DNA from: an uncultured Christensenella sp.
GTDB taxonomy: Bacteria; Bacillota; Clostridia; Christensenellales; UBA3700
DNA length: 64,000 nucleotides
Direction of reading: 5' to 3'
Assembly (NCBI GenBank): GCA_964478025.1
Contig: CAYZGK010000004.1
Span: 8,273-72,272 of the forward strand
Made by a program: the position numbers and the translations under genes. This document shows positions 1-64,000 of this stretch, piece after piece. The notes under the pieces are model-generated. The model saw only the letters and a list, made by a program, of their open reading frames with translations, was not told where the DNA came from and made no database searches. Positions within the stretch are counted from its first letter, which is position 1. Each line of letters opens with the position of its first letter.

Positions 1-2
1 CT

Positions 3-299
3 GTATGTTTAGAAACATCACAACCAAAGTGTGATTATGAGTTTATGGCAGAAGTTGTTGGGTATGATGATGAAAAAGGTATGCTTATTGTTGAGATGAG
101 AAATAGATTTAAAGTTGGTGATACACTTGAAGTTTTGTCTAATAATGACGCTTACTGGAACAAAGAGATAACAATTACTGAAATGTATGATGAAAAAGGA
201 AGAGTAGTTGAAGATGCAAAACTTGTTCAACAAAAACTTTATATAAAAACGGATATGAAACTAACAGAAAGAGACATATTAAGAAAGAGGGTTAAATAA
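3..299 (+). CDS. U32-family peptidase-like protein, C-terminal beta-barrel domain (5' partial)
   Basis: Frame is open from the window edge (VCLETSQPKCDYEFMAEVVGYD...IVEMRNRFKVGDTLEVL), matching the U32 C-terminal pattern. Confidence 0.75.
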   Translation, partial: VCLETSQPKCDYEFMAEVVGYDDEKGMLIVEMRNRFKVGDTLEVLSNNDAYWNKEITITEMYDEKGRVVEDAKLVQQKLYIKTDMKLTERDILRKRVK

Positions 300-1642
300 T
301 GAAAAAGACAATAGTAATTTTCTATTCAAAAGGTTATTATGACCAATTAGCTATATCACTTCAAGAATACTTTTCTTCAAAGAAAGAATTAGTAAATGCT
401 GTTCTTATAGATGAGGATGATTATTCTAATTTTCATTTTGCTAGTTTTTGTCGAGGAATGTATAAATTCTCTACAAGAAATACACCAGTTATTAATAGTT
501 TAGTTGCCTTCTTTACTAAACCATTTTATGAAAGAAGAATAAAGTCAAGTTTTAAAGAAGAAAATCAAAAAGATAAAAACATAGAGGAAAATGCTCAAAC
601 CCCTAAAAATGAAAATGAGCCAATAAATGTAACAGAGCCAAATAAGATTGATGCAATAGAAAAGAAAACTAATGAAACCATAAAAGGTATAAAACAACGT
701 TTCCGTCAAGCGGACATAATTATAAAAAGATTTAACCCAGACCTTATTATATGTACAACCGCTCATTCTTTAAAGAAAGTTTTAAAGGCAAAAGAAAGAC
801 TTCAAAGTGGAGTTTTAGTATATTCTGCTATTTCAGATTTTTATGCTCACAATGGTTTTGTTTTAAAGGGTGTAGATAAGTATCTTGTATCAACAACATA
901 TGCAAAGCAAGGATTGATTCCTTTTGGAATACCTGAAGAGAATATTGAAGTTATTGGAATGCCATCAAGAAAGGGCGTAGATAGAGAGTATGACAAAGAT
1001 GAGGTGTTAACGTCCCTTGGTGTTACAAATAAAGAACTACCAAATATTGTTTTAGCTGGCGGTAGATATGGCTCAGCTAGAATAAAGACAGCACTTAAAG
1101 ATGTTGCTTTATTTTCAGACAAGGCAAATATAATCATTCTTGCAGATAAGTCAGAGACAGTTCATACTTTTGCTAAAAGTTTTTGTAAGAGTGCAAAAAT
1201 AAATGAAAATGTTTATATAATAGATTCTATTGATGATATTGCAAAGTTATACTCAATAGCAGATTGTGTAGTTTGTAACGCAACAACATATCTTGTGTAT
1301 GAAGCGCTTTGTAGAGAAATTCCAGTTGTATTAACATCACCTGTAGATTACAGGGAACAAGGAAACTATGATTTCTTAACTACAAATGGTTATTGTTTAG
1401 TAGGTTCAGATTCTGAAAAATTAAATTCAGCACTTTATACAATAATTCAAAAAGGACCAACTTATGATGACTATAAGGCTCATATAAAAAATATTTTCAT
1501 AAAAGATAGTTCTAAAAAGTTTGGAAAGTATGTTTTAGATGAATTAGATAAAGTTGCAGTAGTAAAAAATATAGAGACAAAAAGTGAAGAAAAAGTGGAA
1601 GAAAATATAGAAGAAAATAGTAAGGAGAATAAAAATGATTAA
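299..1642 (+). CDS. MGDG-synthase/UgtP-like GT28 glycosyltransferase
   Basis: FNPDLIICT, SAISDF, IEVIGMP, IVLAGGRYG, SIADCVVCNATTYLVYEALCREIPVV motifs typical of diacylglycerol glycosyltransferases. Confidence 0.75.
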   Translation: MKKTIVIFYSKGYYDQLAISLQEYFSSKKELVNAVLIDEDDYSNFHFASFCRGMYKFSTRNTPVINSLVAFFTKPFYERRIKSSFKEENQKDKNIEENAQTPKNENEPINVTEPNKIDAIEKKTNETIKGIKQRFRQADIIIKRFNPDLIICTTAHSLKKVLKAKERLQSGVLVYSAISDFYAHNGFVLKGVDKYLVSTTYAKQGLIPFGIPEENIEVIGMPSRKGVDREYDKDEVLTSLGVTNKELPNIVLAGGRYGSARIKTALKDVALFSDKANIIILADKSETVHTFAKSFCKSAKINENVYIIDSIDDIAKLYSIADCVVCNATTYLVYEALCREIPVVLTSPVDYREQGNYDFLTTNGYCLVGSDSEKLNSALYTIIQKGPTYDDYKAHIKNIFIKDSSKKFGKYVLDELDKVAVVKNIETKSEEKVEENIEENSKENKND

Positions 1643-1922
1643 GCATATTGTTATGTATAAACTTGAAAATCCAAGTGAAGAAAATAAACAAGCAATGGTA
1701 AATAAATTTCTTTCAATGAAAGGAAAGATTGATGTTTTATTAGACATTGAATCAGGTATAGATAAATTAAAGTCACCAAGAAGTTATGATGTAGTACTTA
1801 TTTGTACATTTAAATCTTTAGATGACTTAAATACATATAAAAATCATGAAGTTCATATTCCTGTAATGCAATATGTTCATAGTGTAGTAAAGGAGTCTCA
1901 TTCTGTAGATTTTGAATTTTAA
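1635..1922 (+). CDS. Dabb-family stress-responsive A/B barrel protein
   Basis: MIKHIVMYKL...YDVVLICTFKSLDDLNTYKNHEVH...SVDFE signature. Confidence 0.9.
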   Translation: MIKHIVMYKLENPSEENKQAMVNKFLSMKGKIDVLLDIESGIDKLKSPRSYDVVLICTFKSLDDLNTYKNHEVHIPVMQYVHSVVKESHSVDFEF

Positions 1923-1924
1923 TT

Positions 1925-3211
1925 ATGGCAGTAGTAATAGGAGTAGATAAAGGATCAATAGCAGAAGAACTTGGCGTTGAGATAGGCGATGAACTTATAG
2001 GCTTTAATGGTGAAAAAATTGAAGACATATTAGATTATTACTATTATGATAGCCAAGAAAAATTTGTTATTAATATGAGGGCAAAACAAGGAGATCTTGT
2101 TGATTTGGAGATAGAAAAAACTCCAAATGAACAGCTTGGAATGTCTCTAGATGATTCTGTTCAATTAAATCCTATTGTTTGTAAAAATAAATGCAAATTC
2201 TGCTTTGTTGATCAAATGAAAAAGGGCTTAAGAGATACTCTATACATTAAGGATGATGACTATAGACTATCCTTTGTTTCTGGAAGCTTTGTTACTATGA
2301 CAAATGTAACACAAAAGGAGTTAGATAGAATAGTTAAACTTCATTTATCTCCTTTGTATATATCGGTTCACGCCTATACTCCTGAGATTAAAACATATTT
2401 AGTTGCTAATCCAAATGGAGTTAAACTATTTGATCAAATGAAATTCTTAGCTGACCATGGCATAAAAATGCATACTCAAATTGTTATGTGCAAGGGTATA
2501 AATGATGGTGAAGAGTTAAAGAAAACACTAACTGAACTTGCAAAGTTAAGACCTGGTGTTGAAACAGCCGCAGTAGTTCCTGTTGGTATGACAGGTTTTA
2601 GAGATAACTTGCCACATTTAGAGCAAGTAGATAAACAGTGCGCAATAGATACTATAAAGTTAGTTGAAGACTTAAATGACGAGTTTGGTGGATGTTTTTG
2701 CTGGTGCTCTGATGAGTTTTATGTAAAAGCTGAAAAAGAAGTTCCACCTTATCAATACTATGGAAGGTTCGTTCAAATTGAAAATGGTATAGGACTTTGT
2801 CGTATGTTTATGCAAGAACTTGAAGATGAACTAAAGGAAACTAAGATAAATAATAATAAAGGAAAAATTGGATTAATAACAGGTCAATCATTTAAGGGTT
2901 ATCTAAATGAAGCAGTTAAACTTTTAAATGAAAAATTTCCAAATGTAGAATTTGTTATTTATGATATAATAAACAAGTTCTTTGGACCATCAATAACTGT
3001 TGCTGGTTTAATAACTGGTGTAGATATAAAAGATCAAGTTAAAAATAATCCAAAGGATATAATAATTCCATCAACAATGCTTCGTGAGTTTACAACAACG
3101 CTACTTGATGGTTCAACTGTTGAGGAATTAGAGAAAACATTAAATGCAAAAATACATATTAGCCAAGGCGGTGGAAGTTTGGTTAAGGTTGTAGGAGAGA
3201 TAGTAAAATGA
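1925..3211 (+). CDS. PDZ-containing radical-SAM protein (DUF512 family)
   Basis: N-terminal PDZ-like segment (GSIAEELGVEIGDEL), CxxxCxxC (CKNKCKFC), KDDDYRLSF; usual position upstream of der. Confidence 0.9.
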   Translation: MAVVIGVDKGSIAEELGVEIGDELIGFNGEKIEDILDYYYYDSQEKFVINMRAKQGDLVDLEIEKTPNEQLGMSLDDSVQLNPIVCKNKCKFCFVDQMKKGLRDTLYIKDDDYRLSFVSGSFVTMTNVTQKELDRIVKLHLSPLYISVHAYTPEIKTYLVANPNGVKLFDQMKFLADHGIKMHTQIVMCKGINDGEELKKTLTELAKLRPGVETAAVVPVGMTGFRDNLPHLEQVDKQCAIDTIKLVEDLNDEFGGCFCWCSDEFYVKAEKEVPPYQYYGRFVQIENGIGLCRMFMQELEDELKETKINNNKGKIGLITGQSFKGYLNEAVKLLNEKFPNVEFVIYDIINKFFGPSITVAGLITGVDIKDQVKNNPKDIIIPSTMLREFTTTLLDGSTVEELEKTLNAKIHISQGGGSLVKVVGEIVK

Positions 3212-4536
3212 AAAAAATGCCACTCATAGCAATTGTAGGAAGACCTAATGTAGGAAAAAGTGCTCTTTTCAATAAAATTGTTGGAAAGAAAGTTTCCATT
3301 GTAGAGGACTTTGAAGGTGTTACTAGAGATAGAGTTTATTGCGATGGTGAATGGTGTGGCAAGAAGTTTACTTTGATAGACACTGGCGGTCTTGATGTTA
3401 AAAGTGAAGATGTTATGTGGTCTCATATAAGAGAACAAGCAAATATAGCATTAGATTTAGCAGACGCTATTATATTTGTTGTTGATGGAAGAGCTGGAAT
3501 GACATCAAATGATATAGAGGTTGCAAATATTTTAAGAAAAACCAAAAAGCCTATAGTTATTGCAGCAAATAAGATAGATAATAATGAAACCGACAATATT
3601 TATGATTTTTATGAACTAGCACTTGGTGAAGTTATACCAGTATCAGCTATTCATGGAGTTGGGGTTGGTGATTTACTTGAAGCAGTTCTTACAAACTTTG
3701 AAGCTCAAGATGATGAAAGTGATGATGAAAAAACAATAAAGATTGCTATTGTTGGAAAGCCAAATGCTGGTAAAAGTTCACTTACAAATAAAATACTTGG
3801 AGTAGATAGAACAATTGTTTCAAATATTGCAGGAACTACCCGTGATGCAATAGATACTCCTTTTGAGTATAAAGGACAAAAATGCAAAATCATAGATACT
3901 GCAGGTATTAGAAAAAAAGCATCGGTTGAAGAAGGAATAGAACAATATTCAGTAATAAGATCACTTGCTGCAATTAGAGAAGCTGATGTAGTACTTGTCG
4001 TTGTAGATTCTTATGATGGGTTTACTGAGCAAGATACAAAAATTTGCGGTTATGTTCATGAACAAGGTAAGCCATCAGTTATTGTTATGAATAAATGGGA
4101 CTTAATAGAAAAAGATACATTTACAATTAACAAATTTAATGATTATTTAGAGCAAGAACTTAATTTTATGGATTATTTTGTTCCAGTATATATATCAGCA
4201 AAAACTGGTCAAAGAGTAGATAAATTATTAGATACTATATTTGAGGTATATCAAGAAAACTCAAAGGAAGTATCTAAGAGTATATTAAATGAAGTTGTTG
4301 CAGATGCAATTGTTGCTGTTGAACCACCTTCAACACACGGAAAGAGACTTAGAGTTTTCTATGTAACTCAAGCTCAAGCAAATCCTCCAGTCTTTATATT
4401 CTTTGTAAATGATCAAACACTTGTGCATTTTAGTTATTCTAGATATTTAGAAAATGTATTAAGAAAAGCGTTTACATTTAAAGGAACTCCTATTAAATTA
4501 ATATTTAGGGATAAGAAAGACGAGGAAAATATATAA
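3208..4536 (+). CDS. der: Ribosome biogenesis GTPase Der (EngA)
   Basis: Two G domains (GRPNVGKS/DTGG/NKID and GKPNAGKS/DTAG/NKWD) plus KH-like C-terminus. Confidence 0.98.
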   Translation: MKKMPLIAIVGRPNVGKSALFNKIVGKKVSIVEDFEGVTRDRVYCDGEWCGKKFTLIDTGGLDVKSEDVMWSHIREQANIALDLADAIIFVVDGRAGMTSNDIEVANILRKTKKPIVIAANKIDNNETDNIYDFYELALGEVIPVSAIHGVGVGDLLEAVLTNFEAQDDESDDEKTIKIAIVGKPNAGKSSLTNKILGVDRTIVSNIAGTTRDAIDTPFEYKGQKCKIIDTAGIRKKASVEEGIEQYSVIRSLAAIREADVVLVVVDSYDGFTEQDTKICGYVHEQGKPSVIVMNKWDLIEKDTFTINKFNDYLEQELNFMDYFVPVYISAKTGQRVDKLLDTIFEVYQENSKEVSKSILNEVVADAIVAVEPPSTHGKRLRVFYVTQAQANPPVFIFFVNDQTLVHFSYSRYLENVLRKAFTFKGTPIKLIFRDKKDEENI

Positions 4537-4569
4537 GAGAAAAAAAAATTTTAAATGGAGATATAAAAT

Positions 4570-5838
4570 ATGAACTACTTAGAATTAGGTAAAGAAAAGT
4601 TAGCTCAATTATTAGACAAGGTCAACGTTGAGTACGAAGAAATTAAGAAAATGGGATATAAAGTAGATATTTCTCGTGGTAAACCATGTTCTGAACAATT
4701 AGATATTGGTATGGAAATGTTTAAAGATCTTGATAAGAAACTAGTAAACATGCCAAAGAACTATAGAAACTATGGTTTGCTTTCTGGTATTCCTGAAATG
4801 AAAGAAATTTTCGGTCAAATACTTGGATTAAAACCTGAAAATATTATTGTTGGTGGTAACTCATCATTAAACTTAATGTATGACACTGTTCAAAGAAATT
4901 TACAATTTGGTGTTTGTGGTGGAAAGCCATGGAATGAAGGTAAAATAAAATTTATTTGTCCAATTCCAGGATATGATAGACACTTTGCAATAACAGAGCA
5001 TTTTGGTATAGAAATGATTTCTGTTCCAATGAATGAAGATGGTCCAGTTATGGATGTCGTTGAAAAATTAGTTCAAATGGATGAATCTATTAAAGGTATG
5101 TGGTGTGTTCCAAAATATGCAAATCCAACAGGTGTTACATACTCAAATGAAGTAGTTGAAAGATTAGCAAAAATGAAAACTAAAGCAAATGACTTTAGAA
5201 TTTTCTGGGATAACGCTTATGCAGTTCATGATTTAACAGATACTCCAGATAAGCTTGCAAATATTATGACTATTGCGGAGAAGTATAACAATGAAGATAG
5301 AATTTATGAATTCACTTCAACATCTAAAATAACACTAGCAGGATCTGGTGTTGGATGTATTGGAGCCTCTACAAGAAACCTTGAAGATATTATGTCTCAT
5401 TTAACATACGAAACAATCTCTTATGATAAATTAACTCAATACATACACTATGTTTATCTAAAAGACATGAATAATATTGCAAACATTATGAAAAAGCAAA
5501 GAGAAATTATTAAGCCTAAGTTTGATAAGTTTATTGCTGCATTTACTGAGGAATTTGCAAAGGATTCTAATATTGCAAGTTGGACAAATCCTAATGGTGG
5601 ATATTTTATTTCACTTGATGTTTATCCAGGTTGTGCAAAGAGAGTATATGAACTTTGTAAAGATGCAGGTTTAACATTAACAAAGGTTGGTGCTGCATTC
5701 CCATACTCAAGAGATGATGATGATAAGACATTAAGAATAGCTCCAACATTTACATCAAATGAAGATTTAGATGTTTCTATAAAGATCTTAATTTGTTGTG
5801 TAAAGAAAGCTTGCATGGAAAAATTAATTCAAGGTTAA
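4570..5838 (+). CDS. PLP-dependent class I/II aminotransferase
   Basis: DISRGKP, PGYDRHF, VPKYANPTG, WDNAY, STSKIT (PLP lysine), LRIAPT motifs. Confidence 0.9.
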   Translation: MNYLELGKEKLAQLLDKVNVEYEEIKKMGYKVDISRGKPCSEQLDIGMEMFKDLDKKLVNMPKNYRNYGLLSGIPEMKEIFGQILGLKPENIIVGGNSSLNLMYDTVQRNLQFGVCGGKPWNEGKIKFICPIPGYDRHFAITEHFGIEMISVPMNEDGPVMDVVEKLVQMDESIKGMWCVPKYANPTGVTYSNEVVERLAKMKTKANDFRIFWDNAYAVHDLTDTPDKLANIMTIAEKYNNEDRIYEFTSTSKITLAGSGVGCIGASTRNLEDIMSHLTYETISYDKLTQYIHYVYLKDMNNIANIMKKQREIIKPKFDKFIAAFTEEFAKDSNIASWTNPNGGYFISLDVYPGCAKRVYELCKDAGLTLTKVGAAFPYSRDDDDKTLRIAPTFTSNEDLDVSIKILICCVKKACMEKLIQG

Positions 5839-5839
5839 T

Positions 5840-6382
5840 ATGAAGATAATAATAGCATCAGATATTCATGGATCAAAATATAGCGCAGAAAAACTTCAAC
5901 AAAGTTTTATAAAAGAAGGCGCAGATAAAATGGTTTTACTTGGAGATATATATAATCATGGACCAAGAAATCCATTTCCAAGAGATTATGCTCCAATGGA
6001 AGTAGCTAAGATTTTAAATTCAATTAAAGATAAAATTTTAGTAATAAAGGGTAATTGCGATAGTGAAGTTGATCAAATGATTTCAGAATTCACATTTGTT
6101 GAGCAAGCACAATTACTTTTAGATTCAGGTATTGTAATTACTTGTACACACGGACATAAACTAAATAAAGACAATTTAACATCAAGCGTTGGGGATGTGC
6201 TTGCGTATGGACATTTTCATGTAAATATGATGGAAAAACAAAATGGGATTTGGATTATAAATCCAGGTTCTTGTGCGCTTCCTAAAGAAAATAGTGTAGC
6301 AGGCTATATTTTAATTGATGGAAATAAGATGTATCAAAAAGATCTTGATGGAAATATTATTAATCAAGAAATTATAAAATAG
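5840..6382 (+). CDS. YfcE-type metallophosphoesterase
   Basis: ASDIHGS, LGDIYNHGPRN, KGNCD, THGH, GHFH, NPGS motifs. Confidence 0.92.
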   Translation: MKIIIASDIHGSKYSAEKLQQSFIKEGADKMVLLGDIYNHGPRNPFPRDYAPMEVAKILNSIKDKILVIKGNCDSEVDQMISEFTFVEQAQLLLDSGIVITCTHGHKLNKDNLTSSVGDVLAYGHFHVNMMEKQNGIWIINPGSCALPKENSVAGYILIDGNKMYQKDLDGNIINQEIIK

Positions 6383-6394
6383 ATAGGTGATTAT

Positions 6395-6718
6395 ATGGCA
6401 AAAAATTCTAAAAATTCAAATAATTCTGTTTTAAATTTATCTTGCGTAATAGCAATAATTCTTGCTGTTGTAATTTATATATTACAAATAATTTGTCACT
6501 TTACAGCTTCAGTCGAATTTATGGCAGGATTTGTTAATTTTATTAGTAAAATAAATGGTTATTTAACTAAAGTAAAAGATGTTTTATTAGCCTTAGTTGT
6601 AATATTATGTGGATTTAGATACGCAGGTTCTTTATCTAAAGGTGGATGGAAAACAACAGTGTATGTATTTTGCATAATTTTTACAATTTTACTAGTTGTT
6701 GGCATAATTATACTATAA
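6395..6718 (+). CDS. Small membrane protein (about 3 TM helices), function unknown
   Basis: RBS AGGTGA; three hydrophobic stretches. Confidence 0.7.
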   Translation: MAKNSKNSNNSVLNLSCVIAIILAVVIYILQIICHFTASVEFMAGFVNFISKINGYLTKVKDVLLALVVILCGFRYAGSLSKGGWKTTVYVFCIIFTILLVVGIIIL

Positions 6719-6797
6719 ATAGACACATAACGTATATTTATTTAGTTTTAAAATTATAGTATAATATTAGTATATAACAATAAGTTTTGGAGGAAAT

Positions 6798-8033
6798 ATG
6801 AAAAAAACTTTAATTTTAGTTGTACTACTATTAGCTTGTATAAGCATGGGTATGGTAGGATGTACATCTCAAAACAATACACAACAAGTTTTTGAATTAC
6901 AAGACCAAGATGAAATAACTGAAGTAGTAAATACTCCAGTGCTAGATGAAATTGTAGAAGAAAAATCTACAGAAGAAAATGTTGTTGTGATTGAAAAGGA
7001 TGATAGTCCTGCTCAAGATGTAAAAGAAGAATCTAATACTTCAATTACTGAAGTTACAAATTCAAATGATTTATCTTTAGAATCTGTTGGTATGGCAGGT
7101 ATATCTGTTGAACTTACTGACGTTGCTTCAGGTAAAGAAATTACAGGTTATTCTAACGTAACAAAAGAAGATGTAGTTTTAGCTAAAGGAGAGAATACAA
7201 TTGTAGGAATTGGAGCAGGTGCATTTAAAAATCTTACAACTATTAAATCAATTGATTTATCTAGCCTTACAGACTTAACTTACATAAGCGAGAAAGCATT
7301 TTCAGGTTGTACAAATTTAACAACTATAAAATTGCCATCATCTGTTACTTCTTTTGGCAAGTTAGCTTTCTACCAAACAAAGTGGCTTGATGTCCAAAGA
7401 GCCAACTCAGATCAAAGATTAGTTATAGTTAATAATGTTTTAGTTGATGGAAAAACAGCAGAAGGTGATATTACTATTCCAGATACTGTAACAAGTATTG
7501 CACCAAGTGCTTTTTCATATAACTATAAAATGACAAGTCTTACAACAGGTGCTTCATCGCCTCTTGTAGATATCCCAGAACAAGCATTTTGTAATTGTGT
7601 AGCTTTAAAAACTGTTACAATCCCTACAATAAAAACTATTGGCGAAAGAGCATTTATGTCATGTAAAAAATTAACAACAATTTCTATGTCTAATTTAAAT
7701 ACTATAGGAAATATGTCTTTTGCTAATTGTGTAGCACTAACTGCATTAGACTTTGTTGCTAGTCAAAACTTTAAGTCAATAGATTATGGTGCTTTCATGG
7801 GATGTAGTAAGATTGAAACTGTAAATTTTGGTAACTCAATTGAAACTATAGGAATAGCTGCTTTTTATCAATGTGAATCACTAAATAAAATAGAGTTCTC
7901 TAGTTCTAATTTAGCTTCAATTGGAGATGGGGCTTTCCAAGCTTGTAGTAAGCTTGCAACAGTGACTGGAATTAATAGTGCTTCTATTGGTATCGGAGCA
8001 TTCTTTGGAACTAAATACTCAAGTGGTTCTTAA
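6798..8033 (+). CDS. BspA-type (LRR_5) leucine-rich-repeat lipoprotein
   Basis: Lipobox MVGC at residue 22; repeated IGxxAFxxCxxLxxI units. Confidence 0.9.
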   Translation: MKKTLILVVLLLACISMGMVGCTSQNNTQQVFELQDQDEITEVVNTPVLDEIVEEKSTEENVVVIEKDDSPAQDVKEESNTSITEVTNSNDLSLESVGMAGISVELTDVASGKEITGYSNVTKEDVVLAKGENTIVGIGAGAFKNLTTIKSIDLSSLTDLTYISEKAFSGCTNLTTIKLPSSVTSFGKLAFYQTKWLDVQRANSDQRLVIVNNVLVDGKTAEGDITIPDTVTSIAPSAFSYNYKMTSLTTGASSPLVDIPEQAFCNCVALKTVTIPTIKTIGERAFMSCKKLTTISMSNLNTIGNMSFANCVALTALDFVASQNFKSIDYGAFMGCSKIETVNFGNSIETIGIAAFYQCESLNKIEFSSSNLASIGDGAFQACSKLATVTGINSASIGIGAFFGTKYSSGS

Positions 8034-8047
8034 TTAATAGAGTTATA

Positions 8048-8077
8048 GGAAGGAGGCTTTAGGGCTTCCTTCTTTTT
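8048..8077 (+). terminator. Intrinsic terminator
   Basis: GGAAGGAGGC/GCTTCCTTCT stem followed by T tract. Confidence 0.75.
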
Positions 8078-8119
8078 GTAAAGTATATAAAACATTTCTT
8101 ATAAAAAGGAAGGTAAAAT

Positions 8120-9763
8120 ATGAAAGATTTTTTAGAAAAAGTTAAAGTATTTTTTGCAAATCTTGGTGTAAAAATTTCTGAATTTTGCAAAAAACTTGGC
8201 AAAAGAAATTTAATTATTATTTCAGCTGTAATAGTAGTTGTTCTAATTGCTATTATTGTTCCATGTGCAGTAGTTGGAGCAAATAAAAGTAGTGGAAATA
8301 GTAATAATGGTGGAAACACTACAATAAGTGGTGGAGAAACTGGTGGTTCAACTGGTGGAGAAACTGGAGGATCAACTGGCGGAGAAACTGGAGGATCAAC
8401 TGGCGGCGGTGAAACAGGTGGCTATGATAATACAGCTGCTAAAGATTTTACTCTTGTAGCACTTGCTGATGGTACATATAAAGTAACTGGTTATACGGGA
8501 TCTTCTACTGCAATAGTATTCCCATCAAAATATAACGGAAAAGATGTTACAGAGATAGATGAAGCAATATTTAAGGATAAAACAACAATAAAGAGTGTTG
8601 TTATACCAAATAGTATAAAAATTATTGATAGTGAAGCATTTGCAAACTGTACAGGTCTTGAGAGTGTTACTTTAGGTACAGGATTAAAAGAAATTGGTTG
8701 GTATGCGTTTGATAATTGTTCTTCACTTACAAGTATTACAATTCCTGGTAATGTTGACACAATTGGTTTTTATTCATTCTCTAATTGTACAGGATTAACT
8801 ACTGTTAATATTGAAAATGGAGTAAGGTGTATAGAAAAACAGGCATTTTTGAGTTGTACAAGTCTTACAAATTTAACTCTTCCAAATACTTTAACAAACA
8901 TAGAAAGTGGGGCATTTTTATCAACACCAGTGTATACTAACAATTGCATTACAGAAAATGGATTAAAATATTTTGGCTATAATGGTAATTCACATTATTT
9001 ACTTGTGGAGGCAGAAAGTGACTCTCAAACTACTTATAGTATAAATGCTGATACAAAAATTATTGGTGGTTGGGCTTTTTATGGTTGTGAACAAATGACA
9101 TCTATAACCATTCCAAGTGGCGTAACGGCTATTGGAAGTGGAGCATTTGATGGTTGTTCTGCTTTAACAAGTATAATTATTCCAAACGGCGTTACAACTA
9201 TTGAAGATGATTTATTTGATGAATGTTCAGCTTTAGCTAGTGTAACTATTCCAAGTAGTGTAACAAAAATTGGAGATTCTGCTTTTTATCATTCTGGTAT
9301 AGAAAGTATTGTTATTCCTGATAGTGTAACAAAAATTGGAGATGAAGCCTTTGATGGTTGTACTAAACTTTCAAGTGTTTCAATTGGAACAGGTGTAACA
9401 AGTATTGGTAAACGTGCATTTAGGCTTACTGTTCTTACAAGTATTACAATTCCTGGTAATGTACTTAAAATTGACCAGTTTGCTTTTTTGAGTTGTGAAA
9501 ACCTTAGTAGTGTTACACTTGAAGATGGTATAACAGAAATTGAAAGAGAAGTTTTTAAAGGCTGTACGGCTTTAACTACTATAACCATTCCAACAAGTGT
9601 GAATTATATGGGCGATTATGTATTTTGTAGTTGTAAATCAGATTTAGTAATTAATATTAAAAAATCTGAATCCTCTACTTCAAATTGGGAAACTACATGG
9701 AGTGGTATCGATGTAGATCAACCACGTGATACACAATACATTCACTGGGATTATAGTGACTAA
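8120..9763 (+). CDS. BspA-type (LRR_5) surface protein with N-terminal membrane anchor and Gly/Thr linker
   Basis: N-terminal TM helix, GGETGGST repeats, many TSITIPxSVTxIGxxAFxxC repeats. Confidence 0.92.
   Translation: MKDFLEKVKVFFANLGVKISEFCKKLGKRNLIIISAVIVVVLIAIIVPCAVVGANKSSGNSNNGGNTTISGGETGGSTGGETGGSTGGETGGSTGGGETGGYDNTAAKDFTLVALADGTYKVTGYTGSSTAIVFPSKYNGKDVTEIDEAIFKDKTTIKSVVIPNSIKIIDSEAFANCTGLESVTLGTGLKEIGWYAFDNCSSLTSITIPGNVDTIGFYSFSNCTGLTTVNIENGVRCIEKQAFLSCTSLTNLTLPNTLTNIESGAFLSTPVYTNNCITENGLKYFGYNGNSHYLLVEAESDSQTTYSINADTKIIGGWAFYGCEQMTSITIPSGVTAIGSGAFDGCSALTSIIIPNGVTTIEDDLFDECSALASVTIPSSVTKIGDSAFYHSGIESIVIPDSVTKIGDEAFDGCTKLSSVSIGTGVTSIGKRAFRLTVLTSITIPGNVLKIDQFAFLSCENLSSVTLEDGITEIEREVFKGCTALTTITIPTSVNYMGDYVFCSCKSDLVINIKKSESSTSNWETTWSGIDVDQPRDTQYIHWDYSD
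8330..8422 (+). repeat. 24-nt tandem coding repeat (GGETGGST x3 plus partial)
   Basis: GGTGGAGAAACTGG(T/A)GG(T/A)TCAACT units at 8330, 8354, 8378. Confidence 0.9.
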
Positions 9764-9815
9764 AGTTGTTGAGAATTAACTTAAAGAATAGAGTATTTTA
9801 AGTTTATAAGAAAAC

Positions 9816-9848
9816 AAAAAACCATGAGCGAAATGTTCATGGTTTTTT
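9816..9848 (+). terminator. Intrinsic terminator
   Basis: AAAAACCATGAGC-GAAAT-GTTCATGGTTTTT. Confidence 0.8.
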
Positions 9849-9887
9849 AGTTGTATAAAGAAAAAATTATATTATATAATTTTGAAT

Positions 9888-10814
9888 ATGAAAAATAATA
9901 TAAAAGGACCTATATTGCTATTTATTACCGCAATTATTTGGGGTGTTGCCTTTGTTTCTCAAAGGTCTGCTGCCTCATATAATTTAGGTGCTTTTACATT
10001 TAATGGAATTAGATATTTATTAGGAGCTATTGTTTTAATACCTTTTGTAATTTTTATAAGGACAAGAAAGAATGGTAGTTATAGTATGCTTAGTGTAGAT
10101 GAAAAGAAAATCTATAATAAAAATACAATAATAGGTGGTATAGTTTGTGGATTGTTTTTGTGTATAGCATCAAGTTTTCAACAATTTGGAGTTGAAGGAT
10201 TATCATCTGGGAAAACAGGATTTATTACTGCCTTATATATTATTTTTGTGCCATTACTTGGATTATGTTTTAAAAAGAAATGTTCTATATTTGTCTTTAT
10301 TGCAGTGCCTGTTGCTCTTGTTGGAATGTATTTTTTATGCATGGTAGGGGAAAGTTTTGCAATAACAAAGTATGAAGTTTATGTTTTTTTATGTGCAATA
10401 TTCTTTACTTTTCAAATAAGTGCTGTAGATTATTTTGCAATTAAGGTTGATTGTGTTGCTATGGCTTGTATTGAGTTTACAGTAACTGGCTTGATAAGTC
10501 TTATAGCAATGTTTATATTTGAAAAACCAGAAATAGAAACTATAAAATCTTGTTATGTTCAAATCTTGTATTCAGGAATAATGTCTTCTGGAGTTGCATA
10601 TACATTACAAGTTGTAGGTCAAAAACATACAAATCCAACGCTCGCTTCGCTTATTATGAGTCTTGAGTCTACTATTTCAGCAATAGCAGGTTGGATTATA
10701 TTAAAAGAAAATTTATCTTGGCAACAATGGCTTGGATGTGGAATTATGTTTATAGCAATAATAATTGCACAAATACCAATGAAAAATAAAAAAACAGGGG
10801 AATTAAATCAATGA
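9888..10814 (+). CDS. DMT/EamA-family transporter
   Basis: IIWGVAFVSQR, FNGIRY, GKTGFITALYIIFVP, SGVAYTLQVVGQK, LIMSLES; ATG 9888 preferred over TTG 9882. Confidence 0.92.
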   Translation: MKNNIKGPILLFITAIIWGVAFVSQRSAASYNLGAFTFNGIRYLLGAIVLIPFVIFIRTRKNGSYSMLSVDEKKIYNKNTIIGGIVCGLFLCIASSFQQFGVEGLSSGKTGFITALYIIFVPLLGLCFKKKCSIFVFIAVPVALVGMYFLCMVGESFAITKYEVYVFLCAIFFTFQISAVDYFAIKVDCVAMACIEFTVTGLISLIAMFIFEKPEIETIKSCYVQILYSGIMSSGVAYTLQVVGQKHTNPTLASLIMSLESTISAIAGWIILKENLSWQQWLGCGIMFIAIIIAQIPMKNKKTGELNQ

Positions 10815-11410
10815 AAGCCGCAATAGTACTAAATTCACAAGCACCAATTGCAGATATTAAAGAAGATGTAATTATCGCAGCAGATAGGGGATATATTCTT
10901 GCATTAGAGCAAAATAAAACTCCTACAATAGTTATTGGAGATTTTGATTCATCAAATGCTCCAGAAAATTTAAAGATAATAAAACTAAATGTGGAAAAAG
11001 ATAATACAGATGGTGAAGCTTGTATTGATTGGGCCAAAGATAACGGCTTTAATGAAATTACTATATATGGAATAACATCTGGAAGAATTGATCATCAATT
11101 AGCTAATATTTCTCTTTTAGCCTATGGTGATAAACTAGGATTAAGAGTAGTGGGAGAGGATAGGGATTGTAGAATCTTATATTTAAAGAAAGGTAAGTAT
11201 TCTTTTGACATGAATATTAATCAAGAGTTTTCTATTTTTCCATTTGATGGTACTGCCATTATAGATAACGGGATAGGGTGTAAATATCCAATAAATAATC
11301 TTAAATTACTATCTTATTTAGGCGGTAGAGCTATTTCCAATAAAGCATTAAATAATAAAGTATCTTTTGATGTAATAGATGGTAGCGTTTTATTAATTAT
11401 TAATAAATAA
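10811..11410 (+). CDS. thiN: Thiamine pyrophosphokinase
   Basis: IAADRG, IGDFDS, EKDNTDGE, GRIDHQLANI motifs. Confidence 0.92.
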   Translation: MKAAIVLNSQAPIADIKEDVIIAADRGYILALEQNKTPTIVIGDFDSSNAPENLKIIKLNVEKDNTDGEACIDWAKDNGFNEITIYGITSGRIDHQLANISLLAYGDKLGLRVVGEDRDCRILYLKKGKYSFDMNINQEFSIFPFDGTAIIDNGIGCKYPINNLKLLSYLGGRAISNKALNNKVSFDVIDGSVLLIINK

Positions 11411-11431
11411 TTAGAATAATAATATTAAGTT

Positions 11432-11459
11432 CACAACCGGACAATTTTGTCCGGTTGTG
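11432..11459. promoter_or_regulatory. Palindrome copy 1 (candidate XRE operator)
   Basis: CACAACCGGACAA-TT-TTGTCCGGTTGTG, perfect 13-bp arms. Confidence 0.7.
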
Positions 11460-11543
11460 TTCTTCTTTATGCCCTTCTTAAAGAGTGTCTTATATATCAA
11501 AATGTAGGTATACAAAAATCTCACTTTATAAGGAGGGAATATT

Positions 11544-12047
11544 ATGAAAAAGATAGGAGCAGGTGGAAAGCTTCAGAATTATGATTCAAAAGGTAGATAT
11601 TGTAAAAATAACTATTTTGATTTTACGCCACCTGCATTTACTAAAAAAGAAATAAGAAGGCGTAAAGAAGAAAAACGTCGGCAAGAACTTTATGAAAAAG
11701 CAAAATGCAGTGATGATGCTTATATATTTGATGTATATTTAGCTTTAGAAAAAGCCATTCCTGGTGTTGTTATTGGTGTAAATGAAAAATTGTTAGATGA
11801 AAATATAGGTAAACCTCGTGAATTTGACATAATTACTAAAAAATGCATAATAGAAGTAAAGTCTAAAGCTGTTAAATGTGAAAGTCAATTACTAGCTCAA
11901 CTTAGATATACTAATTTACATAAGATAAAACATTTCTTGTATTCTCCAACTATCACTAGAGTGGCAAAATATGAATATGAGAAAAATGGAATTGATGTAA
12001 GTAAAACATTAGATGAATTAGTAAGAAAAGTAAAGGAGATGCAATAA
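11544..12047 (+). CDS. Putative PD-(D/E)xK nuclease toxin, allele T1
   Basis: REFDIITKKCIIEVKS (D95, E104, K106), downstream Q helix; RBS AAGGAGG; stop overlaps next ATG (TAATG). Confidence 0.7.
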   Translation: MKKIGAGGKLQNYDSKGRYCKNNYFDFTPPAFTKKEIRRRKEEKRRQELYEKAKCSDDAYIFDVYLALEKAIPGVVIGVNEKLLDENIGKPREFDIITKKCIIEVKSKAVKCESQLLAQLRYTNLHKIKHFLYSPTITRVAKYEYEKNGIDVSKTLDELVRKVKEMQ

Positions 12048-12418
12048 TGAGAGATATATTTTTTGTTACAAAAGAACCAATGGTTTTAGAAGATTGCTTT
12101 GAAGCTATAAAGAAAGTTTATAAATCTGCCGATACTGGTATTGGTGTTATATGTTTAGATAAGTCAGCTCCAAAATCAGCATATATGTGGTTTCCATCAT
12201 TAAAAAAATACGAACCAGGTGAGGTTTGGGAAGAGGATGATTTGAAAGATGTGCCTGATGATTATAATTATTTTACAACATTAAATTATCATCTAACGTG
12301 TGTGACTAAAAATTTTGTTAGGGCTTTACAGCCTTTGTATCCAGATATGTTAATACAAGATGATGATTCTAAGGTATATACTATCGACGAATATTTAAAT
12401 TGTAAGTTTGATCATTAA
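12047..12418 (+). CDS. Putative cognate immunity protein, allele I1
   Basis: Small acidic protein translationally coupled to the nuclease; paralog of four other copies. Confidence 0.65.
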   Translation: MRDIFFVTKEPMVLEDCFEAIKKVYKSADTGIGVICLDKSAPKSAYMWFPSLKKYEPGEVWEEDDLKDVPDDYNYFTTLNYHLTCVTKNFVRALQPLYPDMLIQDDDSKVYTIDEYLNCKFDH

Positions 12419-12464
12419 ATAATGATTAATAAATGAAATAATAAATTACTAGAGGAATTATTTT

Positions 12465-12490
12465 ACAACCGGACAATCTTGTCCGGTTGT
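12465..12490. promoter_or_regulatory. Palindrome copy 2
   Basis: ACAACCGGACAA-TC-TTGTCCGGTTGT. Confidence 0.7.
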
Positions 12491-12575
12491 GTTCTTGTTT
12501 ATGCCCTTCTTAAAGAGTGTCTTATATATCAAAATGTAGGTATACAAAAATCTCACTTTATAAGGAGGGAATATT

Positions 12576-13082
12576 ATGAAAAAGATAGGAGCAGGTGGAA
12601 AGCTTCAGAATTATGATTCAAAAGGTAGATATTGTAAAAATAACTATTTTGATTTTACGCCACCTGCATTTACTAAAAAAGAAATAAGAAGACGTAAAGA
12701 AGAAAAACGTCGGCAAGAACTTTATGAAAAAGCAAAAAATAGTGATGATGCTTATGTGTTTGATGTGTACTTAACTTTAGAAAAAGCAATGCCGGGTGTT
12801 GTTATAGGCGTAAATGAATATAGATTAGATGAAAATATAGGTAAACCCCGTGAATTTGACATAATCACTAAAAAATGCATAATAGAAGTAAAGTCAGAAA
12901 AGGCTGCAAAGAAAGAAAAACAATTATTAGCACAATTAAAATATGCCAATTCGCATAAGTTAAAACATTTTTTATATTCGCCTACTATTACTAGAGCAAG
13001 GAAGTATGAATATGAGAAAAATGGAATTAATGTAAGTAAAACATTAGATGAGTTAATTAGAAAACTAAAGGAGATGCAATAA
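12576..13082 (+). CDS. Putative PD-(D/E)xK nuclease toxin, allele T2
   Basis: Same N-terminal 54 aa and catalytic motif as T1; C-terminal half diverged. Confidence 0.7.
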   Translation: MKKIGAGGKLQNYDSKGRYCKNNYFDFTPPAFTKKEIRRRKEEKRRQELYEKAKNSDDAYVFDVYLTLEKAMPGVVIGVNEYRLDENIGKPREFDIITKKCIIEVKSEKAAKKEKQLLAQLKYANSHKLKHFLYSPTITRARKYEYEKNGINVSKTLDELIRKLKEMQ

Positions 13083-13453
13083 TGAGAGATATATTTTTTG
13101 TTACAAAAGAACCAATGGTTTTAGAAGATTGCTTTGAAGCTATAAAGAAAGTTTATAAATCTGCCGATACGGGTATTGGTGTTATATGTTTAGATAAGTC
13201 AGCTCCGAAATCAGCATATATGTGGTTTCCATCATTAAAAAAATATGACCCAGATGAGTTTTGGGAAGAGGATGAATTAGAAAATATACCAGATGATTAT
13301 AATTATTTTACAAATTTAGAATATCATTTATCTTGTGTGTCTAAAAATTTTGTTAAGGCATTACAGCCTCTATATCCAGATATGCTTATACAAGATGATG
13401 ATTATGTAGTATATACCATCGAAGAATATTTAAATTGTAAGTTTGATCATTAA
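13082..13453 (+). CDS. Putative immunity protein, allele I2
   Basis: First 55 aa identical to I1, rest diverged; TAATG coupling. Confidence 0.65.
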   Translation: MRDIFFVTKEPMVLEDCFEAIKKVYKSADTGIGVICLDKSAPKSAYMWFPSLKKYDPDEFWEEDELENIPDDYNYFTNLEYHLSCVSKNFVKALQPLYPDMLIQDDDYVVYTIEEYLNCKFDH

Positions 13454-13499
13454 ATAATGATTAATAAATGAAATAATAAATTACTAGAGGAATTATTTT

Positions 13500-13525
13500 A
13501 CAACCGGACAATCTTGTCCGGTTGT
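13500..13525. promoter_or_regulatory. Palindrome copy 3
   Basis: Identical to copy 2. Confidence 0.7.
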
Positions 13526-13610
13526 GTTCTTGTTTATGCCCTTCTTAAAGAGTGTCTTATATATCAAAATGTAGGTATACAAAAATCTCACTTTATAAGG
13601 AGGGAATATT

Positions 13611-14117
13611 ATGAAAAAGATAGGAGCAGGTGGAAAGCTTCAGAATTATGATTCAAAAGGTAGATATTGTAAAAATAACTATTTTGATTTTACGCCACCT
13701 GCATTTACTAAAAAAGAAATAAGAAGACGTAAAGAAGAAAAACGTCGGCAAGAACTTTATGAAAAAGCAAAAAATAGTGATGATGCTTATGTATTTGATG
13801 TGTATTTAGCTTTAGAAAAAGCAATGCCTGGTGTGGTTATAGGTGTAAATGAATATTTATACGATGAAAATATTAAAGATAAAAGGGAGTTTGACATAAT
13901 TACTAAAAAATGCATAATAGAAGTAAAGTCAGGCGATGTAGTAAAGAGGGAGAAACAATTTTTGGCACAGCTAAAGTATACAAAGTTTCATGGGGTACAA
14001 TATTTTATTTTTGCTCCGGATTTAAATAGAATTAGAACTTATCAATATACCAAAGATGGATTTAACATAAGTAAAACGTTAGATGAATTAATAAGAAAAG
14101 TAAAGGAGATACAATAA
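13611..14117 (+). CDS. Putative PD-(D/E)xK nuclease toxin, allele T3
   Basis: Same N-terminus and motif; C-terminal half identical to T4. Confidence 0.7.
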   Translation: MKKIGAGGKLQNYDSKGRYCKNNYFDFTPPAFTKKEIRRRKEEKRRQELYEKAKNSDDAYVFDVYLALEKAMPGVVIGVNEYLYDENIKDKREFDIITKKCIIEVKSGDVVKREKQFLAQLKYTKFHGVQYFIFAPDLNRIRTYQYTKDGFNISKTLDELIRKVKEIQ

Positions 14118-14485
14118 TGAGAGATATATTTTTTGTTACAAAAGAACCAATGATTTTAGATGATTGTTATATAGAAATAAAGAAAGTTTATAAAAAAAGC
14201 GAAAAAAGCAATTGTAAAATTAGTTTATATGGAGCTCCAAAATCAGCATATATGTGGTTTCCTTCATTAAAAAAATATGACCCAAGTGAATATTGGGGTG
14301 AAGATGAATTGGAAAATATACCTGATGATTATAATTATTTTACAAATCTTGAATATCATCTAACGTGTGTATCTAAAAATTTTGTTAGGGCTTTACAACC
14401 ATTGTATCCAGATATGCTAATACAAGATGATTATCTAAAAGTATATACAATTGAAGAATATTTAAGTTGTAAGTTTGACCATTAG
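14117..14485 (+). CDS. Putative immunity protein, allele I3
   Basis: Paralog of I1/I2; TAATG coupling. Confidence 0.65.
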   Translation: MRDIFFVTKEPMILDDCYIEIKKVYKKSEKSNCKISLYGAPKSAYMWFPSLKKYDPSEYWGEDELENIPDDYNYFTNLEYHLTCVSKNFVRALQPLYPDMLIQDDYLKVYTIEEYLSCKFDH

Positions 14486-14528
14486 AACTATGAATAATGA
14501 ATAAAATAAAGACTTTCTAAAGAAAAAA

Positions 14529-15176
14529 CTACTTTTTTTGATTTTTTATTTTATTTTTAAATTTTGTTTTATATTCATTTTCGTATTCTTTAGGATCCTC
14601 TCCATTGTAAACTAATAGTTTATTAAGTCTTTCTATTGATGGAAATAGGGAGTCTTCATAATTTCTGAAATTTTGAATTAATTTATCAAAATCTTTTATG
14701 CTAATTGTTGGATCTTCGTCTCTTATATCTACACAATAATTTTTATTTTCAAAATTATCATTAAGTCTATTTAAGTATATTTGTGTTTCCTTATCTAAAC
14801 ACTCAAAAATATATTCTTCACCATTGGGTAAATTTGGATTTTTGATTTTTTTAGGAATAATAACAAGTGAAAACATAAGTCTATTTAGTCTTTTAAATGA
14901 TGCTTCCCAGGTATATAGGTTGTCATCAGATGTCTCTTTATTAAGAATTAGATAATCAAGTGAAACATTATATAAATCAGCTAGAGCAACTAGAAAATCG
15001 ATTTTTGGGGAACATTTTCCTTGTTCATATCGTCTAATAGTTCTTTCGTCAATTATTAAATAATGTTTATTTTGTAATTTTTCTATAACATTATCTATTG
15101 TATATTGTTTTTCTTTTCTTAATATTCTAAGTCGTTTACCTACATTTTTTCTAAAGTTTTCATCTGAAATAAACAT
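14529..15176 (-). CDS. XRE/Cro-C1 HTH transcriptional regulator with C-terminal extension
   Basis: VGKRLRILRKEKQYT...TIRRYEQGKCSPKIDFLVALADLYNVSLDYL; RBS AGGTAGGTG. Confidence 0.92.
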   Translation of the reverse strand: MFISDENFRKNVGKRLRILRKEKQYTIDNVIEKLQNKHYLIIDERTIRRYEQGKCSPKIDFLVALADLYNVSLDYLILNKETSDDNLYTWEASFKRLNRLMFSLVIIPKKIKNPNLPNGEEYIFECLDKETQIYLNRLNDNFENKNYCVDIRDEDPTISIKDFDKLIQNFRNYEDSLFPSIERLNKLLVYNGEDPKEYENEYKTKFKNKIKNQKK

Positions 15177-15197
15177 TTTTCACCTACCTTTATATTG

Positions 15198-15246
15198 ATT
15201 TTACCAAATCGGACATTTTTGTCCAGTAGTGTATGAGAAAATGTCC
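15198..15246 (-). promoter_or_regulatory. Candidate XRE promoter overlapped by degenerate palindrome
   Basis: Minus strand TGGACA(15225-15220)-16 nt-TAAAAT(15203-15198) with extended TG; GGACA-TTTT-TGTCC at 15211-15224; extra TGTCC 22 bp away. Confidence 0.65.
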
Positions 15247-15311
15247 TTCTTTTGGTTCATAACGAAGAACATAATATTTATGACAAAAATTTATTTTAAG
15301 GAGAAAAGGCT

Positions 15312-15818
15312 ATGAAAAAGATAGGAGCAGGTGGAAAACTTCAGAATTATGATTCAAAAGGTAGATACTGTAAAAATAACTATTTTGATTTTACGCCACC
15401 TGCATTTACTAAAAAAGAAATAAGAAGACGTAAAGAATAAAAGCGACGACAAGAACTTTATGAAAAAGCAGAAAAAAGTGATGATGCTTATGTGTTTGAT
15501 GTATATTTAGCTTTAGAAAAAGCTATGCCCGGTGTAGTTATAGGAGTAAATGAGTATTTGTTTGATGCAAACATAGGAGCAAATAGGGAGTTTGACATAA
15601 TTACTAAAAAATGCATAATAGAAGTAAAGTCAGGCGATGTAGTAAAGAGGGAGAAACAATTTTTGGCACAGCTAAAGTATACAAAGTTTCATGGGGTACA
15701 ATATTTTATTTTTGCTCCGGATTTAAATAGAATTAGAACTTATCAATATACCAAAGATGGATTTAACATAAGTAAAACGTTAGATGAATTAATAAGAAAA
15801 GTAAAGGAGATACAATAA
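15312..15818 (+). pseudogene. Nuclease toxin allele T4, nonsense mutation
   Basis: ATG 15312 homologous to T1-T3; GAA>TAA at 15438-15440; rest of frame intact. Confidence 0.88.
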
Positions 15819-16185
15819 TGAGAGATATATTTTTTGTTACAAAAGAACCAATGAATATAGATGATTGCTATAAGGAAATAAGTAAAGTTTATAAAAAGGC
15901 AAAAAAATATGATGATGAAATTAGTATTTTAGGTGCTCCAAAGTCTGCTTTTATGTGGTTTCCATCATTAAAAAATATGATCCTAGTGAATATTGGGGTG
16001 AGGATCAGTTAAAAGATATACCAAAAGATTATAATTATTTTACAACCTTAAATTATCATTTAACGTGTGTAACTAAAAACTTTGTTAGAGCTTTACAAAC
16101 ATTGTATCCAGATATGCTGATACAAGATGCTTATTTGAAAGTATATAAAATTGAAGAATATTTAAATTGTAAGTTTGACCACTAA
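15818..16185 (+). pseudogene. Immunity allele I4, -1 frameshift in A-tract
   Basis: A6 at 15970-15975 where the other four paralogs have A7; both halves match the family. Confidence 0.88.
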
Positions 16186-16209
16186 TAATGTGAGTAAAGG
16201 AAAAATAAA

Positions 16210-16578
16210 ATGAGAGATATATTTTTTGTTACAAAAGAACCAATGAATGTAGAGGATTGCTATAAGGAAATAAGTAAAATTTATAAAAAAGCAGAAAAAC
16301 TAAATGAACAAATATCTTTAGATAATTATCCTAAATCGGCCCTTATGTGGTTTCCATCATTAAAAAAATATGATCCAAGTGAATATTGGGGTGAAGATGA
16401 ATTAGAAAACATACCGGAAGATTATAATTATTTTACAAATCTTGAGTATCATTTAACTTGTGTATCTAAAAATTTTGTTAGGGCATTACAACCATTGTAT
16501 CCAGATATGCTAATACAAGATGCTTATTTGAAAGTATATACAATTGAAGAATATTTAAATTGTAAATTTGACCATTAA
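16210..16578 (+). CDS. Orphan immunity allele I5
   Basis: Full-length paralog with no upstream nuclease gene. Confidence 0.7.
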   Translation: MRDIFFVTKEPMNVEDCYKEISKIYKKAEKLNEQISLDNYPKSALMWFPSLKKYDPSEYWGEDELENIPEDYNYFTNLEYHLTCVSKNFVRALQPLYPDMLIQDAYLKVYTIEEYLNCKFDH

Positions 16579-16764
16579 AATAATTGTAAATTTTTTATGC
16601 CAAATTTTATTCTTTTATTGTCTAAAACTATGTTTTTTGAAACTTTATTATGTAATAATAGTTGATAAAATTTCGTAAAAGTGGTATCACATAAAATGTA
16701 TTATAGTGCTCAATTTGTAAAAGCTAAAATTTATGATTAAGCACATAATTTGAAAAAGGAATAA

Positions 16765-18432
16765 ATGAGTAAAAAAAGATGCTCGATTTTGTATATTTTT
16801 ATTCTATGTGTGCTATTTGTTACTAGTATTATTTTTTTGAACGCTTGTTCGTCAGAAAATTTAGTTTCCATTACTATAAGTGGTGATACAGAAATATTGG
16901 CAGGTAATTTTGATTTCTCAAATTATATGGTTGAAGCAACATACGATACAGGAGAAGTTAAAAAAGTTGAATTAACAAAAGATATGCTATCTTCTGAGGA
17001 TTATTTAAAAGTTTTTTCAGATGGAGATAAAACTTTAACTATTAACTATGGTGGTTTAACTTGTGAACTTAACTTAAAGGTTTGTTTATATGAGTTTACA
17101 GATTTGAAATTTAATGATATAGAAACAACATATTCAGGCTCATATGTAACAGCAGAAGTTGTTAATAATTATCCTGAAGGAACTACAGTTTACTACCCAT
17201 CTGGGAATAGTTTTTTAAATGCTGGAACTTATGAAGTTACAGCTATCGTTTCAAGAAGAAACTATATTACACAAACATTAACAGCAACAGTTGTTATTAA
17301 TCAAGCAGAGTACGATATGTCAAATGTCTCATTTATAGATACTACTTTTGAATATGATGGGAAAGAGCATTCAACAGTAATTACAGGGGATTTACCAAGT
17401 GGTGTAACTGTAACATACCCGGATAATAACAATAAAAAAACAAATGCTGGCACTTATGATGTTAAAGCTTGTTTTTCATTTGATGGAAACAACTATAAAC
17501 AAATTCCAGATATGACTGCTAAAATGACTATAAATAAGAAAAAATATAATACTGAGAATTTAACATTTAGCAGTGAAAAAATAACATATGATGGAAAGGA
17601 ACATACATTGCAAGTTTCTAATTGCCCATCAAATGTTAGAGTAGAATATCAAGTAGGAATGTATAAAAATGATAAATACACTGATATAACAGGCAGTAAA
17701 TTAGTTGATGCTGATACATATTATTTTACGGCAAAATTTTATTCAAATGATGTAAATTACGAAGATATTCCTGATATGCATGCTCAGTTAATTATTGATC
17801 AAGCAATCTATGATACAAGTATAATTTCAATGGATAGTAAGGAAGTGGATTATAATGGAAAACCTCAAACTCTTACTCCATATATGCTAGATGGTTCTAA
17901 AGATCTTCCAAGCGACTTATACATTTTGTATAGTTATTATACAAAAGATGGAAAAGAAATTATAGAATCATATGATGAAGATAATTCACCTATTTATGCT
18001 CAATCGGTTACTGATTATGGAACTTATGTGTATACTGTTCAGCTTTGGAGTAAAGATGAAAATTATTATGTAGATAGTGAATTAACTGCAACATTAATAA
18101 TTAATAAAATAGATTATAATGTAGATGATGTTTCAGTTGATGATTATAAATATACAGGAGAGAAAATAAGTGTAACTGTTAATAATATTCCTTCTGATTT
18201 AAGTGGAAATAAATTAGGAGTGAAACTTTCATATTTCACTGAAAAGCCAGCTTTGGATGAAAATGGCAAATATAATTACATAACAGACAACGAAGGGAAC
18301 CCAGTAACTGGTGTAACTGATGAGGGTGATTACTTTGTTATGATAGAATTTACGGATCAAAATAACGAAAACTATAACGAATTAAAACCTATAGTAAAAT
18401 CCTTTAAGATAACAAAGGAGGCAAGTGTATGA
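16765..18432 (+). CDS. Lipoprotein with Ig-like domain and MBG-like repeats
   Basis: Lipobox LNAC (Cys28); repeated YDGKEH...NAGTYxV...NYxxIPDMxAxLxI units; ATGA overlap with VirD4. Confidence 0.8.
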   Translation: MSKKRCSILYIFILCVLFVTSIIFLNACSSENLVSITISGDTEILAGNFDFSNYMVEATYDTGEVKKVELTKDMLSSEDYLKVFSDGDKTLTINYGGLTCELNLKVCLYEFTDLKFNDIETTYSGSYVTAEVVNNYPEGTTVYYPSGNSFLNAGTYEVTAIVSRRNYITQTLTATVVINQAEYDMSNVSFIDTTFEYDGKEHSTVITGDLPSGVTVTYPDNNNKKTNAGTYDVKACFSFDGNNYKQIPDMTAKMTINKKKYNTENLTFSSEKITYDGKEHTLQVSNCPSNVRVEYQVGMYKNDKYTDITGSKLVDADTYYFTAKFYSNDVNYEDIPDMHAQLIIDQAIYDTSIISMDSKEVDYNGKPQTLTPYMLDGSKDLPSDLYILYSYYTKDGKEIIESYDEDNSPIYAQSVTDYGTYVYTVQLWSKDENYYVDSELTATLIINKIDYNVDDVSVDDYKYTGEKISVTVNNIPSDLSGNKLGVKLSYFTEKPALDENGKYNYITDNEGNPVTGVTDEGDYFVMIEFTDQNNENYNELKPIVKSFKITKEASV

Positions 18433-20780
18433 AGAAAAAATTAGAGTCTATAGGTATTATCGCATTAGTTAATCTAGTTATATCAAATATAGTAGTATTT
18501 GCTATACTTAGAACTTCAGTTAATTTTGGTGATTATCTAAGATACGAGATTTTCTTATTTGTATATTTAATGCTATTTTCAAATGTATTTTTCTCAAACA
18601 AGTTTTGTAGTGGAAAAGCTCAAGAATGGTTATTCTTCTTGTCAGTTTCTTTCTTAGTATCAAGTTTGCTTGCATACATTTTATATTCAATTATTATAAG
18701 TGATTGGAAAATGGACCAAATAGCATGGGTGGAAAGTATTAAATCTATAATTAATGTAGACTTTATGTTCTATGGTATAGCTCTTGCATTTTTAATTGCT
18801 TTTGTCGCTCTATATTGTGGTGTATTTGATAGAGACATCTTAAGATTTGTAAGAACTTCTGGCCTTATTGGACAAGGAAAAATAAAGAGTATTGAAGCAA
18901 ACCTTGAAAATTCACGTTGGATGAACCAAGAAGAAAAAGAAAAGAATTTTAAGAAATATTCTTACACAAAATTAGATAGTGTAAATAAAGATGGTATTCC
19001 TGTAATGGCACAAATGAATAGAAAAGGTAAAGATGAAACTATTATGTTTAATTCTCCTTGTCACTCAATTATCATTGGTGCAACAGGTTCTGGTAAGACA
19101 ACAACATTTGTAAGTCCAATGATTCAAATATTAGCTTCTACAAACGCTGGTTCTTCTATGGTAATGACAGACCCTAAGGGAGAATTATTTGCACTTCATT
19201 CTAAATATCTTCAAGAAAGGGGATATGATGTAAAAGTTATTGATTTAAGAGATACATATTCATCATATAGATGGAATCCACTTGATGATATATGGGATAG
19301 TTATAGAAAATATGCAGAGGCTCATAACAATGTTTATTTACACAAAGATAAATTACCAAAAGACAAACCTTTAGGAAGCAAAAAGGAAAGTTTTGAAGGT
19401 AAGGATTCTTGGTATGAATTTGAGGGAAAAGCTTATGCTGAATATCAAGACCTTGTAAATGCAATTAAAGTTTTCAAGAGAAAAACTTATGATGAAGTTT
19501 ATGAAGATTTAAATGACTTAGTATCAGTTTTAATTCCAATAGAAAATGAAAGAGATCCTATGTGGGAAAAAGGTGCAAGAAGTATTGTACTTGCTACTCT
19601 TTTAGCTATGCTTGAAGATAGTGAAAATGAAGCTTTAGGTATGACTAAAGAAAAGTTTAATTTCTTTAACATGGCTAAGATATTACAAAACTCAACAGAG
19701 GATTATAAGGAACTTAGAAGATATTTTGCAGGAAGAAGTCAATTATCTAAAGCTTTCTCATTATCAAAACAAGTTTGTGATGCAGCAGAATCAACACGTG
19801 CCTCATATATGTCAGTTGTATATGAAAAATTAACATTATTTAATGATGCTGGTATTTGTGGATTAACATCATCCTCAGATTTTAAACCTGAAGATTTAGC
19901 TTTAAGACCAACTGCATTATTCTTAAAGATTCCAGATGAAAAAACAACAAGACATAATTTGGCTGGAATATTTGTATTAAATTTATATAAACAACTTATA
20001 AAGGTAGCTTCGCTTAGAGAGGACTTATCTTTACCTAGAAATGTTTATTATATACTTGATGAGTTTGGTAACATGCCAAAGATTGAAAACTTCGATAAGA
20101 TGATAACAGTTGGTAGAAGCCGTAAGATTTGGTTTAACATGATTGTTCAATCATATTCACAATTAAATAACGTTTATGGAGATAAGGTTGCAGATATCGT
20201 AAAGAGTAACTGTGGAGTAAAGATGTTTATTGGTTCTAATGATATGACAACATGTAAAGAATTCTCTGAACTTTGTGGAAATATAACAGTTGTTACAAGA
20301 TCTACAAGTGGTAGTGACATGGATAAATCTATAAATGTTTCAACTCAAACTCAAGTTAGACCTCTTATTTATCCATCTGAACTTCAAAGACTTAATCATG
20401 GTTCAGATATAGGTCACTCAATTATAGTAACATTTGGTAATTATCCATTTAAGAGTTATTTTACCCCTAGTTTTAAGGTTCCTTTATATAAAATGGGTAC
20501 AATGAATACAGAGTTTTTAAATGAAAGATATTTTGATGAACAAGCTATCTTTTATGATATAAGCAAGAGAAACAGTTTAGTCTTTGGAAAACAAAAAGAA
20601 GTAGCTGTTAAAAATAAAGGAGTTAAATTAACTCAAAACAAGAAAGAAGGTCTAGAGAATCAAAATAAAGAGGATCTAGCTCGTGATACTCAATTGTTTG
20701 ATAGATTTATGAAGTTTAAGAAAGAACATCCAGATCTTACTGAAAACGAAATATTTGATAGATTGGAGGGCTTGTCTTAG
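18429..20780 (+). CDS. VirD4/TraG-like type IV coupling protein with N-terminal TM region
   Basis: GATGSGKT, MTDPKGEL, RWNPL, YYILDEFGN, GRSRKIW, IVQSYSQLxxVYG. Confidence 0.95.
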   Translation: MKKKLESIGIIALVNLVISNIVVFAILRTSVNFGDYLRYEIFLFVYLMLFSNVFFSNKFCSGKAQEWLFFLSVSFLVSSLLAYILYSIIISDWKMDQIAWVESIKSIINVDFMFYGIALAFLIAFVALYCGVFDRDILRFVRTSGLIGQGKIKSIEANLENSRWMNQEEKEKNFKKYSYTKLDSVNKDGIPVMAQMNRKGKDETIMFNSPCHSIIIGATGSGKTTTFVSPMIQILASTNAGSSMVMTDPKGELFALHSKYLQERGYDVKVIDLRDTYSSYRWNPLDDIWDSYRKYAEAHNNVYLHKDKLPKDKPLGSKKESFEGKDSWYEFEGKAYAEYQDLVNAIKVFKRKTYDEVYEDLNDLVSVLIPIENERDPMWEKGARSIVLATLLAMLEDSENEALGMTKEKFNFFNMAKILQNSTEDYKELRRYFAGRSQLSKAFSLSKQVCDAAESTRASYMSVVYEKLTLFNDAGICGLTSSSDFKPEDLALRPTALFLKIPDEKTTRHNLAGIFVLNLYKQLIKVASLREDLSLPRNVYYILDEFGNMPKIENFDKMITVGRSRKIWFNMIVQSYSQLNNVYGDKVADIVKSNCGVKMFIGSNDMTTCKEFSELCGNITVVTRSTSGSDMDKSINVSTQTQVRPLIYPSELQRLNHGSDIGHSIIVTFGNYPFKSYFTPSFKVPLYKMGTMNTEFLNERYFDEQAIFYDISKRNSLVFGKQKEVAVKNKGVKLTQNKKEGLENQNKEDLARDTQLFDRFMKFKKEHPDLTENEIFDRLEGLS

Positions 20781-20795
20781 ACAAAGGTAAAATAA

Positions 20796-23700
20796 ATGAA
20801 AATGAAAAATGCTTTTTCTAAAATAGCGGTTATAGCCGTACTTATATTAAATCTTTGTTTTGTATCAGTTTTCGCTAATACAGATAGTGTTAGTGCTGCA
20901 AGTGCAATAGATGAAACTACAATGGGAATTGTATTTTTCTCAGAAAACAGTGTAGATGAAAGTGGAAATCTTATTCCAGATAGTTCAGGTAAAATTACTG
21001 TTGGAGTTAATATCTCAAAGAAAAATGATGGCATAAGTTTCTCTTTAAAAACAAGAGATATGAGTGCTATAGAGTCTCTTGGTGATTATGAGGCTAAATC
21101 TAATGATTACCATATAACAACAACATCAACAAAAGATTCAACTCAATATTTTAGTATTCAAACATATCAAACAAATGCTTCAAATTTAATTACTAGTAAT
21201 CAAGCATATGGTTTAACTAGAGTGTTTGAAATAGTACTTTGTAATATAACAACTGATAGCGGTTGTGATTATGTAATATATAATGATTTAAATAGAAGCA
21301 CAAGTGGAAAGAGTAGTTATACTTGTCGAGTTCAAACGGAATATGATTATAAATACTCTACATTAAGTGGTAAAAATGGTCTATATTTTGATGATTACTT
21401 AAACGGAAGTAGTTTTTCTTCTATTTGGATTGGAAGTAATGGAGTTTACTACCAAACACCAACATCATATATAGGTTTTTCAGTAGATAATGATTCATAC
21501 TATAGTTTTGAGCAATCATTTAATAGATTTGTATCAAGTGGATATGTAGTAAAATATTATAAAACTGATTGGGCAGATATTTATTATGGTGGTTCTGCGG
21601 TTATATCAGAAAGTGGATGGTGTACAATTGAGACACCAGCAGTACTTAATATGTTAGATAGTGAAGATACTTCTGTATTCTATTCAGAGTATTATGATCC
21701 AAGAAGCGATGGCGCTCCAATTCTATTTGGTGAAAATAAGTATGCTCATAATAATAATGATGAATATAGATATTATTTAACAAATAATGCAAAAAATTGG
21801 TTAAACAACCATACGGGATATCAAGTATATAACACATTAGATCCTATGTATAATCATGCTTATTCATATTATTCAAGAGAATCTTATGATTTCCCATCAG
21901 TAACAGGTAAAGTTTATAAAAGCAACTCAGAGGATTTCACATTAAAAGTTTCAAGAGATTCTACCTGGAAAATGAATTTTGAATATTTTAGATTAGATAG
22001 TGAATTATATGATATAAACTCACCAAAGATAACAAATACATTATTTGATGAAATTACTTCAACAGATAATAAAACTTTGCGTATTACTATTCGTTTTTCT
22101 GAACCTGTTCATTTCCCAACAGATTTGACAGATAAGAGTGGTTTATCTCTTACTGCTTATGCAAATAATAATGGAAAAACTCCACTTGAATTTAAATATG
22201 CAGGTGGTGAAGGTTCCGATACTTTATATTTTGATTGCGACTTATCTCAATATGAAAATTTAGCAGCATATAAAATAACAAAGATATCTTCAATTAAATT
22301 TAGAGCTTATGATACATTTAGTTCAACATTTACTTCAAATGTATATGATTATGCTTATAACTTTAATCTAAAGAATAATGCAGTTGATGTTAGCTCTTTT
22401 ACAAAAGGTGATGGATTAACTTTTGATACAAGTATAGATTTACGTGAACCTAGTGTTTCAACAAAGATAGTTACAAATTATTCAGAAACAGCAATGTCAC
22501 ATACAGTAAACGTTACAGTATCTGATATGGAAAATAAAGGTTCTAAGCTTTACTACACATGGGTAAATGCTGATGATGTACAAGATCCTGAAACTTATGT
22601 TCCAGAAAGTTATGATAATTGCGAAACTATAACCCCAACATCACTTACAATTACAGGAGAAAAGTTTAATGGAAATTATTATCTTTACTACAAGGCAAAA
22701 TCAGCTTACGGTAAGGAAACTTTAGGTTATGTGAATAAAGTTTTAAGTTTTGATAATACGCCGCCGACAATCTCTTCAATTACGCTTGGAGAAGTAAATG
22801 CTGCAGTTTCTAGTAGAGACTTTGTAATTAGTATTGAAGGGGAAACTACGGACTTAAGCGAGATTTATATATACTATAGATTACTTGGCCAAACATCATG
22901 GACTCAAAAAGAAGTATATAAATTATCTGGAAGTACATCTCCTATTGGTACATTAAGTTCATTTACATATGATAGTAATACTAATTTATCTACAGCAACG
23001 TTAAATGTAAGTGCTGTTGATGGGCTTTCAATGAATGATAATGAAAGTAAGAGATTCTATTTTAAATTTACAACATATGATACGGCAGGAAACCAATATA
23101 CATATGAAATAAATGAATCATATCTATTTGATACATCAGATCGCTGCTCATTAAATATGACAATATCTGGAACACCTTATACTGTTTATGAGACAATTGA
23201 TACAAGTTCTTCAACTACTGTAAATGATACTGAAAGCTTATATATAAATAGTTACTTAGCTAGCAATTTTACTCTTACATTTAAGTTATTATCATCTACA
23301 TCTGCTATCACTTTAGATTCGATGTACAAAGGTGATGAAGATATAACTTCAACATTTAGTGACTATTTTACATGTGAAGATACAACTGAAGGTGCTGACG
23401 CTGACTTAAGACATGTTTATACGATGAAGTATAAAGGCACAAGTGGTGGATATTATTCATTTAGATTAAGTGGGGATTCAAAATTATCTGAAACATTCTC
23501 ATTCTACATTGTAGGAGATGGAGATAATGTTGCAGGCTATAGTGAAATTGAAAATAATAGACTACTTATAAATAAAATTTGGGTAGTTAGTGATGTTAAA
23601 TATTATTGGCTATCTGAAAATAATACAGTTGCAACAAGTGAAAATTATAACGATAGTAAAAACCTATCACTTGTATTTTCATCTAAAGATAGAGCTTACG

Positions 23701-26700
23701 ATTATTACTACTTTATGGAAATGCAAGACATTTCGTTATGCACCGTAACAAGTACAATTGCAAATGCATTAAATGGTGGCTATAGTGAAGTATTTAAGAA
23801 AGCTCAAAATGAGACAATGGTTGCTGAGGTTGGCCAAACATGGATTTGTTATAAATCTGCTTCTTGGGATCAACAATCTGATTCTAAAAACTGGAATTAC
23901 TATTTCTATAGCACAAGTACAGAAACTGAAATTAATACAAGAGCATTCTCTTCAAATTTACGTTCTGCAATTGATTCAGTTGTAAATAAAATTGTAAATA
24001 AGGGAAGTTATTCTTATCTAACTAGTGATGATGGATTAAATAGCGTTGGTGTACCTACAATAGATGAATCTCGTATTCATGCAACTGCATTATCTATTGA
24101 TGTAAATAAAAGAGGAACAGCATTTAAATCTCCAGTTACATATGTTGGAGATAGTGATATTTACTCTCCATATTATGTAGATGAATCAAGTAATGAATAT
24201 CCAATTGCTGTGCAAAAATTGACTGCTAGTGATTACACAATTATTTACTTTAAAAAACATACAGGAAGTACTTATGAAAAGGTAAGTGTAACAGGTACAT
24301 ATTACCTTAAAGATGTAATTAATGGCACAGGTTTATATGACATTATTGAAAGAGATGTAAATGGTGCTAGAAAATATACAGTTTATATAGATAATTCATC
24401 TCCAGAATTAAATATTTACTATGACAATAATAGTGGAACAACTTCAATGGTTATAAATGAAGAGTATGCAAGTAGAGGGGCAACACTAAATGTTAAGTCC
24501 TTTGCATTTAGTTCTTTAAATGATGCCGATGAATATGCATACGTTGCTTTATTTACATCAGGTGGTGTTTATAAGGGTGCATACCTTGCAAGTGAACTTG
24601 GCGGAGTTGTTTTAGATGAGGGAAGATATAGCCTTCAAGTATATGATAGATCTGGAAATAATTATAGTTTTGTTTTAAGAATTAGTTCTGCTGATTTACA
24701 AAGTTCATGTTCTTATACAAATGAGAAAAATAAATATGTTCAATTTAGTTGTACATATTCAAGAGATGATGTTTATAGATTTGAAATTTATTTAGACAAC
24801 GTACTAGTTCTAGATAATATGGATTCACTAAAGAGCAATAAAGTTACTTTCTATGATGGTGGTGAATATAGATTCTATGTTGAAGACTTGTTTGGAAATA
24901 TTTATGAACAAACAACAACTTTAATTAGAGAAATACCTCAAGTAACTTGGTATTTTGATTTAAATGGAAATATAACTAAGTTTGATGAAACGTCAACATC
25001 TCAATTAGGTTTCATTAAGACAAAGCTTGGAACAAATAGTTATTTAATTACAAGTACAGGAAGTGTAAGTTTCCGTTATCCAACTGGTGAAAACTATAAG
25101 TATGAGTTCTTATCTGGAAGTGGAACATTAAGACATACTGGAACTTATAATGAAGTATCTATTAATGAAAAAGATAATTGGCAAGTTAAGATATATTATG
25201 AAGACTATAGTGATGTATTTGTTACATTTACTGGAAAATCTGATGTATCAGCCCCAACTATCTCAGCAACAACAAATAGAACAAAATATTCATATAACGA
25301 TGAAGATGAAGATAAGTTTAACGAATACTTTGAGTCAATTAAAGCTACAGCGAAAGTTGGCGATATTATAAACTTAACTGATGTTTCATTTACTCAAACA
25401 GATATAGTAACACAAACAATTGCAGCAGGTGAGATTGTAAGTGGAAGTATCGTTAGAATTAGTGTTTCAGATTTATCTGGTATATATAAATGGTCATACT
25501 CATATAATGGTACAGTAACTGAGGTTGCTGAAGATGTTTCAATAATATCTTTAAGCAAAGAAGGAAGCTATGTAATTTCCGCAACCGATAAACTTGGAAA
25601 TGTTTCTTCATTCAACTTTAGTATTGGTAAATCTAAATATACAGAAATCTTAGTTGATGATGTTGCAGTAAGTTCAGATTATGGTAATAAAAATGTAATT
25701 GCATCAGTTGAGGGAAGTGGCGTATTTGCATTTATAGTTGAAGGTGAATACTATAAACTTACAACAAATGGAGAAAATTTAATTCGTACAATTTATAAGA
25801 TTGCTAGTGATGATTCTTCAAATTTAATAACAAGTGCTGAAGATGTAGTAATAAGCGATAAATTAACAAGCACAGGCGTTGTTATAAAGGAATATGAATC
25901 AGGTGTTGTTAAAGCTTATTTAGAAGATGGTAGAGTTTATATAGCAGTTTCACTTAACGAGGAAGAAGAAGGAAAAGTTAATAAATTAACAATAAATATG
26001 CGTGTTTCTTCAAATTCTGCAGTAGATTGCATGTATACATCTACTGAAATATCTGATGAAAAATCTTATTTAACATATACCTTAAATGGTGAAACGCATG
26101 AACTTTCAGATACATTATATATAAATAAAGATTGTACATTTACATTAACTGATGATATTAAATCAGCAGCTGTGTATTATTCTGAAACTGATGATTATGA
26201 CAATATATATGAAAATTTAATTGCTTTATTATTAAGAAATTTTGATGGGTATGAAGAATCTTATACATGTAGTAATCAAGGTTTCTATGTCATTGAAGCA
26301 TTTAACAAATATGGTAATTGTAGCTCAATAAAAGTTTTATATAGCGTAAACATATTAGTTGTAGGAAGTGTAGAATACTTAGATGGCGAAAAGGCATCTT
26401 ATTCAACAGATTATGAAAACGACTTATATTCAAATAATTCTATAACAATAAATGTTTATAAGGATATTACATTTACTGTTACTAGAAATGGTTTAGCTTA
26501 TTCTCCAAATGTTGAATATACTGATGAAAAGGTATCAATAAGTGTAATTGGAGATGGTGATTATACAATTACTATTAAAGATAAGTATGGCAATGAAATA
26601 ACAAGATATGCGCATATTAAGCAAACTGATTTTGAATACAATTCAAACTGGCTTGATGGATTTAATAGTAAAGCCTTAAGAGTAAGCGAAGGTTATACAA

Positions 26701-28217
26701 ATATAAAAGTTTCATTTAATAAGGATAAAGTATTAGATAGTGCAATGTTTGTATCTATAACATTAAATGATGCAACTACAATTGTTCTAGATAAGTTATC
26801 TGAAAAGCAAGTTTCATTTAAAGACATTTGTGTAGGCGATGATGGTGATGGCGTATATGAAATTGTATTTAGAGATATATATGGAAATAAGGCAACAAAA
26901 GTTGTAAATTATACATCTACATCTCCTTTAACTATTTCAAGACTTACAAGAAGCATGGCAAGAGAATATTATTCAATGGATGGACTAACGACTGTTTATA
27001 GTAATAAGACAATAAACTTTGCATGTACTGCTTCAAAATATGAGTTTAAAGTTAACTCTGAAAAGAAAGATATTCCATACACATTAGAATTCCCAAGTGA
27101 AGCTAATAGTGGAAAGTTTGAATATAAAATAGAATACATAGACGAATATGGATTTGAATATAACATAACATGTGTTTTATATAGAACTACAATAGAATTC
27201 TCAACAAGCGAGATGATGGTTGTAGATGGTGTTACAAAAGATCCAGTATCAGTAACTTTTGATTCAAATTGTACCGCACAAATTTCTTTAAATGGTGAAT
27301 CATTAGGCGTATATACAAGTGGTGAAAAATACTCAAGAGATGGAAGTTATATTATCTCTATTTCGGATATAGCAGGTAACAATGTTAACTATTCAATAAA
27401 GAGAGATAGCGTAGCAGATTTCTGCTTATATGTTGGAAGTACAGATAATAAATTAGTAAGTGGTGAAATTACTAATAATTCTACAGTTTACTTTACTTCA
27501 CTTAACGGAGATGTTGTAGAGATTAGTTCTGTTTATCATAATGGTGCTGAAGTTTCAAATTATGATTCTACAATTTTTACTGGAAGTGGTAAGTGGGAAA
27601 TTGTAGTAAAAGATTCAATAGGTAATCAAGATTATTTCTGTTTCTATATAGTTAGCCATGAATTAATAGAGTTTGAATACACAACACCATATGGATTTAG
27701 AATAACTGAAATTACATATGACGCTGGTGGTGGTAAAGTTGATTGGCTTGAAGCAGTAGAAAACTTAGAAAATAATGATTACATGAAGTTTGAAGAAAGT
27801 GGTGAGTATAGTGTTGTAATGTTATCTTCTATAACAGGTCAATCATCAAACTTCACAATAACAATAGATAAGACAGTACCAAATATTGTTTTAGATGGCG
27901 TAAATGCTGGTGAAACAACAAAATCTAATGTAACAGTATCTGGTTATAAATCTGGCGATACAATATATATTTATAAAGATGGCGCTCTTATAAATACAAT
28001 TACTGCAGTGACAGTATCAGATGTACCTACAATTACAGAAAAAGGAAATTATAGAATTGTAGTTGTAAATGAAGCAGGTGGTGTATCTGAGGTTGAATTT
28101 ACAAGAGTTTATACAGCAAACGTTGCAACTAGTGTACTTATTATAGTTTGTATAGTTGCAGTAAGTATAGGATTATTCTTAGGACTTCTATTCCGTAAAC
28201 GTTCGAGAATAGAATAA
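20796..28217 (+). CDS. Giant (2473 aa) Ig-like repeat surface protein/adhesin
   Basis: Signal peptide, recurring DxxGN and DxTxP Ig-fold motifs, C-terminal TM plus basic tail (GLLFRKRSRIE). Confidence 0.8.
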   Translation: MKMKNAFSKIAVIAVLILNLCFVSVFANTDSVSAASAIDETTMGIVFFSENSVDESGNLIPDSSGKITVGVNISKKNDGISFSLKTRDMSAIESLGDYEAKSNDYHITTTSTKDSTQYFSIQTYQTNASNLITSNQAYGLTRVFEIVLCNITTDSGCDYVIYNDLNRSTSGKSSYTCRVQTEYDYKYSTLSGKNGLYFDDYLNGSSFSSIWIGSNGVYYQTPTSYIGFSVDNDSYYSFEQSFNRFVSSGYVVKYYKTDWADIYYGGSAVISESGWCTIETPAVLNMLDSEDTSVFYSEYYDPRSDGAPILFGENKYAHNNNDEYRYYLTNNAKNWLNNHTGYQVYNTLDPMYNHAYSYYSRESYDFPSVTGKVYKSNSEDFTLKVSRDSTWKMNFEYFRLDSELYDINSPKITNTLFDEITSTDNKTLRITIRFSEPVHFPTDLTDKSGLSLTAYANNNGKTPLEFKYAGGEGSDTLYFDCDLSQYENLAAYKITKISSIKFRAYDTFSSTFTSNVYDYAYNFNLKNNAVDVSSFTKGDGLTFDTSIDLREPSVSTKIVTNYSETAMSHTVNVTVSDMENKGSKLYYTWVNADDVQDPETYVPESYDNCETITPTSLTITGEKFNGNYYLYYKAKSAYGKETLGYVNKVLSFDNTPPTISSITLGEVNAAVSSRDFVISIEGETTDLSEIYIYYRLLGQTSWTQKEVYKLSGSTSPIGTLSSFTYDSNTNLSTATLNVSAVDGLSMNDNESKRFYFKFTTYDTAGNQYTYEINESYLFDTSDRCSLNMTISGTPYTVYETIDTSSSTTVNDTESLYINSYLASNFTLTFKLLSSTSAITLDSMYKGDEDITSTFSDYFTCEDTTEGADADLRHVYTMKYKGTSGGYYSFRLSGDSKLSETFSFYIVGDGDNVAGYSEIENNRLLINKIWVVSDVKYYWLSENNTVATSENYNDSKNLSLVFSSKDRAYDYYYFMEMQDISLCTVTSTIANALNGGYSEVFKKAQNETMVAEVGQTWICYKSASWDQQSDSKNWNYYFYSTSTETEINTRAFSSNLRSAIDSVVNKIVNKGSYSYLTSDDGLNSVGVPTIDESRIHATALSIDVNKRGTAFKSPVTYVGDSDIYSPYYVDESSNEYPIAVQKLTASDYTIIYFKKHTGSTYEKVSVTGTYYLKDVINGTGLYDIIERDVNGARKYTVYIDNSSPELNIYYDNNSGTTSMVINEEYASRGATLNVKSFAFSSLNDADEYAYVALFTSGGVYKGAYLASELGGVVLDEGRYSLQVYDRSGNNYSFVLRISSADLQSSCSYTNEKNKYVQFSCTYSRDDVYRFEIYLDNVLVLDNMDSLKSNKVTFYDGGEYRFYVEDLFGNIYEQTTTLIREIPQVTWYFDLNGNITKFDETSTSQLGFIKTKLGTNSYLITSTGSVSFRYPTGENYKYEFLSGSGTLRHTGTYNEVSINEKDNWQVKIYYEDYSDVFVTFTGKSDVSAPTISATTNRTKYSYNDEDEDKFNEYFESIKATAKVGDIINLTDVSFTQTDIVTQTIAAGEIVSGSIVRISVSDLSGIYKWSYSYNGTVTEVAEDVSIISLSKEGSYVISATDKLGNVSSFNFSIGKSKYTEILVDDVAVSSDYGNKNVIASVEGSGVFAFIVEGEYYKLTTNGENLIRTIYKIASDDSSNLITSAEDVVISDKLTSTGVVIKEYESGVVKAYLEDGRVYIAVSLNEEEEGKVNKLTINMRVSSNSAVDCMYTSTEISDEKSYLTYTLNGETHELSDTLYINKDCTFTLTDDIKSAAVYYSETDDYDNIYENLIALLLRNFDGYEESYTCSNQGFYVIEAFNKYGNCSSIKVLYSVNILVVGSVEYLDGEKASYSTDYENDLYSNNSITINVYKDITFTVTRNGLAYSPNVEYTDEKVSISVIGDGDYTITIKDKYGNEITRYAHIKQTDFEYNSNWLDGFNSKALRVSEGYTNIKVSFNKDKVLDSAMFVSITLNDATTIVLDKLSEKQVSFKDICVGDDGDGVYEIVFRDIYGNKATKVVNYTSTSPLTISRLTRSMAREYYSMDGLTTVYSNKTINFACTASKYEFKVNSEKKDIPYTLEFPSEANSGKFEYKIEYIDEYGFEYNITCVLYRTTIEFSTSEMMVVDGVTKDPVSVTFDSNCTAQISLNGESLGVYTSGEKYSRDGSYIISISDIAGNNVNYSIKRDSVADFCLYVGSTDNKLVSGEITNNSTVYFTSLNGDVVEISSVYHNGAEVSNYDSTIFTGSGKWEIVVKDSIGNQDYFCFYIVSHELIEFEYTTPYGFRITEITYDAGGGKVDWLEAVENLENNDYMKFEESGEYSVVMLSSITGQSSNFTITIDKTVPNIVLDGVNAGETTKSNVTVSGYKSGDTIYIYKDGALINTITAVTVSDVPTITEKGNYRIVVVNEAGGVSEVEFTRVYTANVATSVLIIVCIVAVSIGLFLGLLFRKRSRIE

Positions 28218-28268
28218 TAAAATAAAAAAAATATAAAAGAAAAAACATTTTACAGGAGGATAGAAAAG

Positions 28269-28577
28269 ATGTTTTACAATATTTTAGCAGCATCAATGTC
28301 TCAAGGCGATTTAGAGAAGATCGTAAAGCCAATTCTTGACATATGCGACACATTAGTTCCAGTATTATTAGCCGTTGTTGGTTCAATCGGTGCAATTTAC
28401 TGTATTTTATTAGGTGTTAAGTATGCAAGAGCTGACGAACCACAAGAACATGATAAGACAAAGAAAGCATTAAAGAATGCAATTGTTGGTTTCGTGTTAA
28501 TTTTCGTTTTGCTAGCAATGCTACAAGTTGGTCTATCAGTATTTGAAAAATGGTGGCCTACATATGTTGGTGCTTAA
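28269..28577 (+). CDS. VirB2/TrbC-like pilin (Mbov_0395-like)
   Basis: Two hydrophobic helices around ARADEPQEHDKTKKALKNAIVGF. Confidence 0.8.
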   Translation: MFYNILAASMSQGDLEKIVKPILDICDTLVPVLLAVVGSIGAIYCILLGVKYARADEPQEHDKTKKALKNAIVGFVLIFVLLAMLQVGLSVFEKWWPTYVGA

Positions 28578-29280
28578 AAATAAAAAAATATTTTTAAGTA
28601 TCTGTCTTATTGTTATTTGCACGCTCCTTATGGGCTGTTTTCCAGACCTTGGGGCAGTTTCGAGCGCAGATGATTATGCTGACAAATTTTCTTCAGTTAA
28701 GTTCGTTAAAAAGGACTTAATAGTTGAGAGTATGTCAATAACTGAATTATCTAATGATAACGCAATTAACAATTTTCAAAAGAAAGACTTTGTATGTCCT
28801 ACAGAAAGTAATGCATACAAGTATATGGCAGTTTTTGCTGGTCAGACAGTTAAGATAAAAGAATTTGCCATATATTTAAAATCAGAAACTGATGTAAAAT
28901 TAAGCATTTGCGTATATAACTTAAGTGATTTACCATCGGTTATTGCAATAGGCACAGATGATGACTATGAAACTTATCAAGATCCTGACTCGGGTGAAGA
29001 AAAAACCAAACTTAAGGATTTTGATGAGCCAAAAGATGAAGATGCAATAGCAACACTTAATATTTCACTTAAGGCAAATGTGTGGAACTCATTTGTTATA
29101 AAAAGTTGGACTACTGATGGAGAAAAGAAATCTAATTTCACTTTAAATGAAGATAGATGTTTAGTTTTCCAAATTAAAAATAACTGTATAAGATACAATA
29201 GTTCACTTAATGAAAATCCACTAGATAGTGCAAATATTTGCTTTACATCAATGCTTATTTATGTAGATAAAGAAGGTTAA
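28564..29280 (+). CDS. T4SS-associated lipoprotein
   Basis: Lipobox LMGC; ATG 28564 (GGTGG RBS) preferred over 28528. Confidence 0.7.
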   Translation: MLVLKNKKIFLSICLIVICTLLMGCFPDLGAVSSADDYADKFSSVKFVKKDLIVESMSITELSNDNAINNFQKKDFVCPTESNAYKYMAVFAGQTVKIKEFAIYLKSETDVKLSICVYNLSDLPSVIAIGTDDDYETYQDPDSGEEKTKLKDFDEPKDEDAIATLNISLKANVWNSFVIKSWTTDGEKKSNFTLNEDRCLVFQIKNNCIRYNSSLNENPLDSANICFTSMLIYVDKEG

Positions 29281-29284
29281 AATT

Positions 29285-39497: not shown

Positions 39498-40343
39498 ATG
39501 GATTGGCAACAAGTATGGCAAACTGTTCAAAATTGGTTAACTAATACAGGAATTAAAGTTGTTATAGCAATTGTTATAATGATAGTTTCTTTTTCACTTA
39601 TTAACTGGATTTGTAAAAAAATTACTAAACGTGCAGATAAAAAAGTTGAGGGAAATAAAAAAATAGACAAAACTGTTTATAAAACAATAAGCTATGTTGT
39701 AAAAGTAGCACTTAAGATACTAGTTGTTGTTGCTCTTATTGGTTATGTAGGTATTGATACAAGTGCTATCTCAGCCTTAATTGCATCACTTGGCGTTGGT
39801 GTAGGCCTTGCTGTTAATGGCACACTTTCGAACTTTGCAGGTGGCGTTTTAATAATTATAACAAGACCATTTAATACTGATGATTATATCCAAGCTTGTG
39901 GGTACGAGGGAACTGTTGAGGATATTCGTATTTGTCATACAAGACTTCGTACAAATGATAACAAAGTTGTATATTTACCAAATGGCAATCTATCTACAAC
40001 TGAAATTGTAAATTTCTCTGAAAAGGATTTAAGAAGAGTAGACTTAAAGTTTTCAATTGCATACTCAGATGATTTTGAAAAAGCAAAATCAATAATTGCT
40101 GATGTATGTTCTAAAAATGAACTTATTCTTAAAGATCCAGCTCCTGCTATTCGTATGTCAGAGCAAGGTGCAAGTAGTATTGTAATTTCAACAAAAGTAT
40201 GGTGCAAGAATGCAGATTATTGGACAGTAAATTTTGATATGCTTGAAAATGTTAAGAAAGCATTTGATGAAAACGGAATAACAATACCATTTAATCAACT
40301 TGATGTACACGTTGTAAATGATTCAAATAATTTAGAAAAATAA
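39498..40343 (+). CDS. mscS: Small-conductance mechanosensitive channel
   Basis: GVGLAVNGTLSNFAGG, PFNTDDYI, GTVEDI, LPNG, RRVD, TIPFNQ. Confidence 0.93.
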   Translation: MDWQQVWQTVQNWLTNTGIKVVIAIVIMIVSFSLINWICKKITKRADKKVEGNKKIDKTVYKTISYVVKVALKILVVVALIGYVGIDTSAISALIASLGVGVGLAVNGTLSNFAGGVLIIITRPFNTDDYIQACGYEGTVEDIRICHTRLRTNDNKVVYLPNGNLSTTEIVNFSEKDLRRVDLKFSIAYSDDFEKAKSIIADVCSKNELILKDPAPAIRMSEQGASSIVISTKVWCKNADYWTVNFDMLENVKKAFDENGITIPFNQLDVHVVNDSNNLEK

Positions 40344-40367
40344 GGATTAATTAATAAACTTATATGT

Positions 40368-40409
40368 AAAAAAAATAAGCACTCCATATGGGGTGCTTGA
40401 TTTTTTTTT
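40368..40409. terminator. Bidirectional terminator
   Basis: AAGCACTCC-ATAT-GGGGTGCTT flanked by A and T tracts. Confidence 0.8.
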
Positions 40410-40419
40410 GTTTAATTAT

Positions 40420-41592
40420 TTAGTCTTCATCTTCATTTGCTAATACTTCTTTTTTATTAGCAAATGAAGGATTTAATGAATTTACAAAAGCTTTAGATGA
40501 AAGTAAAATTGCGCCTAAAACCATATTAAATATCATATCTACAAATACAAATGAGTTATATACTGCAGAATAGGCAAATACATTCATGTTTTCTGGACAA
40601 TATGCAGAGAATGCAAATATGCCAGAAATTAAATGAGCTATATATCTAAAGATAGCAACACAAAAAGCACCTAAAACAAATTTAACTTGAGGTAATTTTT
40701 CTAAGGCTTTTAAGTTGCTAAATATTCCAGTAAATGCAACCATTGCAAAAGCAATAGGGTAGTCTAATAAAAATTGTGCTGGATGAATTATGAATGGATC
40801 TTGTATTGCTTGTAATATTCCATAAATAAATCCTATAGCTAAACCTTTTTTAGGGCCATGCATATAAGCATAAAGCATTATTGGAAGTAATGATACTAAA
40901 GTTATTGAACCTCCTTGAGGAAGATTAAATATCTTTACGTAAGATAGGGCAAAACTTGTTGCAATACAAATGCCTGCTCTTGCAATAGATTTTGTATCAA
41001 ATATTAGATTTCCTTTTTTATCTATAACTAAAACGGCAGCTAAAAGGGCAATAAATAAAACTATTGCTCCGATAATAAGTGCTGCTTGATTTACAGAGGC
41101 TGTATTAGAGTTATAATAGCCATCACTTTCGATGTGGTTTGTATAATACAAAGCTACCATCGTTATGGTAAATATTATAGATGTGATTATAATGGTTGCT
41201 GCTATATAATAAAATGTCTTTATAAGTTCAGGTTTTTTCTTATTTATAATTGCGTTTGCTATAAAGCAAAGAACAATAACACCAAGTGTAATAAATATTG
41301 GCATAAATACATAAATTAAAACATCGCTACTGATCCAATTTTCATCAAGATATTCACTATTATAGTGTTTGTATAAGTCCATAATTAATAGAGTAATTTC
41401 TATTAAAATTGCATATACAACAAATGATATAGTTGCGTACTTTGCGTATTTTTTTAGCATTGTAAAGTTTAGTGCGTAGATTACTACGCCTACAATTACA
41501 AGGGTTGTTAAGATTCCGATTGTTAACCATGTAGCAATAGGTTGGAACGTGTCAACAGCATAAGTTTTGGCACACATAATTAAATTAAACAT
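40420..41592 (-). CDS. thiT: ThiT-family ECF S-component with extra N-terminal multi-TM domain
   Basis: C-terminal half LPQGGSIT...GPKKG...HPAQFLLDYPIAF...SGIFAF is ThiT-like; about 190 extra N-terminal aa. Confidence 0.85.
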   Translation of the reverse strand: MFNLIMCAKTYAVDTFQPIATWLTIGILTTLVIVGVVIYALNFTMLKKYAKYATISFVVYAILIEITLLIMDLYKHYNSEYLDENWISSDVLIYVFMPIFITLGVIVLCFIANAIINKKKPELIKTFYYIAATIIITSIIFTITMVALYYTNHIESDGYYNSNTASVNQAALIIGAIVLFIALLAAVLVIDKKGNLIFDTKSIARAGICIATSFALSYVKIFNLPQGGSITLVSLLPIMLYAYMHGPKKGLAIGFIYGILQAIQDPFIIHPAQFLLDYPIAFAMVAFTGIFSNLKALEKLPQVKFVLGAFCVAIFRYIAHLISGIFAFSAYCPENMNVFAYSAVYNSFVFVDMIFNMVLGAILLSSKAFVNSLNPSFANKKEVLANEDED

Positions 41593-41715
41593 AAAAAAAC
41601 TCCTTTAGCTAAGGAGAACTTTTAAGAAATAAAATATATGTATTTTTACTTCCTTTCGCCGCTTCCGGCGTAAGTTCAAAGGGTATAATCTCAGCCTTAA
41701 TAGGCACCCCTAGCT
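41593..41715 (-). ncRNA. TPP-riboswitch-like leader (variant aptamer plus terminator/RBS hairpin)
   Basis: Minus strand GGGGUGCC..GGCUGAGA..ACCC..GAAC..GGAAGU; then CUCCUU-AGCUA-AAGGAG-U7 directly before the AUG. Confidence 0.8.
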
Positions 41716-41721
41716 AGATAT

Positions 41722-41750
41722 AATATATATCAATAAAGAATACTTGTCAA
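41722..41750 (-). promoter_or_regulatory. SigA promoter for riboswitch-thiT
   Basis: TTGACA-17-TATATT on minus strand. Confidence 0.8.
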
Positions 41751-41779
41751 TTGAAAAAAAAATTGTACTTCTATATAAT
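41751..41779 (+). promoter_or_regulatory. SigA promoter, back-to-back with thiT promoter
   Basis: TTGAAA-17-TATAAT. Confidence 0.8.
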
Positions 41780-41785
41780 AAAAAT

Positions 41786-42640
41786 ATGGGAACTTTGCTT
41801 AATGTTGAAGATTTATATATGACTTACTTTGGAGGCTACGTAGGAGTAGATACAGTAAGCTTTAAAATGAATGATAAGGAGCACTTTGTTATATATGGCA
41901 AAACCTTATCCGGAAAATCTTCACTTTTAAGAACGATAGCTGGCCTTGAGGAGTATAAAGGAAAAATAGAATTTTTTAATGTGTCAGAGAAAGTTTTTTC
42001 ATTTGATGAAAAATCCTTAAAGAAAAATGATACGGTCTTTAATTCACTTTCTTATCCACTTAAGATAAGAAATATAAGTAATTTTGAAAGTGTAGTTTTA
42101 GAGCAGGCTAAGAAATATAAGATAGATAGTATTTTAAATGAGAAGATAAAGAATCTAAACTTAGAGCAAAAGAAAATAGTTTTAATAGCAAGGGCTTTAA
42201 TAAGAAGTGCAGATATTTATCTATTTGATGATGTATTTAAAGATATTAAAGAAAGATATGATGAAATTTTTAAGATCTTTTTAAAAGATATTGAAGGAAA
42301 ATCTATTATTTTTGCTACATCAAATATTGCTGAGGCTTTTAGCGTTTCAAATGTTGTATCAATTATGGCCTATAAAAAATATTTGCAAAGAGGAACAAAA
42401 GAAGAATTATTAAGTTTGCCAAAAAATAGAGAAGTACTTATATCACTTGGAATTGAAGATAATATGCCATCAATTCTTACTAAAAAAGAGGATAAGTATT
42501 ATTTAGAAGATGTTGAAGTTGTACCACCAATTTCAGATATTTATGTAGGCAAAGAAGTGACATCTATTTTAGTTGATGGCAAAATAAGAAATGATGTATA
42601 TTTTGACAAGGATACTGATTATTTAATTAGTAAATGGTAA
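41786..42640 (+). CDS. Degenerate ABC-type ATPase-fold protein
   Basis: Walker A GKTLSGKS present; signature LNLEQ, Walker B YLFDD, no H-loop His. Confidence 0.7.
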   Translation: MGTLLNVEDLYMTYFGGYVGVDTVSFKMNDKEHFVIYGKTLSGKSSLLRTIAGLEEYKGKIEFFNVSEKVFSFDEKSLKKNDTVFNSLSYPLKIRNISNFESVVLEQAKKYKIDSILNEKIKNLNLEQKKIVLIARALIRSADIYLFDDVFKDIKERYDEIFKIFLKDIEGKSIIFATSNIAEAFSVSNVVSIMAYKKYLQRGTKEELLSLPKNREVLISLGIEDNMPSILTKKEDKYYLEDVEVVPPISDIYVGKEVTSILVDGKIRNDVYFDKDTDYLISKW

Positions 42641-42646
42641 AAGTTT

Positions 42647-44089
42647 ATGGATGAAGAGATTTTTATTGAATACAATGAAGAAAATAAAAAGAAAAATAAT
42701 GTAATACCTAAGAAAAAGGCTATTACGATAGTTGTTGCTACAATACTTATAATTATTATTTTAGCAGGCGTATTTGTAGCGGGATATTTTACAGCAAAGA
42801 GCAATTCTATAGAAAGTGACATGCCACTGCTTGTAGAGGCTTATAAGCTTTTAAAGAAGTATTATTATGAAGATATATCTTGGGAAGAGTTTCAAGTAAT
42901 TGCAGCTGAGGCCATGATGAGTAAGGTGGACGCATACACTTGGATGGAAGAGAATGACACATCAACAAGTTCGCAATCTTTAGGATTTACTATAAAAACA
43001 ACAGCGTATTATAAGCACTTTGTTGCATCAATTGTTCCATCATCTCCAATGGATATGGCAGAAGCTAGTATGTATTACAAAACAGAAAATGATGCAATAA
43101 ATTCTTTAAATGGAGTAGATGTTTCAGAAAGTAAAATTAAAATTAATCCAGGAGATAAGATATACGCAATATCAGTACTTGGTGTTCAGCCAGTTGTTGT
43201 AGAAGGAACAGCTCAAAGCAATGTTTCAACTATTATTTCAAAATCAGATACAGTAACTTTATATCTAAGAAAAACCAAAGGTGTAGACTTGGATAATGAT
43301 GGAGAGGATGAATATGAAGATGGAATATATAAATACGTAGTTGAAAAAACAAATCTTCCATACACAAGAGCTTTCTACTATGATTCTGAAAGTATAGGTG
43401 ATACAACAGGAACAACAGCTATGATTAGATTTACACAATTTTCAGGTACAGCTGTTGCGGATATGTATAAATGCTTAAATAAATTTGTAGACTCTGGATG
43501 TAATAAATTAATTTTAGATTTAAGAGGAAATGGTGGTGGCGATGCAACTATTTTATCTTACATTGCAGGATGTTTTGTAAATGGAGCTAGTGATAGTGAA
43601 AAACCATTGATTTACATTAAGTATAATACTGGTGATGGAAAATATAGATCAGAATATGTTTATTCTTCATTATCTTCAACATGTACAACAGTCGAGGATG
43701 GAGAACAAGAATATGCAATTGTAAATCTTCCATCAAAGGTCAATAATTTTAAATTAACAGTTTTATGTGATGGAAGTACAGCATCTTCATCAGAAGCCTT
43801 AATTGGGGCTTTGCAATACTATAATGGTACAACAATTATAGGCTCGACAACTTATGGTAAAGGTGTAGGACAAACTGTTAGATATCTTGAGGATGGAAAA
43901 TATGTCTTATATATAACAAACTCAAAGTACTATATACCAACAAAGGGTGAAAATGGAGAGACGAATTGGACAGTTAGTATTCATAAAACGGGATTCACTC
44001 CAAGTGATGAAAACTATATATCAAATTCATATAGACCATTAAAGACAGATAAGTATATACAAAGAGCTTTGACAGTACTTGGCTCATAA
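42647..44089 (+). CDS. S41 (CtpA-like) C-terminal processing peptidase, membrane anchored
   Basis: LILDLRGNGGG, STASSSE, TTYGKGVGQ; N-terminal TM. Confidence 0.9.
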   Translation: MDEEIFIEYNEENKKKNNVIPKKKAITIVVATILIIIILAGVFVAGYFTAKSNSIESDMPLLVEAYKLLKKYYYEDISWEEFQVIAAEAMMSKVDAYTWMEENDTSTSSQSLGFTIKTTAYYKHFVASIVPSSPMDMAEASMYYKTENDAINSLNGVDVSESKIKINPGDKIYAISVLGVQPVVVEGTAQSNVSTIISKSDTVTLYLRKTKGVDLDNDGEDEYEDGIYKYVVEKTNLPYTRAFYYDSESIGDTTGTTAMIRFTQFSGTAVADMYKCLNKFVDSGCNKLILDLRGNGGGDATILSYIAGCFVNGASDSEKPLIYIKYNTGDGKYRSEYVYSSLSSTCTTVEDGEQEYAIVNLPSKVNNFKLTVLCDGSTASSSEALIGALQYYNGTTIIGSTTYGKGVGQTVRYLEDGKYVLYITNSKYYIPTKGENGETNWTVSIHKTGFTPSDENYISNSYRPLKTDKYIQRALTVLGS

Positions 44090-44149
44090 TATAAAATATA
44101 TTTAATCACTAAGAAGGATTTATTCTTCTTATGGATAAAAAATAAACTA

Positions 44150-44223
44150 AATCGATGAAGTGTTCGGAGAGTAAGAAGTAATATAGAGTATTATATGACT
44201 CCGCGCATTGCGGAGTTTTTTTT
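44150..44223 (+). promoter_or_regulatory. Candidate transcription attenuator
   Basis: ACTCCGC-GCATT-GCGGAGT-T7 terminator just before the RBS; upstream CGGAG (44165-44169) can pair with CTCCG. Confidence 0.55.
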
Positions 44224-44234
44224 ATGGAGGAGAT

Positions 44235-44486
44235 ATGTTAAGAATAGGCGTAATTGGTATTGTTTTAAAACAAAACAAGGAAACCGCAACAAAAATCCAA
44301 GGATTATTATCTTTATATTCAAATATAATCGTTGGAAGAATGGGAGTTCCAGATAAAGAAAATGGAATTTCTACAATTGCTGTTATTGTGAAGGGTACTA
44401 ATGAGGAAATTTCAGCATTAACTGGAAAACTTGGAAAGTTAGAGAGCGTTTCTGTAAAGTCTGCTTTAACATCAATGGAGGTTTAA
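44235..44486 (+). CDS. TM1266-family (NikR C-terminal-like) small regulator
   Basis: RIGVIGIV...IIVGRMGVP...ISALTGKLGKLESVSVK; RBS GGAGGA. Confidence 0.85.
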   Translation: MLRIGVIGIVLKQNKETATKIQGLLSLYSNIIVGRMGVPDKENGISTIAVIVKGTNEEISALTGKLGKLESVSVKSALTSMEV

Positions 44487-44487
44487 A

Positions 44488-45498
44488 ATGAAAAAAACAT
44501 CCTTAATAATTTTAATGATTTTAGTTTTATCTTTATCATGCACATTCTTTGCATGTCAAAATAAAGAAACAGTACATAATGAGTATACAATTGTATCTCC
44601 AGATGGAGCTCCAGCCTTATCTTTAGTTGGTCTTATTGGGAAAGATTATTCTAGTAAAACATATTCTTTTTCCCCATCAATAGTTTCATCATCATTAATT
44701 GCAAGTGAAGCGATTAAAAGTGATTTTGCTATTGTACCAGTTAATTTAGCTGCTAATTTATATAACAAGGGCAAAGGTTATTTAATGGCTGCAGTTGTTA
44801 CAAATGGAAATATGTATATTGTGTCAAATACTAACGATACTGATTTTAAATTAGAAAGTTTAAAAGGCAAGAAATTATATACAATAGGACAAGGATCAGT
44901 TCCAGCGTTTATACTTTTATCTTTATTAAAGAAAAACAATATAAATTACGAAGAATCTGAAACTATAGTTGATGAAAATACTGTATCAATTCAATATTGC
45001 GCTGATGGTAGTGAACTTATTCAAAAACTTGCTCAAGCAACTAAAAATGGTGAGACAGTTTATGGAAATTTAGCAGAGCCTGCCGTTTCTAATATGGTAA
45101 ATAAAGGTATAGGATACTCGCTAAGTTCACTTCAAACTTTATGGCAAAGTGCAACAAATTCTTCAATTAATGGATTTGCTCAAGCAGTTTTAATTGTTAA
45201 AGAAGAAATTTATAAAAATAATAAAGATATTGTTGATGCTATGATTTTAGAGTTATCTTTTTCTGCAAATAATATCTTAGACGAATCTGTAAATATTGAA
45301 AACACTATTAAGTCTATATATCCTGAAACTACAATAAAGGCTATGAGTCAAGAAACTATTTCTCGTTGTAATGTAAAGACTTATAAAGCAAAAGATAATG
45401 TGGATTATATTATTGAAACACTAAATGCAGTGTATCAGTTAAATCCAACAGCAGTTGGGGGACAAGTTCCAAGTAAGGATTCAGGTTTTTATATTTAA
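44488..45498 (+). CDS. ABC substrate-binding lipoprotein (SsuA/NMT1-like)
   Basis: Lipobox FFAC; SPDGAPAL, PVNLAANLYNKG, GQGSVP, LAEPA. Confidence 0.85.
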   Translation: MKKTSLIILMILVLSLSCTFFACQNKETVHNEYTIVSPDGAPALSLVGLIGKDYSSKTYSFSPSIVSSSLIASEAIKSDFAIVPVNLAANLYNKGKGYLMAAVVTNGNMYIVSNTNDTDFKLESLKGKKLYTIGQGSVPAFILLSLLKKNNINYEESETIVDENTVSIQYCADGSELIQKLAQATKNGETVYGNLAEPAVSNMVNKGIGYSLSSLQTLWQSATNSSINGFAQAVLIVKEEIYKNNKDIVDAMILELSFSANNILDESVNIENTIKSIYPETTIKAMSQETISRCNVKTYKAKDNVDYIIETLNAVYQLNPTAVGGQVPSKDSGFYI

Positions 45499-46259
45499 TG
45501 GAAAATAAGAAAATAAAGATTTTTGATATACTATTACCATTTATTACAATAGGAATAATTTTTATTGTATGGGTTATTGTAAGTAAAATTATAGACGAGG
45601 AAATAATATTTCCAAAGCTTTCTAGTACTTTAAAATCTTTATTTAGTTTGTTAAAAACAAAGGAATTTTATATAGCATTATTAAACACAATTATAAGGAT
45701 CTTAATATCTTTTTTAATATCTTTTATACTTGCAATTATACTTGCAATTTTAGCGTCACTATCTAAATATGCAGGTAAAATAATGTCGATATTTTCTGTT
45801 ATTGTGCAAAGTATTCCAACAATGTCAATAATACTTATATCTCTTATTTGGCTAACAACGATGCGTGCGCCGCTGCTTGTTGCTATTTTAGTTACTTTTC
45901 CTATTATGTTTACCTCGTTTTTACAGGCTATAAATAACATAGATAAAAATCTTTTAGAGATGGTTAATGTATATAAAGTGCCATTAAGTAGGAAAATTAA
46001 GTATTTATATATTCCACAAATAGCGCCATCAATGTTTTCGGCAATGAAAAGTTCTATATCTTTAAATGTAAAGGTAATTATAGCAGCAGAGGTAATGGCA
46101 CAAACAAAAGACAGCATAGGCGTTAAAATGCAACTATCTTCACTTTATTTAGAGATGAGTGAATTGTTTGCTTGGACTATAGTTTCAATAATTCTTGGCC
46201 TTATATTTGAAGGTGTAATTTTACTTATACAAAAGTTGTATTTAAGGAGCACAAGATGA
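45498..46259 (+). CDS. ABC permease (SsuC/TauC-like)
   Basis: IPTMSII, LEMVNVYKV, YIPQIAP, IIAAEV. Confidence 0.88.
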   Translation: MENKKIKIFDILLPFITIGIIFIVWVIVSKIIDEEIIFPKLSSTLKSLFSLLKTKEFYIALLNTIIRILISFLISFILAIILAILASLSKYAGKIMSIFSVIVQSIPTMSIILISLIWLTTMRAPLLVAILVTFPIMFTSFLQAINNIDKNLLEMVNVYKVPLSRKIKYLYIPQIAPSMFSAMKSSISLNVKVIIAAEVMAQTKDSIGVKMQLSSLYLEMSELFAWTIVSIILGLIFEGVILLIQKLYLRSTR

Positions 46260-46930
46260 TAATTAAAAACTTGAATTTATCTTATGGAGATAATATCTTA
46301 TATAAAGATTTTTCACTAGATATTTTAGATAGTGAAATTACTTGTATACTTGGTAAAAGTGGTTGTGGAAAAACAAGTTTTTTAAATGTGCTTTGTGGTA
46401 GTGTTAAGTATAGTGGAGTTGTTGAAAATACAGAGAAAATAGGTTATGTATTTCAAACGCCAAGACTTATTAATTCAATTTCAATAAAGAAAAATCTTGA
46501 ACTTGTATTGAAAAACAAAGATGAAAATAAAATAGATGATTTGCTAAAAGAACTTGAAATATATGAAATAAAAAATAAATATCCAGGTGAAATTTCAGGT
46601 GGAGAGGCAAGTAGGGTATCAATAGCTAGAGCTCTTTTATTTGAACCAAAAATTTTACTTTTAGATGAACCATTTACCGGCCTTGATGTAGTTAGAAAAA
46701 ATAATCTAATAAAGAAGTTAAATCAAATGGTTTTAGATAGAAAGATAGGACTTATATATGTAACTCATGATGTAGACGAAGCCCTTTTAATTGCAAATAG
46801 AGTACTAGTTTTGGATGAAAGACCAGTTAAGATAAAACTTGATTTAAAAATAGAGGGAAAAGAAAGAGATCTAGCTTCAAAAGAAATAAATGAGGCTAGG
46901 GAAAAAATATATAGCAATTTACTTTCATAA
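46256..46930 (+). CDS. ABC ATP-binding protein (SsuB/TauB-like)
   Basis: GKSGCGKT, VFQ, ISGGE, LLLDEPF, VTHD. Confidence 0.93.
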   Translation: MIIKNLNLSYGDNILYKDFSLDILDSEITCILGKSGCGKTSFLNVLCGSVKYSGVVENTEKIGYVFQTPRLINSISIKKNLELVLKNKDENKIDDLLKELEIYEIKNKYPGEISGGEASRVSIARALLFEPKILLLDEPFTGLDVVRKNNLIKKLNQMVLDRKIGLIYVTHDVDEALLIANRVLVLDERPVKIKLDLKIEGKERDLASKEINEAREKIYSNLLS

Positions 46931-47072
46931 TTGACTAATTAGCATTTATGTAATAAACTAAAGTTGCACAATAGGGAGATGCAATGCTTTAATTAGATTT
47001 AAAGTTAGTGATAGCTCTCATTTTGTAAATGTCATTAATTGGAATCTGATTAAGGTTCCAATTTTTACTTTT
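46931..47072 (+). promoter_or_regulatory. Promoter plus structured leader ending in terminator-like hairpin
   Basis: TTGACT-17-TAAACT; AATTGGAATC/GGTTCCAATT hairpin and T tract before RBS GGAGG. Confidence 0.5.
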
Positions 47073-47082
47073 GGAGGGCAAA

Positions 47083-47790
47083 ATGAAAGCTTTTAAAATT
47101 CTTGTTATTGTGATTTTTGTTACCATAATAATTCTTGGTGGATTTGTCGCATATTTATTTTTAGTAGATAAAAAACTTCCTAACTCTTATTTAGAGTCTT
47201 ATAAAAGCAGTATAAAAGGTATAGCGGATGTAGAGTTTACACTTGATTATGTTTATGTAAATAATATGGAAGACTTTACTGTAACAAGAACTTTTGAAAA
47301 GCAAATGTACTATCCAATTGAAATGACTGAAAAAACTTCGTATAGTTTGACAAAAACAGGCAAAAATGAAAGTTTTTGTTTGGTATATGAAGAAAAAGGC
47401 GAGGATACAGTATATTTAATTAAGTTTTATTCAAAAGATGGAAAGTATTACATATATGAAAATAAAGCAGAAAAAGAATATGGTTATGGTGTGTGGTCTG
47501 GAGCTATAGCTACATATACAAAGAAAGTTATGCCTTTTATAGATAGCGAAAATGGAGTAAAAATAAGAGGCGCACAGTATTTTGAAGAGAGTATGGAAAG
47601 CGTTCATCAAAAGGGCAAAAAATTAACAATAAACGCAATACGTGAGAAAGACACTTATAGCGTTACTTATGATGCTTATTCAAAGAAAATATTAGATTAT
47701 ACGATTTCTGAAAAAGAGTATAGTGAGGGTAAACTAAATTATTTATATTTAGATTATTATGTGTTAAACTTAAGTTTGCAGGAATTGTAA
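47083..47790 (+). CDS. Membrane-anchored hypothetical protein
   Basis: N-terminal TM; ATG 47083 after GGAGG. Confidence 0.7.
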   Translation: MKAFKILVIVIFVTIIILGGFVAYLFLVDKKLPNSYLESYKSSIKGIADVEFTLDYVYVNNMEDFTVTRTFEKQMYYPIEMTEKTSYSLTKTGKNESFCLVYEEKGEDTVYLIKFYSKDGKYYIYENKAEKEYGYGVWSGAIATYTKKVMPFIDSENGVKIRGAQYFEESMESVHQKGKKLTINAIREKDTYSVTYDAYSKKILDYTISEKEYSEGKLNYLYLDYYVLNLSLQEL

Positions 47791-47795
47791 ACTAA

Positions 47796-48728
47796 GTGAA
47801 AAAAGAAGATATTAAATATTATTTTTTTAATCCACCATTATTTGTAGTGATAATTGTCTTTTTAGTGACAATAGCACTTGCTATAACATCAATAGTTTTT
47901 GTTGCAAACTCTGACAAATATAGTGGTGTTGTAACATATGTAGTTTTTGCATTTGCTGCTATTTTTTTAGCGTATTCAATATATTTATGCGTAAGAATTT
48001 TTCCACTTTTTAAAGCAAAAATAACAAACTTATTTAAGCAAAGTGAAACGCTATCTGTACTTGTTAATAATTATAGCTATAGAACAATGATTGGTGCTAT
48101 TTCTATGTTTGTTTTTAATATTCTATTCGTAGCATATAATGTTGCGCTTGCTATAATTTATAAAATTGGGTGGAATGGAGCATTAGGTGGATATTATCTT
48201 TTACTTTCATTATGTGGAGCACATAATTTACTTGGGTATAACAAATCAAAAAGCGTAGAAGATCCAGAACTTATAAAATTTAAAGCTTATAGAAACGATG
48301 GAGTAATACTTTTACTTGCAACTGTTACTATCTCTGTTGTTATGGCTCTTGTAATTGGAACTGGGGCATCCTTTTCATCCCTTGGCCAAATATATGTTAT
48401 AGCTAACGCATTATATGCATTTGTAAAAATAGGATTTGCAATTGGCAATATGTTTGTTGCTTATAAGCAAAAAGATTTTTTAATTAAAGGTGTAAGGTAT
48501 ATAAACTTTGCTGTAGCTTTAGTTTCTATATACGCACTTCAAACTTCAATGCTTCAACAATTTGAATCAAACAAAAATTTTTCAAATATTATAAATGGCG
48601 TTTTTGGACTAGTTGTATGTGTAATAATTTTATCGCTTGCATTTTATATGATAATTACTGGTCAAAGGGAAATTATAAGATTCAAAGAAAACAGAAAAAA
48701 TATAAATAATTCTTCATTTAATTTATAA
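47796..48728 (+). CDS. Polytopic membrane protein, function unknown
   Basis: About 8 hydrophobic helices; GTG start. Confidence 0.7.
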   Translation: MKKEDIKYYFFNPPLFVVIIVFLVTIALAITSIVFVANSDKYSGVVTYVVFAFAAIFLAYSIYLCVRIFPLFKAKITNLFKQSETLSVLVNNYSYRTMIGAISMFVFNILFVAYNVALAIIYKIGWNGALGGYYLLLSLCGAHNLLGYNKSKSVEDPELIKFKAYRNDGVILLLATVTISVVMALVIGTGASFSSLGQIYVIANALYAFVKIGFAIGNMFVAYKQKDFLIKGVRYINFAVALVSIYALQTSMLQQFESNKNFSNIINGVFGLVVCVIILSLAFYMIITGQREIIRFKENRKNINNSSFNL

Positions 48729-48923
48729 TCAAAAGACCAATGTAAGGAATTGAACTTACAAAATCATACAATGTTGGTTGAACTTGCAATAGATAGATTA
48801 AAGGAAAGTTATCAGGAAAAACATAAGAAATAAGACAAAACTTTTTTTACATAAATTGTTTATGTGTTTACACACGGTAGTGTTATAATACTAACAAAAA
48901 AAATAAAAAAAGAGTTTTTTGTT

Positions 48924-50615
48924 ATGGAAGACGACAACAAAAATGTTGAAATTCAAGATGCTGTTGAAGAAACCACCGAAAAAGATGTAAAAAAAGAAAA
49001 TGTCTTTTCAAAATAGCTTTCAGCCGCAGGTGCTTGGTTTACAAAGCTAGGCCAAAAGATTGTGAATTTATTCAATAAGCTTTCTGCTAAAATTGGTAAG
49101 AGAAATATGATTATCAGTTGTGCAGCAGTTGCAGTAGTACTTATTGCAGTAATTGTGACGGTTTCTGTAGTATGTGCTAATAATTCAAGTAGTAGTAAGA
49201 ATGCTACTGCAGTTACTGTATCATATGAATTAGAGGGCGGTACATCAGGCACTGGTGCTCTAGATACATATACAACTAAAAATGGAGATGTAGTTATTCC
49301 AAATCCTACAAAAACAGGTTATACATTCTTAGGTTGGACGACAAGTGAAAATTCTACTCCTAAAACAGATTATGTTATTGCTGCTGGTACAACTGGTGAT
49401 TTGACATTAACTGCTAATTGGGAAGCTAATGATTATACAATCAATATTAATGCTAATGGTTATACCCTTGTTGGAAATACAGGTAGCACATGTAGAGTAT
49501 TTTATGATTCAGATTATACTTTCCCTAAAGTTTCAGTAACAGGTAATGCATATTTTAAGGGTTGGATGTACAATGGTGAATTAGTAACTGATGCTAATGG
49601 TTTTACTGATAAATGGAGCATTGCAGAAGATGTAACTCTTACTCCTAAAATCGTAAAGATATATGATTATACAGATACAACTCAAAAGAGTTTAACATTT
49701 GGTTCTTATCCACAAACAAAAGTTACAGATACAACACTTTTATCTACTCTTAATGATAAAGCAGGTACATTACCTACAGCAGAAAATTTACAAAATTGGA
49801 AAGACTATGGATATTATAATTTCTGGAAAGTAGAAAGTTATATGTACTACATTGACATCGATTTAGACAAGGATGGTGAAAATGATTATAGAGGTGTATA
49901 TTTTACTCACAAGAGATGTTGGGCAACAAATGAAGATGTAGTTGTAAATCCTCAATTAACTTACCACTCTTATGATGCAAATCAAGTTTATTGGTTTAAA
50001 TATGAGCCTATTAAATGGACTATTTTAGAGACTAAAAATAACAAGATGATGATTATAAGTGATTTAATTCTTGATTCTCAAGATTTTAATCATATAAATT
50101 ATACGTTAAACGATGATGAAGGTGAAAATGAGACATGTACTGATTATCAAGGAAACTCAAAAACGGACATGGTTTATGCGGCCAATTACAAGTATTCTGC
50201 TGTAAGGTCTTGGTTGAATACTGCCTTTTATGAAACAGCATTCAAGTCGTATCAAAATGCAATTATAAATACTACAACAATAGATAATAGTGCAAGCTCA
50301 ACTAGTGGTAAGGGTTCAAGGTATGTATGTGAAGATACACAAGATAAAATGTTTTTACTTTCATATAGTGAGGCATCATATTTTACAGATAAGGCGTCTA
50401 GAGTGGTAGGATTTACCGATTATTCAAGAAGCCAAGGTTTGTTTGTGTGGCCAAATTCTCCTACAGTTGGTCAATATTGGCTTCGTTCTCCATATGATGA
50501 TAATAAAGCTTGGCATGTTTCAGAAACTGGTGAAATCAGTGATAGTTTTGGTGATACAGTTAATACATATTATGGTATACGTGCAGTATGTTGGATTACT
50601 TCTTTTGAATCATAA
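48924..50615 (+). CDS. Membrane-anchored InlB-B-repeat plus DUF6273-like protein; in-frame TAG at 49014-49016
   Basis: PNPTKTGYTFLGW repeat; TFGSYPQT, YEPIKWTIL, AVRSWLN, DKMFLLS, YWLRSP, YGIRA motifs; restart possible at GTG 49062. Confidence 0.75.
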
Positions 50616-50640
50616 AAATTAAAAAATCAAATTATTAATC

Positions 50641-50673
50641 AAGAAAGAGTTTGGCATTGCTAGACTCTTTCTT
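50641..50673 (+). terminator. Intrinsic terminator
   Basis: AAGAAAGAGTTTGGC-ATT-GCTAGACTCTTTCTT. Confidence 0.75.
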
Positions 50674-50803
50674 TGTAATTTAGCGGACTTAACTTGTGTA
50701 TTCAACTTTAGTTATAAAAAATTAAAGAATGCAAAATAGATAGTTGCTAAAAATTAGCCTTATTATTATAATAATTAAGTTAAAGAAAAAGAGAGGGTGT
50801 TTT

Positions 50804-51811
50804 ATGGCACTAATTATACCAAAGGATTATAAGAATGTTCTTTCAGTTAGAGAGACAGAAAGAGCAATAAAAACAGCAAGAACAATTTTTCAAAATGAAT
50901 TATGTGAAAAATTAAATCTAGAAAGAGTAACAGCTCCAATGTTTGTAATGGCTGGAACTGGTATTAATGATGACTTAAATGGAACTGAAAGAGCAGTTTC
51001 TTTTGATATACTTCATTATAAAGGAGTAGAAGGTCAAGTTGTTCATTCTCTTGCAAAATGGAAGAGAATTGCACTTGCAAAATATGGCTTTAATGTAGGT
51101 GAAGGTATTTATACAAATATGAATGGTATTCGTCGTGATGAAGAGATGGATAACATTCACTCAATTTATGTTGATCAATGGGATTGGGAAAAAGTTATTT
51201 CTAAAGAACAAAGAAATATGGAATATCTTAAAAAGACAGTTCAAGATATAGTAAATGCAATTGCTGATGCAAAAGAAGCCATTACAAAATTATATCCTCA
51301 ACTTAACAAAAAGATATGTAGAGATGTAACTTTTATTACAGCTCAAGAACTTGAAGATTTATATCCAAATTGTTCTCCAAAAGAAAGAGAATATAAATTT
51401 GTAAAGAAACATAAGACAATTTTTATTATGCAAATTGGTGATGTATTAAAATCAGGAGAAAAGCATGATGGAAGAGCTCCAGATTATGATGACTGGAAAT
51501 TAAATGGCGATATCATTATGTATAATGAAATTCTAGATATTGCTTTTGAAGTATCTTCTATGGGTATAAGAGTTGACGAAAAAGCACTTCGTGAACAACT
51601 AGCAAAATCTGAACATGAAGAAAGATTAGTATTACCTTTCCATAAAATGCTTTTAAATGGTGAATTACCATTAAGTATTGGTGGTGGTATTGGTCAATCA
51701 AGAATGTGTATGTTGCTTTTAGAAAAAGCCCACATTGGTGAAGTTCATACTTCAATTTGGCCAGAAGATATGATTAAAAAGTGTAAAGAAGCTGGAATAG
51801 AAATTCTTTAA
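50804..51811 (+). CDS. asnA: Aspartate-ammonia ligase
   Basis: GINDDLNGTE, VHSLAKWKR, YVDQWDWE, HDGRAPDYDDW, GGGIGQSR; ATG 50804. Confidence 0.97.
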   Translation: MALIIPKDYKNVLSVRETERAIKTARTIFQNELCEKLNLERVTAPMFVMAGTGINDDLNGTERAVSFDILHYKGVEGQVVHSLAKWKRIALAKYGFNVGEGIYTNMNGIRRDEEMDNIHSIYVDQWDWEKVISKEQRNMEYLKKTVQDIVNAIADAKEAITKLYPQLNKKICRDVTFITAQELEDLYPNCSPKEREYKFVKKHKTIFIMQIGDVLKSGEKHDGRAPDYDDWKLNGDIIMYNEILDIAFEVSSMGIRVDEKALREQLAKSEHEERLVLPFHKMLLNGELPLSIGGGIGQSRMCMLLLEKAHIGEVHTSIWPEDMIKKCKEAGIEIL

Positions 51812-51825
51812 TTAAAAGGAGAATC

Positions 51826-53196
51826 ATGGAAACCTATAAGAAATTTTTAAGGGAAAATATGCCTAAAATCAAAAAGCTAACAAAGATCACTGAAAAATGT
51901 GATAAAATCTCTGCTGACTTATTTGAAAAGCATAAAGTTTTCAGAGGACTTAGAGATAATCAAGGACGTGGAGTTGTAACAGGTCTTACTGAAATTTCCG
52001 AAATTAATGCTTTTAGGTATACAGAAGATGGACAAAGAATCCCAATTGAAGGAGAGTGTTTCTTTAGAGGAATACCAATTCAACAATTAATCAATGGTGG
52101 TTCATATGATGGAAGATTTGGTTTTGAAGAAACAGCATACCTTTTACTTTGTGGTAAACTTCCAAATAAAGAAGAATTAGACGATTTTATATATCTTTTA
52201 AGTGGTCTTAGACAATTGCCAGATACTTTCTTAAGAGACGTAATTTTAAAGGCTGTATCAGAAAATATTATGAACGCTATGGCAAAGTGTGTACTATCAC
52301 TATATTCGTATGATGATAAAGCAGATGATTTGTCTATAGAAAATGTTTTCATGCAATGTTTAAAATTGATTGCATGCTTCCCAATGCTTGCTGTTCATAG
52401 TTTTGAAGCTCACAAATATTATCATCAAGGAAAGAACTTAAAAATAAGAATTCCAAAGCCTTATTTATCTACTGCTGAAAATATTCTTTATATGTTAAGA
52501 GGTACTGGTAAATATACACAAGAAGAAGCAAGACTACTAGATGTATGTTTAATACTTCACGCTGAGCATGGTGGTGGTAATAACTCAACATTTACAACAA
52601 GAGTTGTAACATCATCAGGAACAGACACATATTCAGCAATTGCAGCGGCTTTAGGTTCATTAAAGGGTCCTAAACATGGTGGCGCAAATATTAAAGTTGT
52701 ACAAATGATGGAAGATATAAAGGCTCATGTAAAGGATTATTCTGATGAAGAAGTAAAAGGTTACTTAAAGAAAATCTTAGATGGTGAAGCATTTGATAAA
52801 CAAGGTTTGATTTATGGTATGGGCCATGCAATTTATTCATTATCTGATCCTCGTGCAAATGTTTTACAAGGATTATTATTTGATGAGAATTTACACTTTG
52901 AACATACTGAAGATTTTGAACTTTATAAACAAGTTTATAAATTAGGTCCACAAGTTATAGCTGAGAATAAAAAGTTATTTAAAGGCGTTGCAGTTAATAT
53001 TGATTTCTATACAGGATATATCTACAAAATGTTGCATATATCTCAAGAATTGTTTACTCCAATTTTTGCTATAGCAAGAATAGCAGGATGGTCAGCTCAT
53101 AGAATAGAGGAACTTATAAATCAAGGAAAGATTATTCGTCCAGCATATGTAGCCGTTGGAGAAAGACAAGAGTACGTTCCACTTCAAGATAGATAA
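51826..53196 (+). CDS. gltA: Citrate synthase
   Basis: LHAEHGGGNNST, GPKHGGAN, GMGHAIY, NIDFY, ARIAGWSAH. Confidence 0.95.
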   Translation: METYKKFLRENMPKIKKLTKITEKCDKISADLFEKHKVFRGLRDNQGRGVVTGLTEISEINAFRYTEDGQRIPIEGECFFRGIPIQQLINGGSYDGRFGFEETAYLLLCGKLPNKEELDDFIYLLSGLRQLPDTFLRDVILKAVSENIMNAMAKCVLSLYSYDDKADDLSIENVFMQCLKLIACFPMLAVHSFEAHKYYHQGKNLKIRIPKPYLSTAENILYMLRGTGKYTQEEARLLDVCLILHAEHGGGNNSTFTTRVVTSSGTDTYSAIAAALGSLKGPKHGGANIKVVQMMEDIKAHVKDYSDEEVKGYLKKILDGEAFDKQGLIYGMGHAIYSLSDPRANVLQGLLFDENLHFEHTEDFELYKQVYKLGPQVIAENKKLFKGVAVNIDFYTGYIYKMLHISQELFTPIFAIARIAGWSAHRIEELINQGKIIRPAYVAVGERQEYVPLQDR

Positions 53197-53214
53197 AAAT
53201 AAGATTAATAAATA

Positions 53215-53241
53215 TGACTAGGGAAACCTAGTCAATTTTTT
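53215..53241 (+). terminator. Intrinsic terminator
   Basis: TGACTAGG-GAAA-CCTAGTCA plus T tract. Confidence 0.8.
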
Positions 53242-53363
53242 ACTTTGTAAAAATAAAGAAAAATTATAAACTTAGATATTTTTTTTATTAAACACATCTT
53301 GTATAATACATAAAACACCTAACTGAGTTATCAGTTAAATTTAAGTGTATATATGAGGTAAGT

Positions 53364-53903
53364 ATGGAGAACAAGTACAAAGGAACACAAACAGAAAAGA
53401 ATCTTGAAGCTGCTTTTGCTGGGGAATCACAAGCTAGAAATAAATACACCTATTTTGCATCTGTAGCTAAAAAAGAGGGTTATGAACAAATTGCAGCTTT
53501 ATTTTTAAAAACTGCTGAAAACGAAAAGGAACATGCAAAGCTTTGGTTTAAAGAATTAAAAGGCATAGGAAACACATCTGAAAACTTAAGTGCTGCCGCT
53601 GATGGTGAAAATTATGAGTGGACTGATATGTATGAAAACTTTGCAAAAACAGCAGAAGAGGAAGGCTTTACAGAACTTGCGGCAAGATTTAGAGCAGTAG
53701 GTGCTATTGAAAAAGAACATGAGGAAAGATATAGAGCACTACTTCAAAATGTTGAATCTGCTAAAGTTTTTGAAAAAAGTGAAATTAAGGTATGGGAGTG
53801 TAGAAATTGCGGACATGTTGTCGTTGGTAAAAAAGCACCGGAGGTTTGTCCGGTTTGCAATCACCCACAAAGTTTCTTTGAGATAAAAGAAAACAATTAT
53901 TGA
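53364..53903 (+). CDS. rbr: Rubrerythrin
   Basis: [32 protein letters not shown]...CPVC. Confidence 0.97.
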
Positions 53904-54087
53904 TTTTTTATCATGAAAATTTAAAAAGACATCCAAAAAGGGTGTTTTTTTTGTAGTTTATCAACACTGTGACACACAAGTGTTGCATTAACAAAAATAT
54001 ATAAAAATCAAGTCTTTTTTTTAAAAATTTACATAGTATAATAAATTTTAGTGATAAGGTTATTTTATGATAAGGAGGGAAAATAAA

Positions 54088-55341
54088 ATGGCTTATGATG
54101 CATATGAGAATTTCTTATCTGTTGTAGATAAGGCTGCAAAAGCTGTTGGAATGGATGAACAGGATTATATATCCATAAAATATCCAGAACGAGAGCTTAA
54201 AGTATCACTTCCAGTTAGAATGGATGATGGTAAGATTAAGGTGTTTGAAGGATATCGTGTACAACATTGTTCTTCAAGGGGCCCATGTAAGGGAGGTATT
54301 AGATATCACCAAGACTCGGATATTACAGAAGTTAGAGCACTTGCTGCATGGATGAGTTTTAAGTGTGCTGTTGTTAATATTCCTTATGGTGGTGCAAAGG
54401 GTGCAATTAAAGTTGATCCATCAACTTTATCTAAAGGTGAACTTGAAAGATTAACAAGAAGATACACAGCTTCAATTTTGCCAATAATTGGACCACAAAA
54501 AGATATTCCTGCGCCAGATGTTAACACAAATGCTCAAATAATGGACTGGGTAATGGATACTTATTCAATGATGAGTGGTTATACAATTCCAGGTGTTGTT
54601 ACAGGTAAAGATTTAGCCGTAGGTGGCTCAATTGGTCGTCCTGAGGCAACGGGCCGTGGTGTTATGATTATAACGCTTCAACTTTTAAAGAAATTAGGTA
54701 TTGATCCAAATAATATTTCAATTGCAATTCAAGGTATGGGAAATGTTGGTGCAACAGCAGCAAAACTTCTATATGAACAAGGTTGTAAGATTGTAGCAGT
54801 ATCAGATGTTTCTGGTGGTATTAGAAATGAAAACGGATTAAATATTAAAGAAGTTTTAGCATTTATTGGAAATAAGCAAAGATTCTTAAAAGATTATGTT
54901 GCACAAGGTGTTGAGCATATAGATAATCAACAATTATTGACAACAAAATGTGATTTATTAATTCCAGCAGCTATGGAAAATCAAATTACAGTAGATAATG
55001 CTGATAAATTACAATGTAAGTATATTGTAGAAGCCGCTAATGGTCCTACAACAAAAGATGCTGATGAAATTTTGGATAAGAGAGGAATAATCTTAGTCCC
55101 AGATATTTTAGCAAACGCTGGTGGTGTTACTGTTTCATACTTTGAATGGGTACAAAATATTCAATCACTAGCTTGGGATTTAGATGATGTTAATTCTATG
55201 CTTGAAAAAATTATGATTAAAGCTTGGAATGAATTAGATAAGAGAGCAACAGATGCTAAGTTAACATATAGATTAGCAGCATATGTTGTAGCTATTGAGA
55301 GAATTTCAAAAGCTAAGAAATTAAGAGGAATTTTCCCTTGA
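54088..55341 (+). CDS. gdhA: Glutamate dehydrogenase (Glu/Leu/Phe/Val family)
   Basis: GPCKGGIRY, PYGGAKG, DIPAPD, ATGRG, QGMGNVG, EAANGP, NAGGV. Confidence 0.95.
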   Translation: MAYDAYENFLSVVDKAAKAVGMDEQDYISIKYPERELKVSLPVRMDDGKIKVFEGYRVQHCSSRGPCKGGIRYHQDSDITEVRALAAWMSFKCAVVNIPYGGAKGAIKVDPSTLSKGELERLTRRYTASILPIIGPQKDIPAPDVNTNAQIMDWVMDTYSMMSGYTIPGVVTGKDLAVGGSIGRPEATGRGVMIITLQLLKKLGIDPNNISIAIQGMGNVGATAAKLLYEQGCKIVAVSDVSGGIRNENGLNIKEVLAFIGNKQRFLKDYVAQGVEHIDNQQLLTTKCDLLIPAAMENQITVDNADKLQCKYIVEAANGPTTKDADEILDKRGIILVPDILANAGGVTVSYFEWVQNIQSLAWDLDDVNSMLEKIMIKAWNELDKRATDAKLTYRLAAYVVAIERISKAKKLRGIFP

Positions 55342-55364
55342 TTTAGTTAAGTAAAACACACTTA

Positions 55365-55401
55365 GGCAAGTACTTATAAAATGGTACTTGCCATTTTTTT
55401 T
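55365..55401 (+). terminator. Intrinsic terminator
   Basis: GGCAAGTAC/GTACTTGCC stem plus T tract. Confidence 0.8.
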
Positions 55402-55480
55402 ATGAAAGGACTTGAAAAAATATTTTTTTTCGGCTATTATAACATTGAATATTAAAATAGTCGAAAATTTAGAGGTAGAT

Positions 55481-56704
55481 ATGTACATAAAAAGACATGC
55501 TGAAAAAACTACAAAAGAGCTTGCGCAAATGTTTGGTGCTGTATTAATTGCAGGGCCTAGACAGGTGGGTAAAACTACTATGCTTGAAAAAATAACAAAG
55601 GGAGTTAATTATATTTCATTAGATGACCCTGTTATGAGGGCAAGTGCAAAGGTAGAAACGGGCACGTTCTTTAAAGATAATCCGCCTCCTGTTTTTGTTG
55701 ATGAGATACAAAAAGTTCCAGAACTTTTTGAACAAATAAAACTTATTATTGATAAATCACATAAAAAAGGTCAATTTTTTATGTGTGGTTCACAACAATT
55801 TCAAATGATGAAAGGTGTTAGTGAATCTCTTGCTGGAAGGATTGGATTGTGTACATTACTTGGGCTTTCTCTGCGTGAAGTTCAAGGAATTTTGTGCGAT
55901 TTACCATTTTTACCATCTAATTTCTATTTAAGTAAAAGAAGAGAAGATTTTAAAGATATATCTTATAAAGATATATGGGGTATTATACATAGAGGCTTAA
56001 TGCCAGAATTATATACTAACAAAAAAAATAGATGGGAATTATTTTATTCTGGCTATGTTGGAACGTATATAGAAAGAGATGTAAAGGAATTTACAGAGAT
56101 AGGAAACACAATTAAGTTTACAAACTTTATGGTAGCAGCAGCTGCTATGACAGGACAACTTTTAAACTTAACATCACTTGCTCGTGATGTAGGGGTAAGT
56201 GTTCCTACAATAGAAAGATGGCTTTCAATCTTAGTTGCCTCTAATATAGTTTATCTTTTACCACCTTATTCTAATAATGTCTTAAAGCGTGCAGTTAAAA
56301 CTCCAAAATTGTATTTTTTGGATACAGGACTTGTTGCATATCTTACAAAGTGGAGTTCTCCTGAAGTTTTAAAAAATGGCGCAATGGCAGGGCATATATT
56401 TGAAACATTTGTAGTATCTGAAATAATAAAAAGTTATTACAATGCCGGAATAATTAATCCGCCAATATACTTTTATAGAGATAAAGATATGAATGAAATA
56501 GATATTCTGATTGAGGAAAATGGTGTGTTATATCCACTAGAAATTAAAAAACATGCTGATCCAAAAAAATCCGATGCTAAAGCATTTAACATTATAGATA
56601 ACATACAAAATGTGAAAAGAGGACAAGGTGGTATTATTTGCCTTTATGATAAGCTCGTGACTTTAGATGAGGGTGTTAAAGTAATTCCTGTAAATTATTT
56701 ATAA
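55481..56704 (+). CDS. AAA_14 ATPase with DUF4143 domain
   Basis: GPRQVGKTT, FVDEIQK, SLAGR, KTPKLYFLDTG, EIDILIE..EIK. Confidence 0.9.
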   Translation: MYIKRHAEKTTKELAQMFGAVLIAGPRQVGKTTMLEKITKGVNYISLDDPVMRASAKVETGTFFKDNPPPVFVDEIQKVPELFEQIKLIIDKSHKKGQFFMCGSQQFQMMKGVSESLAGRIGLCTLLGLSLREVQGILCDLPFLPSNFYLSKRREDFKDISYKDIWGIIHRGLMPELYTNKKNRWELFYSGYVGTYIERDVKEFTEIGNTIKFTNFMVAAAAMTGQLLNLTSLARDVGVSVPTIERWLSILVASNIVYLLPPYSNNVLKRAVKTPKLYFLDTGLVAYLTKWSSPEVLKNGAMAGHIFETFVVSEIIKSYYNAGIINPPIYFYRDKDMNEIDILIEENGVLYPLEIKKHADPKKSDAKAFNIIDNIQNVKRGQGGIICLYDKLVTLDEGVKVIPVNYL

Positions 56705-56804
56705 TAAACATGGGATACAAGTGCTATAAAACGTTTATTTTTCTTTACAACGCACGTATATATATTTATAATTAAAATAATTACGTAAGACTTAAGGAAA
56801 CTAA

Positions 56805-58175
56805 ATGAAAATAGCTATATATAGTATTTCGATTGTACTTTTAATTATTTTATCAGGAATATTTTCTGCTGCAGAGACAGCATATTCTTCATTATCTAAA
56901 CTAAAGTTTAAGGCATGGTCTGAGGAAAAGGGCAAAAAATTTAATTGGGCTGCTGCTTTAGGGGATAATTACGAAAAACTTTTATCAACAATTCTTATTG
57001 GAAATAATATCGTTAATATAAGTGCAGCATCTTTAGGCACATTATTATTTACTGAATTATTAAAAAATAATGCATCTTTAGGTAGTTTAATTTCTACTAT
57101 TGTTATTACAATTGTAGTACTTCTTTGTGGTGAAGTTGGACCTAAAACTTTAGCAAAGAGAAATCCAGAACCAATTGCATTAAATACAGCATTATTTATT
57201 TTGATTTTATTCTACGTGTTCTATCCATTTAACTTAATATTAGGTGCATGGCAAAAATTACTTAGAAAAATTGTTAAGAAAGAGGCAGTACAACAAATTA
57301 CTGATGATGATTTAATTAATATTGTTGAAGAAGCAGAAAACTCTGGAAACATAGATGAAGATGAATCTGAACTTATTCAAAATGCAATTAACTTTGATGA
57401 TTTAACAGTTGAGGATGCTTTAACAGCTCGTGTTGATGTAGTTGCTATTGATGTAAAATCTTCAATGGATAAAGTTCTTGAGGTATTTAGAGAATCTGGC
57501 TATTCAAGACTTCCTGTTTATAAAGGTTCAATTGATAACATCGTAGGTATATTAAACGAAAAAGATTTTTATAAAGCATATACAACAGGTACAGAAACAA
57601 AGATTAGAAATATTATGTCAAAGAATATAATTTCTATTCCTGGTTCAACACCACTTCCAGATATCTTGGAAAGATTACAAAAAGGTAAAATGCATATGGC
57701 AATTGTAATCTCAGAAGATAGAGGAGGAATATCTGGTATTATAACTCTTGAGGATATTCTTGAGGAACTTGTTGGTGAAATATGGGACGAACATGATGAT
57801 ATTCGTGAACCTGTTAAGAAAATATCTGATAATGAATATGAAGTTTTAGGTGATTATACTTTGGATGATTTCTTTGATTTATGTAACATAGACGAAGATT
57901 CTGATGATTATGATCCTGTAAAGGTAAGTGGATTTATTTCGATGCTTTTAGGAAGAGCTCCAGTTGTTGGAGATGAAGTTGATTTCCAAAATTTACATAT
58001 CACAGTACTTGAGGTTGAATATAACAAAATTATCTCATGTAATGTAAAGATAAAAGATAAGAAAGAGGAAGAAGAAAATAACGACTTTTTAATCCGTGGA
58101 TTAGGTCGTGGAAATGATAATAATAATGAAAATAATGAAAATGAAGAAGATTTAGACAAATCGGAGGATAAATAA
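56805..58175 (+). CDS. CNNM/CBS/CorC (hemolysin-family) membrane protein
   Basis: FSAAETAYSS, TILIGNNIVN, GEVGPK, SGYSRLPVY, TLEDILEELVGEIWDEHD. Confidence 0.93.
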   Translation: MKIAIYSISIVLLIILSGIFSAAETAYSSLSKLKFKAWSEEKGKKFNWAAALGDNYEKLLSTILIGNNIVNISAASLGTLLFTELLKNNASLGSLISTIVITIVVLLCGEVGPKTLAKRNPEPIALNTALFILILFYVFYPFNLILGAWQKLLRKIVKKEAVQQITDDDLINIVEEAENSGNIDEDESELIQNAINFDDLTVEDALTARVDVVAIDVKSSMDKVLEVFRESGYSRLPVYKGSIDNIVGILNEKDFYKAYTTGTETKIRNIMSKNIISIPGSTPLPDILERLQKGKMHMAIVISEDRGGISGIITLEDILEELVGEIWDEHDDIREPVKKISDNEYEVLGDYTLDDFFDLCNIDEDSDDYDPVKVSGFISMLLGRAPVVGDEVDFQNLHITVLEVEYNKIISCNVKIKDKKEEEENNDFLIRGLGRGNDNNNENNENEEDLDKSEDK

Positions 58176-58176
58176 G

Positions 58177-61100
58177 ATGTACGATAAAGTAGATTCTAGT
58201 ATGAACTTCTTAGATAGAGAAAAAGAAGTTTTAAAGTTCTGGAAAGATAATGATGTTTTTCCAAAGAGTATTGAACAAAATGAGGGGAAAGAAGAATTTT
58301 CTTTCTATGATGGACCTCCAACAGCCAATGGTATGCCACATATAGGACACGTACTTACTCGTGTTATTAAGGATATTATTCCAAGATATAAGACAATGAA
58401 GGGATACCACGTTTTAAGAAAGGCTGGTTTTGATACTCATGGTCTTCCTGTTGAACTTCAAGTTGAAAAAGAACTTGGAATGGATGGTAAGGAAGAAATT
58501 GAAGCATACGGAATTGAACCATTTATTAAAAAGTGTAAAGAGTCTGTTTGGAAATATAAAAACGAATGGATAAAGATGTCAGATAAAGTTGCTTACTGGT
58601 GCGATATGGAGCACCCATATATAACATATGAGGATGACTATATTGAATCAGAATGGTGGGCTTTAAAGACTATTTCAGATAAAGGTTTATTATACAAAGG
58701 TCACAAAATTGTTCCATATTGTCCTCGTTGTGGTACAGCATTATCTTCTCACGAAGTTGCTCAAGGCTACAAGGATGTAAAGGAAATTTCTGTATTTGCA
58801 AAGTTTAAGAGAGTTGGCAAGGAAGGTTATTTCTTAGCATGGACAACAACTCCATGGACACTTCCATCAAACGTTGCACTATGTATGAACGCTGATGAAA
58901 ATTATGTAGAGATAAAAGCAGAGGATGGTCAAGTTTATGTTCTTGCCGAAGCTTTAGCTTCTAAATTATTTGAAAACTATGAAACTATTTCTACAAAGAA
59001 AGGTAAGGAATATGAATATGCAGAATATGAACCTTTATATAATTGCTATAATGGCGACAAAAAGGCTTTCTATGTAGTTAATGACCCATATGTAACATTA
59101 ACTGATGGTACAGGTATCGTTCATATTGCTCCTGCATTTGGTGAAGATGACTATAAGGTTGGTAAAAAGTATGATTTACCTTTTGTACAAATGGTTGATG
59201 ATAAAGGTAATATGAAGAAAGAGACTCCTTTTGCTGGTATATTCTGTAAAGATGCAGATAAGTTAGTAATTAAGGATTTATATGAAAGAGGTTTATTGTT
59301 CAAAGAATTAAAATTTGAACATAGCTATCCATTCTGCTGGAGATGTAACACACCACTTTTATATTATGCTAGATCTTCATGGTTTATTAAGATGACAGAC
59401 CCAACTGTTAAGGCAAACCTACTAAAGAATAATGCTTCAGTAAACTGGATGCCTCCAACAATTGGTACAGGAAGAATGGGTAACTTCTTAGAGAACGTTA
59501 TTGACTGGGGTATTTCAAGAGAAAGATATTGGGGAACTCCACTTCCAATTTGGGTATGTAAAGATTGTGGTAAGATTAAAGTTATTGGTTCAAGAGAAGA
59601 ACTTAGAAAATATGGTAATTTAGACCATGATATTGAGTTACATAGACCATACCTTGATGATGTTAAGTTTAAGTGTGAATGTGGTGGCGATATGTATAGA
59701 ACTCCAGAAGTACTAGATTGCTGGTTTGACTCTGGTTCTATGCCTTTTGCACAACTTCATTATCCATTTGAAAACAAGGAATTATTTGAAGCTCATTATC
59801 CAGCTGACTTTATATCTGAGGCAGTTGACCAAACAAGAGGATGGTTCTATACATTACTTGCAATATCTACAATATTATTCAATAAATCTCCATTTAAGAA
59901 TTGTATTGTTTTAGGTCACGTTAATGATAAGAATGGTATTAAGATGAGTAAGCATATTGGAAACGTTGTTGATCCAAACTCAGTTTTAGATGTTCAAGGT
60001 GCAGATGCTATACGTTGGTATTTCTACTCATCATCAGCTCCATGGCTTCCAACTCGTTTCTCAGCAGATAATGTTTCAGAATCTCAAAGAAAGTTTATGG
60101 GAACACTTTGGAACTCTTATTCATTCTTTGTTTTATATGCAAATATTGATGGTTATGATCCAACAAAATATTCATTAAAAGATTGTAAGTTATCTCATAT
60201 GGATAAATGGATATTATCTAACTTAAATACAGTTGTTGATACAGTAGATAAGAACTTAGATCAATACAAAATTACAGAATCAACTCGTGTACTACAAGAT
60301 TTTGTTGATGTACTTTCTAACTGGTACATAAGACGTGGTAGAGAAAGATACTGGGCTAAAGACATGACAGATGACAAGATTGCTGCATATACAACTTTAT
60401 ATACAGTACTTGTAACATTAGCTAAGGTTTTAGCTCCATTCACTCCATTTATGTCAGAATCAATTTATAGAAACTTAGTAACTAACTTTGATAAGAACGC
60501 TCCAATTTCTGTACATTTATGTTCATATCCAGTTGCTGATAAATCTATGATAGATAAAGATCTTGAAAAAGATATGGATGTTGTTTTAAAGGCAGTAGCA
60601 TTAGGAAGAGCTGTAAGAGCTAAAGCTAATTTAAAGAATAGACAACCTCTTGCTGAGTTATTTATTTTAACAGACGCTAAACTTGCAGATGAAAAGATGT
60701 TAACTTTAGTTGCTGATGAACTTAACGTAAAGAAAGCTGAAATTGTTTCAGATAATGCTAAGTTTATGACTTATGAATTAAAGCCTCAATTAAAGACTTT
60801 AGGACCAAAGTATGGTAAGTCATTAGGCGGAATTAGAGAGCATTTATCTAAGGTTAGTGGAACAAGCGAAGCAAATGATATTGTAAATTTAGTAAACGCT
60901 GGAAATACATATAAGTTCAATGTAGGAGATGTTGAGGTTGAATTAACAAAAGAGGATATCTTAGTTAATCCAATTAATAAGGCAGGATATGCATTAGAAT
61001 CAGATAACAATATGACAGTAATTTTAGATACTAATTTAACTCAAGATTTAATTGATGAAGGTATTTCAAGAGAATTAACTTCAAAGATTCAAACAATGAG

Positions 61101-64000: not shown

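Follow-up and report, generated by a model that had tools for sequence, protein, structure and literature searches.

Predicted nuclease toxin and inhibitor genes form a tandem array, probably Xre-regulated, in an uncultured Christensenella

Toxin domains are known that occur in both toxin-antitoxin (TA) and polymorphic toxin systems, and Tox-REase-6 and Tox-REase-7 have been listed with Rhs, PT-HINT, T7SS-signal and PrsW partner domains (Zhang et al. 2012, PMC3482391). The ABP systems (AbpT/AbpP/AbpI) comprise Gram-positive antibacterial toxins, built of a cationic segment and a polymorphic toxin domain, together with a cytoplasmic immunity protein; the toxins are secreted and a co-secreted serine protease is required (PMC13460014). 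The locus presented here, with candidate toxin (T), inhibitor (I) and regulator (R) genes, resembles polymorphic toxin systems (Rhs, CDI, LXG/T7SS, PT-HINT), above all the restriction-endonuclease-fold domains Tox-REase-6 and Tox-REase-7, in that the T domain is homologous to C-terminal domains of Rhs-core, PT-HINT, T7SS-signal and PrsW-linked proteins, an immunity-like gene lies directly downstream, and alternative alleles, orphans and strain variation are found. It differs from them in that T lacks any domain of the trafficking, repeat or pre-toxin kind and possesses only a private N-terminal module of 55 residues, in that the T alleles are complete genes with promoter, operator and ribosome-binding site rather than silent C-terminal cassettes, and in that the T-I unit includes a dedicated Xre regulator. 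Nuclease bacteriocins (E-type colicins, S-type pyocins) likewise have a repressed operon in which a nuclease gene is followed by a coupled gene for a small acidic immunity protein, with diversification where nuclease and immunity protein meet, and their populations contain multiple or orphan immunity genes. However, they possess large receptor-binding and translocation domains, usually a lysis gene, and HNH or other folds, whereas T is a 168-residue protein of the PD-(D/E)xK type without an accompanying lysis gene.

The window, by which we mean the whole 64,000-nucleotide stretch of DNA that was analysed, comes from an uncultured low-GC gut bacterium. The ORF listing, a repeat finder and the sequence itself reveal an array of three intact units of about 1.03 kb, a decayed fourth and a fifth I gene that lacks a T. 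An intact unit consists of an operator hairpin, a promoter region, a T gene (167-168 amino acids) and an I gene (122-123 amino acids), and the units start 1032-1035 bp apart. T1 (11544-12047, plus strand) encodes a basic 167-residue protein (pI 9.5) with the conserved N-terminal module and a PD-(D/E)xK domain, its C-terminal half being of type A, and the start of I1 (12047-12418, plus strand; 123 residues, acidic, pI 4.6) overlaps the T1 stop by 1 nt. T2 (12576-13082) and T3 (13611-14117), both on the plus strand, encode nuclease toxin candidates of 168 residues with C-terminal halves of types B and C, and are followed on that strand by I2 (13082-13453; 123 residues, acidic, pI 4.3) and I3 (14117-14485; 122 residues). 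The one-base overlap (TAATG) is found at each T-I pair, and the ribosome-binding site AAGGAGGG is present in every intact unit. In the fourth unit both genes are pseudogenes: T4 (15312-15818, plus strand) contains an in-frame TAA at 15438-15440, and I4 (15818-16185, plus strand) has a -1 frameshift in the A-run at 15970-15975, which is A6 as opposed to A7 in the other I genes of the window. A 24-nt junction (16186-16209, plus strand), in which part of the 3' end of a T gene survives (GTAAAGGA...), leads to I5 (16210-16578, plus strand), an intact orphan partner gene that is the last of the array and whose cognate T was not seen.

Over their whole length the units are 83-91% identical. In three pairwise unit comparisons identity is 95-100% over the first ~240 aligned nucleotides, which cover the leader and the beginning of the ORF, and 60-nt windows downstream of this drop to 50-75%. 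This combination of conserved 5' and divergent 3' portions is far beyond chance. Thus the main elements of the sequence-only reading, namely three direct repeats with a decayed copy and an orphan partner, near-identical leaders and ORF starts, nuclease stops that overlap the partner's ATG, and intact alleles that each keep their own leader, ribosome-binding site and other expression signals, were all recovered.

An array of this kind might be an artefact, in which the assembler collapsed or wrongly joined units whose 5' sequences are identical over about 300 nt. The assemblies of the locus are metagenome contigs, apparently derived from short reads (with record names such as k141 and Spades), which bears on the exact copy number; the identical segments are longer than typical k-mer sizes, and a number of related contigs break off within a T-I unit or directly behind one. 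However, contigs of 105-219 kb run across the arrays into unique sequence at either end, divergence between whole units amounts to 9-17%, and unit-specific T-I combinations recur across samples. The same locus, with other unit counts, is found in two independent metagenome assemblies of the same species, in which the flanking genes are about 99% identical, so that the array is more than the product of a single assembly. We regard an artefact as extremely improbable. The order or number of units could be wrong in detail, but it is beyond doubt that several distinct T-I alleles exist at this site.

Inside the array and divergent from T4, the minus strand (14529-15176) encodes an Xre-family HTH regulator of 215 amino acids, with an uncharacterised C-terminal domain of about 130 residues. 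The sequence-only reading had overlooked this gene and had also missed that the hairpin in what it called the leader is a conserved palindrome. In each unit this palindrome has the core GACAA-N4-TTGTC; it is located at 11432-11459 in unit 1 (CACAACCGGACAAttTTGTCCGGTTGTG), at 12464-12491 in unit 2 and at 13499-13526 in unit 3, all on the plus strand. These sites are probable Xre operators and are also terminator-like, the one in unit 1 having a 12-13 bp stem and a T-rich tail. A further operator copy, GGACAtttttGTCC (15211-15224, unstranded), with arms weakened to 5 bp, lies between the regulator gene and T4, and this is the ancestral operator position. The core is found 75-87 nt upstream of the T start in five lineages (L005, L014, L019, L028 and the window), and the window regulator is 42% identical to that of the distant L005 cassette, whose T is 45% identical. 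Since the palindrome lies about 85 nt upstream of every T start, a single R gene would control all units, which are apparently under one repressor.

T is predicted to be a PD-(D/E)xK nuclease with its catalytic motif intact. The E-F-D-x8-E-V-K core, to which the earlier note had drawn attention as invariant, is present in all four T copies of the window, and residues E93, D95, E104, V105, K106 and Q116 are invariant in an alignment of 23 family sequences. A structure model of T2 (pLDDT 85.7) shows the strand-helix order of the REase fold, in agreement with the domain proposed earlier. Its best PDB matches are NucS/EndoMS, Can2, VC1899 and AF1548 (probabilities 0.93-0.99), and in a viral structure library T matches endonucleases, DUF559 proteins and restriction enzymes. 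The nuclease domain is not represented by any model of Pfam, NCBIfam or PADLOC: Pfam Tox-REase-7 reaches only 14.4 bits against T (cut-off 25), the Pfam toxin models were reached by none of 40 diverse T relatives, and neither T nor I has a significant PADLOC or NCBIfam match.

T might in principle be no toxin but a regulated nuclease for DNA processing (restriction, repair or recombination), with I as a modulator or DNA mimic and the duplication due to chance. The nearest solved folds are indeed repair or CRISPR-ancillary nucleases, T has weak HMM matches to UPF0102/YraN and Cas4, and a regulator with a palindrome recalls the controller proteins of restriction systems. However, profile searches (E down to about 1e-9) show that the T domain is homologous to C-terminal toxin domains of Rhs, PT-HINT, T7SS-signal and PrsW-linked proteins. 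It ends the Rhs-core proteins P0140, P0160 and P0183, occurs in the PT-HINT fragments P0134 and P0174, and is found at the C-terminal end of the T7SS-signal protein P0180 and the PrsW-linked protein P0189; the Rhs, PT-HINT and T7SS-signal contexts are toxin architectures. Further, the strict coupling of T and I, their allelic co-variation and the orphan I genes would be unexpected for housekeeping nucleases, and the family is extremely sparse (4 loci in 185,579 species genomes). A role of this kind is very unlikely.

I appears to be a stable, globular protein of the immunity type rather than a labile antitoxin. A model of I2 (pLDDT 92.5, pTM 0.87) predicts a compact alpha/beta fold, and no DNA-binding domain is present. 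The pI of I is 4.3-4.9 as against 9.5-9.7 for T, and across three strains the allele type of I follows that of the variable C-terminal half of T, so that the small, acidic, coupled partner described earlier also co-varies with T. The best fold match of I is to SirA, which is unrelated. Among the weaker matches is the CdiI chain of CdiA-CT/CdiI from Burkholderia pseudomallei 1026b (PDB 4g6v; TM 0.49-0.56), whose toxin partner is a nuclease of the PD-(D/E)xK fold. Unlike that system, our locus has no CdiA or CdiB, and the match is weak (E 0.34). The T7SS-signal relative of T has an immunity gene unrelated to I. We consider it highly probable that the core of the locus is a repressed nuclease toxin with its cognate inhibitor. 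Far more tentatively, and at odds that we judge to be slightly less than even, we propose that the array serves conflict between closely related strains. The order of the genes, T followed by I, and the globular character of I count for this proposal.

Residues 1-55 of T contain a beta-hairpin motif rich in Gly (KxGAGGxxQNYDxxGRY) and, after it, a helix with many charged residues, and the segment carries a charge of +9.5. In this respect T resembles the ABP toxins with their cationic segment (PMC13460014), but it lacks a signal peptide, and there is no protease gene within the array. Searches of T for a signal peptide and for LXG/WXG, Rhs, PAAR, MuF or other trafficking domains found none, as the sequence-only reading had anticipated in recognising no standard delivery domain, and neither a lysis nor a holin gene was observed. 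The 55-residue module was never attached to any other toxin domain in the 150 best profile hits, which counts against a secretion tag, because a general tag would be expected on other toxin domains also. The earlier view of the locus as a polymorphic toxin system consequently stands in part: toxin-domain homology, the coupled acidic partner and the orphans agree with it, but membership of the classical systems was rejected on the grounds of the missing trafficking domain and signal peptide and of the private module.

The R, T, I architecture with its conserved operator suits a three-component TA module equally well. An intracellular TA or abortive-infection (defence) module, in which R represses the operon, I neutralises T within the producer, and loss or titration of I or R (for instance by phage infection or stress) unleashes T in the same cell, is possible, if somewhat doubtful. 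The array would then be made up of paralogues insulated from one another, perhaps to hedge against antitoxin mimics encoded by phages, and the orphan I genes would simply have stayed behind when T was lost. Throughout the family the unit comprises a dedicated divergent Xre regulator, T and I, and in five of six other genomic contexts it is a lone, self-contained cassette (the sixth, L027, is a 2-kb contig on which no regulator is visible). These cassettes lie between housekeeping operons or beside RelB/AbiEi (TA/defence) genes, one of them adjoining RelB, AbiEi-like, transposase and AAA_14/DUF4143 genes, and no secretion genes were found in the examined flanks of the six contexts. Having a repressor of its own next to it is a trait found more typically in three-component TA or defence systems. 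In omega-epsilon-zeta-type systems DNA binding is supplied by a separate regulator, as would be the case here. Omega-epsilon-zeta and paaR-paaA-parE, together with the toxin-first higBA and hicAB, are the nearest TA comparison: they share a cytoplasmic toxin, a protein inhibitor without a DNA-binding domain, a separately encoded transcription factor whose operator is a palindrome, and compact cassettes scattered among chromosomal genes. The lack of an export signal in T, the sharing of toxin domains between TA and polymorphic systems, and the private, very basic module, which could be a nucleic-acid-binding arm, fit the TA alternative too. On the other hand, the toxin folds and families of those systems are unrelated to T and I, the regulator here is divergent rather than first in the operon, I is predicted to be well folded, and T and I are without significant PADLOC or NCBIfam matches. 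Tandem arrays with orphan inhibitors are not known from those TA systems, and the alternative leaves unexplained why several specificities are kept in one genome.

In all conspecific strains the array directly abuts a codirectional type IV secretion (T4SS) cluster, whose proteins match Mycoplasma-ICE families (Mbov_0395 pilin-like, MMCAP2_0566/Mbov_0396, Mbov_0397 VirB4 and CD1115-type VirD4). The T-I pairs might therefore be cargo that stabilises this conjugation-type island by addiction, with orphan I genes acting against T alleles that arrive on related elements. However, T-I genes are absent upstream of those T4SS clusters in other species whose VirD4 is 59-60% identical, the T-family cassettes elsewhere have no T4SS genes nearby, and a tblastn search with T among 72,556 plasmids and 50,697 phages gave no match, even at E=10. 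Neither integrase, relaxase nor att repeats were found and the base composition is like that of the flanks, so that the island is apparently not mobile at present. We consider the cargo explanation improbable. The neighbourhood also recalls the bactericidal Xanthomonas and Stenotrophomonas effectors (X-Tfe, XVIPCD), Gram-negative VirB/D4 substrates whose toxin-immunity pairs lie near a T4SS with a VirD4 coupling protein (PMC6759196, PMC10933484). T lacks their C-terminal recognition domain of about 120 residues, and the T4SS here is of the Mycoplasma-ICE type, the absence of T-I genes from its relatives counting against the inter-strain proposal as well.

Comparison of copy number across three conspecifics revealed T sets of 3 plus 1 pseudogene (window), 4 and 2. 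Such differences between strains with nearly identical flanks count for inter-strain conflict, as do the orphan partners, which are real and recur across strains. Strain L002 has lost T3 and kept an orphan of the I3 type, 98% identical to I3 of the window, and in all three strains the array ends with an intact I5 that has no T partner; a TA module leaves both unexplained. The 24-nt junction is identical at all four I-I junctions seen in the three strains. Between strains, T/I orthologues show 23 amino-acid changes per 44 nucleotide changes, a higher share than in flanking genes (12 per 119), which also counts for the inter-strain proposal. The description of the array as diversifying was nevertheless not upheld, because pooled dN/dS stays under 1 in all segments (at most 0.66), which counts against the inter-strain proposal, and the variable patches are high in pS as well (up to 0.58, as against 0.14 in the near-identical 5' ends). 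This synonymous divergence suggests that the alleles are old and have been shuffled by recombination. The 5' ends look homogenised by gene conversion, and residues 107-168 of T4 are identical in protein sequence to those of T3, indicating recent recombination. In L001 the I beside an apparently intact T is frameshifted and the locus lacks a regulator. This is hard to reconcile with a potent toxin, except where the copy in question is silent or in decay, and counts against the inter-strain proposal.

In the mechanism that we favour, the locus would be an amplified array derived from a three-gene cassette. T, a basic cytoplasmic protein of about 168 residues, would cut nucleic acid by means of residues ~56-168 (D95, E104-V-K106, Q116), with residues 1-55 as a family-specific module. 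I, made from the same mRNA, would bind the variable surface around the cognate active site and block T, and R would act as an Xre-type repressor that binds upstream of every T start. The T-I pair would have been duplicated in this species along with operator and promoter, and recombination at the homogenised 5' end, the invariant catalytic core and the conserved ends of I would shuffle old allelic segments, removing T genes and leaving I genes behind. If T were able to reach neighbouring cells, by a route not recognisable from its sequence, each additional T allele would be a weapon against strains without the matching I, and each additional I, orphans included, would be a shield.

The ORF list, the repeat finder and inspection of the sequence agree on a tandem array of three intact units, a decayed fourth and an orphan partner gene, as the sequence-only reading had claimed. 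Each unit pairs a toxin-candidate gene (T) with a downstream partner or inhibitor gene (I) on the plus strand. The intact pairs are T1/I1 (11544-12047 and 12047-12418), T2/I2 (12576-13082 and 13082-13453) and T3/I3 (13611-14117 and 14117-14485), and the repeat finder gives start-to-start distances of 1032-1035 bp. In the decayed unit, T4 (15312-15818) carries an in-frame TAA at 15438-15440 and I4 (15818-16185) a -1 frameshift in the A-run at 15970-15975; an intact orphan, I5, lies at 16210-16578. The ribosome-binding site AAGGAGGG is present in every intact unit, and in each unit the T stop and the I start share a single base (TAATG), which is the overlap reported previously. Pairwise comparison of whole units yields identities of 83-91%. 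Identity is 95-100% over the leader and approximately the first 130 nt of T, in keeping with the earlier description of near-identical leaders and ORF starts, and it falls to 50-75% in some later 60-nt windows. The E-F-D-x8-E-V-K core, said to be invariant, is indeed found in all the T copies of the array. Two features had been overlooked. One is a minus-strand gene within the array (14529-15176) for a 215-aa Xre-type helix-turn-helix protein (R). The other is a perfect palindrome of 26-28 nt at the head of each intact unit (11432-11459, 12464-12491 and 13499-13526), which was also picked up by the terminator scan. All array ORFs of at least 100 aa encode T, I or the regulator.

Two lines of evidence, a predicted fold and an invariant motif, agree with the proposed identity of T as a PD-(D/E)xK nuclease. 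An AlphaFold model (AF2, 23 homologues; pLDDT 85.7) has as its top Foldseek matches NucS/EndoMS, Can2, VC1899 and AF1548, all of them PD-(D/E)xK proteins, with probabilities of 0.93-0.99 and E values of only about 0.03, and a viral structure library returned endonucleases (E 2e-3), DUF559 proteins and restriction enzymes. The predicted structure has an alpha/beta core with a central mixed sheet and carries the D...(D/E)-x-K catalytic motif on adjacent strands. In an alignment of 23 family members N80, D85, R92, E93, D95, K99, C101, E104, V105, K106 and Q116 are invariant, and in a set of 40 sequences that includes polymorphic toxins D95 is invariant and K106 nearly so. We regard a restriction-endonuclease fold with an intact active site as a well-supported prediction. 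The sequence-library matches of T are all below threshold and comprise Tox-REase-7 (E 0.047), UPF0102 and a PADLOC Cas4 model (E 6e-4). The best score against Tox-REase-7 (PF15649), obtained with T2 only, is 14.4 bits and the cut-off is 25, so that the gathering threshold is not reached; even at E<1 this model matches just one of 40 T relatives. Neither T, I nor the more distant partners have a significant family in Pfam, NCBIfam or PADLOC, and with the defence-system models of PADLOC-DB 2.0 T gives only the weak Cas4 match, attributable to the shared fold, I gives none and R a generic HTH. The PDB, searched by sequence with the T and I profiles, gave chance matches (a mitoribosomal protein and nanobodies), which were set aside.

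Relatives of T are scarce. Out of 5.8 billion proteins a word-indexed search retrieved only 22, and among 185,579 species genomes there are only 4 T loci, all in uncultured Clostridia-type or unclassified MAGs. An exhaustive profile search recovered 318 proteins at E<1e-3, which fall into two groups. The close group contains about 90 representatives (E<1e-10), mostly short proteins of about 165-180 aa or fragments of these, and wherever the N-terminus is present both an N-terminal module and the nuclease domain are found. The distant relatives share only the nuclease domain (profile positions ~53-168), which lies at their extreme C-terminus. In the profile search it ends, among others, the Rhs-core proteins P0140, P0160 and P0183, as well as P0134 and P0174, which are fragments starting with the end of a PT-HINT domain, P0180, with a Pfam T7SS_signal, and P0189, with a PrsW membrane protease. 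The partner domains of the Tox-REase-6 and Tox-REase-7 toxin domains include these same Rhs, PT-HINT, T7SS_signal and PrsW types (Zhang et al. 2012, PMC3482391). Judged by these sequence relationships, the nuclease domain of T is a genuine weapon-type toxin domain, one that we have left outside any named family because 40 diverse members all stay below the threshold of every Pfam toxin model. That T might be a nuclease without toxicity we consider very improbable. Since tblastn against plasmids and phages finds nothing even at E=10, a phage or plasmid origin of T is unsupported.

Among the 150 best profile matches the N-terminal module was seen only with this nuclease, matches to the N-terminal part by itself being few and confined to short fragments. 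No Pfam or NCBIfam domain was found in residues 1-55, a stretch with a net charge of +9.5 in a basic protein (pI 9.5-9.7). The domain libraries reveal no trafficking or secretion domain at the N-terminus, and the check for a hydrophobic signal segment was likewise negative, which upholds the previous remark that no standard delivery domain is recognizable. In the model this part forms a short beta-hairpin, which bears KxGAGGxxQNYDxxGRY, and then a long helix of high charge that is rich in E, K and R and looks like a rigid spacer. To the eye the motif (QNYDxxGRY/F, or YDPxTGRF in relatives; window positions 11544-11710 and likewise in T2-T4) resembles the hairpin of a YD/Rhs repeat. We keep this as a lead only, the RHS_repeat HMM having matched no short family member.

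The partner protein has 12 close relatives, or 22 when a profile including distant partners is used, and no match to it was found in Pfam, NCBIfam or PADLOC. It is acidic (pI 4.3-4.9) and is modeled as a compact alpha/beta protein (pLDDT 92.5, pTM 0.87). A fold search with this model gave weak matches, the best being SirA, a small protein-binding inhibitor, with a CdiI immunity protein also listed. The immunity protein of the T7SS-signal relative proved unrelated to I. In another genome, the partner of a T that is 45% identical is still homologous to I, at 25% identity. In the window and in two conspecific assemblies the type of I follows the type of the variable C-terminal half of T. Type A halves pair with I alleles carrying EVWEEDDLKD and DDDSKVY, type B halves with the DEFWEEDELEN / DDDYVVY allele, type C with the I3 type and type C' with the I4 (delta) type. 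The decayed unit 4 departs from this pairing, its T having acquired the C-terminal half of T3. The I genes also contain an A7 run (TTAAAAAAATAT), the site of the -1 frameshift in I4 (15970-15975). The same shift arose independently in the single I gene of a more distant genome (GCA_963592135.1; L001 about 10670-10690), where the neighbouring T looks intact, and the same truncated 76-aa ORF (P0033, P0034) recurs in other samples. The run may be a hotspot of slippage, or it may serve to switch the inhibitor on and off.

Six other genomic contexts of the family were examined, and five of them (L005/L014, L010, L019/L021, L025 and L028-30) share one layout, in which a regulator gene is divergent from T, and I follows T with a 4-nt overlap or a 2-nt gap. 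The sixth is L027, where the 2-kb contig shows no regulator. These regulators are 194-216 aa long and four of the five have an Xre HTH, the fifth giving no Pfam match; the regulators are homologous, with 42% identity where T is 45% identical. A palindrome core, GACAA-N4-TTGTC, is located in the regulator-T spacer and precedes the T start by 75-87 nt in L005, L014, L019 (in the form CTAGACAAGTTTGTCTAG), L028 and the window. Because its position is fixed in lineages with less than 50% protein identity, and because it lies between divergent genes, where a terminator would make no sense, the palindrome is best read as a candidate operator of the regulator. In the window it was copied with every unit, its arms were lengthened to 12-13 bp and it has a T-rich tail, and it may also terminate the preceding unit. 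The leader matched known RNA elements in Rfam only at sub-threshold, chance levels, and a likeness of the C-terminal domain of the regulator to an I-like sensor was discarded at an hhalign probability of 0.2%. In the most distant cassette (L010 2135-2988 and L013 1229-2082; T 31% identical) there come after the T-I pair a small LRR_5 protein, a DUF7674 protein and, in L010, a Fic-domain protein; the same islet may hold another toxin/immunity-like pair.

We consider it probable that these parts work as follows. R would repress each unit through its operator, T would be a nuclease toxin, and I, co-translated with T, would bind its cognate T and block it. A separate regulator, an operator and a co-transcribed T-I pair are the marks of a three-component type II toxin-antitoxin system, and all are present, the binding of R to the operator being predicted. 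The locus shares this logic with such systems and none of their TA families. An intracellular toxin-antitoxin or abortive-defence module of three components is one reading of the array, a substantial possibility that we rank second. It is favored by the autonomy of the cassette, which has its own repressor, by a T devoid of any export or entry domain, by an N-terminal module private to this nuclease, and by neighbours that are housekeeping or TA/defence genes. One cassette sits between the yicC/gmk operon and a pyrimidine operon and another beside RelB, AbiEi-like and transposase genes, and in none of the other cassettes do the available flanks contain a secretion gene. The modeled I, compact and well folded, lends no support to the lability expected of an antitoxin.

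The comparison of copy number across strains shows the same site with other contents. In two conspecific assemblies with flanks about 99% identical to those of the window, the array reads T-I, T-I, orphan I (I3 type), regulator, T-I, T-I, orphan I (I5 type) in L002, and T-I, T-I, orphan I (I5 type), with no regulator, in L009. The more distant L001 (T 80% identical) has a single unit, in which I is frameshifted, and lacks a regulator. That the array is an assembly artefact seems to us scarcely credible. The regulator-free units of L009 (8070-10369) could be unrepressed, could be served by a regulator elsewhere or could reflect an assembly collapse in mid-array. Relative to the window, L002 has lost T3 and kept the I3-type gene, which is 98% identical. 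All four I-to-I junctions consist of the same 24 nt, in which a remnant of a T 3' end persists, and therefore T was deleted with retention of I and the product then spread by recombination. The second T of L009 is a chimera whose junction lies in the invariant catalytic core.

The array had been called diversifying. This was not demonstrated, since pooled pairwise Nei-Gojobori estimates by segment are below 1 in every segment of T and I. In T, dN/dS is 0.06-0.12 in conserved segments and 0.40, 0.24 and 0.51 in the variable patches at residues 79-92, 108-135 and 136-155; in I it is 0.04-0.14 in conserved segments and 0.66, 0.20 and 0.27 at residues 13-42, 56-72 and 101-112. With a maximum of 0.66 we claim neither diversifying nor positive selection. 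Synonymous divergence is 0.14 in T codons 1-55 versus 0.58 in codons 108-135, and this patchiness implies that the alleles are old and that the uniform 5' ends reflect gene conversion and not only constraint. Between strains, T/I orthologues have 23 amino-acid per 44 nucleotide differences and the flanking genes 12 per 119, the pairs not being independent, which indicates markedly relaxed or adaptive evolution of T and I without proving positive selection.

Our tentative preference, over the intracellular module, is that the array is a weapon-and-shield system acting strain against strain. A single genome maintains several specificities, a conserved orphan I occurs in each of the three strains, and T has been lost with I left behind. 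The gene order, T and then I, and an inhibitor that looks stable and globular point the same way, as does a toxin domain common to Rhs, T7SS and HINT weapons.

An EamA transporter and a thiamin pyrophosphokinase lie to the left of the array, and to its right is a codirectional 21.6-kb chromosomal cluster (16765-38371). It encodes an MBG-domain lipoprotein, a CD1115-type VirD4, a 2473-aa surface protein with no family match, an Mbov_0395-type pilin-like protein, a 250-aa lipoprotein, an MMCAP2_0566/Mbov_0396-type membrane protein, an Mbov_0397-type VirB4 (588 bits versus a cut-off of 590) and a 1662-aa protein with no family match. By these sequence assignments the cluster is a Mycoplasma-ICE-like T4SS. 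Its VirB6-like membrane protein (29285-30688) ends in a long asparagine-rich low-complexity tail with runs of N, an unusual feature for a component of a bacterial T4SS. In the cluster, whose composition is like that of its flanks, neither a relaxase nor an integrase nor att repeats were recognized, and the ends of the 27-kb island share no direct or inverted repeat of at least 10 nt and show no compositional break. The cluster is conserved at the same site in the conspecific strains and may be a domesticated or non-canonical transfer system. Use of the array for addiction to the island, or against it, we judge improbable. The related clusters of other species (VirD4 59-60% identical; 3 loci with usable flanks) keep the gene order and have no T-I genes upstream, and T4SS genes are absent from the available flanks of the six other family contexts. 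Because these VirD4-homologous metagenome loci lack T-I genes, the link of T4SS to array is specific to this lineage, and we give T4SS-dependent delivery of T low weight. An unlikely variant of the strain-against-strain reading is that T is a cytoplasmic nuclease passed from cell to cell without a classical secretion domain, the array and its orphan I serving kin discrimination among mating or contacting gut cells. Its route would be the adjacent Mycoplasma-ICE-type T4SS or mating junction, or else the N-terminal module acting as a new loading or entry device.

Other features of the surroundings deserve mention. The 27-kb block of array and T4SS lies between the thiamin pyrophosphokinase gene (10811-11410) and, a few genes on, that of a ThiT/YuaJ thiamine transporter (40420-41592), whose 390-aa product carries about 200 additional residues at its N-terminus; the two thiamine genes may have lain nearer to each other until the block was inserted. 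Two BspA-type leucine-rich-repeat surface proteins are encoded in tandem (6798-8033 and 8120-9763), the second with a GGETGGSTGG-type low-complexity linker, internal repeats of 66-69 nt and a length of 547 aa in the window and 585-593 aa in L002, L003 and L009. An AAA_14/DUF4143 ATPase gene (55412-56704) occurs amid housekeeping genes, and members of its family adjoin T-family cassettes or related toxins in L022, L023 and L025, a recurrence that is probably coincidental.

The sequence-only reading had seen the hallmarks of polymorphic toxin systems here, and in part this stands. In the classical systems (Zhang et al. 2012, PMC3482391) the C-terminal toxin domain is shared with other delivery architectures, and it is followed by an immunity gene and accompanied by extra cassettes or orphans; T shares its domain with Rhs, PT-HINT, T7SS_signal and PrsW proteins, and the 1-nt overlap, I5 and the I3-type gene of L002 supply the remainder. 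What fails is the architecture, since the classical toxins have a trafficking or secretion N-terminal domain and T does not, and the cassettes of the array are complete genes, unlike the silent C-terminal fragments of those systems. The ABP systems (AbpT/AbpP/AbpI) have a Sec-secreted toxin and a co-secreted serine protease (PMC13460014), whereas T lacks a signal peptide and the array a protease; nor is T an effector of the X-Tfe T4SS kind. PADLOC and NCBIfam gave no known defence or TA family for the locus, and literature searches found no published description of the T-I-R family.

As a whole, sequence evidence argues that the locus works like a toxin-immunity pair with a toxin domain related to those of polymorphic toxins. 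It represents an unannotated regulator-toxin-inhibitor family, in which an amplified, operator-bearing and recombining array with orphan inhibitors is unusual. The family, seen so far mainly in uncultured Clostridia-type gut bacteria, is made up of a nuclease toxin, whose conserved N-terminal module is private to it, of a new alpha/beta inhibitor and of a dedicated Xre regulator with a recognizable operator. The conserved operator and the cognate T-I specificities make a compact, testable system of regulation and specificity. The locus straddles TA modules and polymorphic toxins, combining a toxin domain shared with weapons, a TA-like cassette and a weapon-like population pattern of allele arrays and immunity hoarding. 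Knowing where T acts would show either a TA-type module turning into an inter-strain weapon or orphan-inhibitor arrays that exist without secretion. If export proved true, it would point to an undescribed delivery route in Gram-positive or Mollicutes-like bacteria, and if that route were the T4SS, the Gram-positive/Mollicutes type would have its first toxin-delivering T4SS.

Follow-up and report, generated by a model that had tools for sequence, protein, structure and literature searches.

A palindrome copied with tandem T-I cassettes in an uncultured Christensenella sp. is most likely the operator of the neighbouring XRE regulator

Introduction

Cro/CI-type repressors of the XRE family, such as P22 c2, the 434 repressor and ImmR of ICEBs1, regulate their own synthesis through palindromic operators that overlie their promoter, and restriction-modification (R-M) systems have controller (C) proteins, such as C.AhdI and C.BclI, that act at C-boxes. 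ImmR, BldD, P22 c2 and the C proteins are dimeric palindrome binders. The three-component toxin-antitoxin module paaR-paaA-parE has a separate HTH regulator, which is first in the operon. In the PeSL cassettes of T4-type phages, a stem-loop terminator and a promoter are repeated before each small gene unit (Arbiol et al. 2010, PMC2839356).

The window analysed here, a stretch of 64,000 nucleotides from an uncultured Christensenella sp., includes an array of paralogous cassettes, each with a T gene for a PD-(D/E)xK-like protein and an I gene for a small partner, together with one gene for an XRE-family regulator (XRE). Like the Cro/CI-type repressors, the array XRE has an HTH_3/HTH_31 domain, with ImmR and P22 c2 among its closest structures, and the candidate site consists of inverted half-sites spaced by one helical turn and lies over the -35 and spacer of the regulator's own promoter between divergent promoters. 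Unlike them, it has a C-terminal domain of ~130 aa for which the fold search gave no structural match, it lies beside neither an ImmA-type protease nor a phage or ICE lysogeny module, and it putatively controls a PD-(D/E)xK-like protein and its partner from a single full palindrome and an orphan half-site, not from three tandem operators.

As with the C proteins, an HTH regulator and palindromic sites would set the expression of a nuclease gene, and a second, promoter-proximal site suggests concentration-dependent control. However, the array XRE is 215 aa long and divergent, whereas C proteins are ~80 aa and co-transcribed with the nuclease; no methyltransferase is found in any XRE-T-I module, and the site is not a C-box. 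The XRE-T-I module is not a member of the R-M controller/C-box class. The array resembles the PeSL cassettes in its repeated predicted stem-loop terminator and promoter, and in that closely related strains differ in the number and order of units, as recombination between the repeated modules may have produced. It differs in being chromosomal and not phage-borne (a viral scan gave no relatives), in having a stem-loop that putatively arose from a repressor operator and retains it, and in consisting of paralogous T-I pairs instead of unrelated ORFans. The paaR-paaA-parE module likewise has a dedicated regulator beside a toxin-like and inhibitor-like gene pair, but the array XRE is divergent, T and I belong to no described family, and toxin and antitoxin roles for them are putative.

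Results

The array and its palindromes

Cassettes 1-3 are encoded on the plus strand: cassette 1 (11544..12418) with T1 of 167 aa, which has a PD-(D/E)xK-like fold, and I1 of 123 aa; cassette 2 (12576..13453) with T2 of 168 aa and I2 of 123 aa; and cassette 3 (13611..14485) with T3 of 168 aa and I3 of 122 aa. The XRE gene (14529..15176, minus strand) follows, and cassette 4 (15313..16185, plus strand) adjoins it, with one in-frame TAA in T4 and a frameshift in I4. An orphan I5 gene lies at 16210-16578.

The initial annotation described perfect palindromes of 26-28 bp at 11432, 12465 and 13500, and these are present as described. Copy 1 (11432..11459, plus strand) is an extended palindrome, CACAACCGGACA-ATTT-TGTCCGGTTGTG, with 12-bp arms and the loop ATTT, and is read as a putative operator and terminator hairpin. 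Copy 2 (12464..12491, with limits at 12464/5-12490/1; plus strand) is (T)ACAACCGGACA-ATCT-TGTCCGGTTGT(G) with the loop ATCT, and copy 3 (13499..13526, with limits at 13499/500-13525/6; plus strand) is identical to it. Copy 4, at 15210..15225 with no strand assigned, is the XRE-proximal putative core operator, CGGACA-TTTT-TGTCCA. This copy had been placed at 15207-15232 with 22 of 26 positions matching; in register it spans 15205-15230 and 19-20 of 26 match. The core CGGACA-N4-TGTCCG is thus perfect at 11438, 12470 and 13505 and has one mismatch at 15210.

A pattern search of the window allowing up to two mismatches returned exactly these four sites against 0.12 expected. The genome-wide motif scan that had been suggested as a check likewise gave only the array sites: the exact GGACA-N4-TGTCC occurs at four places in the whole 1.6-Mb genome, all inside the array, and matches with one mismatch elsewhere have neither palindrome flanks nor a second TG(T/C)CC box 22 bp downstream. 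In the array, this second box stands at exactly that distance in all four copies (11448/11470, 12480/12502, 13515/13537 and 15220/15242), in agreement with the earlier observation. The ATG, given previously as ~90 nt beyond the palindrome, begins ~85 nt past its end, or 111-112 nt past its start. Since I5 has no palindrome, the motif marks each T promoter unit but not every gene of the array.

The four copies arose by duplication. Hence copy number alone is no evidence of function, which is supplied instead by conservation between lineages. The array copies have also been homogenised by duplication and gene conversion, and their identity is no sign that the distal copies still bind XRE.

XRE and the predicted promoters

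The N-terminal HTH of XRE, which resembles those of ImmR, BldD and P22 c2, is recognised by Pfam (HTH_31, 4.7e-08; HTH_3, 1.4e-06), and its structural matches also include C.AhdI and C.BclI. Across the family, the recognition-helix segment (I/V)RRYE hardly varies. An XRE paralogue is present on contig C6, and its upstream region has no such palindrome.

A promoter scan predicted an XRE promoter on the minus strand (15198..15225), consisting of the -35 TGGACA (15225-15220), a 16-nt spacer and the TG-extended -10 TAAAAT (15203-15198), which bears out the earlier placement of a palindrome copy over this -35. The right arm of the 15210 copy, read on the minus strand, is the -35 itself, and the other arm falls inside the spacer. 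The half-site centres of yGGACA-N4-TGTCCr are ~10 bp apart, about one helical turn.

On the T4 side, box 2 (TGTCCTT; 15242..15248, plus strand) repeats the right half-site in direct orientation at a distance of 22 bp and adjoins the -35 position of T4. The predicted T4 promoter (15247..15275, plus strand) has a poor -35, TTCTTT (15247-15252), a 17-nt spacer and the -10 CATAAT (15270-15275), a register kept in all lineages. A similar arrangement at 11470..11503 (plus strand) comprises box 2 TGCCCTT (11470-11476) and a putative T1 promoter with the -35-like TTCTTA (11475-11480), a 17-nt spacer and the -10-like CAAAAT (11498-11503). Box 2 of the copy 2 unit is at 12502-12508, downstream of the copy 2 tail, and that of the copy 3 unit at 13537-13543, downstream of copy 3 (both plus strand). 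The T start positions in the window are uncertain because these promoters are predicted, their -35 elements are poor and they have no TG extension.

Conservation of the XRE-T-I module

Eleven independent XRE homologues (34-48% identity, unrelated contexts) are each divergent to a gene for a PD-(D/E)xK-like protein of ~170 aa followed by a gene for a protein of ~125 aa. When eight XRE homologues of 34-93% identity were looked up, all eight were divergent to a T homologue of ~170 aa, with a gene for 125-133 aa (approximately) after it wherever the contig reached that far. The same arrangement was obtained when starting from T homologues or from a DNA-only motif scan, and the genes around the module differ in every lineage. 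The DNA-first scan of metagenomes gave one true module and two distinct GC-rich chance matches.

All 11 modules have a common layout. It runs from the extended -10 of XRE to yGGACA-N4-TGTCCr, the right arm of which is the XRE -35, and after 16 nt to the box 2 CGCCCTT; on the T side there follow a poor -35 separated by 17 nt from GATAAT, and then the T gene. The predicted XRE -35 coincides with the right arm, with a TG-extended -10 16-17 nt away, in 10 of the 11 lineages, the exception being L023, where the other arm is used.

The anchored comparison of intergenic regions covered 10 independent lineages, the eleventh having come from the metagenome scan. Mean pairwise identity was 0.91 in the arms, half of which would be expected to be conserved anyway as the XRE -35, and 0.77 in box 2, where the core CCT is invariant; it was 0.69 in N4, 0.41 in the spacer of 16 nt and 0.48 elsewhere. 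The spacings between elements are fixed, and the XRE -10 (TGnTATAAT-like) and the T -10 (GATAAT) keep a constant register. In L018 both arms have changed symmetrically and read AGACA and TGTCT. A palindrome copy accompanies every T in the related arrays checked (L026 and L028-L031). In the sole relative without an XRE orthologue, a single case, the palindrome has decayed (TGTCC changed to TGCCC; -10.6 kcal/mol) and the I gene is frameshifted.

The arm identity of 0.91 against 0.41-0.48 in the flanks, and the same layout in other lineages, indicate that the 15210 copy is the ancestral form and that copies 1-3 are derived; it is the canonical form kept across independent modules and not, as first described, a degenerate one. 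Beyond this genus, the hairpin folds weakly (-7 to -12 kcal/mol), is followed by no U tail and stands upstream of the two predicted starts, from which it follows that the conserved core would act as DNA.

Other known elements were also considered. A LexA box was rejected because the genome has no further sites and the consensus is different (GAAC-N4-GTTC in Gram-positive bacteria), and an oriT because the site is conserved in modules without T4SS genes nearby.

Terminator-like hairpins

Copies 1-3 were called terminator-like by the terminator scan and copy 4 was not. Their 12-bp stems contain 6-7 GC pairs, enclose a 4-nt loop and fold with -19 to -24 kcal/mol (z -6 to -8), and copy 1 is 15th among the 603 terminator-like hairpins of the genome; copy 4 and the copies from outside the genus form no stable GC-rich terminator stem. 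The T-rich tail of hairpin 1 (11460..11469, plus strand) is TTCTTCTTTA and that of copy 2 is TTCTTGTTTA; both are 7/10 T, but the T runs of copies 1-3 are interrupted (TTCTTSTTTA).

Hairpin 1 starts 22 nt past the stop codon of the thiamine pyrophosphokinase (TPK) gene, and hairpins 2 and 3 start 46 nt past the stops of I1 and I2, respectively. Five members of the genus without an array have unrelated GC-rich hairpins at the same spot after TPK. The arm extension is never found in the XRE-proximal copies of four strains and is present in all distal copies of the species lineage (the window and L028-L031). On these sequence features, copies 1-3 probably act as both operator and intrinsic terminator. 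An Rfam scan of 10500-17000 gave no known RNA family, the only matches, to mir-374 and manA, being sub-threshold and due to chance.

Discussion

The GGACA-N4-TGTCC palindrome is most likely the operator of the neighbouring XRE regulator. The initial annotation had proposed an autoregulated XRE operator copied with each cassette to give a mini-regulon, and phylogenetic footprinting in 11 modules with diverged flanks supports this reading. The ancestral unit would have had three genes, with XRE divergent from a two-gene operon of T and I. Between the two predicted starts, the palindrome would contribute its right arm as the XRE -35 and its left arm to the spacer of the XRE promoter, and an XRE dimer bound there would block access of RNA polymerase, repressing the XRE gene itself. 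Box 2 (CGCCCTT or TGyCCTT), a third half-site two helical turns off, abuts the weak predicted T -35, and its position may couple T-I expression to XRE occupancy; the best guess is repression through cooperative binding, with activation also possible.

Cassette duplication would have carried the palindrome, box 2 and the promoter along, so that one XRE gene could control all cassettes and the regulon would be confined to the array. Within the genus, the copies distal to XRE have acquired six further complementary pairs on each arm together with a T-rich spacer of 16 nt, by which the operator would have become a strong intrinsic-terminator-like hairpin. Hairpins 1-3 would then end transcription of TPK, I1 and I2 and insulate each cassette. 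Taken as a whole, an XRE operator that was copied with the cassettes and whose distal copies are also terminator-like hairpins is a likely explanation of the locus.

A terminator hairpin had been put forward as an alternative, and it stands as an added property of copies 1-3 but not as a rival to the operator. That the hairpins are nothing but intrinsic terminators, with the 15210 copy a decayed relic, its TGGACA -35 there by chance and no protein recognising the palindrome, is unlikely. Copies 1-3 do fit the terminator pattern, are among the most stable such hairpins of the genome and lie just past stop codons, at the position of the TPK terminator in relatives. However, the core is kept in the 11 independent modules with a weak fold and no U tail, between divergent promoters and hence transcribed in neither direction; the extended form is confined to this genus, and a terminator stem has no reason to keep GGACA/TGTCC or box 2 at a fixed 22 bp. 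Binding of the operator by a protein other than XRE, either I as in type II antitoxins, a T-I complex or a host factor, is improbable. The antitoxin binds the operator in many toxin-antitoxin modules, and T and I, being without known domains, could conceivably bind DNA, but within the module a DNA-binding domain can be recognised in XRE only, the site overlaps its own -35 in every lineage, and its near-invariant recognition helix agrees with the invariant half-site. A host factor is disfavoured by the variety of hosts and contexts and by the absence of any further site from the genome.

The palindrome could also be a site-specific recombination site, attC-like or tyrosine-recombinase-like, used for insertion, excision and shuffling of cassettes. 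The homology of unit 1 to the other units does begin at the left edge of the palindrome, as originally noted, and cassette number and order vary between strains. Nevertheless, such a role is very improbable. No recombinase is encoded nearby, the single tyrosine recombinase of the genome (its only PF00589 match) being on contig C3 and the array on C4, and in the independent array L026 the duplicated unit starts ~30 nt left of the palindrome, which places the boundary outside it. Moreover, the cassettes are paralogous T-I pairs with their own conserved promoter layout and not unrelated promoterless genes, the position of the palindrome relative to both promoters is fixed in single-cassette modules, and homologous recombination between near-identical 5' regions accounts for the variation of the array.

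The XRE operator reading, if true, would explain how one regulator gene controls a tandem array of diversifying nuclease-like cassettes, and would show in nature how an operator became a terminator at places where read-through from upstream genes has to be stopped. A testable cis-regulatory map (operator, auxiliary half-site and two promoters) is obtained for a conserved, unnamed module, and the XRE protein and its putative 16-bp site offer an evident way to turn on the cassettes in a laboratory host and find out what T and I do. A search of the literature for an XRE operator of the GGACA/TGTCC type and for dual use as operator and terminator found nothing relevant. The XRE-T-I module is undescribed and occurs in many gut Clostridia, and its regulatory logic is ordinary. 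Only tentatively might it be regarded as an undescribed module with a lambda- or C-protein-like switch, in which XRE, bound to the palindrome, shuts itself off, the orphan half-site at the weak T -35 sets nuclease level or timing, and the operator has, in this genus, been exapted into a terminator. Each diversifying cassette would then be insulated and at the same time subject to one regulator, and one DNA element would have two functions, at the DNA and the RNA level.

T and I had no match in PADLOC, NCBIfam, Pfam or PHROGs, and a PDB sequence search with the T profile gave nothing meaningful; the fold search with T returned matches to the PD-(D/E)xK nucleases EndoMS/NucS and AF1548 alone, and these were weak (E about 1e-2). 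Scans of metagenomes and of viruses with the T alignment found nothing. The T homologues number about 150, and none of them contains a Pfam domain. Among 74 genomes of the family 2 have T, as do 2 of 401 from the order, and the class sample contained, besides the genome itself, one weak T match only; thus, the module is rare and sporadic.

Palindromes and genes of the array

The sequence CGGACA-N4-TGTCCG is perfect at 11438, 12470 and 13505 (copies 1-3) and has one mismatch at 15210 (copy 4). These were the only sites in the window when up to two mismatches were allowed, against 0.12 expected. No further GGACA-N4-TGTCC site is present in the whole 1.6-Mb genome, and the one-mismatch sites found elsewhere in it have neither the palindrome flanks nor box 2, the second TG(T/C)CC, which each of the four copies carries at the same distance, 22 bp downstream. 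As recognised in the initial annotation, copies 1-3 are perfect palindromes of 26-28 bp in front of cassettes 1-3, and box 2 accompanies every copy. The arms of copies 1-3 are ACAACCGGACA and TGTCCGGTTGT. Copy 4, which has core arms only (5-6 bp), had been placed at 15207-15232 with 22/26 matches; the copy is real, but its in-register position is 15205-15230, with 19-20/26 matches.

The array consists of co-oriented pairs of a T gene, for a PD-(D/E)xK-like protein, and its partner gene I. Cassettes 1 (11544-12418), 2 (12576-13453) and 3 (13611-14485) encode T and I proteins of 167-168 and 122-123 aa, respectively; they are followed by the XRE-family gene (14529-15176, minus strand), the inactivated cassette 4 (15313-16185) and an orphan I gene (I5, 16210-16578), which has no copy of the palindrome. 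T4 contains one in-frame TAA (15438-15440). Since an intact 168-aa T lies beside XRE in close strains (loci L011, L028 and L031), this inactivation is strain-specific. I4 is frameshifted at 15970-15985 by loss of one base from an A7 tract (TTAAAAAAATATG to TTAAAAAATATG), and the same tract is one base short (TTGAAAAATATG) in the single I gene of a sister species (L010, 6655-6670), which could reflect recurrent slippage, phase variation or homopolymer assembly error.

I3 and XRE are convergent and separated by 43 A/T-rich nucleotides (14486-14528; AAAAAACTACTTTTTTT). No GC-rich hairpin was found in this interval; hence, transcription of cassette 3 may run antisense into XRE. Downstream of the array, this species lineage always has genes for an MBG-domain surface protein and a coupling protein of the VirD4/TraG type (16765-20780; 4042-7985 in L031). 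Both genes are present in the window and in L031, and the L028 contig extends to the MBG gene only. The association with a T4SS cluster is local, since no T4SS genes lie close to the XRE-T-I modules of other lineages.

Conservation of the XRE-T-I module

A search with the XRE protein gave 43 homologues of 31-93% identity. Every homologue for which DNA was fetched has an adjacent, divergent gene for a ~170-aa T homologue, followed, wherever the contig is long enough, by a gene for a ~125-133-aa protein. The same arrangement was recovered when the search was started from T homologues, and the chromosomal contexts are unrelated. Thus, XRE-T-I is a conserved, sporadically distributed three-gene module. 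It is rare in representative genomes (2/74 of the family and 2/401 of the order), and the viral collection yielded none.

The XRE protein carries an HTH_31/HTH_3 domain. Structural matches to its N-terminal domain in the AlphaFold model (mean pLDDT 85) are ImmR, BldD, P22 c2 and C-proteins; the C-terminal ~130 aa gave none. Family members show almost no variation in the recognition-helix segment (I/V)RRYE, in parallel with the invariant half-site. T and I have no match in Pfam, NCBIfam, PADLOC or PHROG. The model of T (mean pLDDT 88.7) has an alpha-beta-beta-beta-alpha-beta core with invariant D95, E104 and K106, and its best structural matches, which are weak, are the PD-(D/E)xK nucleases EndoMS/NucS and AF1548. 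Ahead of this core, the N-terminal ~55 aa (K-GAGG--QNY---GRY; 11544-11705 in the window) are modelled with lower confidence (pLDDT 64-77) and hardly vary between lineages whose overall identity is 40-45%. A 178-aa XRE-family paralogue is encoded on another contig of the same genome (G000 C6:8610-9041) and shares the HTH and part of the linker/C-terminal region (E = 4e-20). Upstream of it there is no GGACA palindrome, and the stretch read shows no T-I partner.

A putative operator conserved across lineages

Ten independent XRE-T intergenic regions were anchored on the palindrome and share a fixed layout: the XRE extended -10 (reverse complement of TATTATATCA), 4 nt, yGGACA-N4-TGTCCr, 16 nt, CGCCCTT (box 2), TTCTyT, 17 nt, (TGn)GATAAT, a ribosome-binding site and the T start codon. 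Pairwise identity averages 0.91 for the palindrome arms, 0.77 for box 2 (CCT invariant), 0.69 for N4, 0.41 for the 16-nt spacer and 0.48 for the remaining positions. In one lineage (L018) both arms are altered symmetrically, to AGACA and TGTCT. A DNA-only metagenome scan for the composite motif recovered one more true module, flanked by XRE, T and I, and two distinct GC-rich chance matches.

The initial annotation had placed the palindrome over a predicted XRE -35 (TGGACA), and the promoter scan found this site in the window. Read in the direction of XRE, the right arm is TGGACA, which matches 5/6 of the -35 consensus, and a TG-extended -10 of the predicted promoter follows at 16-17 nt in 10 of 11 lineages; in the exception, L023, the other arm (TTGTCC) apparently serves as the -35. 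Outside the genus, hairpin stability is low (-7 to -12 kcal/mol), there is no U tail, and the palindrome is situated upstream of both predicted starts; on these predictions, its conservation must therefore act at the DNA level. The pattern is the phylogenetic footprint of a putative operator at which the regulator of the module itself would bind, in a position suited to repression of the XRE promoter.

The earlier proposal of an XRE operator is thus backed by arm conservation, fixed geometry and co-occurrence with XRE-T-I. An XRE dimer would bind the palindrome, and occlusion of the -35 by bound XRE would lead to autorepression. Box 2 may take part at the T promoter, where, given the weak -35 elements, activation is possible as well as repression. 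XRE repressors with a palindromic operator over their own promoter are well known; XRE-T-I would be a new case of that kind serving an undescribed module, with the probable lineage-specific conversion of operators to terminators as its one unusual feature.

Putative operator copies in arrays

In the strain-level relatives checked, a copy of the motif precedes every T gene, including those of cassettes on both sides of XRE, and in L026, an independent array of a distant lineage, the palindrome, box 2 and promoter are also copied to the second T. Hence, a single XRE gene appears to face several putative operators. The genome scan shows the predicted regulon to be confined to the array, in agreement with the suggestion of a mini-regulon arising from an operator copied with each cassette. 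The gene order is T-I, T-I-I, XRE, T-I, T-I-I in L028 (ERZ27279230 contig) and XRE, T-I-I, T-I-I in L031 (JGI Ga0565119_001609), the orphan I genes lying directly after complete pairs without a palindrome of their own. L026 (3733-5884) has XRE, T, ~750 nt with an I-like start and no called gene, and T-I.

Four strains of the species lineage have two palindrome classes that are never mixed. XRE-proximal copies have short arms followed by GTAGTG. XRE-distal copies have 12-bp arms and a T-rich 16-nt spacer (TTCTTCTTTA, TTCTTGTTTA, TTATTCTTTA or TTCTTATTTA), with invariant stems and variable loops (ATTT, ATCT, AATT or AACT). The left extension ACAAC is already found in other lineages (e.g. L033) as part of the XRE promoter spacer, and this comparison indicates that the right flank of the distal copies has changed to complement it. 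Copy 4, described initially as degenerate, is instead the ancestral form by cross-lineage comparison.

Terminator and recombination-site readings

A terminator hairpin, proposed as an alternative to the operator, is in part borne out by prediction. Copies 1-3 scanned as terminator-like, folding at -19 to -24 kcal/mol (z -6 to -8), and among the 603 terminator-like hairpins of the genome-wide survey copy 1 is in 15th place. Hairpin 1 begins 22 nt past the stop codon of the thiamine pyrophosphokinase (TPK) gene, and hairpins 2 and 3 begin 46 nt past those of I1 and I2. The spot after TPK normally carries a terminator, as five array-less members of the genus have unrelated GC-rich hairpins there. 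No co-oriented gene that would need a terminator lies upstream of the XRE-proximal site, and this site lacks the arm extension, which suggests that the putative distal operators were exapted to serve as intrinsic terminators and would also insulate each cassette. However, the L026 palindrome (-6.7 kcal/mol, no T tail) and the out-of-genus copies are not terminator-like; the predicted terminator property would therefore be lineage-specific, and the putative operator universal.

A recombinase-like site, suggested because homology of unit 1 begins at the palindrome, is not supported. The duplication in L026 begins ~30 nt to the left of the palindrome, within what remains of an XRE promoter and RBS, and units 2 and 3 of the window likewise keep an XRE -10 relic (TTTTAC) on that side. 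The cassettes are paralogous and have promoters of their own, and the genome encodes a single tyrosine recombinase, on another contig. The two L026 copies are 100% identical from the palindrome to the T ATG and diverged in their coding parts. Homologous recombination between units, whose 5' parts are near-identical, suffices to explain the differing array lengths of strains, and in this the arrays resemble the PeSL modules of T4-type phages (PMC2839356).

A sister species lacking XRE

In the sister species (G073, L010), a single cassette with a frameshifted I gene follows TPK, and no XRE orthologue was found anywhere in the G073 genome. Of the three substitutions in the palindrome of this cassette, one changes the core from TGTCC to TGCCC, and the folding energy is just -10.6 kcal/mol. 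This single case fits decay of the palindrome after loss of the regulator.

Follow-up and report, generated by a model that had tools for sequence, protein, structure and literature searches.

A tandem array of putative toxin-immunity cassettes in an uncultured gut Clostridia bacterium: a recombination mosaic with a candidate specificity contact

Recombination among tandem toxin or immunity paralogues is already known as a general phenomenon. The tandem T7SS immunity paralogues esaG and tipC evolve by homologous recombination via conserved blocks (Garrett et al., 2022; PMC9484751). The array described here resembles them as a string of non-identical immunity genes in the Firmicutes, with conserved-block anchors, a copy number that varies by strain and statistical signs of intergenic recombination. 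It differs from them in that entire toxin-immunity cassettes, and not immunity genes alone, are repeated and shuffled; furthermore, the toxin (T) stands alone as a protein of 167 aa and does not form the tip of a T7SS toxin of the LXG or EsaD type, the protein families are different, and a search of the genome showed no T7SS marker.

Polymorphic toxin systems of the Rhs and CdiA types reportedly include orphan toxin-tip/immunity cassettes, as described by Zhang, Aravind and colleagues in 2012. The present locus shares with these systems a toxin domain that also occurs on Rhs and T7SS-signal tips, an adjacent immunity gene (I), orphan I genes, and the exchange of tips by recombination at a conserved junction. 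In contrast to them, T has no large trafficking or repeat domain but a family-specific, highly basic N-terminus of 55 aa with a single YD-repeat-like motif (QNYDxxGRY), the genome has no full-length 'main' gene, and an XRE regulator belongs to the conserved unit. Colicin DNases belong to the HNH enzymes, and structures and assays have mapped the patches that set their specificity. As in colicin E DNase-Im and ParD-ParE-type pairs, a small acidic inhibitor is set against a basic nuclease (predicted here), and specificity would rest on a few variable patches beside conserved anchor residues; however, there is no sequence or fold relation, and the T-I patches are deduced from covariation. The CdiA-CT/CdiI pairs (PDB 4G6V and relatives) have a PD-(D/E)xK-type toxin fold, as predicted for T, and the I model weakly resembles CdiI, but CdiA-CT chains are absent from the top 50 Foldseek matches of the T model, and so is CdiB/CdiA delivery.

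The window is a 64,000-nt stretch of DNA from an uncultured Christensenella sp. Its positions 11544-16578 carry three intact cassettes, each with a T (167-168 aa) and an I gene (122-123 aa), and further a divergent XRE regulator, a dead fourth cassette and an orphan immunity gene, I5 (Table 1). The same locus in different samples holds arrays of 2-4 T and 3-6 I genes. A preliminary description of this DNA had taken T and I for toxin-immunity pairs, and they behave as such: I follows T in all 26 T copies whose downstream DNA can be read, always with the identical 1-nt stop/start overlap. No fewer than 11 I copies sit behind another I as orphans, and I5 matches the terminal orphan of other strains at 99.5-99.7%. 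Both genes of cassette 4, one of the four pairs on which that description drew, are inactivated in this genome; L032 and L033 carry the T4 allele in intact form.

Table 1. Features of the cassette array (positions in the window).
Feature	Position	Strand	Remarks
Terminator-like hairpin	11432-11459	+	12-bp stem then T-run; upstream of cassette 1
T1, putative toxin	11544-12047	+	167 aa; basic, pI 9.5
T1 patch A	11787-11816	+	
T1 block B	~11865-11999	+	
I1, putative acidic immunity protein	12047-12418	+	123 aa; pI 4.6; start overlaps T1 stop (TAATG)
I1 patch a	12083-12169	+	
I1 patch b	12206-12259	+	
I1 patch e	12356-12388	+	
T2	12576-13082	+	168 aa; 89% identity to T1
I2	13082-13453	+	123 aa; aa 1-54 same as I1
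T3	13611-14117	+	168 aa
Gene-conversion tract	13884-14153	+	270 nt, from T aa 92 to I aa 13; 100% identity with cassette 4 (15585-15854)
I3	14117-14485	+	122 aa
XRE-family HTH regulator	14529-15176	-	215 aa; divergent from T4
T4 pseudogene	15312-15818	+	in-frame TAA at codon 43 (15438-15440; GAA in T1-T3)
I4 pseudogene	15818-16185	+	A7-to-A6 frameshift near 15965-15975
I5, orphan immunity gene	16210-16578	+	intact; without toxin

The identical 270-nt tract of cassettes 3 and 4 is longer than usual k-mer sizes, and no full-length twin of cassette 3 was found in the collected set (best 91.6%); both facts would fit a short-read assembly artefact across near-identical repeats. Such an artefact is nevertheless very improbable. 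Cassettes 1, 2 and 4 and I5 have full-length counterparts (98.9-99.7% DNA identity) in other samples, across independent assemblies and assemblers, and are not assembly chimeras, and the combination of patches A and a seen in cassette 3 is found again in another cassette type, L38_1.

T (pI 9.5-9.7) is likely to be a small basic toxin with a C-terminal domain of ~115 aa predicted to adopt the restriction-endonuclease-like PD-(D/E)xK fold; the 55-aa N-terminal arm of T1 has a net charge of +10. In an AF2 model of T (pLDDT 85), helices at residues 59-71 and 113-125 and strands at 76-85, 90-98, 101-105 and 129-133 follow the alpha-beta-beta-beta-alpha-beta order of the PD-(D/E)xK core, with an acidic residue on beta2 and the (D/E)xK motif on beta3. 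In T1 the characteristic residues of the PD-(D/E)xK-like domain are E69, D95 and E104-x-K106. D95, E104 and K106 are invariant among 23 T sequences, as are Q115 and Q119, and E69 is nearly so; in remote Rhs-linked homologues EVT or QVK replaces EVK, so that the motif is not universal across the wider domain family. The fold and family matches of T, all of them below curated thresholds, are consistent with this assignment: the top Foldseek matches of the model are all PD-(D/E)xK enzymes (EndoMS/NucS, PvuRts1I, VC1899 and Can2), with EndoMS the best (E=0.011, prob 0.97, TM 0.34), and Pfam gives a weak UPF0102/YraN match in 16 of the 23 members (best E=0.0096, below cut-off) and a Tox-REase-7 match in two (E=0.047). 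A PDB sequence search with T returned no match, and neither T nor I has a match among curated families. T is a putative nuclease. A profile search of 1.8 billion proteins recovered 308 representatives of the T domain, for which there is no Pfam model; positions 53-168 of the profile match the C-terminal ends of proteins of 400-690 aa that carry RHS repeats (P0129, P0168, P0172) or a T7SS_signal domain (P0151, P0185).

The I proteins are acidic (pI 4.3-4.9), with a net charge of -7 to -9 in patch b. The 122-aa I, translationally coupled to T, presumably binds and blocks it. No HTH and no other family match was detected in I; the protein is modelled as an alpha/beta fold similar to SirA and CdiI, the similarity to CdiI of B. 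pseudomallei 1026b (4g6v_B; TM 0.47/0.53, E 0.6) being below significance. At distant loci, I homologues of 23-34% identity are placed after T.

The preliminary description had observed that sequence sharing alternates along the cassettes and had explained this by two independent co-evolving interfaces, A-a and B-b, whose matched pairs are reassorted by gene conversion. The sharing itself is real. In the alignment, toxin patch A (aa 84-91) reads LDENIGKP in T1 and T2, YDENIKDK in T3 and FDANIGAN in T4, and immunity patch a divides in the same way, I1 and I2 being identical over aa 1-54 and I3, I4 and I5 each unique in aa 13-41. Conversely, in block B there are no differences between T3 and T4 over aa 92-168 and 11 between T1 and T2 in aa 108-153, while patch b has DPSEYWGED in I3, I4 and I5, EPGEVWEED in I1 and DPDEFWEED in I2. 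With two comparisons over four segments, a complementary same/different pattern would arise by chance with a probability of about 1/16 to 1/8, and the pattern of this array alone is therefore not significant.

The proposal that patchy gene conversion or recombination makes the mosaic has held up, and the recombination test with more alleles suggested at the time was positive. For 17 cassette DNAs, PHI was 0.326 compared with 0.541+-0.008 after permutation (p<=0.001), and 48% of informative site pairs were incompatible. Two of the four sharings, that of B in cassettes 3 and 4 and that of a in cassettes 1 and 2, are recent DNA-level exchanges: the conversion tract in cassettes 3 and 4 spans 111 polymorphic sites (permutation p<=0.0002), and cassettes 1 and 2 are identical from T166 to I30 (p=0.0004; ~13074-13170 in cassette 2). 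The sharing of patch A in 1 and 2 and of patch b in 3, 4 and 5, at 80-93% DNA identity, is ordinary clade-level similarity. The alternation is explained by two old clades ({1,2} and {3,4,5}) and two recent conversion tracts, one of which homogenised B in cassettes 3 and 4 and the other patch a in cassettes 1 and 2. It needs two such tracts, but not selection.

An ancestral unit of a divergent XRE regulator, T and I, in this order, has probably multiplied in this species, and homologous recombination and gene conversion continue to reshuffle its cassettes at short conserved anchors, namely the first ~60 codons of T, REFDIITKKCIIEVKS, the T-end/I-start junction, and PKSAYMWFPSLKKY. Reshuffling at these anchors makes each cassette a mosaic of old haplotype blocks.

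From other strains with the same locus, 18 distinct T-I pairs were collected, and associations between blocks were measured over 13 cassette types. Only these 13 are effectively distinct, most of them come from the metagenomes of a single study, and shared ancestry can mimic association without selection. Across the population, block B (aa 108-153, all after the predicted catalytic ExK) stays matched with patch e (aa 104-114) and patch b (aa 54-71) of the immunity protein, whereas A, a, c and d are recombined with hardly any restriction. B-e is the strongest cross-gene coupling (excess NMI +0.29, z 6.8, p=0.003) and had been overlooked in the preliminary description; the B-b coupling that was claimed there is also found (+0.15, p=0.007). 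Class B1 occurs with e1 (4/4), B2 with e2 (4/4) and B3 with e3 or e4 (9/9). In L38_1, the backbone is that of W_3 (A, a, b, c and d), but B and e are both of type 1. The toxins P0012 and P0013 of a distant lineage are identical up to aa 107 except for E47D, and their immunity N-termini are unrelated; beyond aa 107, B and the immunity protein change together. Two pairs run counter to the matching of B with b and e: L38_1 joins a B1-type toxin to a b3-type patch, and the truncated L37_1 combines a B3-like toxin end with a b1/e1-type immunity protein. From the covariation, the probable specificity-determining contact consists of B with b and e, the A hairpin being at most a minor contributor. We put the probability that the locus is a tandem array of an unmodelled T-I module, shaped as a recombination mosaic and with B, b and e as its specificity contact, at roughly 0.6.

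Alternatively, the associations could be ancestry leftovers from a few founder cassettes, with no patch determining specificity. Recombination is pervasive, the 13 types come from few samples, and conserved-block recombination among tandem immunity paralogues is documented for esaG and tipC (PMC9484751). The comparison of dN/dS over more alleles, another suggestion of the preliminary description, bears on both readings: the ratio is raised in the patches (0.20-0.59 compared with 0.04-0.11 in conserved blocks; 3-10 times the flanks), but no block exceeds 1, and dS of 0.5-0.85 in the variable blocks points to old lineages. Such a neutral origin is unlikely, if far from negligible: B-e nearly equals the association within B (+0.33) despite a distance of ~440 nt, blocks c and d between them are unassociated with B (-0.03 and +0.07), and L38_1 requires that two separate tracts, B and e, switched together.

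The second of the two matched patches that had been proposed, A-a, fared less well than B-b. Its coupling is weak (+0.12, p=0.027) and fails correction for eight comparisons, although A is unassociated with the DNA blocks between (B -0.00, Bend -0.03, Ct -0.06) and, at about 0, with all other blocks; B-a reaches +0.10. Type IK[DE]K of A is confined to one a type (W_3, L38_1) and type ...G[KR]L to another (L23_3, L26_1, L26_2), in each case across different B types. In the models A forms the tip of the beta1-beta2 hairpin and a contains a beta hairpin, so that a beta-augmentation contact, as in the CdiA-CT/CdiI complex of EC869, is conceivable. However, natural swaps break the A-a pairing. YRLDENIGKP has an a1-type patch as partner in W_2, L23_2 and L28_1 but an unrelated one in L27_1 and L31_2, YRLDENIGRD behaves likewise (L35_1 against L23_1), and the distant P0012/P0013 pair adds a further case. 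A single conversion tract over B, as in cassettes 3 and 4, would moreover leave A and a linked as recipient backbone without selection. B is also coupled more tightly to e than to b. Two independent interfaces are therefore improbable. A graded version, a two-module recognition code in which A-a is minor and B-b/e major and conversion at fixed anchors reassorts the modules into new specificities faster than point mutation could, is speculative and rather unlikely; if true, new protein-protein specificities would here be built in nature by sub-genic recombination.

If B with b and e is the specificity interface, the array would offer a compact natural series on the origin of new toxin-immunity specificities through the exchange of blocks, with short proteins (167 and 122 aa), at least 13 naturally shuffled pairs and additional orphan immunity genes. 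The locus further contributes a toxin domain and an immunity family, both so far unmodelled, from uncultured gut Clostridia.

As to the class of system, the locus has the C-terminal-tip toxin domain, the paired downstream immunity gene, the strain polymorphism and the orphans of polymorphic toxins, but neither an N-terminal trafficking or secretion domain nor a linked export apparatus was found. T has no recognisable export signal and its basic N-terminus has no family match; searches of its own genome gave no Rhs and no WXG100 match above cut-off. A type II toxin-antitoxin module does not fit, since no HTH was detected in I, whereas such antitoxins carry a DNA-binding domain and autoregulate; here the divergent XRE protein, encoded separately, would act as regulator. 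T and I could nonetheless form an XRE-regulated intracellular system of the toxin-antitoxin or abortive-infection type, with orphan I genes as anti-addiction copies. The XRE(-)/T/I unit, with XRE homologues divergently upstream of T, occurs in nine distant loci, where housekeeping genes surround it and secretion genes are absent from the vicinity, T lacks a signal peptide, the genome lacks Rhs and T7SS markers, and a VirD4 homologue is present in one of eight other T-bearing genomes. The strain polymorphism at one locus, the strings of intact orphan immunity genes and the occurrence of the toxin domain on Rhs/T7SS tips are, on the other hand, hallmarks of inter-cellular antagonism, and PADLOC gave no match. 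An intracellular role is a serious possibility that we hold, tentatively, to be the lesser one; it touches delivery alone and is compatible with the patch analysis.

A VirD4/T4SS cluster adjoins the array but is not conserved with T. The terminator-like hairpin upstream of cassette 1 contains the palindrome GGACA-N4-TGTCC; further copies of the hairpin lie at 12464-12491 and 13499-13526.

The array consists of four toxin-immunity (T-I) pairs, or cassettes, together with an XRE-family HTH gene and a lone immunity gene (see table). In each pair, the T stop and I start codons share one nucleotide (TAATG), with T and I read in different frames, and each I is out of frame with the T of the next cassette as well. 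Cassette 4 is dead in this genome, because codon 43 of T4 is a nonsense codon where T1-T3 have GAA, and because I4 has lost an A from its A7 run; an intact T4 allele is present at another locus (L032). A GGACA-N4-TGTCC palindrome forms the top of the hairpin ahead of cassettes 1-3, and a shorter copy lies in the divergent promoter region of XRE and T4 (4 matches, against 0.38 by chance). The array is preceded by LRR, EamA and thiamine pyrophosphokinase genes. Its 3′ neighbours belong to a T4SS-like cluster with housekeeping genes on both sides, which encodes an MBG-domain protein, a VirD4-type coupling protein, a T4SS pilin, a VirB4-like ATPase, a 2473-aa surface protein with a signal peptide and a C-terminal TM segment, and a 1662-aa protein without family. 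No relaxase or integrase was seen for this cluster within the window; it may be a conjugation remnant or may serve protein or DNA export.

Features of the cassette array and its 3′ flank (window positions)
Feature	Position	Strand	Remark
Hairpins, 12-bp stem then T-run (terminator-like)	11432-11459, 12464-12491, 13499-13526		5′ of cassettes 1-3
T1	11544-12047	+	toxin gene
Segment for T aa 1-55	11544-11708		
I1	12047-12418	+	immunity gene
T2	12576-13082	+	toxin gene
I2	13082-13453	+	immunity gene
T3	13611-14117	+	toxin gene
I3	14117-14485	+	immunity gene
XRE-family HTH gene	14529-15176	-	between cassette 3 and T4
Shorter palindrome copy	15211-15224		XRE/T4 promoter region
T4	15312-15818	+	in-frame TAA, codon 43
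I4	15818-16185	+	A7 run shortened by one A
I5	16210-16578	+	lone immunity gene
T4SS-like cluster	16765-38371		

Both families are rare, with 25 T and 12 I clusters in a search of 5.8 billion proteins and only two further loci from a metagenome scan. Look-ups by identity show that many other samples carry this locus, flanked there too by the pyrophosphokinase and MBG/VirD4 genes, with arrays of 2-4 T and 3-6 I genes and, in all, at least 11 orphan I copies. Wherever the DNA past a T copy is readable (26 copies), I comes next. Full-length matches to cassettes 1, 2 and 4 and to I5 are present in independent assemblies (98.9-99.7% DNA identity), a recurrence that speaks against a chimeric assembly; for cassette 3, no full-length twin is present among these assemblies. 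One array (locus L031; T-I, T-I-I) lacks the XRE gene throughout, so the regulator is not needed to keep cassettes.

Neither T nor I has a significant match in Pfam, NCBIfam, PHROGs or PADLOC, and PDB sequence searches returned nothing for either. Among 23 T sequences, E69 is nearly invariant, and D95, E104-x-K106, Q115 and Q119 are invariant. The AF2 model of T (pLDDT 85) has the order alpha-beta-beta-beta-alpha-beta; its best fold matches are weak and all PD-(D/E)xK nucleases, and 16 of 23 members give sub-threshold matches to UPF0102. A profile search retrieved 308 relatives of T among 1.84 billion representatives. Proteins of 400-690 aa that carry RHS repeats or a T7SS_signal domain have a C-terminal tip matched by profile positions 53-168. 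As judged from these sequence relationships, the T domain is a polymorphic-toxin tip domain. In the model, patch A (aa ~84-91) is the tip of the beta1-beta2 hairpin, and block B (aa 108-153) comprises all of T past the catalytic lysine. The family-specific first 55 residues carry a net charge of +10 and a YD-repeat-like QNYDxxGRY motif. This segment is almost invariant among paralogues, and is limited to this small-protein family, never occurring on the Rhs/T7SS relatives; its longer motif, GAGG-x2-QNYDxxGR[YF], is kept in relatives down to 40% identity and resembles one Rhs YD repeat. The I proteins are acidic (pI 4.3-4.9) and confidently modelled (pLDDT 90), with patch a (aa 13-41) forming helix 1 and a beta hairpin, patch b (aa 54-71) a long acidic loop, and patch e (aa 104-114) a beta-turn close to the C-terminus. 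Their best fold matches are SirA and, weakly, a CdiI.

The preliminary description listed the residues shared between cassettes and attributed the mosaic to gene conversion. Protein alignments and per-block difference counts agree with all of its sharing statements; when the DNA is compared, just two of the four sharings prove to be recent. A 270-nt stretch that runs from T aa 92 to I aa 13 and spans 111 polymorphic sites is 100% identical in cassettes 3 and 4 (p≤0.0002), and cassettes 1 and 2 share an identical tract from T166 to I30 (p=0.0004). Patch A in cassettes 1 and 2, and patch b in cassettes 3, 4 and 5, are 80-93% identical in DNA, which we read as the ordinary similarity within two old clades, {1,2} and {3,4,5}. 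The alternation of shared patches therefore needs two conversion tracts, and taken alone would arise by chance with a probability of about 1/16 to 1/8. Gene conversion as the source of the mosaic is borne out by these tracts and by the pairwise homoplasy index of 17 distinct cassette DNAs (0.326 versus 0.541±0.008 when permuted, p≤0.001), where the four-gamete condition is violated by 48% of informative site pairs. The variable blocks, with dS of 0.5-0.85 and dN/dS of 0.20-0.59, are thus old, fast-evolving haplotypes; dN/dS is 0.04-0.11 in conserved blocks, and no block exceeds 1 in the per-block test across cassettes.

It had also been proposed that A with a, and B with b, form two co-evolving contact patches. 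Association between blocks was measured as bias-corrected mutual information (excess NMI) in 18 distinct pairs, reduced to 13 types by merging cassettes ≤6 residues apart; the 13-type values are preferred and given here, since near-duplicates inflate the associations in the uncollapsed run. B is associated with b (+0.15, p=0.007), but less strongly than with e (+0.29, p=0.003); its values with a (+0.10, p=0.053) and with the further immunity blocks c (-0.03, n.s.) and d (+0.07, n.s.) are lower. The B-e value nearly equals that within B itself (+0.33), despite the ~440 nt between them. By class, B1 pairs with e1 (4/4), B2 with e2 (4/4) and B3 with e3 or e4 (9/9), and L38_1, a cassette from another strain, matches cassette 3 in A, a, b, c and d while both its B and e are of type 1. 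The proposed A-a pairing is weak (+0.12, p=0.027; the remaining blocks give -0.06 to +0.07 with A, n.s.) and is contradicted by natural swaps, as the patch A variants YRLDENIGKP and YRLDENIGRD each occur with two unrelated a patches. Moreover, a single conversion tract replacing B, as in cassettes 3 and 4, keeps A and a linked without selection.

A distant lineage offers an independent comparison. The toxins P0012 and P0013, ~50% identical to T1, are identical to each other up to aa 107 except for E47D and diverge completely beyond, and their immunity proteins are unrelated starting at the N-terminus. At another locus (L021), the B type seen in P0013 turns up again, joined to the same immunity type and to a different A. 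On these comparisons, B and I travel as one unit in this lineage, with A free. The lineage shows a clean crossover at the IIEVK anchor (L039:1372-2246 and L044:474-1111), with toxin N-halves that are the same except for E47D, and C-halves and immunity proteins that are unrelated.

Tandem esaG and tipC immunity paralogues recombine via conserved blocks (PMC9484751), which is the closest described phenomenon to the present array. Conceptually, the array is also related to Rhs/CdiA orphan cassettes and to colicin DNase-Im specificity. New here are the T and I protein families, the small stand-alone toxin whose N-terminal arm is basic, the XRE partner of the module, and sub-genic block shuffling in toxin and immunity genes alike.

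The unit XRE(-)/T/I is conserved in nine distant loci, among housekeeping genes. No T4SS genes lie within 6 kb of the distant T loci, and of eight other genomes with T only one encodes a VirD4 homologue; that the array here adjoins a T4SS is therefore probably a coincidence. Delivery by the adjacent VirD4/pilin/VirB4 cluster is unsupported, given seven of eight T-bearing genomes without that homologue, though these MAGs are incomplete. The genome itself contains no Rhs, no WXG100 match above cut-off, and no 'main' Rhs or T7SS toxin gene as a recombination partner for the cassettes. The absence of tblastn matches in phage and plasmid collections speaks against an origin from either. An intracellular toxin-antitoxin or abortive-infection role would accord with the XRE regulator in the conserved unit, the lack of an export signal in T and the context-independence of the modules; we consider it possible but less likely, since the arrays are polymorphic, orphan immunity genes occur and the T domain is kin to Rhs/T7SS toxins. 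On these same three grounds we favour inter-cellular antagonism.

Duplication is also seen in distant relatives, as T-I-I in L015 (6510-7359) and T-I-T in L022 (645-1305), and two modules lie ~9 kb apart on one sheep-colon MAG contig (L012/L020). Finally, a 909-aa TIR-TPR protein is encoded directly 3′ of a distant T-I module (L018:7225-9951), which may reflect a defence-island context.

What the first reader, a model, noticed from the sequence alone, without database searches (positions are those of the whole stretch)
41593..41720. TPP-riboswitch variant lacking the pyrophosphate-sensing pocket
The minus-strand RNA reads GCUA GGGG UGCC UAUUAA GGC UGAGA UUAU ACCC UUUGA A CUU A CGCCG GAAG CGGCG A AAG GAAGU. 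The pyrimidine-binding arm (P2/P3, UGAGA) is canonical. In P4/P5 the conserved GAU/CGU internal loop that holds Mg-pyrophosphate is reduced to an A/A mismatch, and the UAAU loop that docks on P3 is replaced by GAAG. The context looks functional: a consensus promoter directly upstream, a terminator hairpin containing the RBS, and aptamer-3' AAGGA able to pair with the terminator's UCCUU arm. It may sense thiamine, TMP or HMP instead of TPP. I cannot check whether this variant has been reported.
Basis: partly seen in the sequence, partly recalled or inferred. Interest (0 to 1): 0.75.

Follow-up and report, generated by a model that had tools for sequence, protein, structure and literature searches.

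The report
Thiamine riboswitch with remodelled pyrophosphate arm
The leader of a thiamine-transporter gene in an uncultured gut Clostridia bacterium is a real, selectively maintained derivative of the TPP riboswitch whose pyrophosphate-sensing arm has become a plain hairpin; variants of this general kind were mentioned in 2017 as sensing thiamine as well as TPP, so this is an extreme example of a known theme, not a new class.

Summary
Window 41593-41750 (minus strand) holds a near-consensus promoter, a thi-box aptamer (Rfam TPP 48.2 bits, below the 54.3 gathering score, E 2e-6 for the window), a terminator that contains the RBS, and a 390-aa ThiT gene.

The pyrimidine arm and the junction are identical to those of canonical sister leaders. 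The P4/P5 arm is CUU-A-CGCCG-GAAG-CGGCG-A-AAG. G60 is lost, the former C77-G78 are predicted to be base-paired, and the UAAU loop is gone.

The arm is derived: the nearest relatives (L102, L105, L002) have canonical arms. It occurs only in one narrow clade, as 4 arm haplotypes in 12 sequences.

It is not decay. Between lineages that differ at 33% of four-fold sites, the leader outside the P5 apex differs at 1 of 118 bases. The apex itself changes faster than synonymous sites.

McCown et al. 2017 already reported many TPP variants with P4-P5 mutations that bind thiamin, TMP and TPP alike. No full paper on them is in the library.

Most likely this is an OFF switch that reads thiamine-family compounds through the HMP pocket without counting phosphates. 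The ligand is untested. Interest is moderate.

The parts
41745..41750 (-). -35 box TTGACA
   Evidence: Promoter scan, 11 of 12 match with 17-nt spacer. CAATTGACA is conserved in relatives.
41722..41727 (-). -10 box TATATT
   Evidence: It places the transcription start about 41715, at the 5' end of P1 (inferred).
41712..41716 (-). P1 5' strand UAGCU. It is also part of the antiterminator 5' strand.
   Evidence: Rfam alignment. The P1 core is U-A, C-G, G.U, then an A/A mismatch; the canonical sister L102 has the same.
41708..41711 (-). P2 5' strand AGGG, followed by bulged G41707 and U41706
   Evidence: P2 pairs covary across 85 related leaders.
41694..41705 (-). P3 hairpin GCCU-AUUA-AGGC
41684..41694 (-). 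J3-2 CUGAGAUUAUA, the pyrimidine (HMP) pocket with the invariant CUGAGA
   Evidence: Invariant in all 81 aligned leaders. Identical to canonical sister L102. Role of G40/G42/A43 from PMC3764141.
41680..41683 (-). P2 3' strand CCCU
41675..41679 (-). J2-4 UUGAA. GAA plus the P4 5' strand also forms the second antiterminator segment GAACUU.
41672..41674 (-). P4 5' strand CUU
   Evidence: Pairs with AAG at 41653-41655.
41656..41671 (-). Remodelled arm A-CGCCG-GAAG-CGGCG-A. An A/A mismatch (41671, 41656) flanks a 5-bp G+C stem with loop GAAG (41662-41665). It replaces the J4-5/J5-4 pyrophosphate loop, P5 and L5.
   Evidence: Haplotypes in relatives: CGCC-AACGG-GGCG, CGC-CAAAC-GCG, CGCC-AACAAC-GGCG.
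41653..41655 (-). P4 3' strand AAG
41646..41652 (-). J4-1 GA and P1 3' strand AGUAA
41624..41654 (-). Competing hairpin X: AGGAAGUAAAA (P4/P1 3' strands) pairs with UUUUAUUUCUU in the linker
   Evidence: Part of the MFE of the full leader. An analogous hairpin is predicted in L102 and L095. For L002 and L105 it was read by eye from the sequences.
41606..41621 (-). Antiterminator 3' strand AAGUUC-UCCUUAGCUA. It pairs with GAACUU and UAGCUAGGGG of the aptamer.
   Evidence: MFE. 97.5% of cells paired in 15 leaders, with one pair covarying A-U/G-C.
41593..41616 (-). Intrinsic terminator CUCCUU-AGCUA-AAGGAG plus U7. The 3' arm AAGGAG (41600-41605) is the RBS.
40420..41592 (-). thiT, the energy-coupling-factor thiamine transporter S component, 390 aa with an N-terminal membrane extension
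   Evidence: Pfam PF09515, 2.1e-38. More than 1300 homologues, some named ThiT by NCBI.
10811..11410 (+). Thiamin pyrophosphokinase (context: converts imported thiamine to TPP)
   Evidence: Pfam PF04263, 3.5e-20. It lies next to thiT in relative L105.

Best explanation
This is a transcription-terminating OFF riboswitch derived from a canonical TPP riboswitch. It controls the thiamine importer ThiT in a thiamine-salvaging Clostridia bacterium that has ThiT plus thiamin pyrophosphokinase.

The HMP-pyrimidine pocket (P2/P3, CUGAGA...ACCC) and the three-way junction are unchanged. In one recent lineage the P4/P5 arm was rebuilt. The internal loop that holds Mg-pyrophosphate became an A/A mismatch flanked by Watson-Crick pairs. 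The former C77-G78 now pair with a new C-G on the 5' side. The L5 loop that docks on P3 became an unconstrained cap.

Without ligand, the 5' strands of P1/P2 and GAACUU pair with the terminator's 5' arm and loop (antiterminator), and the P4/P1 3' strands fold with the linker (hairpin X). The gene is then on. With ligand held in the pyrimidine pocket, P1, P2 and P4 are kept, and the terminator forms. This stops transcription and buries the RBS.

Because the pyrophosphate contacts are gone, the RNA most probably responds to thiamine, TMP and TPP alike and does not respond to TPP specifically. This is what has been reported for other P4-P5-mutated TPP aptamers.

- Shown here: the anatomy, the derived state, the purifying selection, and the shared expression platform.
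- Inferred: ligand binding, its specificity, and the switching.
For: - **Identity.** Rfam TPP 48.2 bits, full length. ThiT lies downstream and TPK is in the window.
- **Intact parts.** From P1 to P4 5' and from J5-4 to P1 3', the sequence is identical to canonical sister L102, which scores 68.1 bits.
- **Pocket lost.** G60 is now A, and A61-U62 are now C-G, complementary to the retained C77-G78. In haplotype L086 the arm can form a hairpin only if those C-G pairs form. The roles of G60, C77, G78 and L5 come from PMC3764141 and bioRxiv 2025.01.21.634073.
- **Derived state.** The leaders of the nearest ThiT relative (L105, 51% identity) and of L102, L095, L002 and L019 carry G-N-N/CGA loops and UAAU-type L5.
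- **Selection.** WIN and L001 differ at 42 of 127 four-fold sites, but at 1 of 118 leader bases outside the apex (binomial 1.5e-19). There is no local recombination signal.
- **Helices.** They are supported across 85 related leaders: 98% of cells paired, 11 of 15 pairs with compensatory change, 0 of 500 shuffles as high.
- **Platform.** The same antiterminator is the MFE in variant and canonical sisters, and pair 8-130 covaries A-U/G-C.
- **Precedent.** P4-P5-mutated TPP variants bind thiamin about as well as TMP and TPP (PMC5473149).
Against:
- In canonical aptamers the ligand bridges the two arms. With one contact gone, it is unclear how binding would hold P1 and P4.
- P1 is only 3 pairs plus a mismatch, although the canonical sister L102 is the same.
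- Only 4 arm haplotypes exist, all from one narrow clade, so there is no covariation within the new stem.
- Near-total conservation of the leader could reflect constraint on the alternative structures and not on ligand binding.
- The apex evolves faster than neutral sites, which is unexplained.
- The sequences of the published P4-P5 variants are not available, so likeness to them cannot be checked.
Confidence: 0.55

Rival explanations
1. Ligand-blind relic. The aptamer no longer binds anything. The leader folds by default into the antiterminator, so thiT is constitutively on. The leader is conserved because its structures set a basal level of read-through, mRNA stability or translation.
For: The pocket and the L5 docking are lost. 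The antiterminated fold is the MFE by 4.3-6.7 kcal/mol in the variant clade, against 1.6-4.2 in canonical sisters. The P5 apex drifts rapidly with indels. P1 is weak. A thiamine auxotroph may tolerate constitutive uptake.
Against: Every base of the HMP pocket and the junction is retained at 33% neutral divergence, 1 of 118 differences. A dead aptamer should accumulate changes there first. The terminator is kept intact directly over the RBS, which is costly if never used. All four haplotypes keep at least 3 G-C pairs next to the A/A.
Confidence: 0.2
2. Still TPP-selective. The retained C77-G78 and the conserved A/A pair form a different Mg-pyrophosphate site, so the RNA remains a TPP sensor with an unusual arm.
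For: The 3' side CGAAAGG of the arm is unchanged from canonical sisters. The A...A flanking bases are invariant in all haplotypes. TPP is the end product of the ThiT-TPK route.
Against: G60, which is among the highly conserved positions and contacts the metal ion that coordinates the pyrophosphate, is replaced. C-G/G-C pairing of the former loop is strongly favoured. In L086 that pairing is the only way to form the hairpin. Stem length varies from 3 to 5 bp and the loop varies freely, which would move any apical contact.
Confidence: 0.12
3. New specificity for a phosphate-free pyrimidine compound. The RNA would sense HMP, a thiamine breakdown product or an analogue, and reject TPP. This would make it a truly separate riboswitch class.
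For: Only the HMP pocket is kept. The HMP-PP riboswitch is a precedent for a thiamine-precursor sensor (PMC6478431).
Against: The regulated gene is ThiT and the organism carries TPK, with no HMP salvage or biosynthesis gene seen in the window. Nothing in the remodelled arm suggests a feature that would exclude phosphorylated forms. The published precedent is loss of discrimination, not a new preference.
Confidence: 0.08

Closest known systems
TPP riboswitch (thi-box, Rfam RF00059)
   Same: Three-way junction P1, P2/P3 and P4/P5. Invariant CUGAGA...ACCC pyrimidine pocket. J2-4 UUGAA and the GGAA junction bases. Association with a thiamine transporter. A terminator/antiterminator OFF platform shared base for base with canonical sister leaders.
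   Different: Scores 48.2 bits, under the gathering score of 54.3. G60 is replaced, the C77-G78 equivalents are predicted to be paired, the internal loop is reduced to A/A, and L5 UAAU is replaced by a variable 4-6-nt cap, so the L5-P3 contact cannot be the canonical one.
TPP riboswitch variants with mutations in the P4-P5 pyrophosphate-binding core (McCown et al. 2017, RNA 23:995, citing Roth et al. in prep.)
   Same: A TPP scaffold with an altered pyrophosphate core, in bacteria. The expected consequence is that thiamin, TMP and TPP are not told apart.
   Different: Their sequences and consensus are not published in the library searched, so identity with them cannot be tested. The variants abundant among this window's relatives (J4-5 G, J5-4 AG or AA) keep the GUAAU L5 loop. 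The window's arm has lost the loop as well, and arose separately from a canonical-type ancestor.
HMP-PP riboswitch (thiS motif; Atilho et al. 2019, eLife 8:e45210)
   Same: Another RNA sensor in thiamine metabolism whose ligand is not TPP, and which works through an intrinsic terminator.
   Different: It is a small aptamer embedded in the terminator stem, an ON switch. It is linked to thiS and thiazole genes and often sits after a TPP riboswitch. None of that applies here.

Membership tests
TPP riboswitch RF00059 | Three-way junction with P1, P2/P3 and P4/P5 helices | tested here: met
   Full-length Rfam alignment. The helices covary across 85 related leaders.
TPP riboswitch RF00059 | Pyrimidine-sensor bases CUGAGA (U39-A43) and ACCC | tested here: met
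   Present at 41694-41689 and 41684-41681. Invariant in 81 aligned leaders.
TPP riboswitch RF00059 | Pyrophosphate-sensor internal loop with conserved G60 (J4-5) and unpaired C77-G78 (J5-4) | tested here: not met
   G60 is now A. C77-G78 are retained but complementary to the new C-G on the 5' side, and Rfam flags the A/A. All folds predict a continuous helix. Conservation of these bases from PMC3764141.
TPP riboswitch RF00059 | L5 loop (U68-U71, UAAU) docking in P3 | tested here: not met
   The loop is GAAG here, and AACGG, CAAAC and AACAAC in the closest relatives.
TPP riboswitch RF00059 | Score at or above the curated gathering threshold | tested here: not met
   48.2 against 54.3 bits.
TPP riboswitch RF00059 | Selective binding of TPP over thiamine and TMP | not testable with these tools
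   Needs in-line probing, ITC or termination assays.
P4-P5-mutated TPP variants (McCown 2017) | [quoted passage not shown] | tested here: met
   Definition from PMC5473149.
P4-P5-mutated TPP variants (McCown 2017) | Similar affinity for thiamin, TMP and TPP | not testable with these tools
   This is a biochemical property.
P4-P5-mutated TPP variants (McCown 2017) | Match to the consensus of that collection | not testable with these tools
   The consensus was not found in the searchable library.
HMP-PP riboswitch (thiS motif) | Small aptamer embedded in the terminator stem; ON switch; linked to thiS and HET-P genes | tested here: not met
   The aptamer here is a separate 70-nt three-way junction upstream of the terminator, and the gene is thiT. 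Definition from PMC6478431.

The most novel reading that the evidence does not exclude
The RNA is a working minimal thiamine sensor. It switches using the pyrimidine pocket alone, without the ligand bridging two arms and without the L5-P3 contact. Its specificity would differ from both canonical TPP riboswitches and the loop-retaining P4-P5 variants, for example thiamine or HMP-type compounds preferred over TPP. The P5 cap would be free to vary, or even under diversifying pressure.
Probability: 0.2. Interest if true: 0.65.

Novelty: new variant of a known kind. Interest (0 to 1): 0.4.

Why it matters
TPP riboswitches are the most widespread riboswitch class and a drug target. How far their pyrophosphate arm can be simplified while regulation is kept is poorly documented.

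This lineage offers a natural series on one otherwise identical leader: canonical sisters, then A/A plus stems of 5, 4 or 3 bp with four different caps. The series could show directly whether inter-arm bridging and L5 docking are needed for switching. It could also show what such RNAs read out in a thiamine-salvaging gut bacterium.

There is a practical point for annotation. This RNA and about two thirds of the ThiT leaders in related uncultured Clostridia fall below the Rfam threshold. Thiamine regulation in these gut genomes is therefore under-annotated.

Tried and rejected
- **Metagenome scan.** I scanned metagenome contigs for CTGAGA-N(2-6)-ACCCTTTGAACTT-N(8-38)-AAAGGAAG. It returned 18 loci, all with canonical-type arms and none of the window type. 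The variant could be enlarged only through ThiT homologues of at least 85% identity.
- **Literature.** Searches for a full paper on thiamin-sensing TPP variants found only the 2017 remarks.
- **Recombination.** Recent recombination as the cause of leader conservation is rejected. Flanking coding windows are 82-93% identical and the promoter spacer is diverged.
AAGGA/UCCUU is possible by sequence. However, the AAGGAAG segment pairs with the linker in every MFE, and the covarying pair supports the 5'-strand antiterminator.
- **Weak P1 as a sign of decay.** Rejected, because canonical L102 has the same P1.
- **Internal duplication in ThiT.** Not supported as the source of the long ThiT.
- **A second thi-box in the window.** None was found, either with Rfam at E up to 0.05 or with the clade model R1.
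- **P1 in the clade model.** It was left out because its register differs between leader types.
- **CM alignment offset.** The alignment puts the P4 3' strand of the CUU/AAG group one column off. This explains the 16 'other' cells at pair 126-159.

Full report
**What is there**

On the minus strand, 41750-41722 holds TTGACA-17 nt-TATATT, matching 11 of 12 consensus positions. The transcript would start near 41715.

A 30-nt A/U-rich linker follows, then the hairpin CUCCUU-AGCUA-AAGGAG, seven U, and the ATG at 41592. The 3' arm of that hairpin is the ribosome-binding site.

The gene encodes a 390-aa protein. Its C-terminal half is the thiamine S-component ThiT (PF09515, 2.1e-38). It has more than 1300 homologues of similar length in uncultured Clostridia, several named ThiT by NCBI.

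**Is it more than chance?**

Rfam's TPP model aligns end to end to 41634-41721 at 48.2 bits. E is 1.8e-8 for 500 nt and 2.3e-6 for the whole window. That is under the family's gathering score of 54.3, so the default scan is silent.

The score is lost in P4/P5. There is an A/A where the fourth P4 pair should be. There are C-G and G-C where the consensus has the unpaired AU/CG. There are four loop bases in place of uUAAUa.

**What the missing parts normally do**

In E. coli thiM numbering, the highly conserved positions include U39-A43 (pyrimidine pocket), U59 and A80 (P4), G60 (J4-5) and C77-G78 (J5-4). G60, C77 and G78 contact the metal that coordinates the pyrophosphate, and G78 also touches the pyrophosphate directly. 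L5 (U68-U71) docks in P3 (PMC3764141; bioRxiv 2025.01.21.634073).

Here the equivalents are:
- U59 is kept.
- G60 is now A.
- A61-U62 are now C-G.
- C77-G78 are kept but complementary to that new C-G.
- U79 is now A.
- L5 is GAAG.

Every fold gives a continuous helix with a single A/A mismatch.

**Relatives**

A profile of long ThiT proteins recovered 80 loci from species-representative genomes. All are uncultured Clostridia or Christensenellales-like MAGs, and nearly all have a thi-box 170-300 nt upstream.

Look-ups of the six closest ThiT clusters (85-99% identity) gave the window's own clade. A metagenome pattern scan gave 18 further leaders with the same P4.

In the window's clade the arm occurs in four forms:
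- CGCCG-GAAG-CGGCG in the window, L109, L081 and L082.
- CGCC-AACGG-GGCG in L083, L084 and L085.
- CGC-CAAAC-GCG in L086.
- CGCC-AACAAC-GGCG in L001, L107 and L108.

All four lie between the same CUU-A and A-AAG. In L086 a hairpin exists only if the former C77-G78 pair with the 5' C-G. This supports the paired reading of the arm.

Outside this clade the leaders most like it have canonical arms:
- L102 has CUU-GGA-CAAG-AUAAUU-CUUG-CGA-AAG and scores 68.1 bits.
- L105, next to the nearest ThiT (51% identity), has CUU-GUAA-CAAG-GUAAUA-CUUG-CGG-AAG.
- L002 and L019 score 61-64 bits.

The window-type arm is therefore derived, recent and narrowly distributed.

**Decay or maintained?**

The window and L001 differ at 42 of 127 four-fold degenerate sites in thiT (33%) and at 15% of amino acids. 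Yet the 124-nt transcribed leader shows only five substitutions, and four of them fall in the six apical bases of P5. Outside the apex the count is 1 of 118, with a binomial probability of 1.5e-19 at the neutral rate.

Flanking coding windows are 82-93% identical and the promoter spacer is diverged, so a recent transfer of the leader does not explain this. The pyrimidine pocket, the junction, the P4 base, the linker and the terminator have thus been under purifying selection since the arm was remodelled.

The apex behaves in the opposite way. L083 and L086 differ at 8.8% of four-fold sites, but their arms differ by a length change and a substitution. The cap carries no sequence constraint. Its rate even exceeds neutral, which I cannot explain.

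**Structure support**

A covariance model of P2-P5 built on 81 leaders aligned 85 of them. 98% of cells are paired, 11 of 15 pairs show compensatory changes, and no shuffle out of 500 reaches the observed values. The alignment is fitted to the model, so this leans towards the structure.

**Expression platform**

The minimum-energy fold of the full leader is an antiterminator. UAGCUAGGGG (P1/P2 5' strands) and GAACUU (J2-4/P4 5' strand) pair with AAGUUC-UCCUUAGCUA (terminator 5' arm and loop). AGGAAGUAAAA (P4/P1 3' strands) pairs with UUUUAUUUCUU in the linker.

The same architecture is predicted for the variant leaders and for canonical sisters L102 and L095. The antiterminated state is favoured by 4.3-6.7 kcal/mol in the variants and by 1.6-4.2 kcal/mol in the canonical sisters.

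Among 15 leaders, 97.5% of the antiterminator cells pair. One pair, between the P1 5' strand and the terminator loop, covaries A-U (6 sequences) against G-C (9 sequences). This is probably a single event.

The P1 core is only U-A, C-G, G.U followed by A/A, but canonical L102 has the same P1. The logic is that of an ordinary OFF switch: whatever holds P1, P2 and P4 together lets the terminator form over the RBS.

**Physiology**

The window also encodes EamA and thiamin pyrophosphokinase at 9882-11410. In L105 these two genes lie directly beside thiT. The organism therefore imports thiamine and makes TPP from it. No thiamine biosynthesis gene and no second thi-box were seen in the window.

**What is known**

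McCown et al. [quoted passage not shown] TMP and TPP', that they occur in many bacteria, and that they sometimes occur in the same genome as canonical ones. They cite a manuscript in preparation. I found no later full account in the library.

Among this window's relatives such variants are in fact the majority. 29 leaders have J4-5 G with J5-4 AG, and 25 have G with AA. All keep GUAAU-type L5 loops. The representatives scanned score 33-49 bits against Rfam.

The window's arm is a separate and more radical case. It arose from a canonical-type ancestor and lost the L5 loop as well.

**Verdict**

The functional interpretation is plausible but untested, and 'instead of TPP' should read 'without telling TPP from thiamine'.

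My estimates:
- 0.55 for a working thiamine-family sensor with relaxed phosphate discrimination.
- 0.20 for a ligand-blind but structurally constrained leader.
- 0.12 for a still TPP-selective RNA.
- 0.08 for a new phosphate-free specificity.

It is a new variant of a known kind, of moderate interest. Its main value is as a natural minimal series for testing what the pyrophosphate arm contributes to switching.

Noticed in passing
L003-L080 (leaders upstream of long thiT, e.g. L010:2348-2442, L031:2273-2370): About two thirds of the ThiT leaders in related uncultured Clostridia have a collapsed P4/P5 internal loop: J4-5 G with J5-4 AG in 29 and AA in 25. They keep the GUAAU L5 loop. The representatives scanned score 33-49 bits against Rfam TPP (gathering score 54.3), so standard annotation misses them. 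Their helices covary strongly.
   Followed up: partly
window 41662-41666 and the equivalent bases in L083, L086, L001: The P5 cap changes faster than synonymous sites. L083 and L086 differ at 8.8% of four-fold sites, but their arms differ in length and sequence. The rest of the leader is almost invariant. The cause is unknown; hairpin-templated mutation and diversifying selection are candidates.
   Followed up: partly
window 11500-38400: About 27 kb of conjugative-element-like genes: a VirD4/TraG coupling protein (18429-20780), a VirB4/TraG P-loop ATPase (30700-33333), ORFs of 2473 aa and 1662 aa without informative domains, and an HTH regulator (14529-15176). They sit between EamA-TPK and thiT. 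In relative L105, EamA-TPK lie directly next to thiT.
   Followed up: partly
window 11544-14485 and 16210-16578: Three tandem copies of a two-gene cassette (167/168 aa plus 122/123 aa; 78-89% and 75-88% identity), plus a fourth copy of the small ORF. There is no Pfam match. The larger protein has an identical N-terminus and a diverging C-terminus, which is reminiscent of polymorphic toxin-immunity arrays.
   Followed up: partly
window 40420-41592: ThiT is 390 aa. The PF09515 domain covers only residues 204-366. The N-terminal membrane region of about 200 aa has no Pfam match, is conserved in more than 1000 homologues, and is not an internal duplication.
   Followed up: partly
window 44208-46930: An operon of a TM1266-like ACT-type regulator, an NMT1/THI5-like substrate-binding protein, an ABC permease and an ATPase, 2.6 kb from thiT. 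THI5-like binding proteins include HMP-precursor binders, but no riboswitch was detected upstream.
   Followed up: no
window 6798-9763: Two adjacent BspA-type leucine-rich-repeat surface proteins (411 and 547 aa).
   Followed up: no
L100:2908-3009: A leader from a different metagenome has the same CUU/AAG P4 with a 1x1 G/A internal loop and L5 GUAGUG. This is another independent reduction of the pyrophosphate loop.
   Followed up: no
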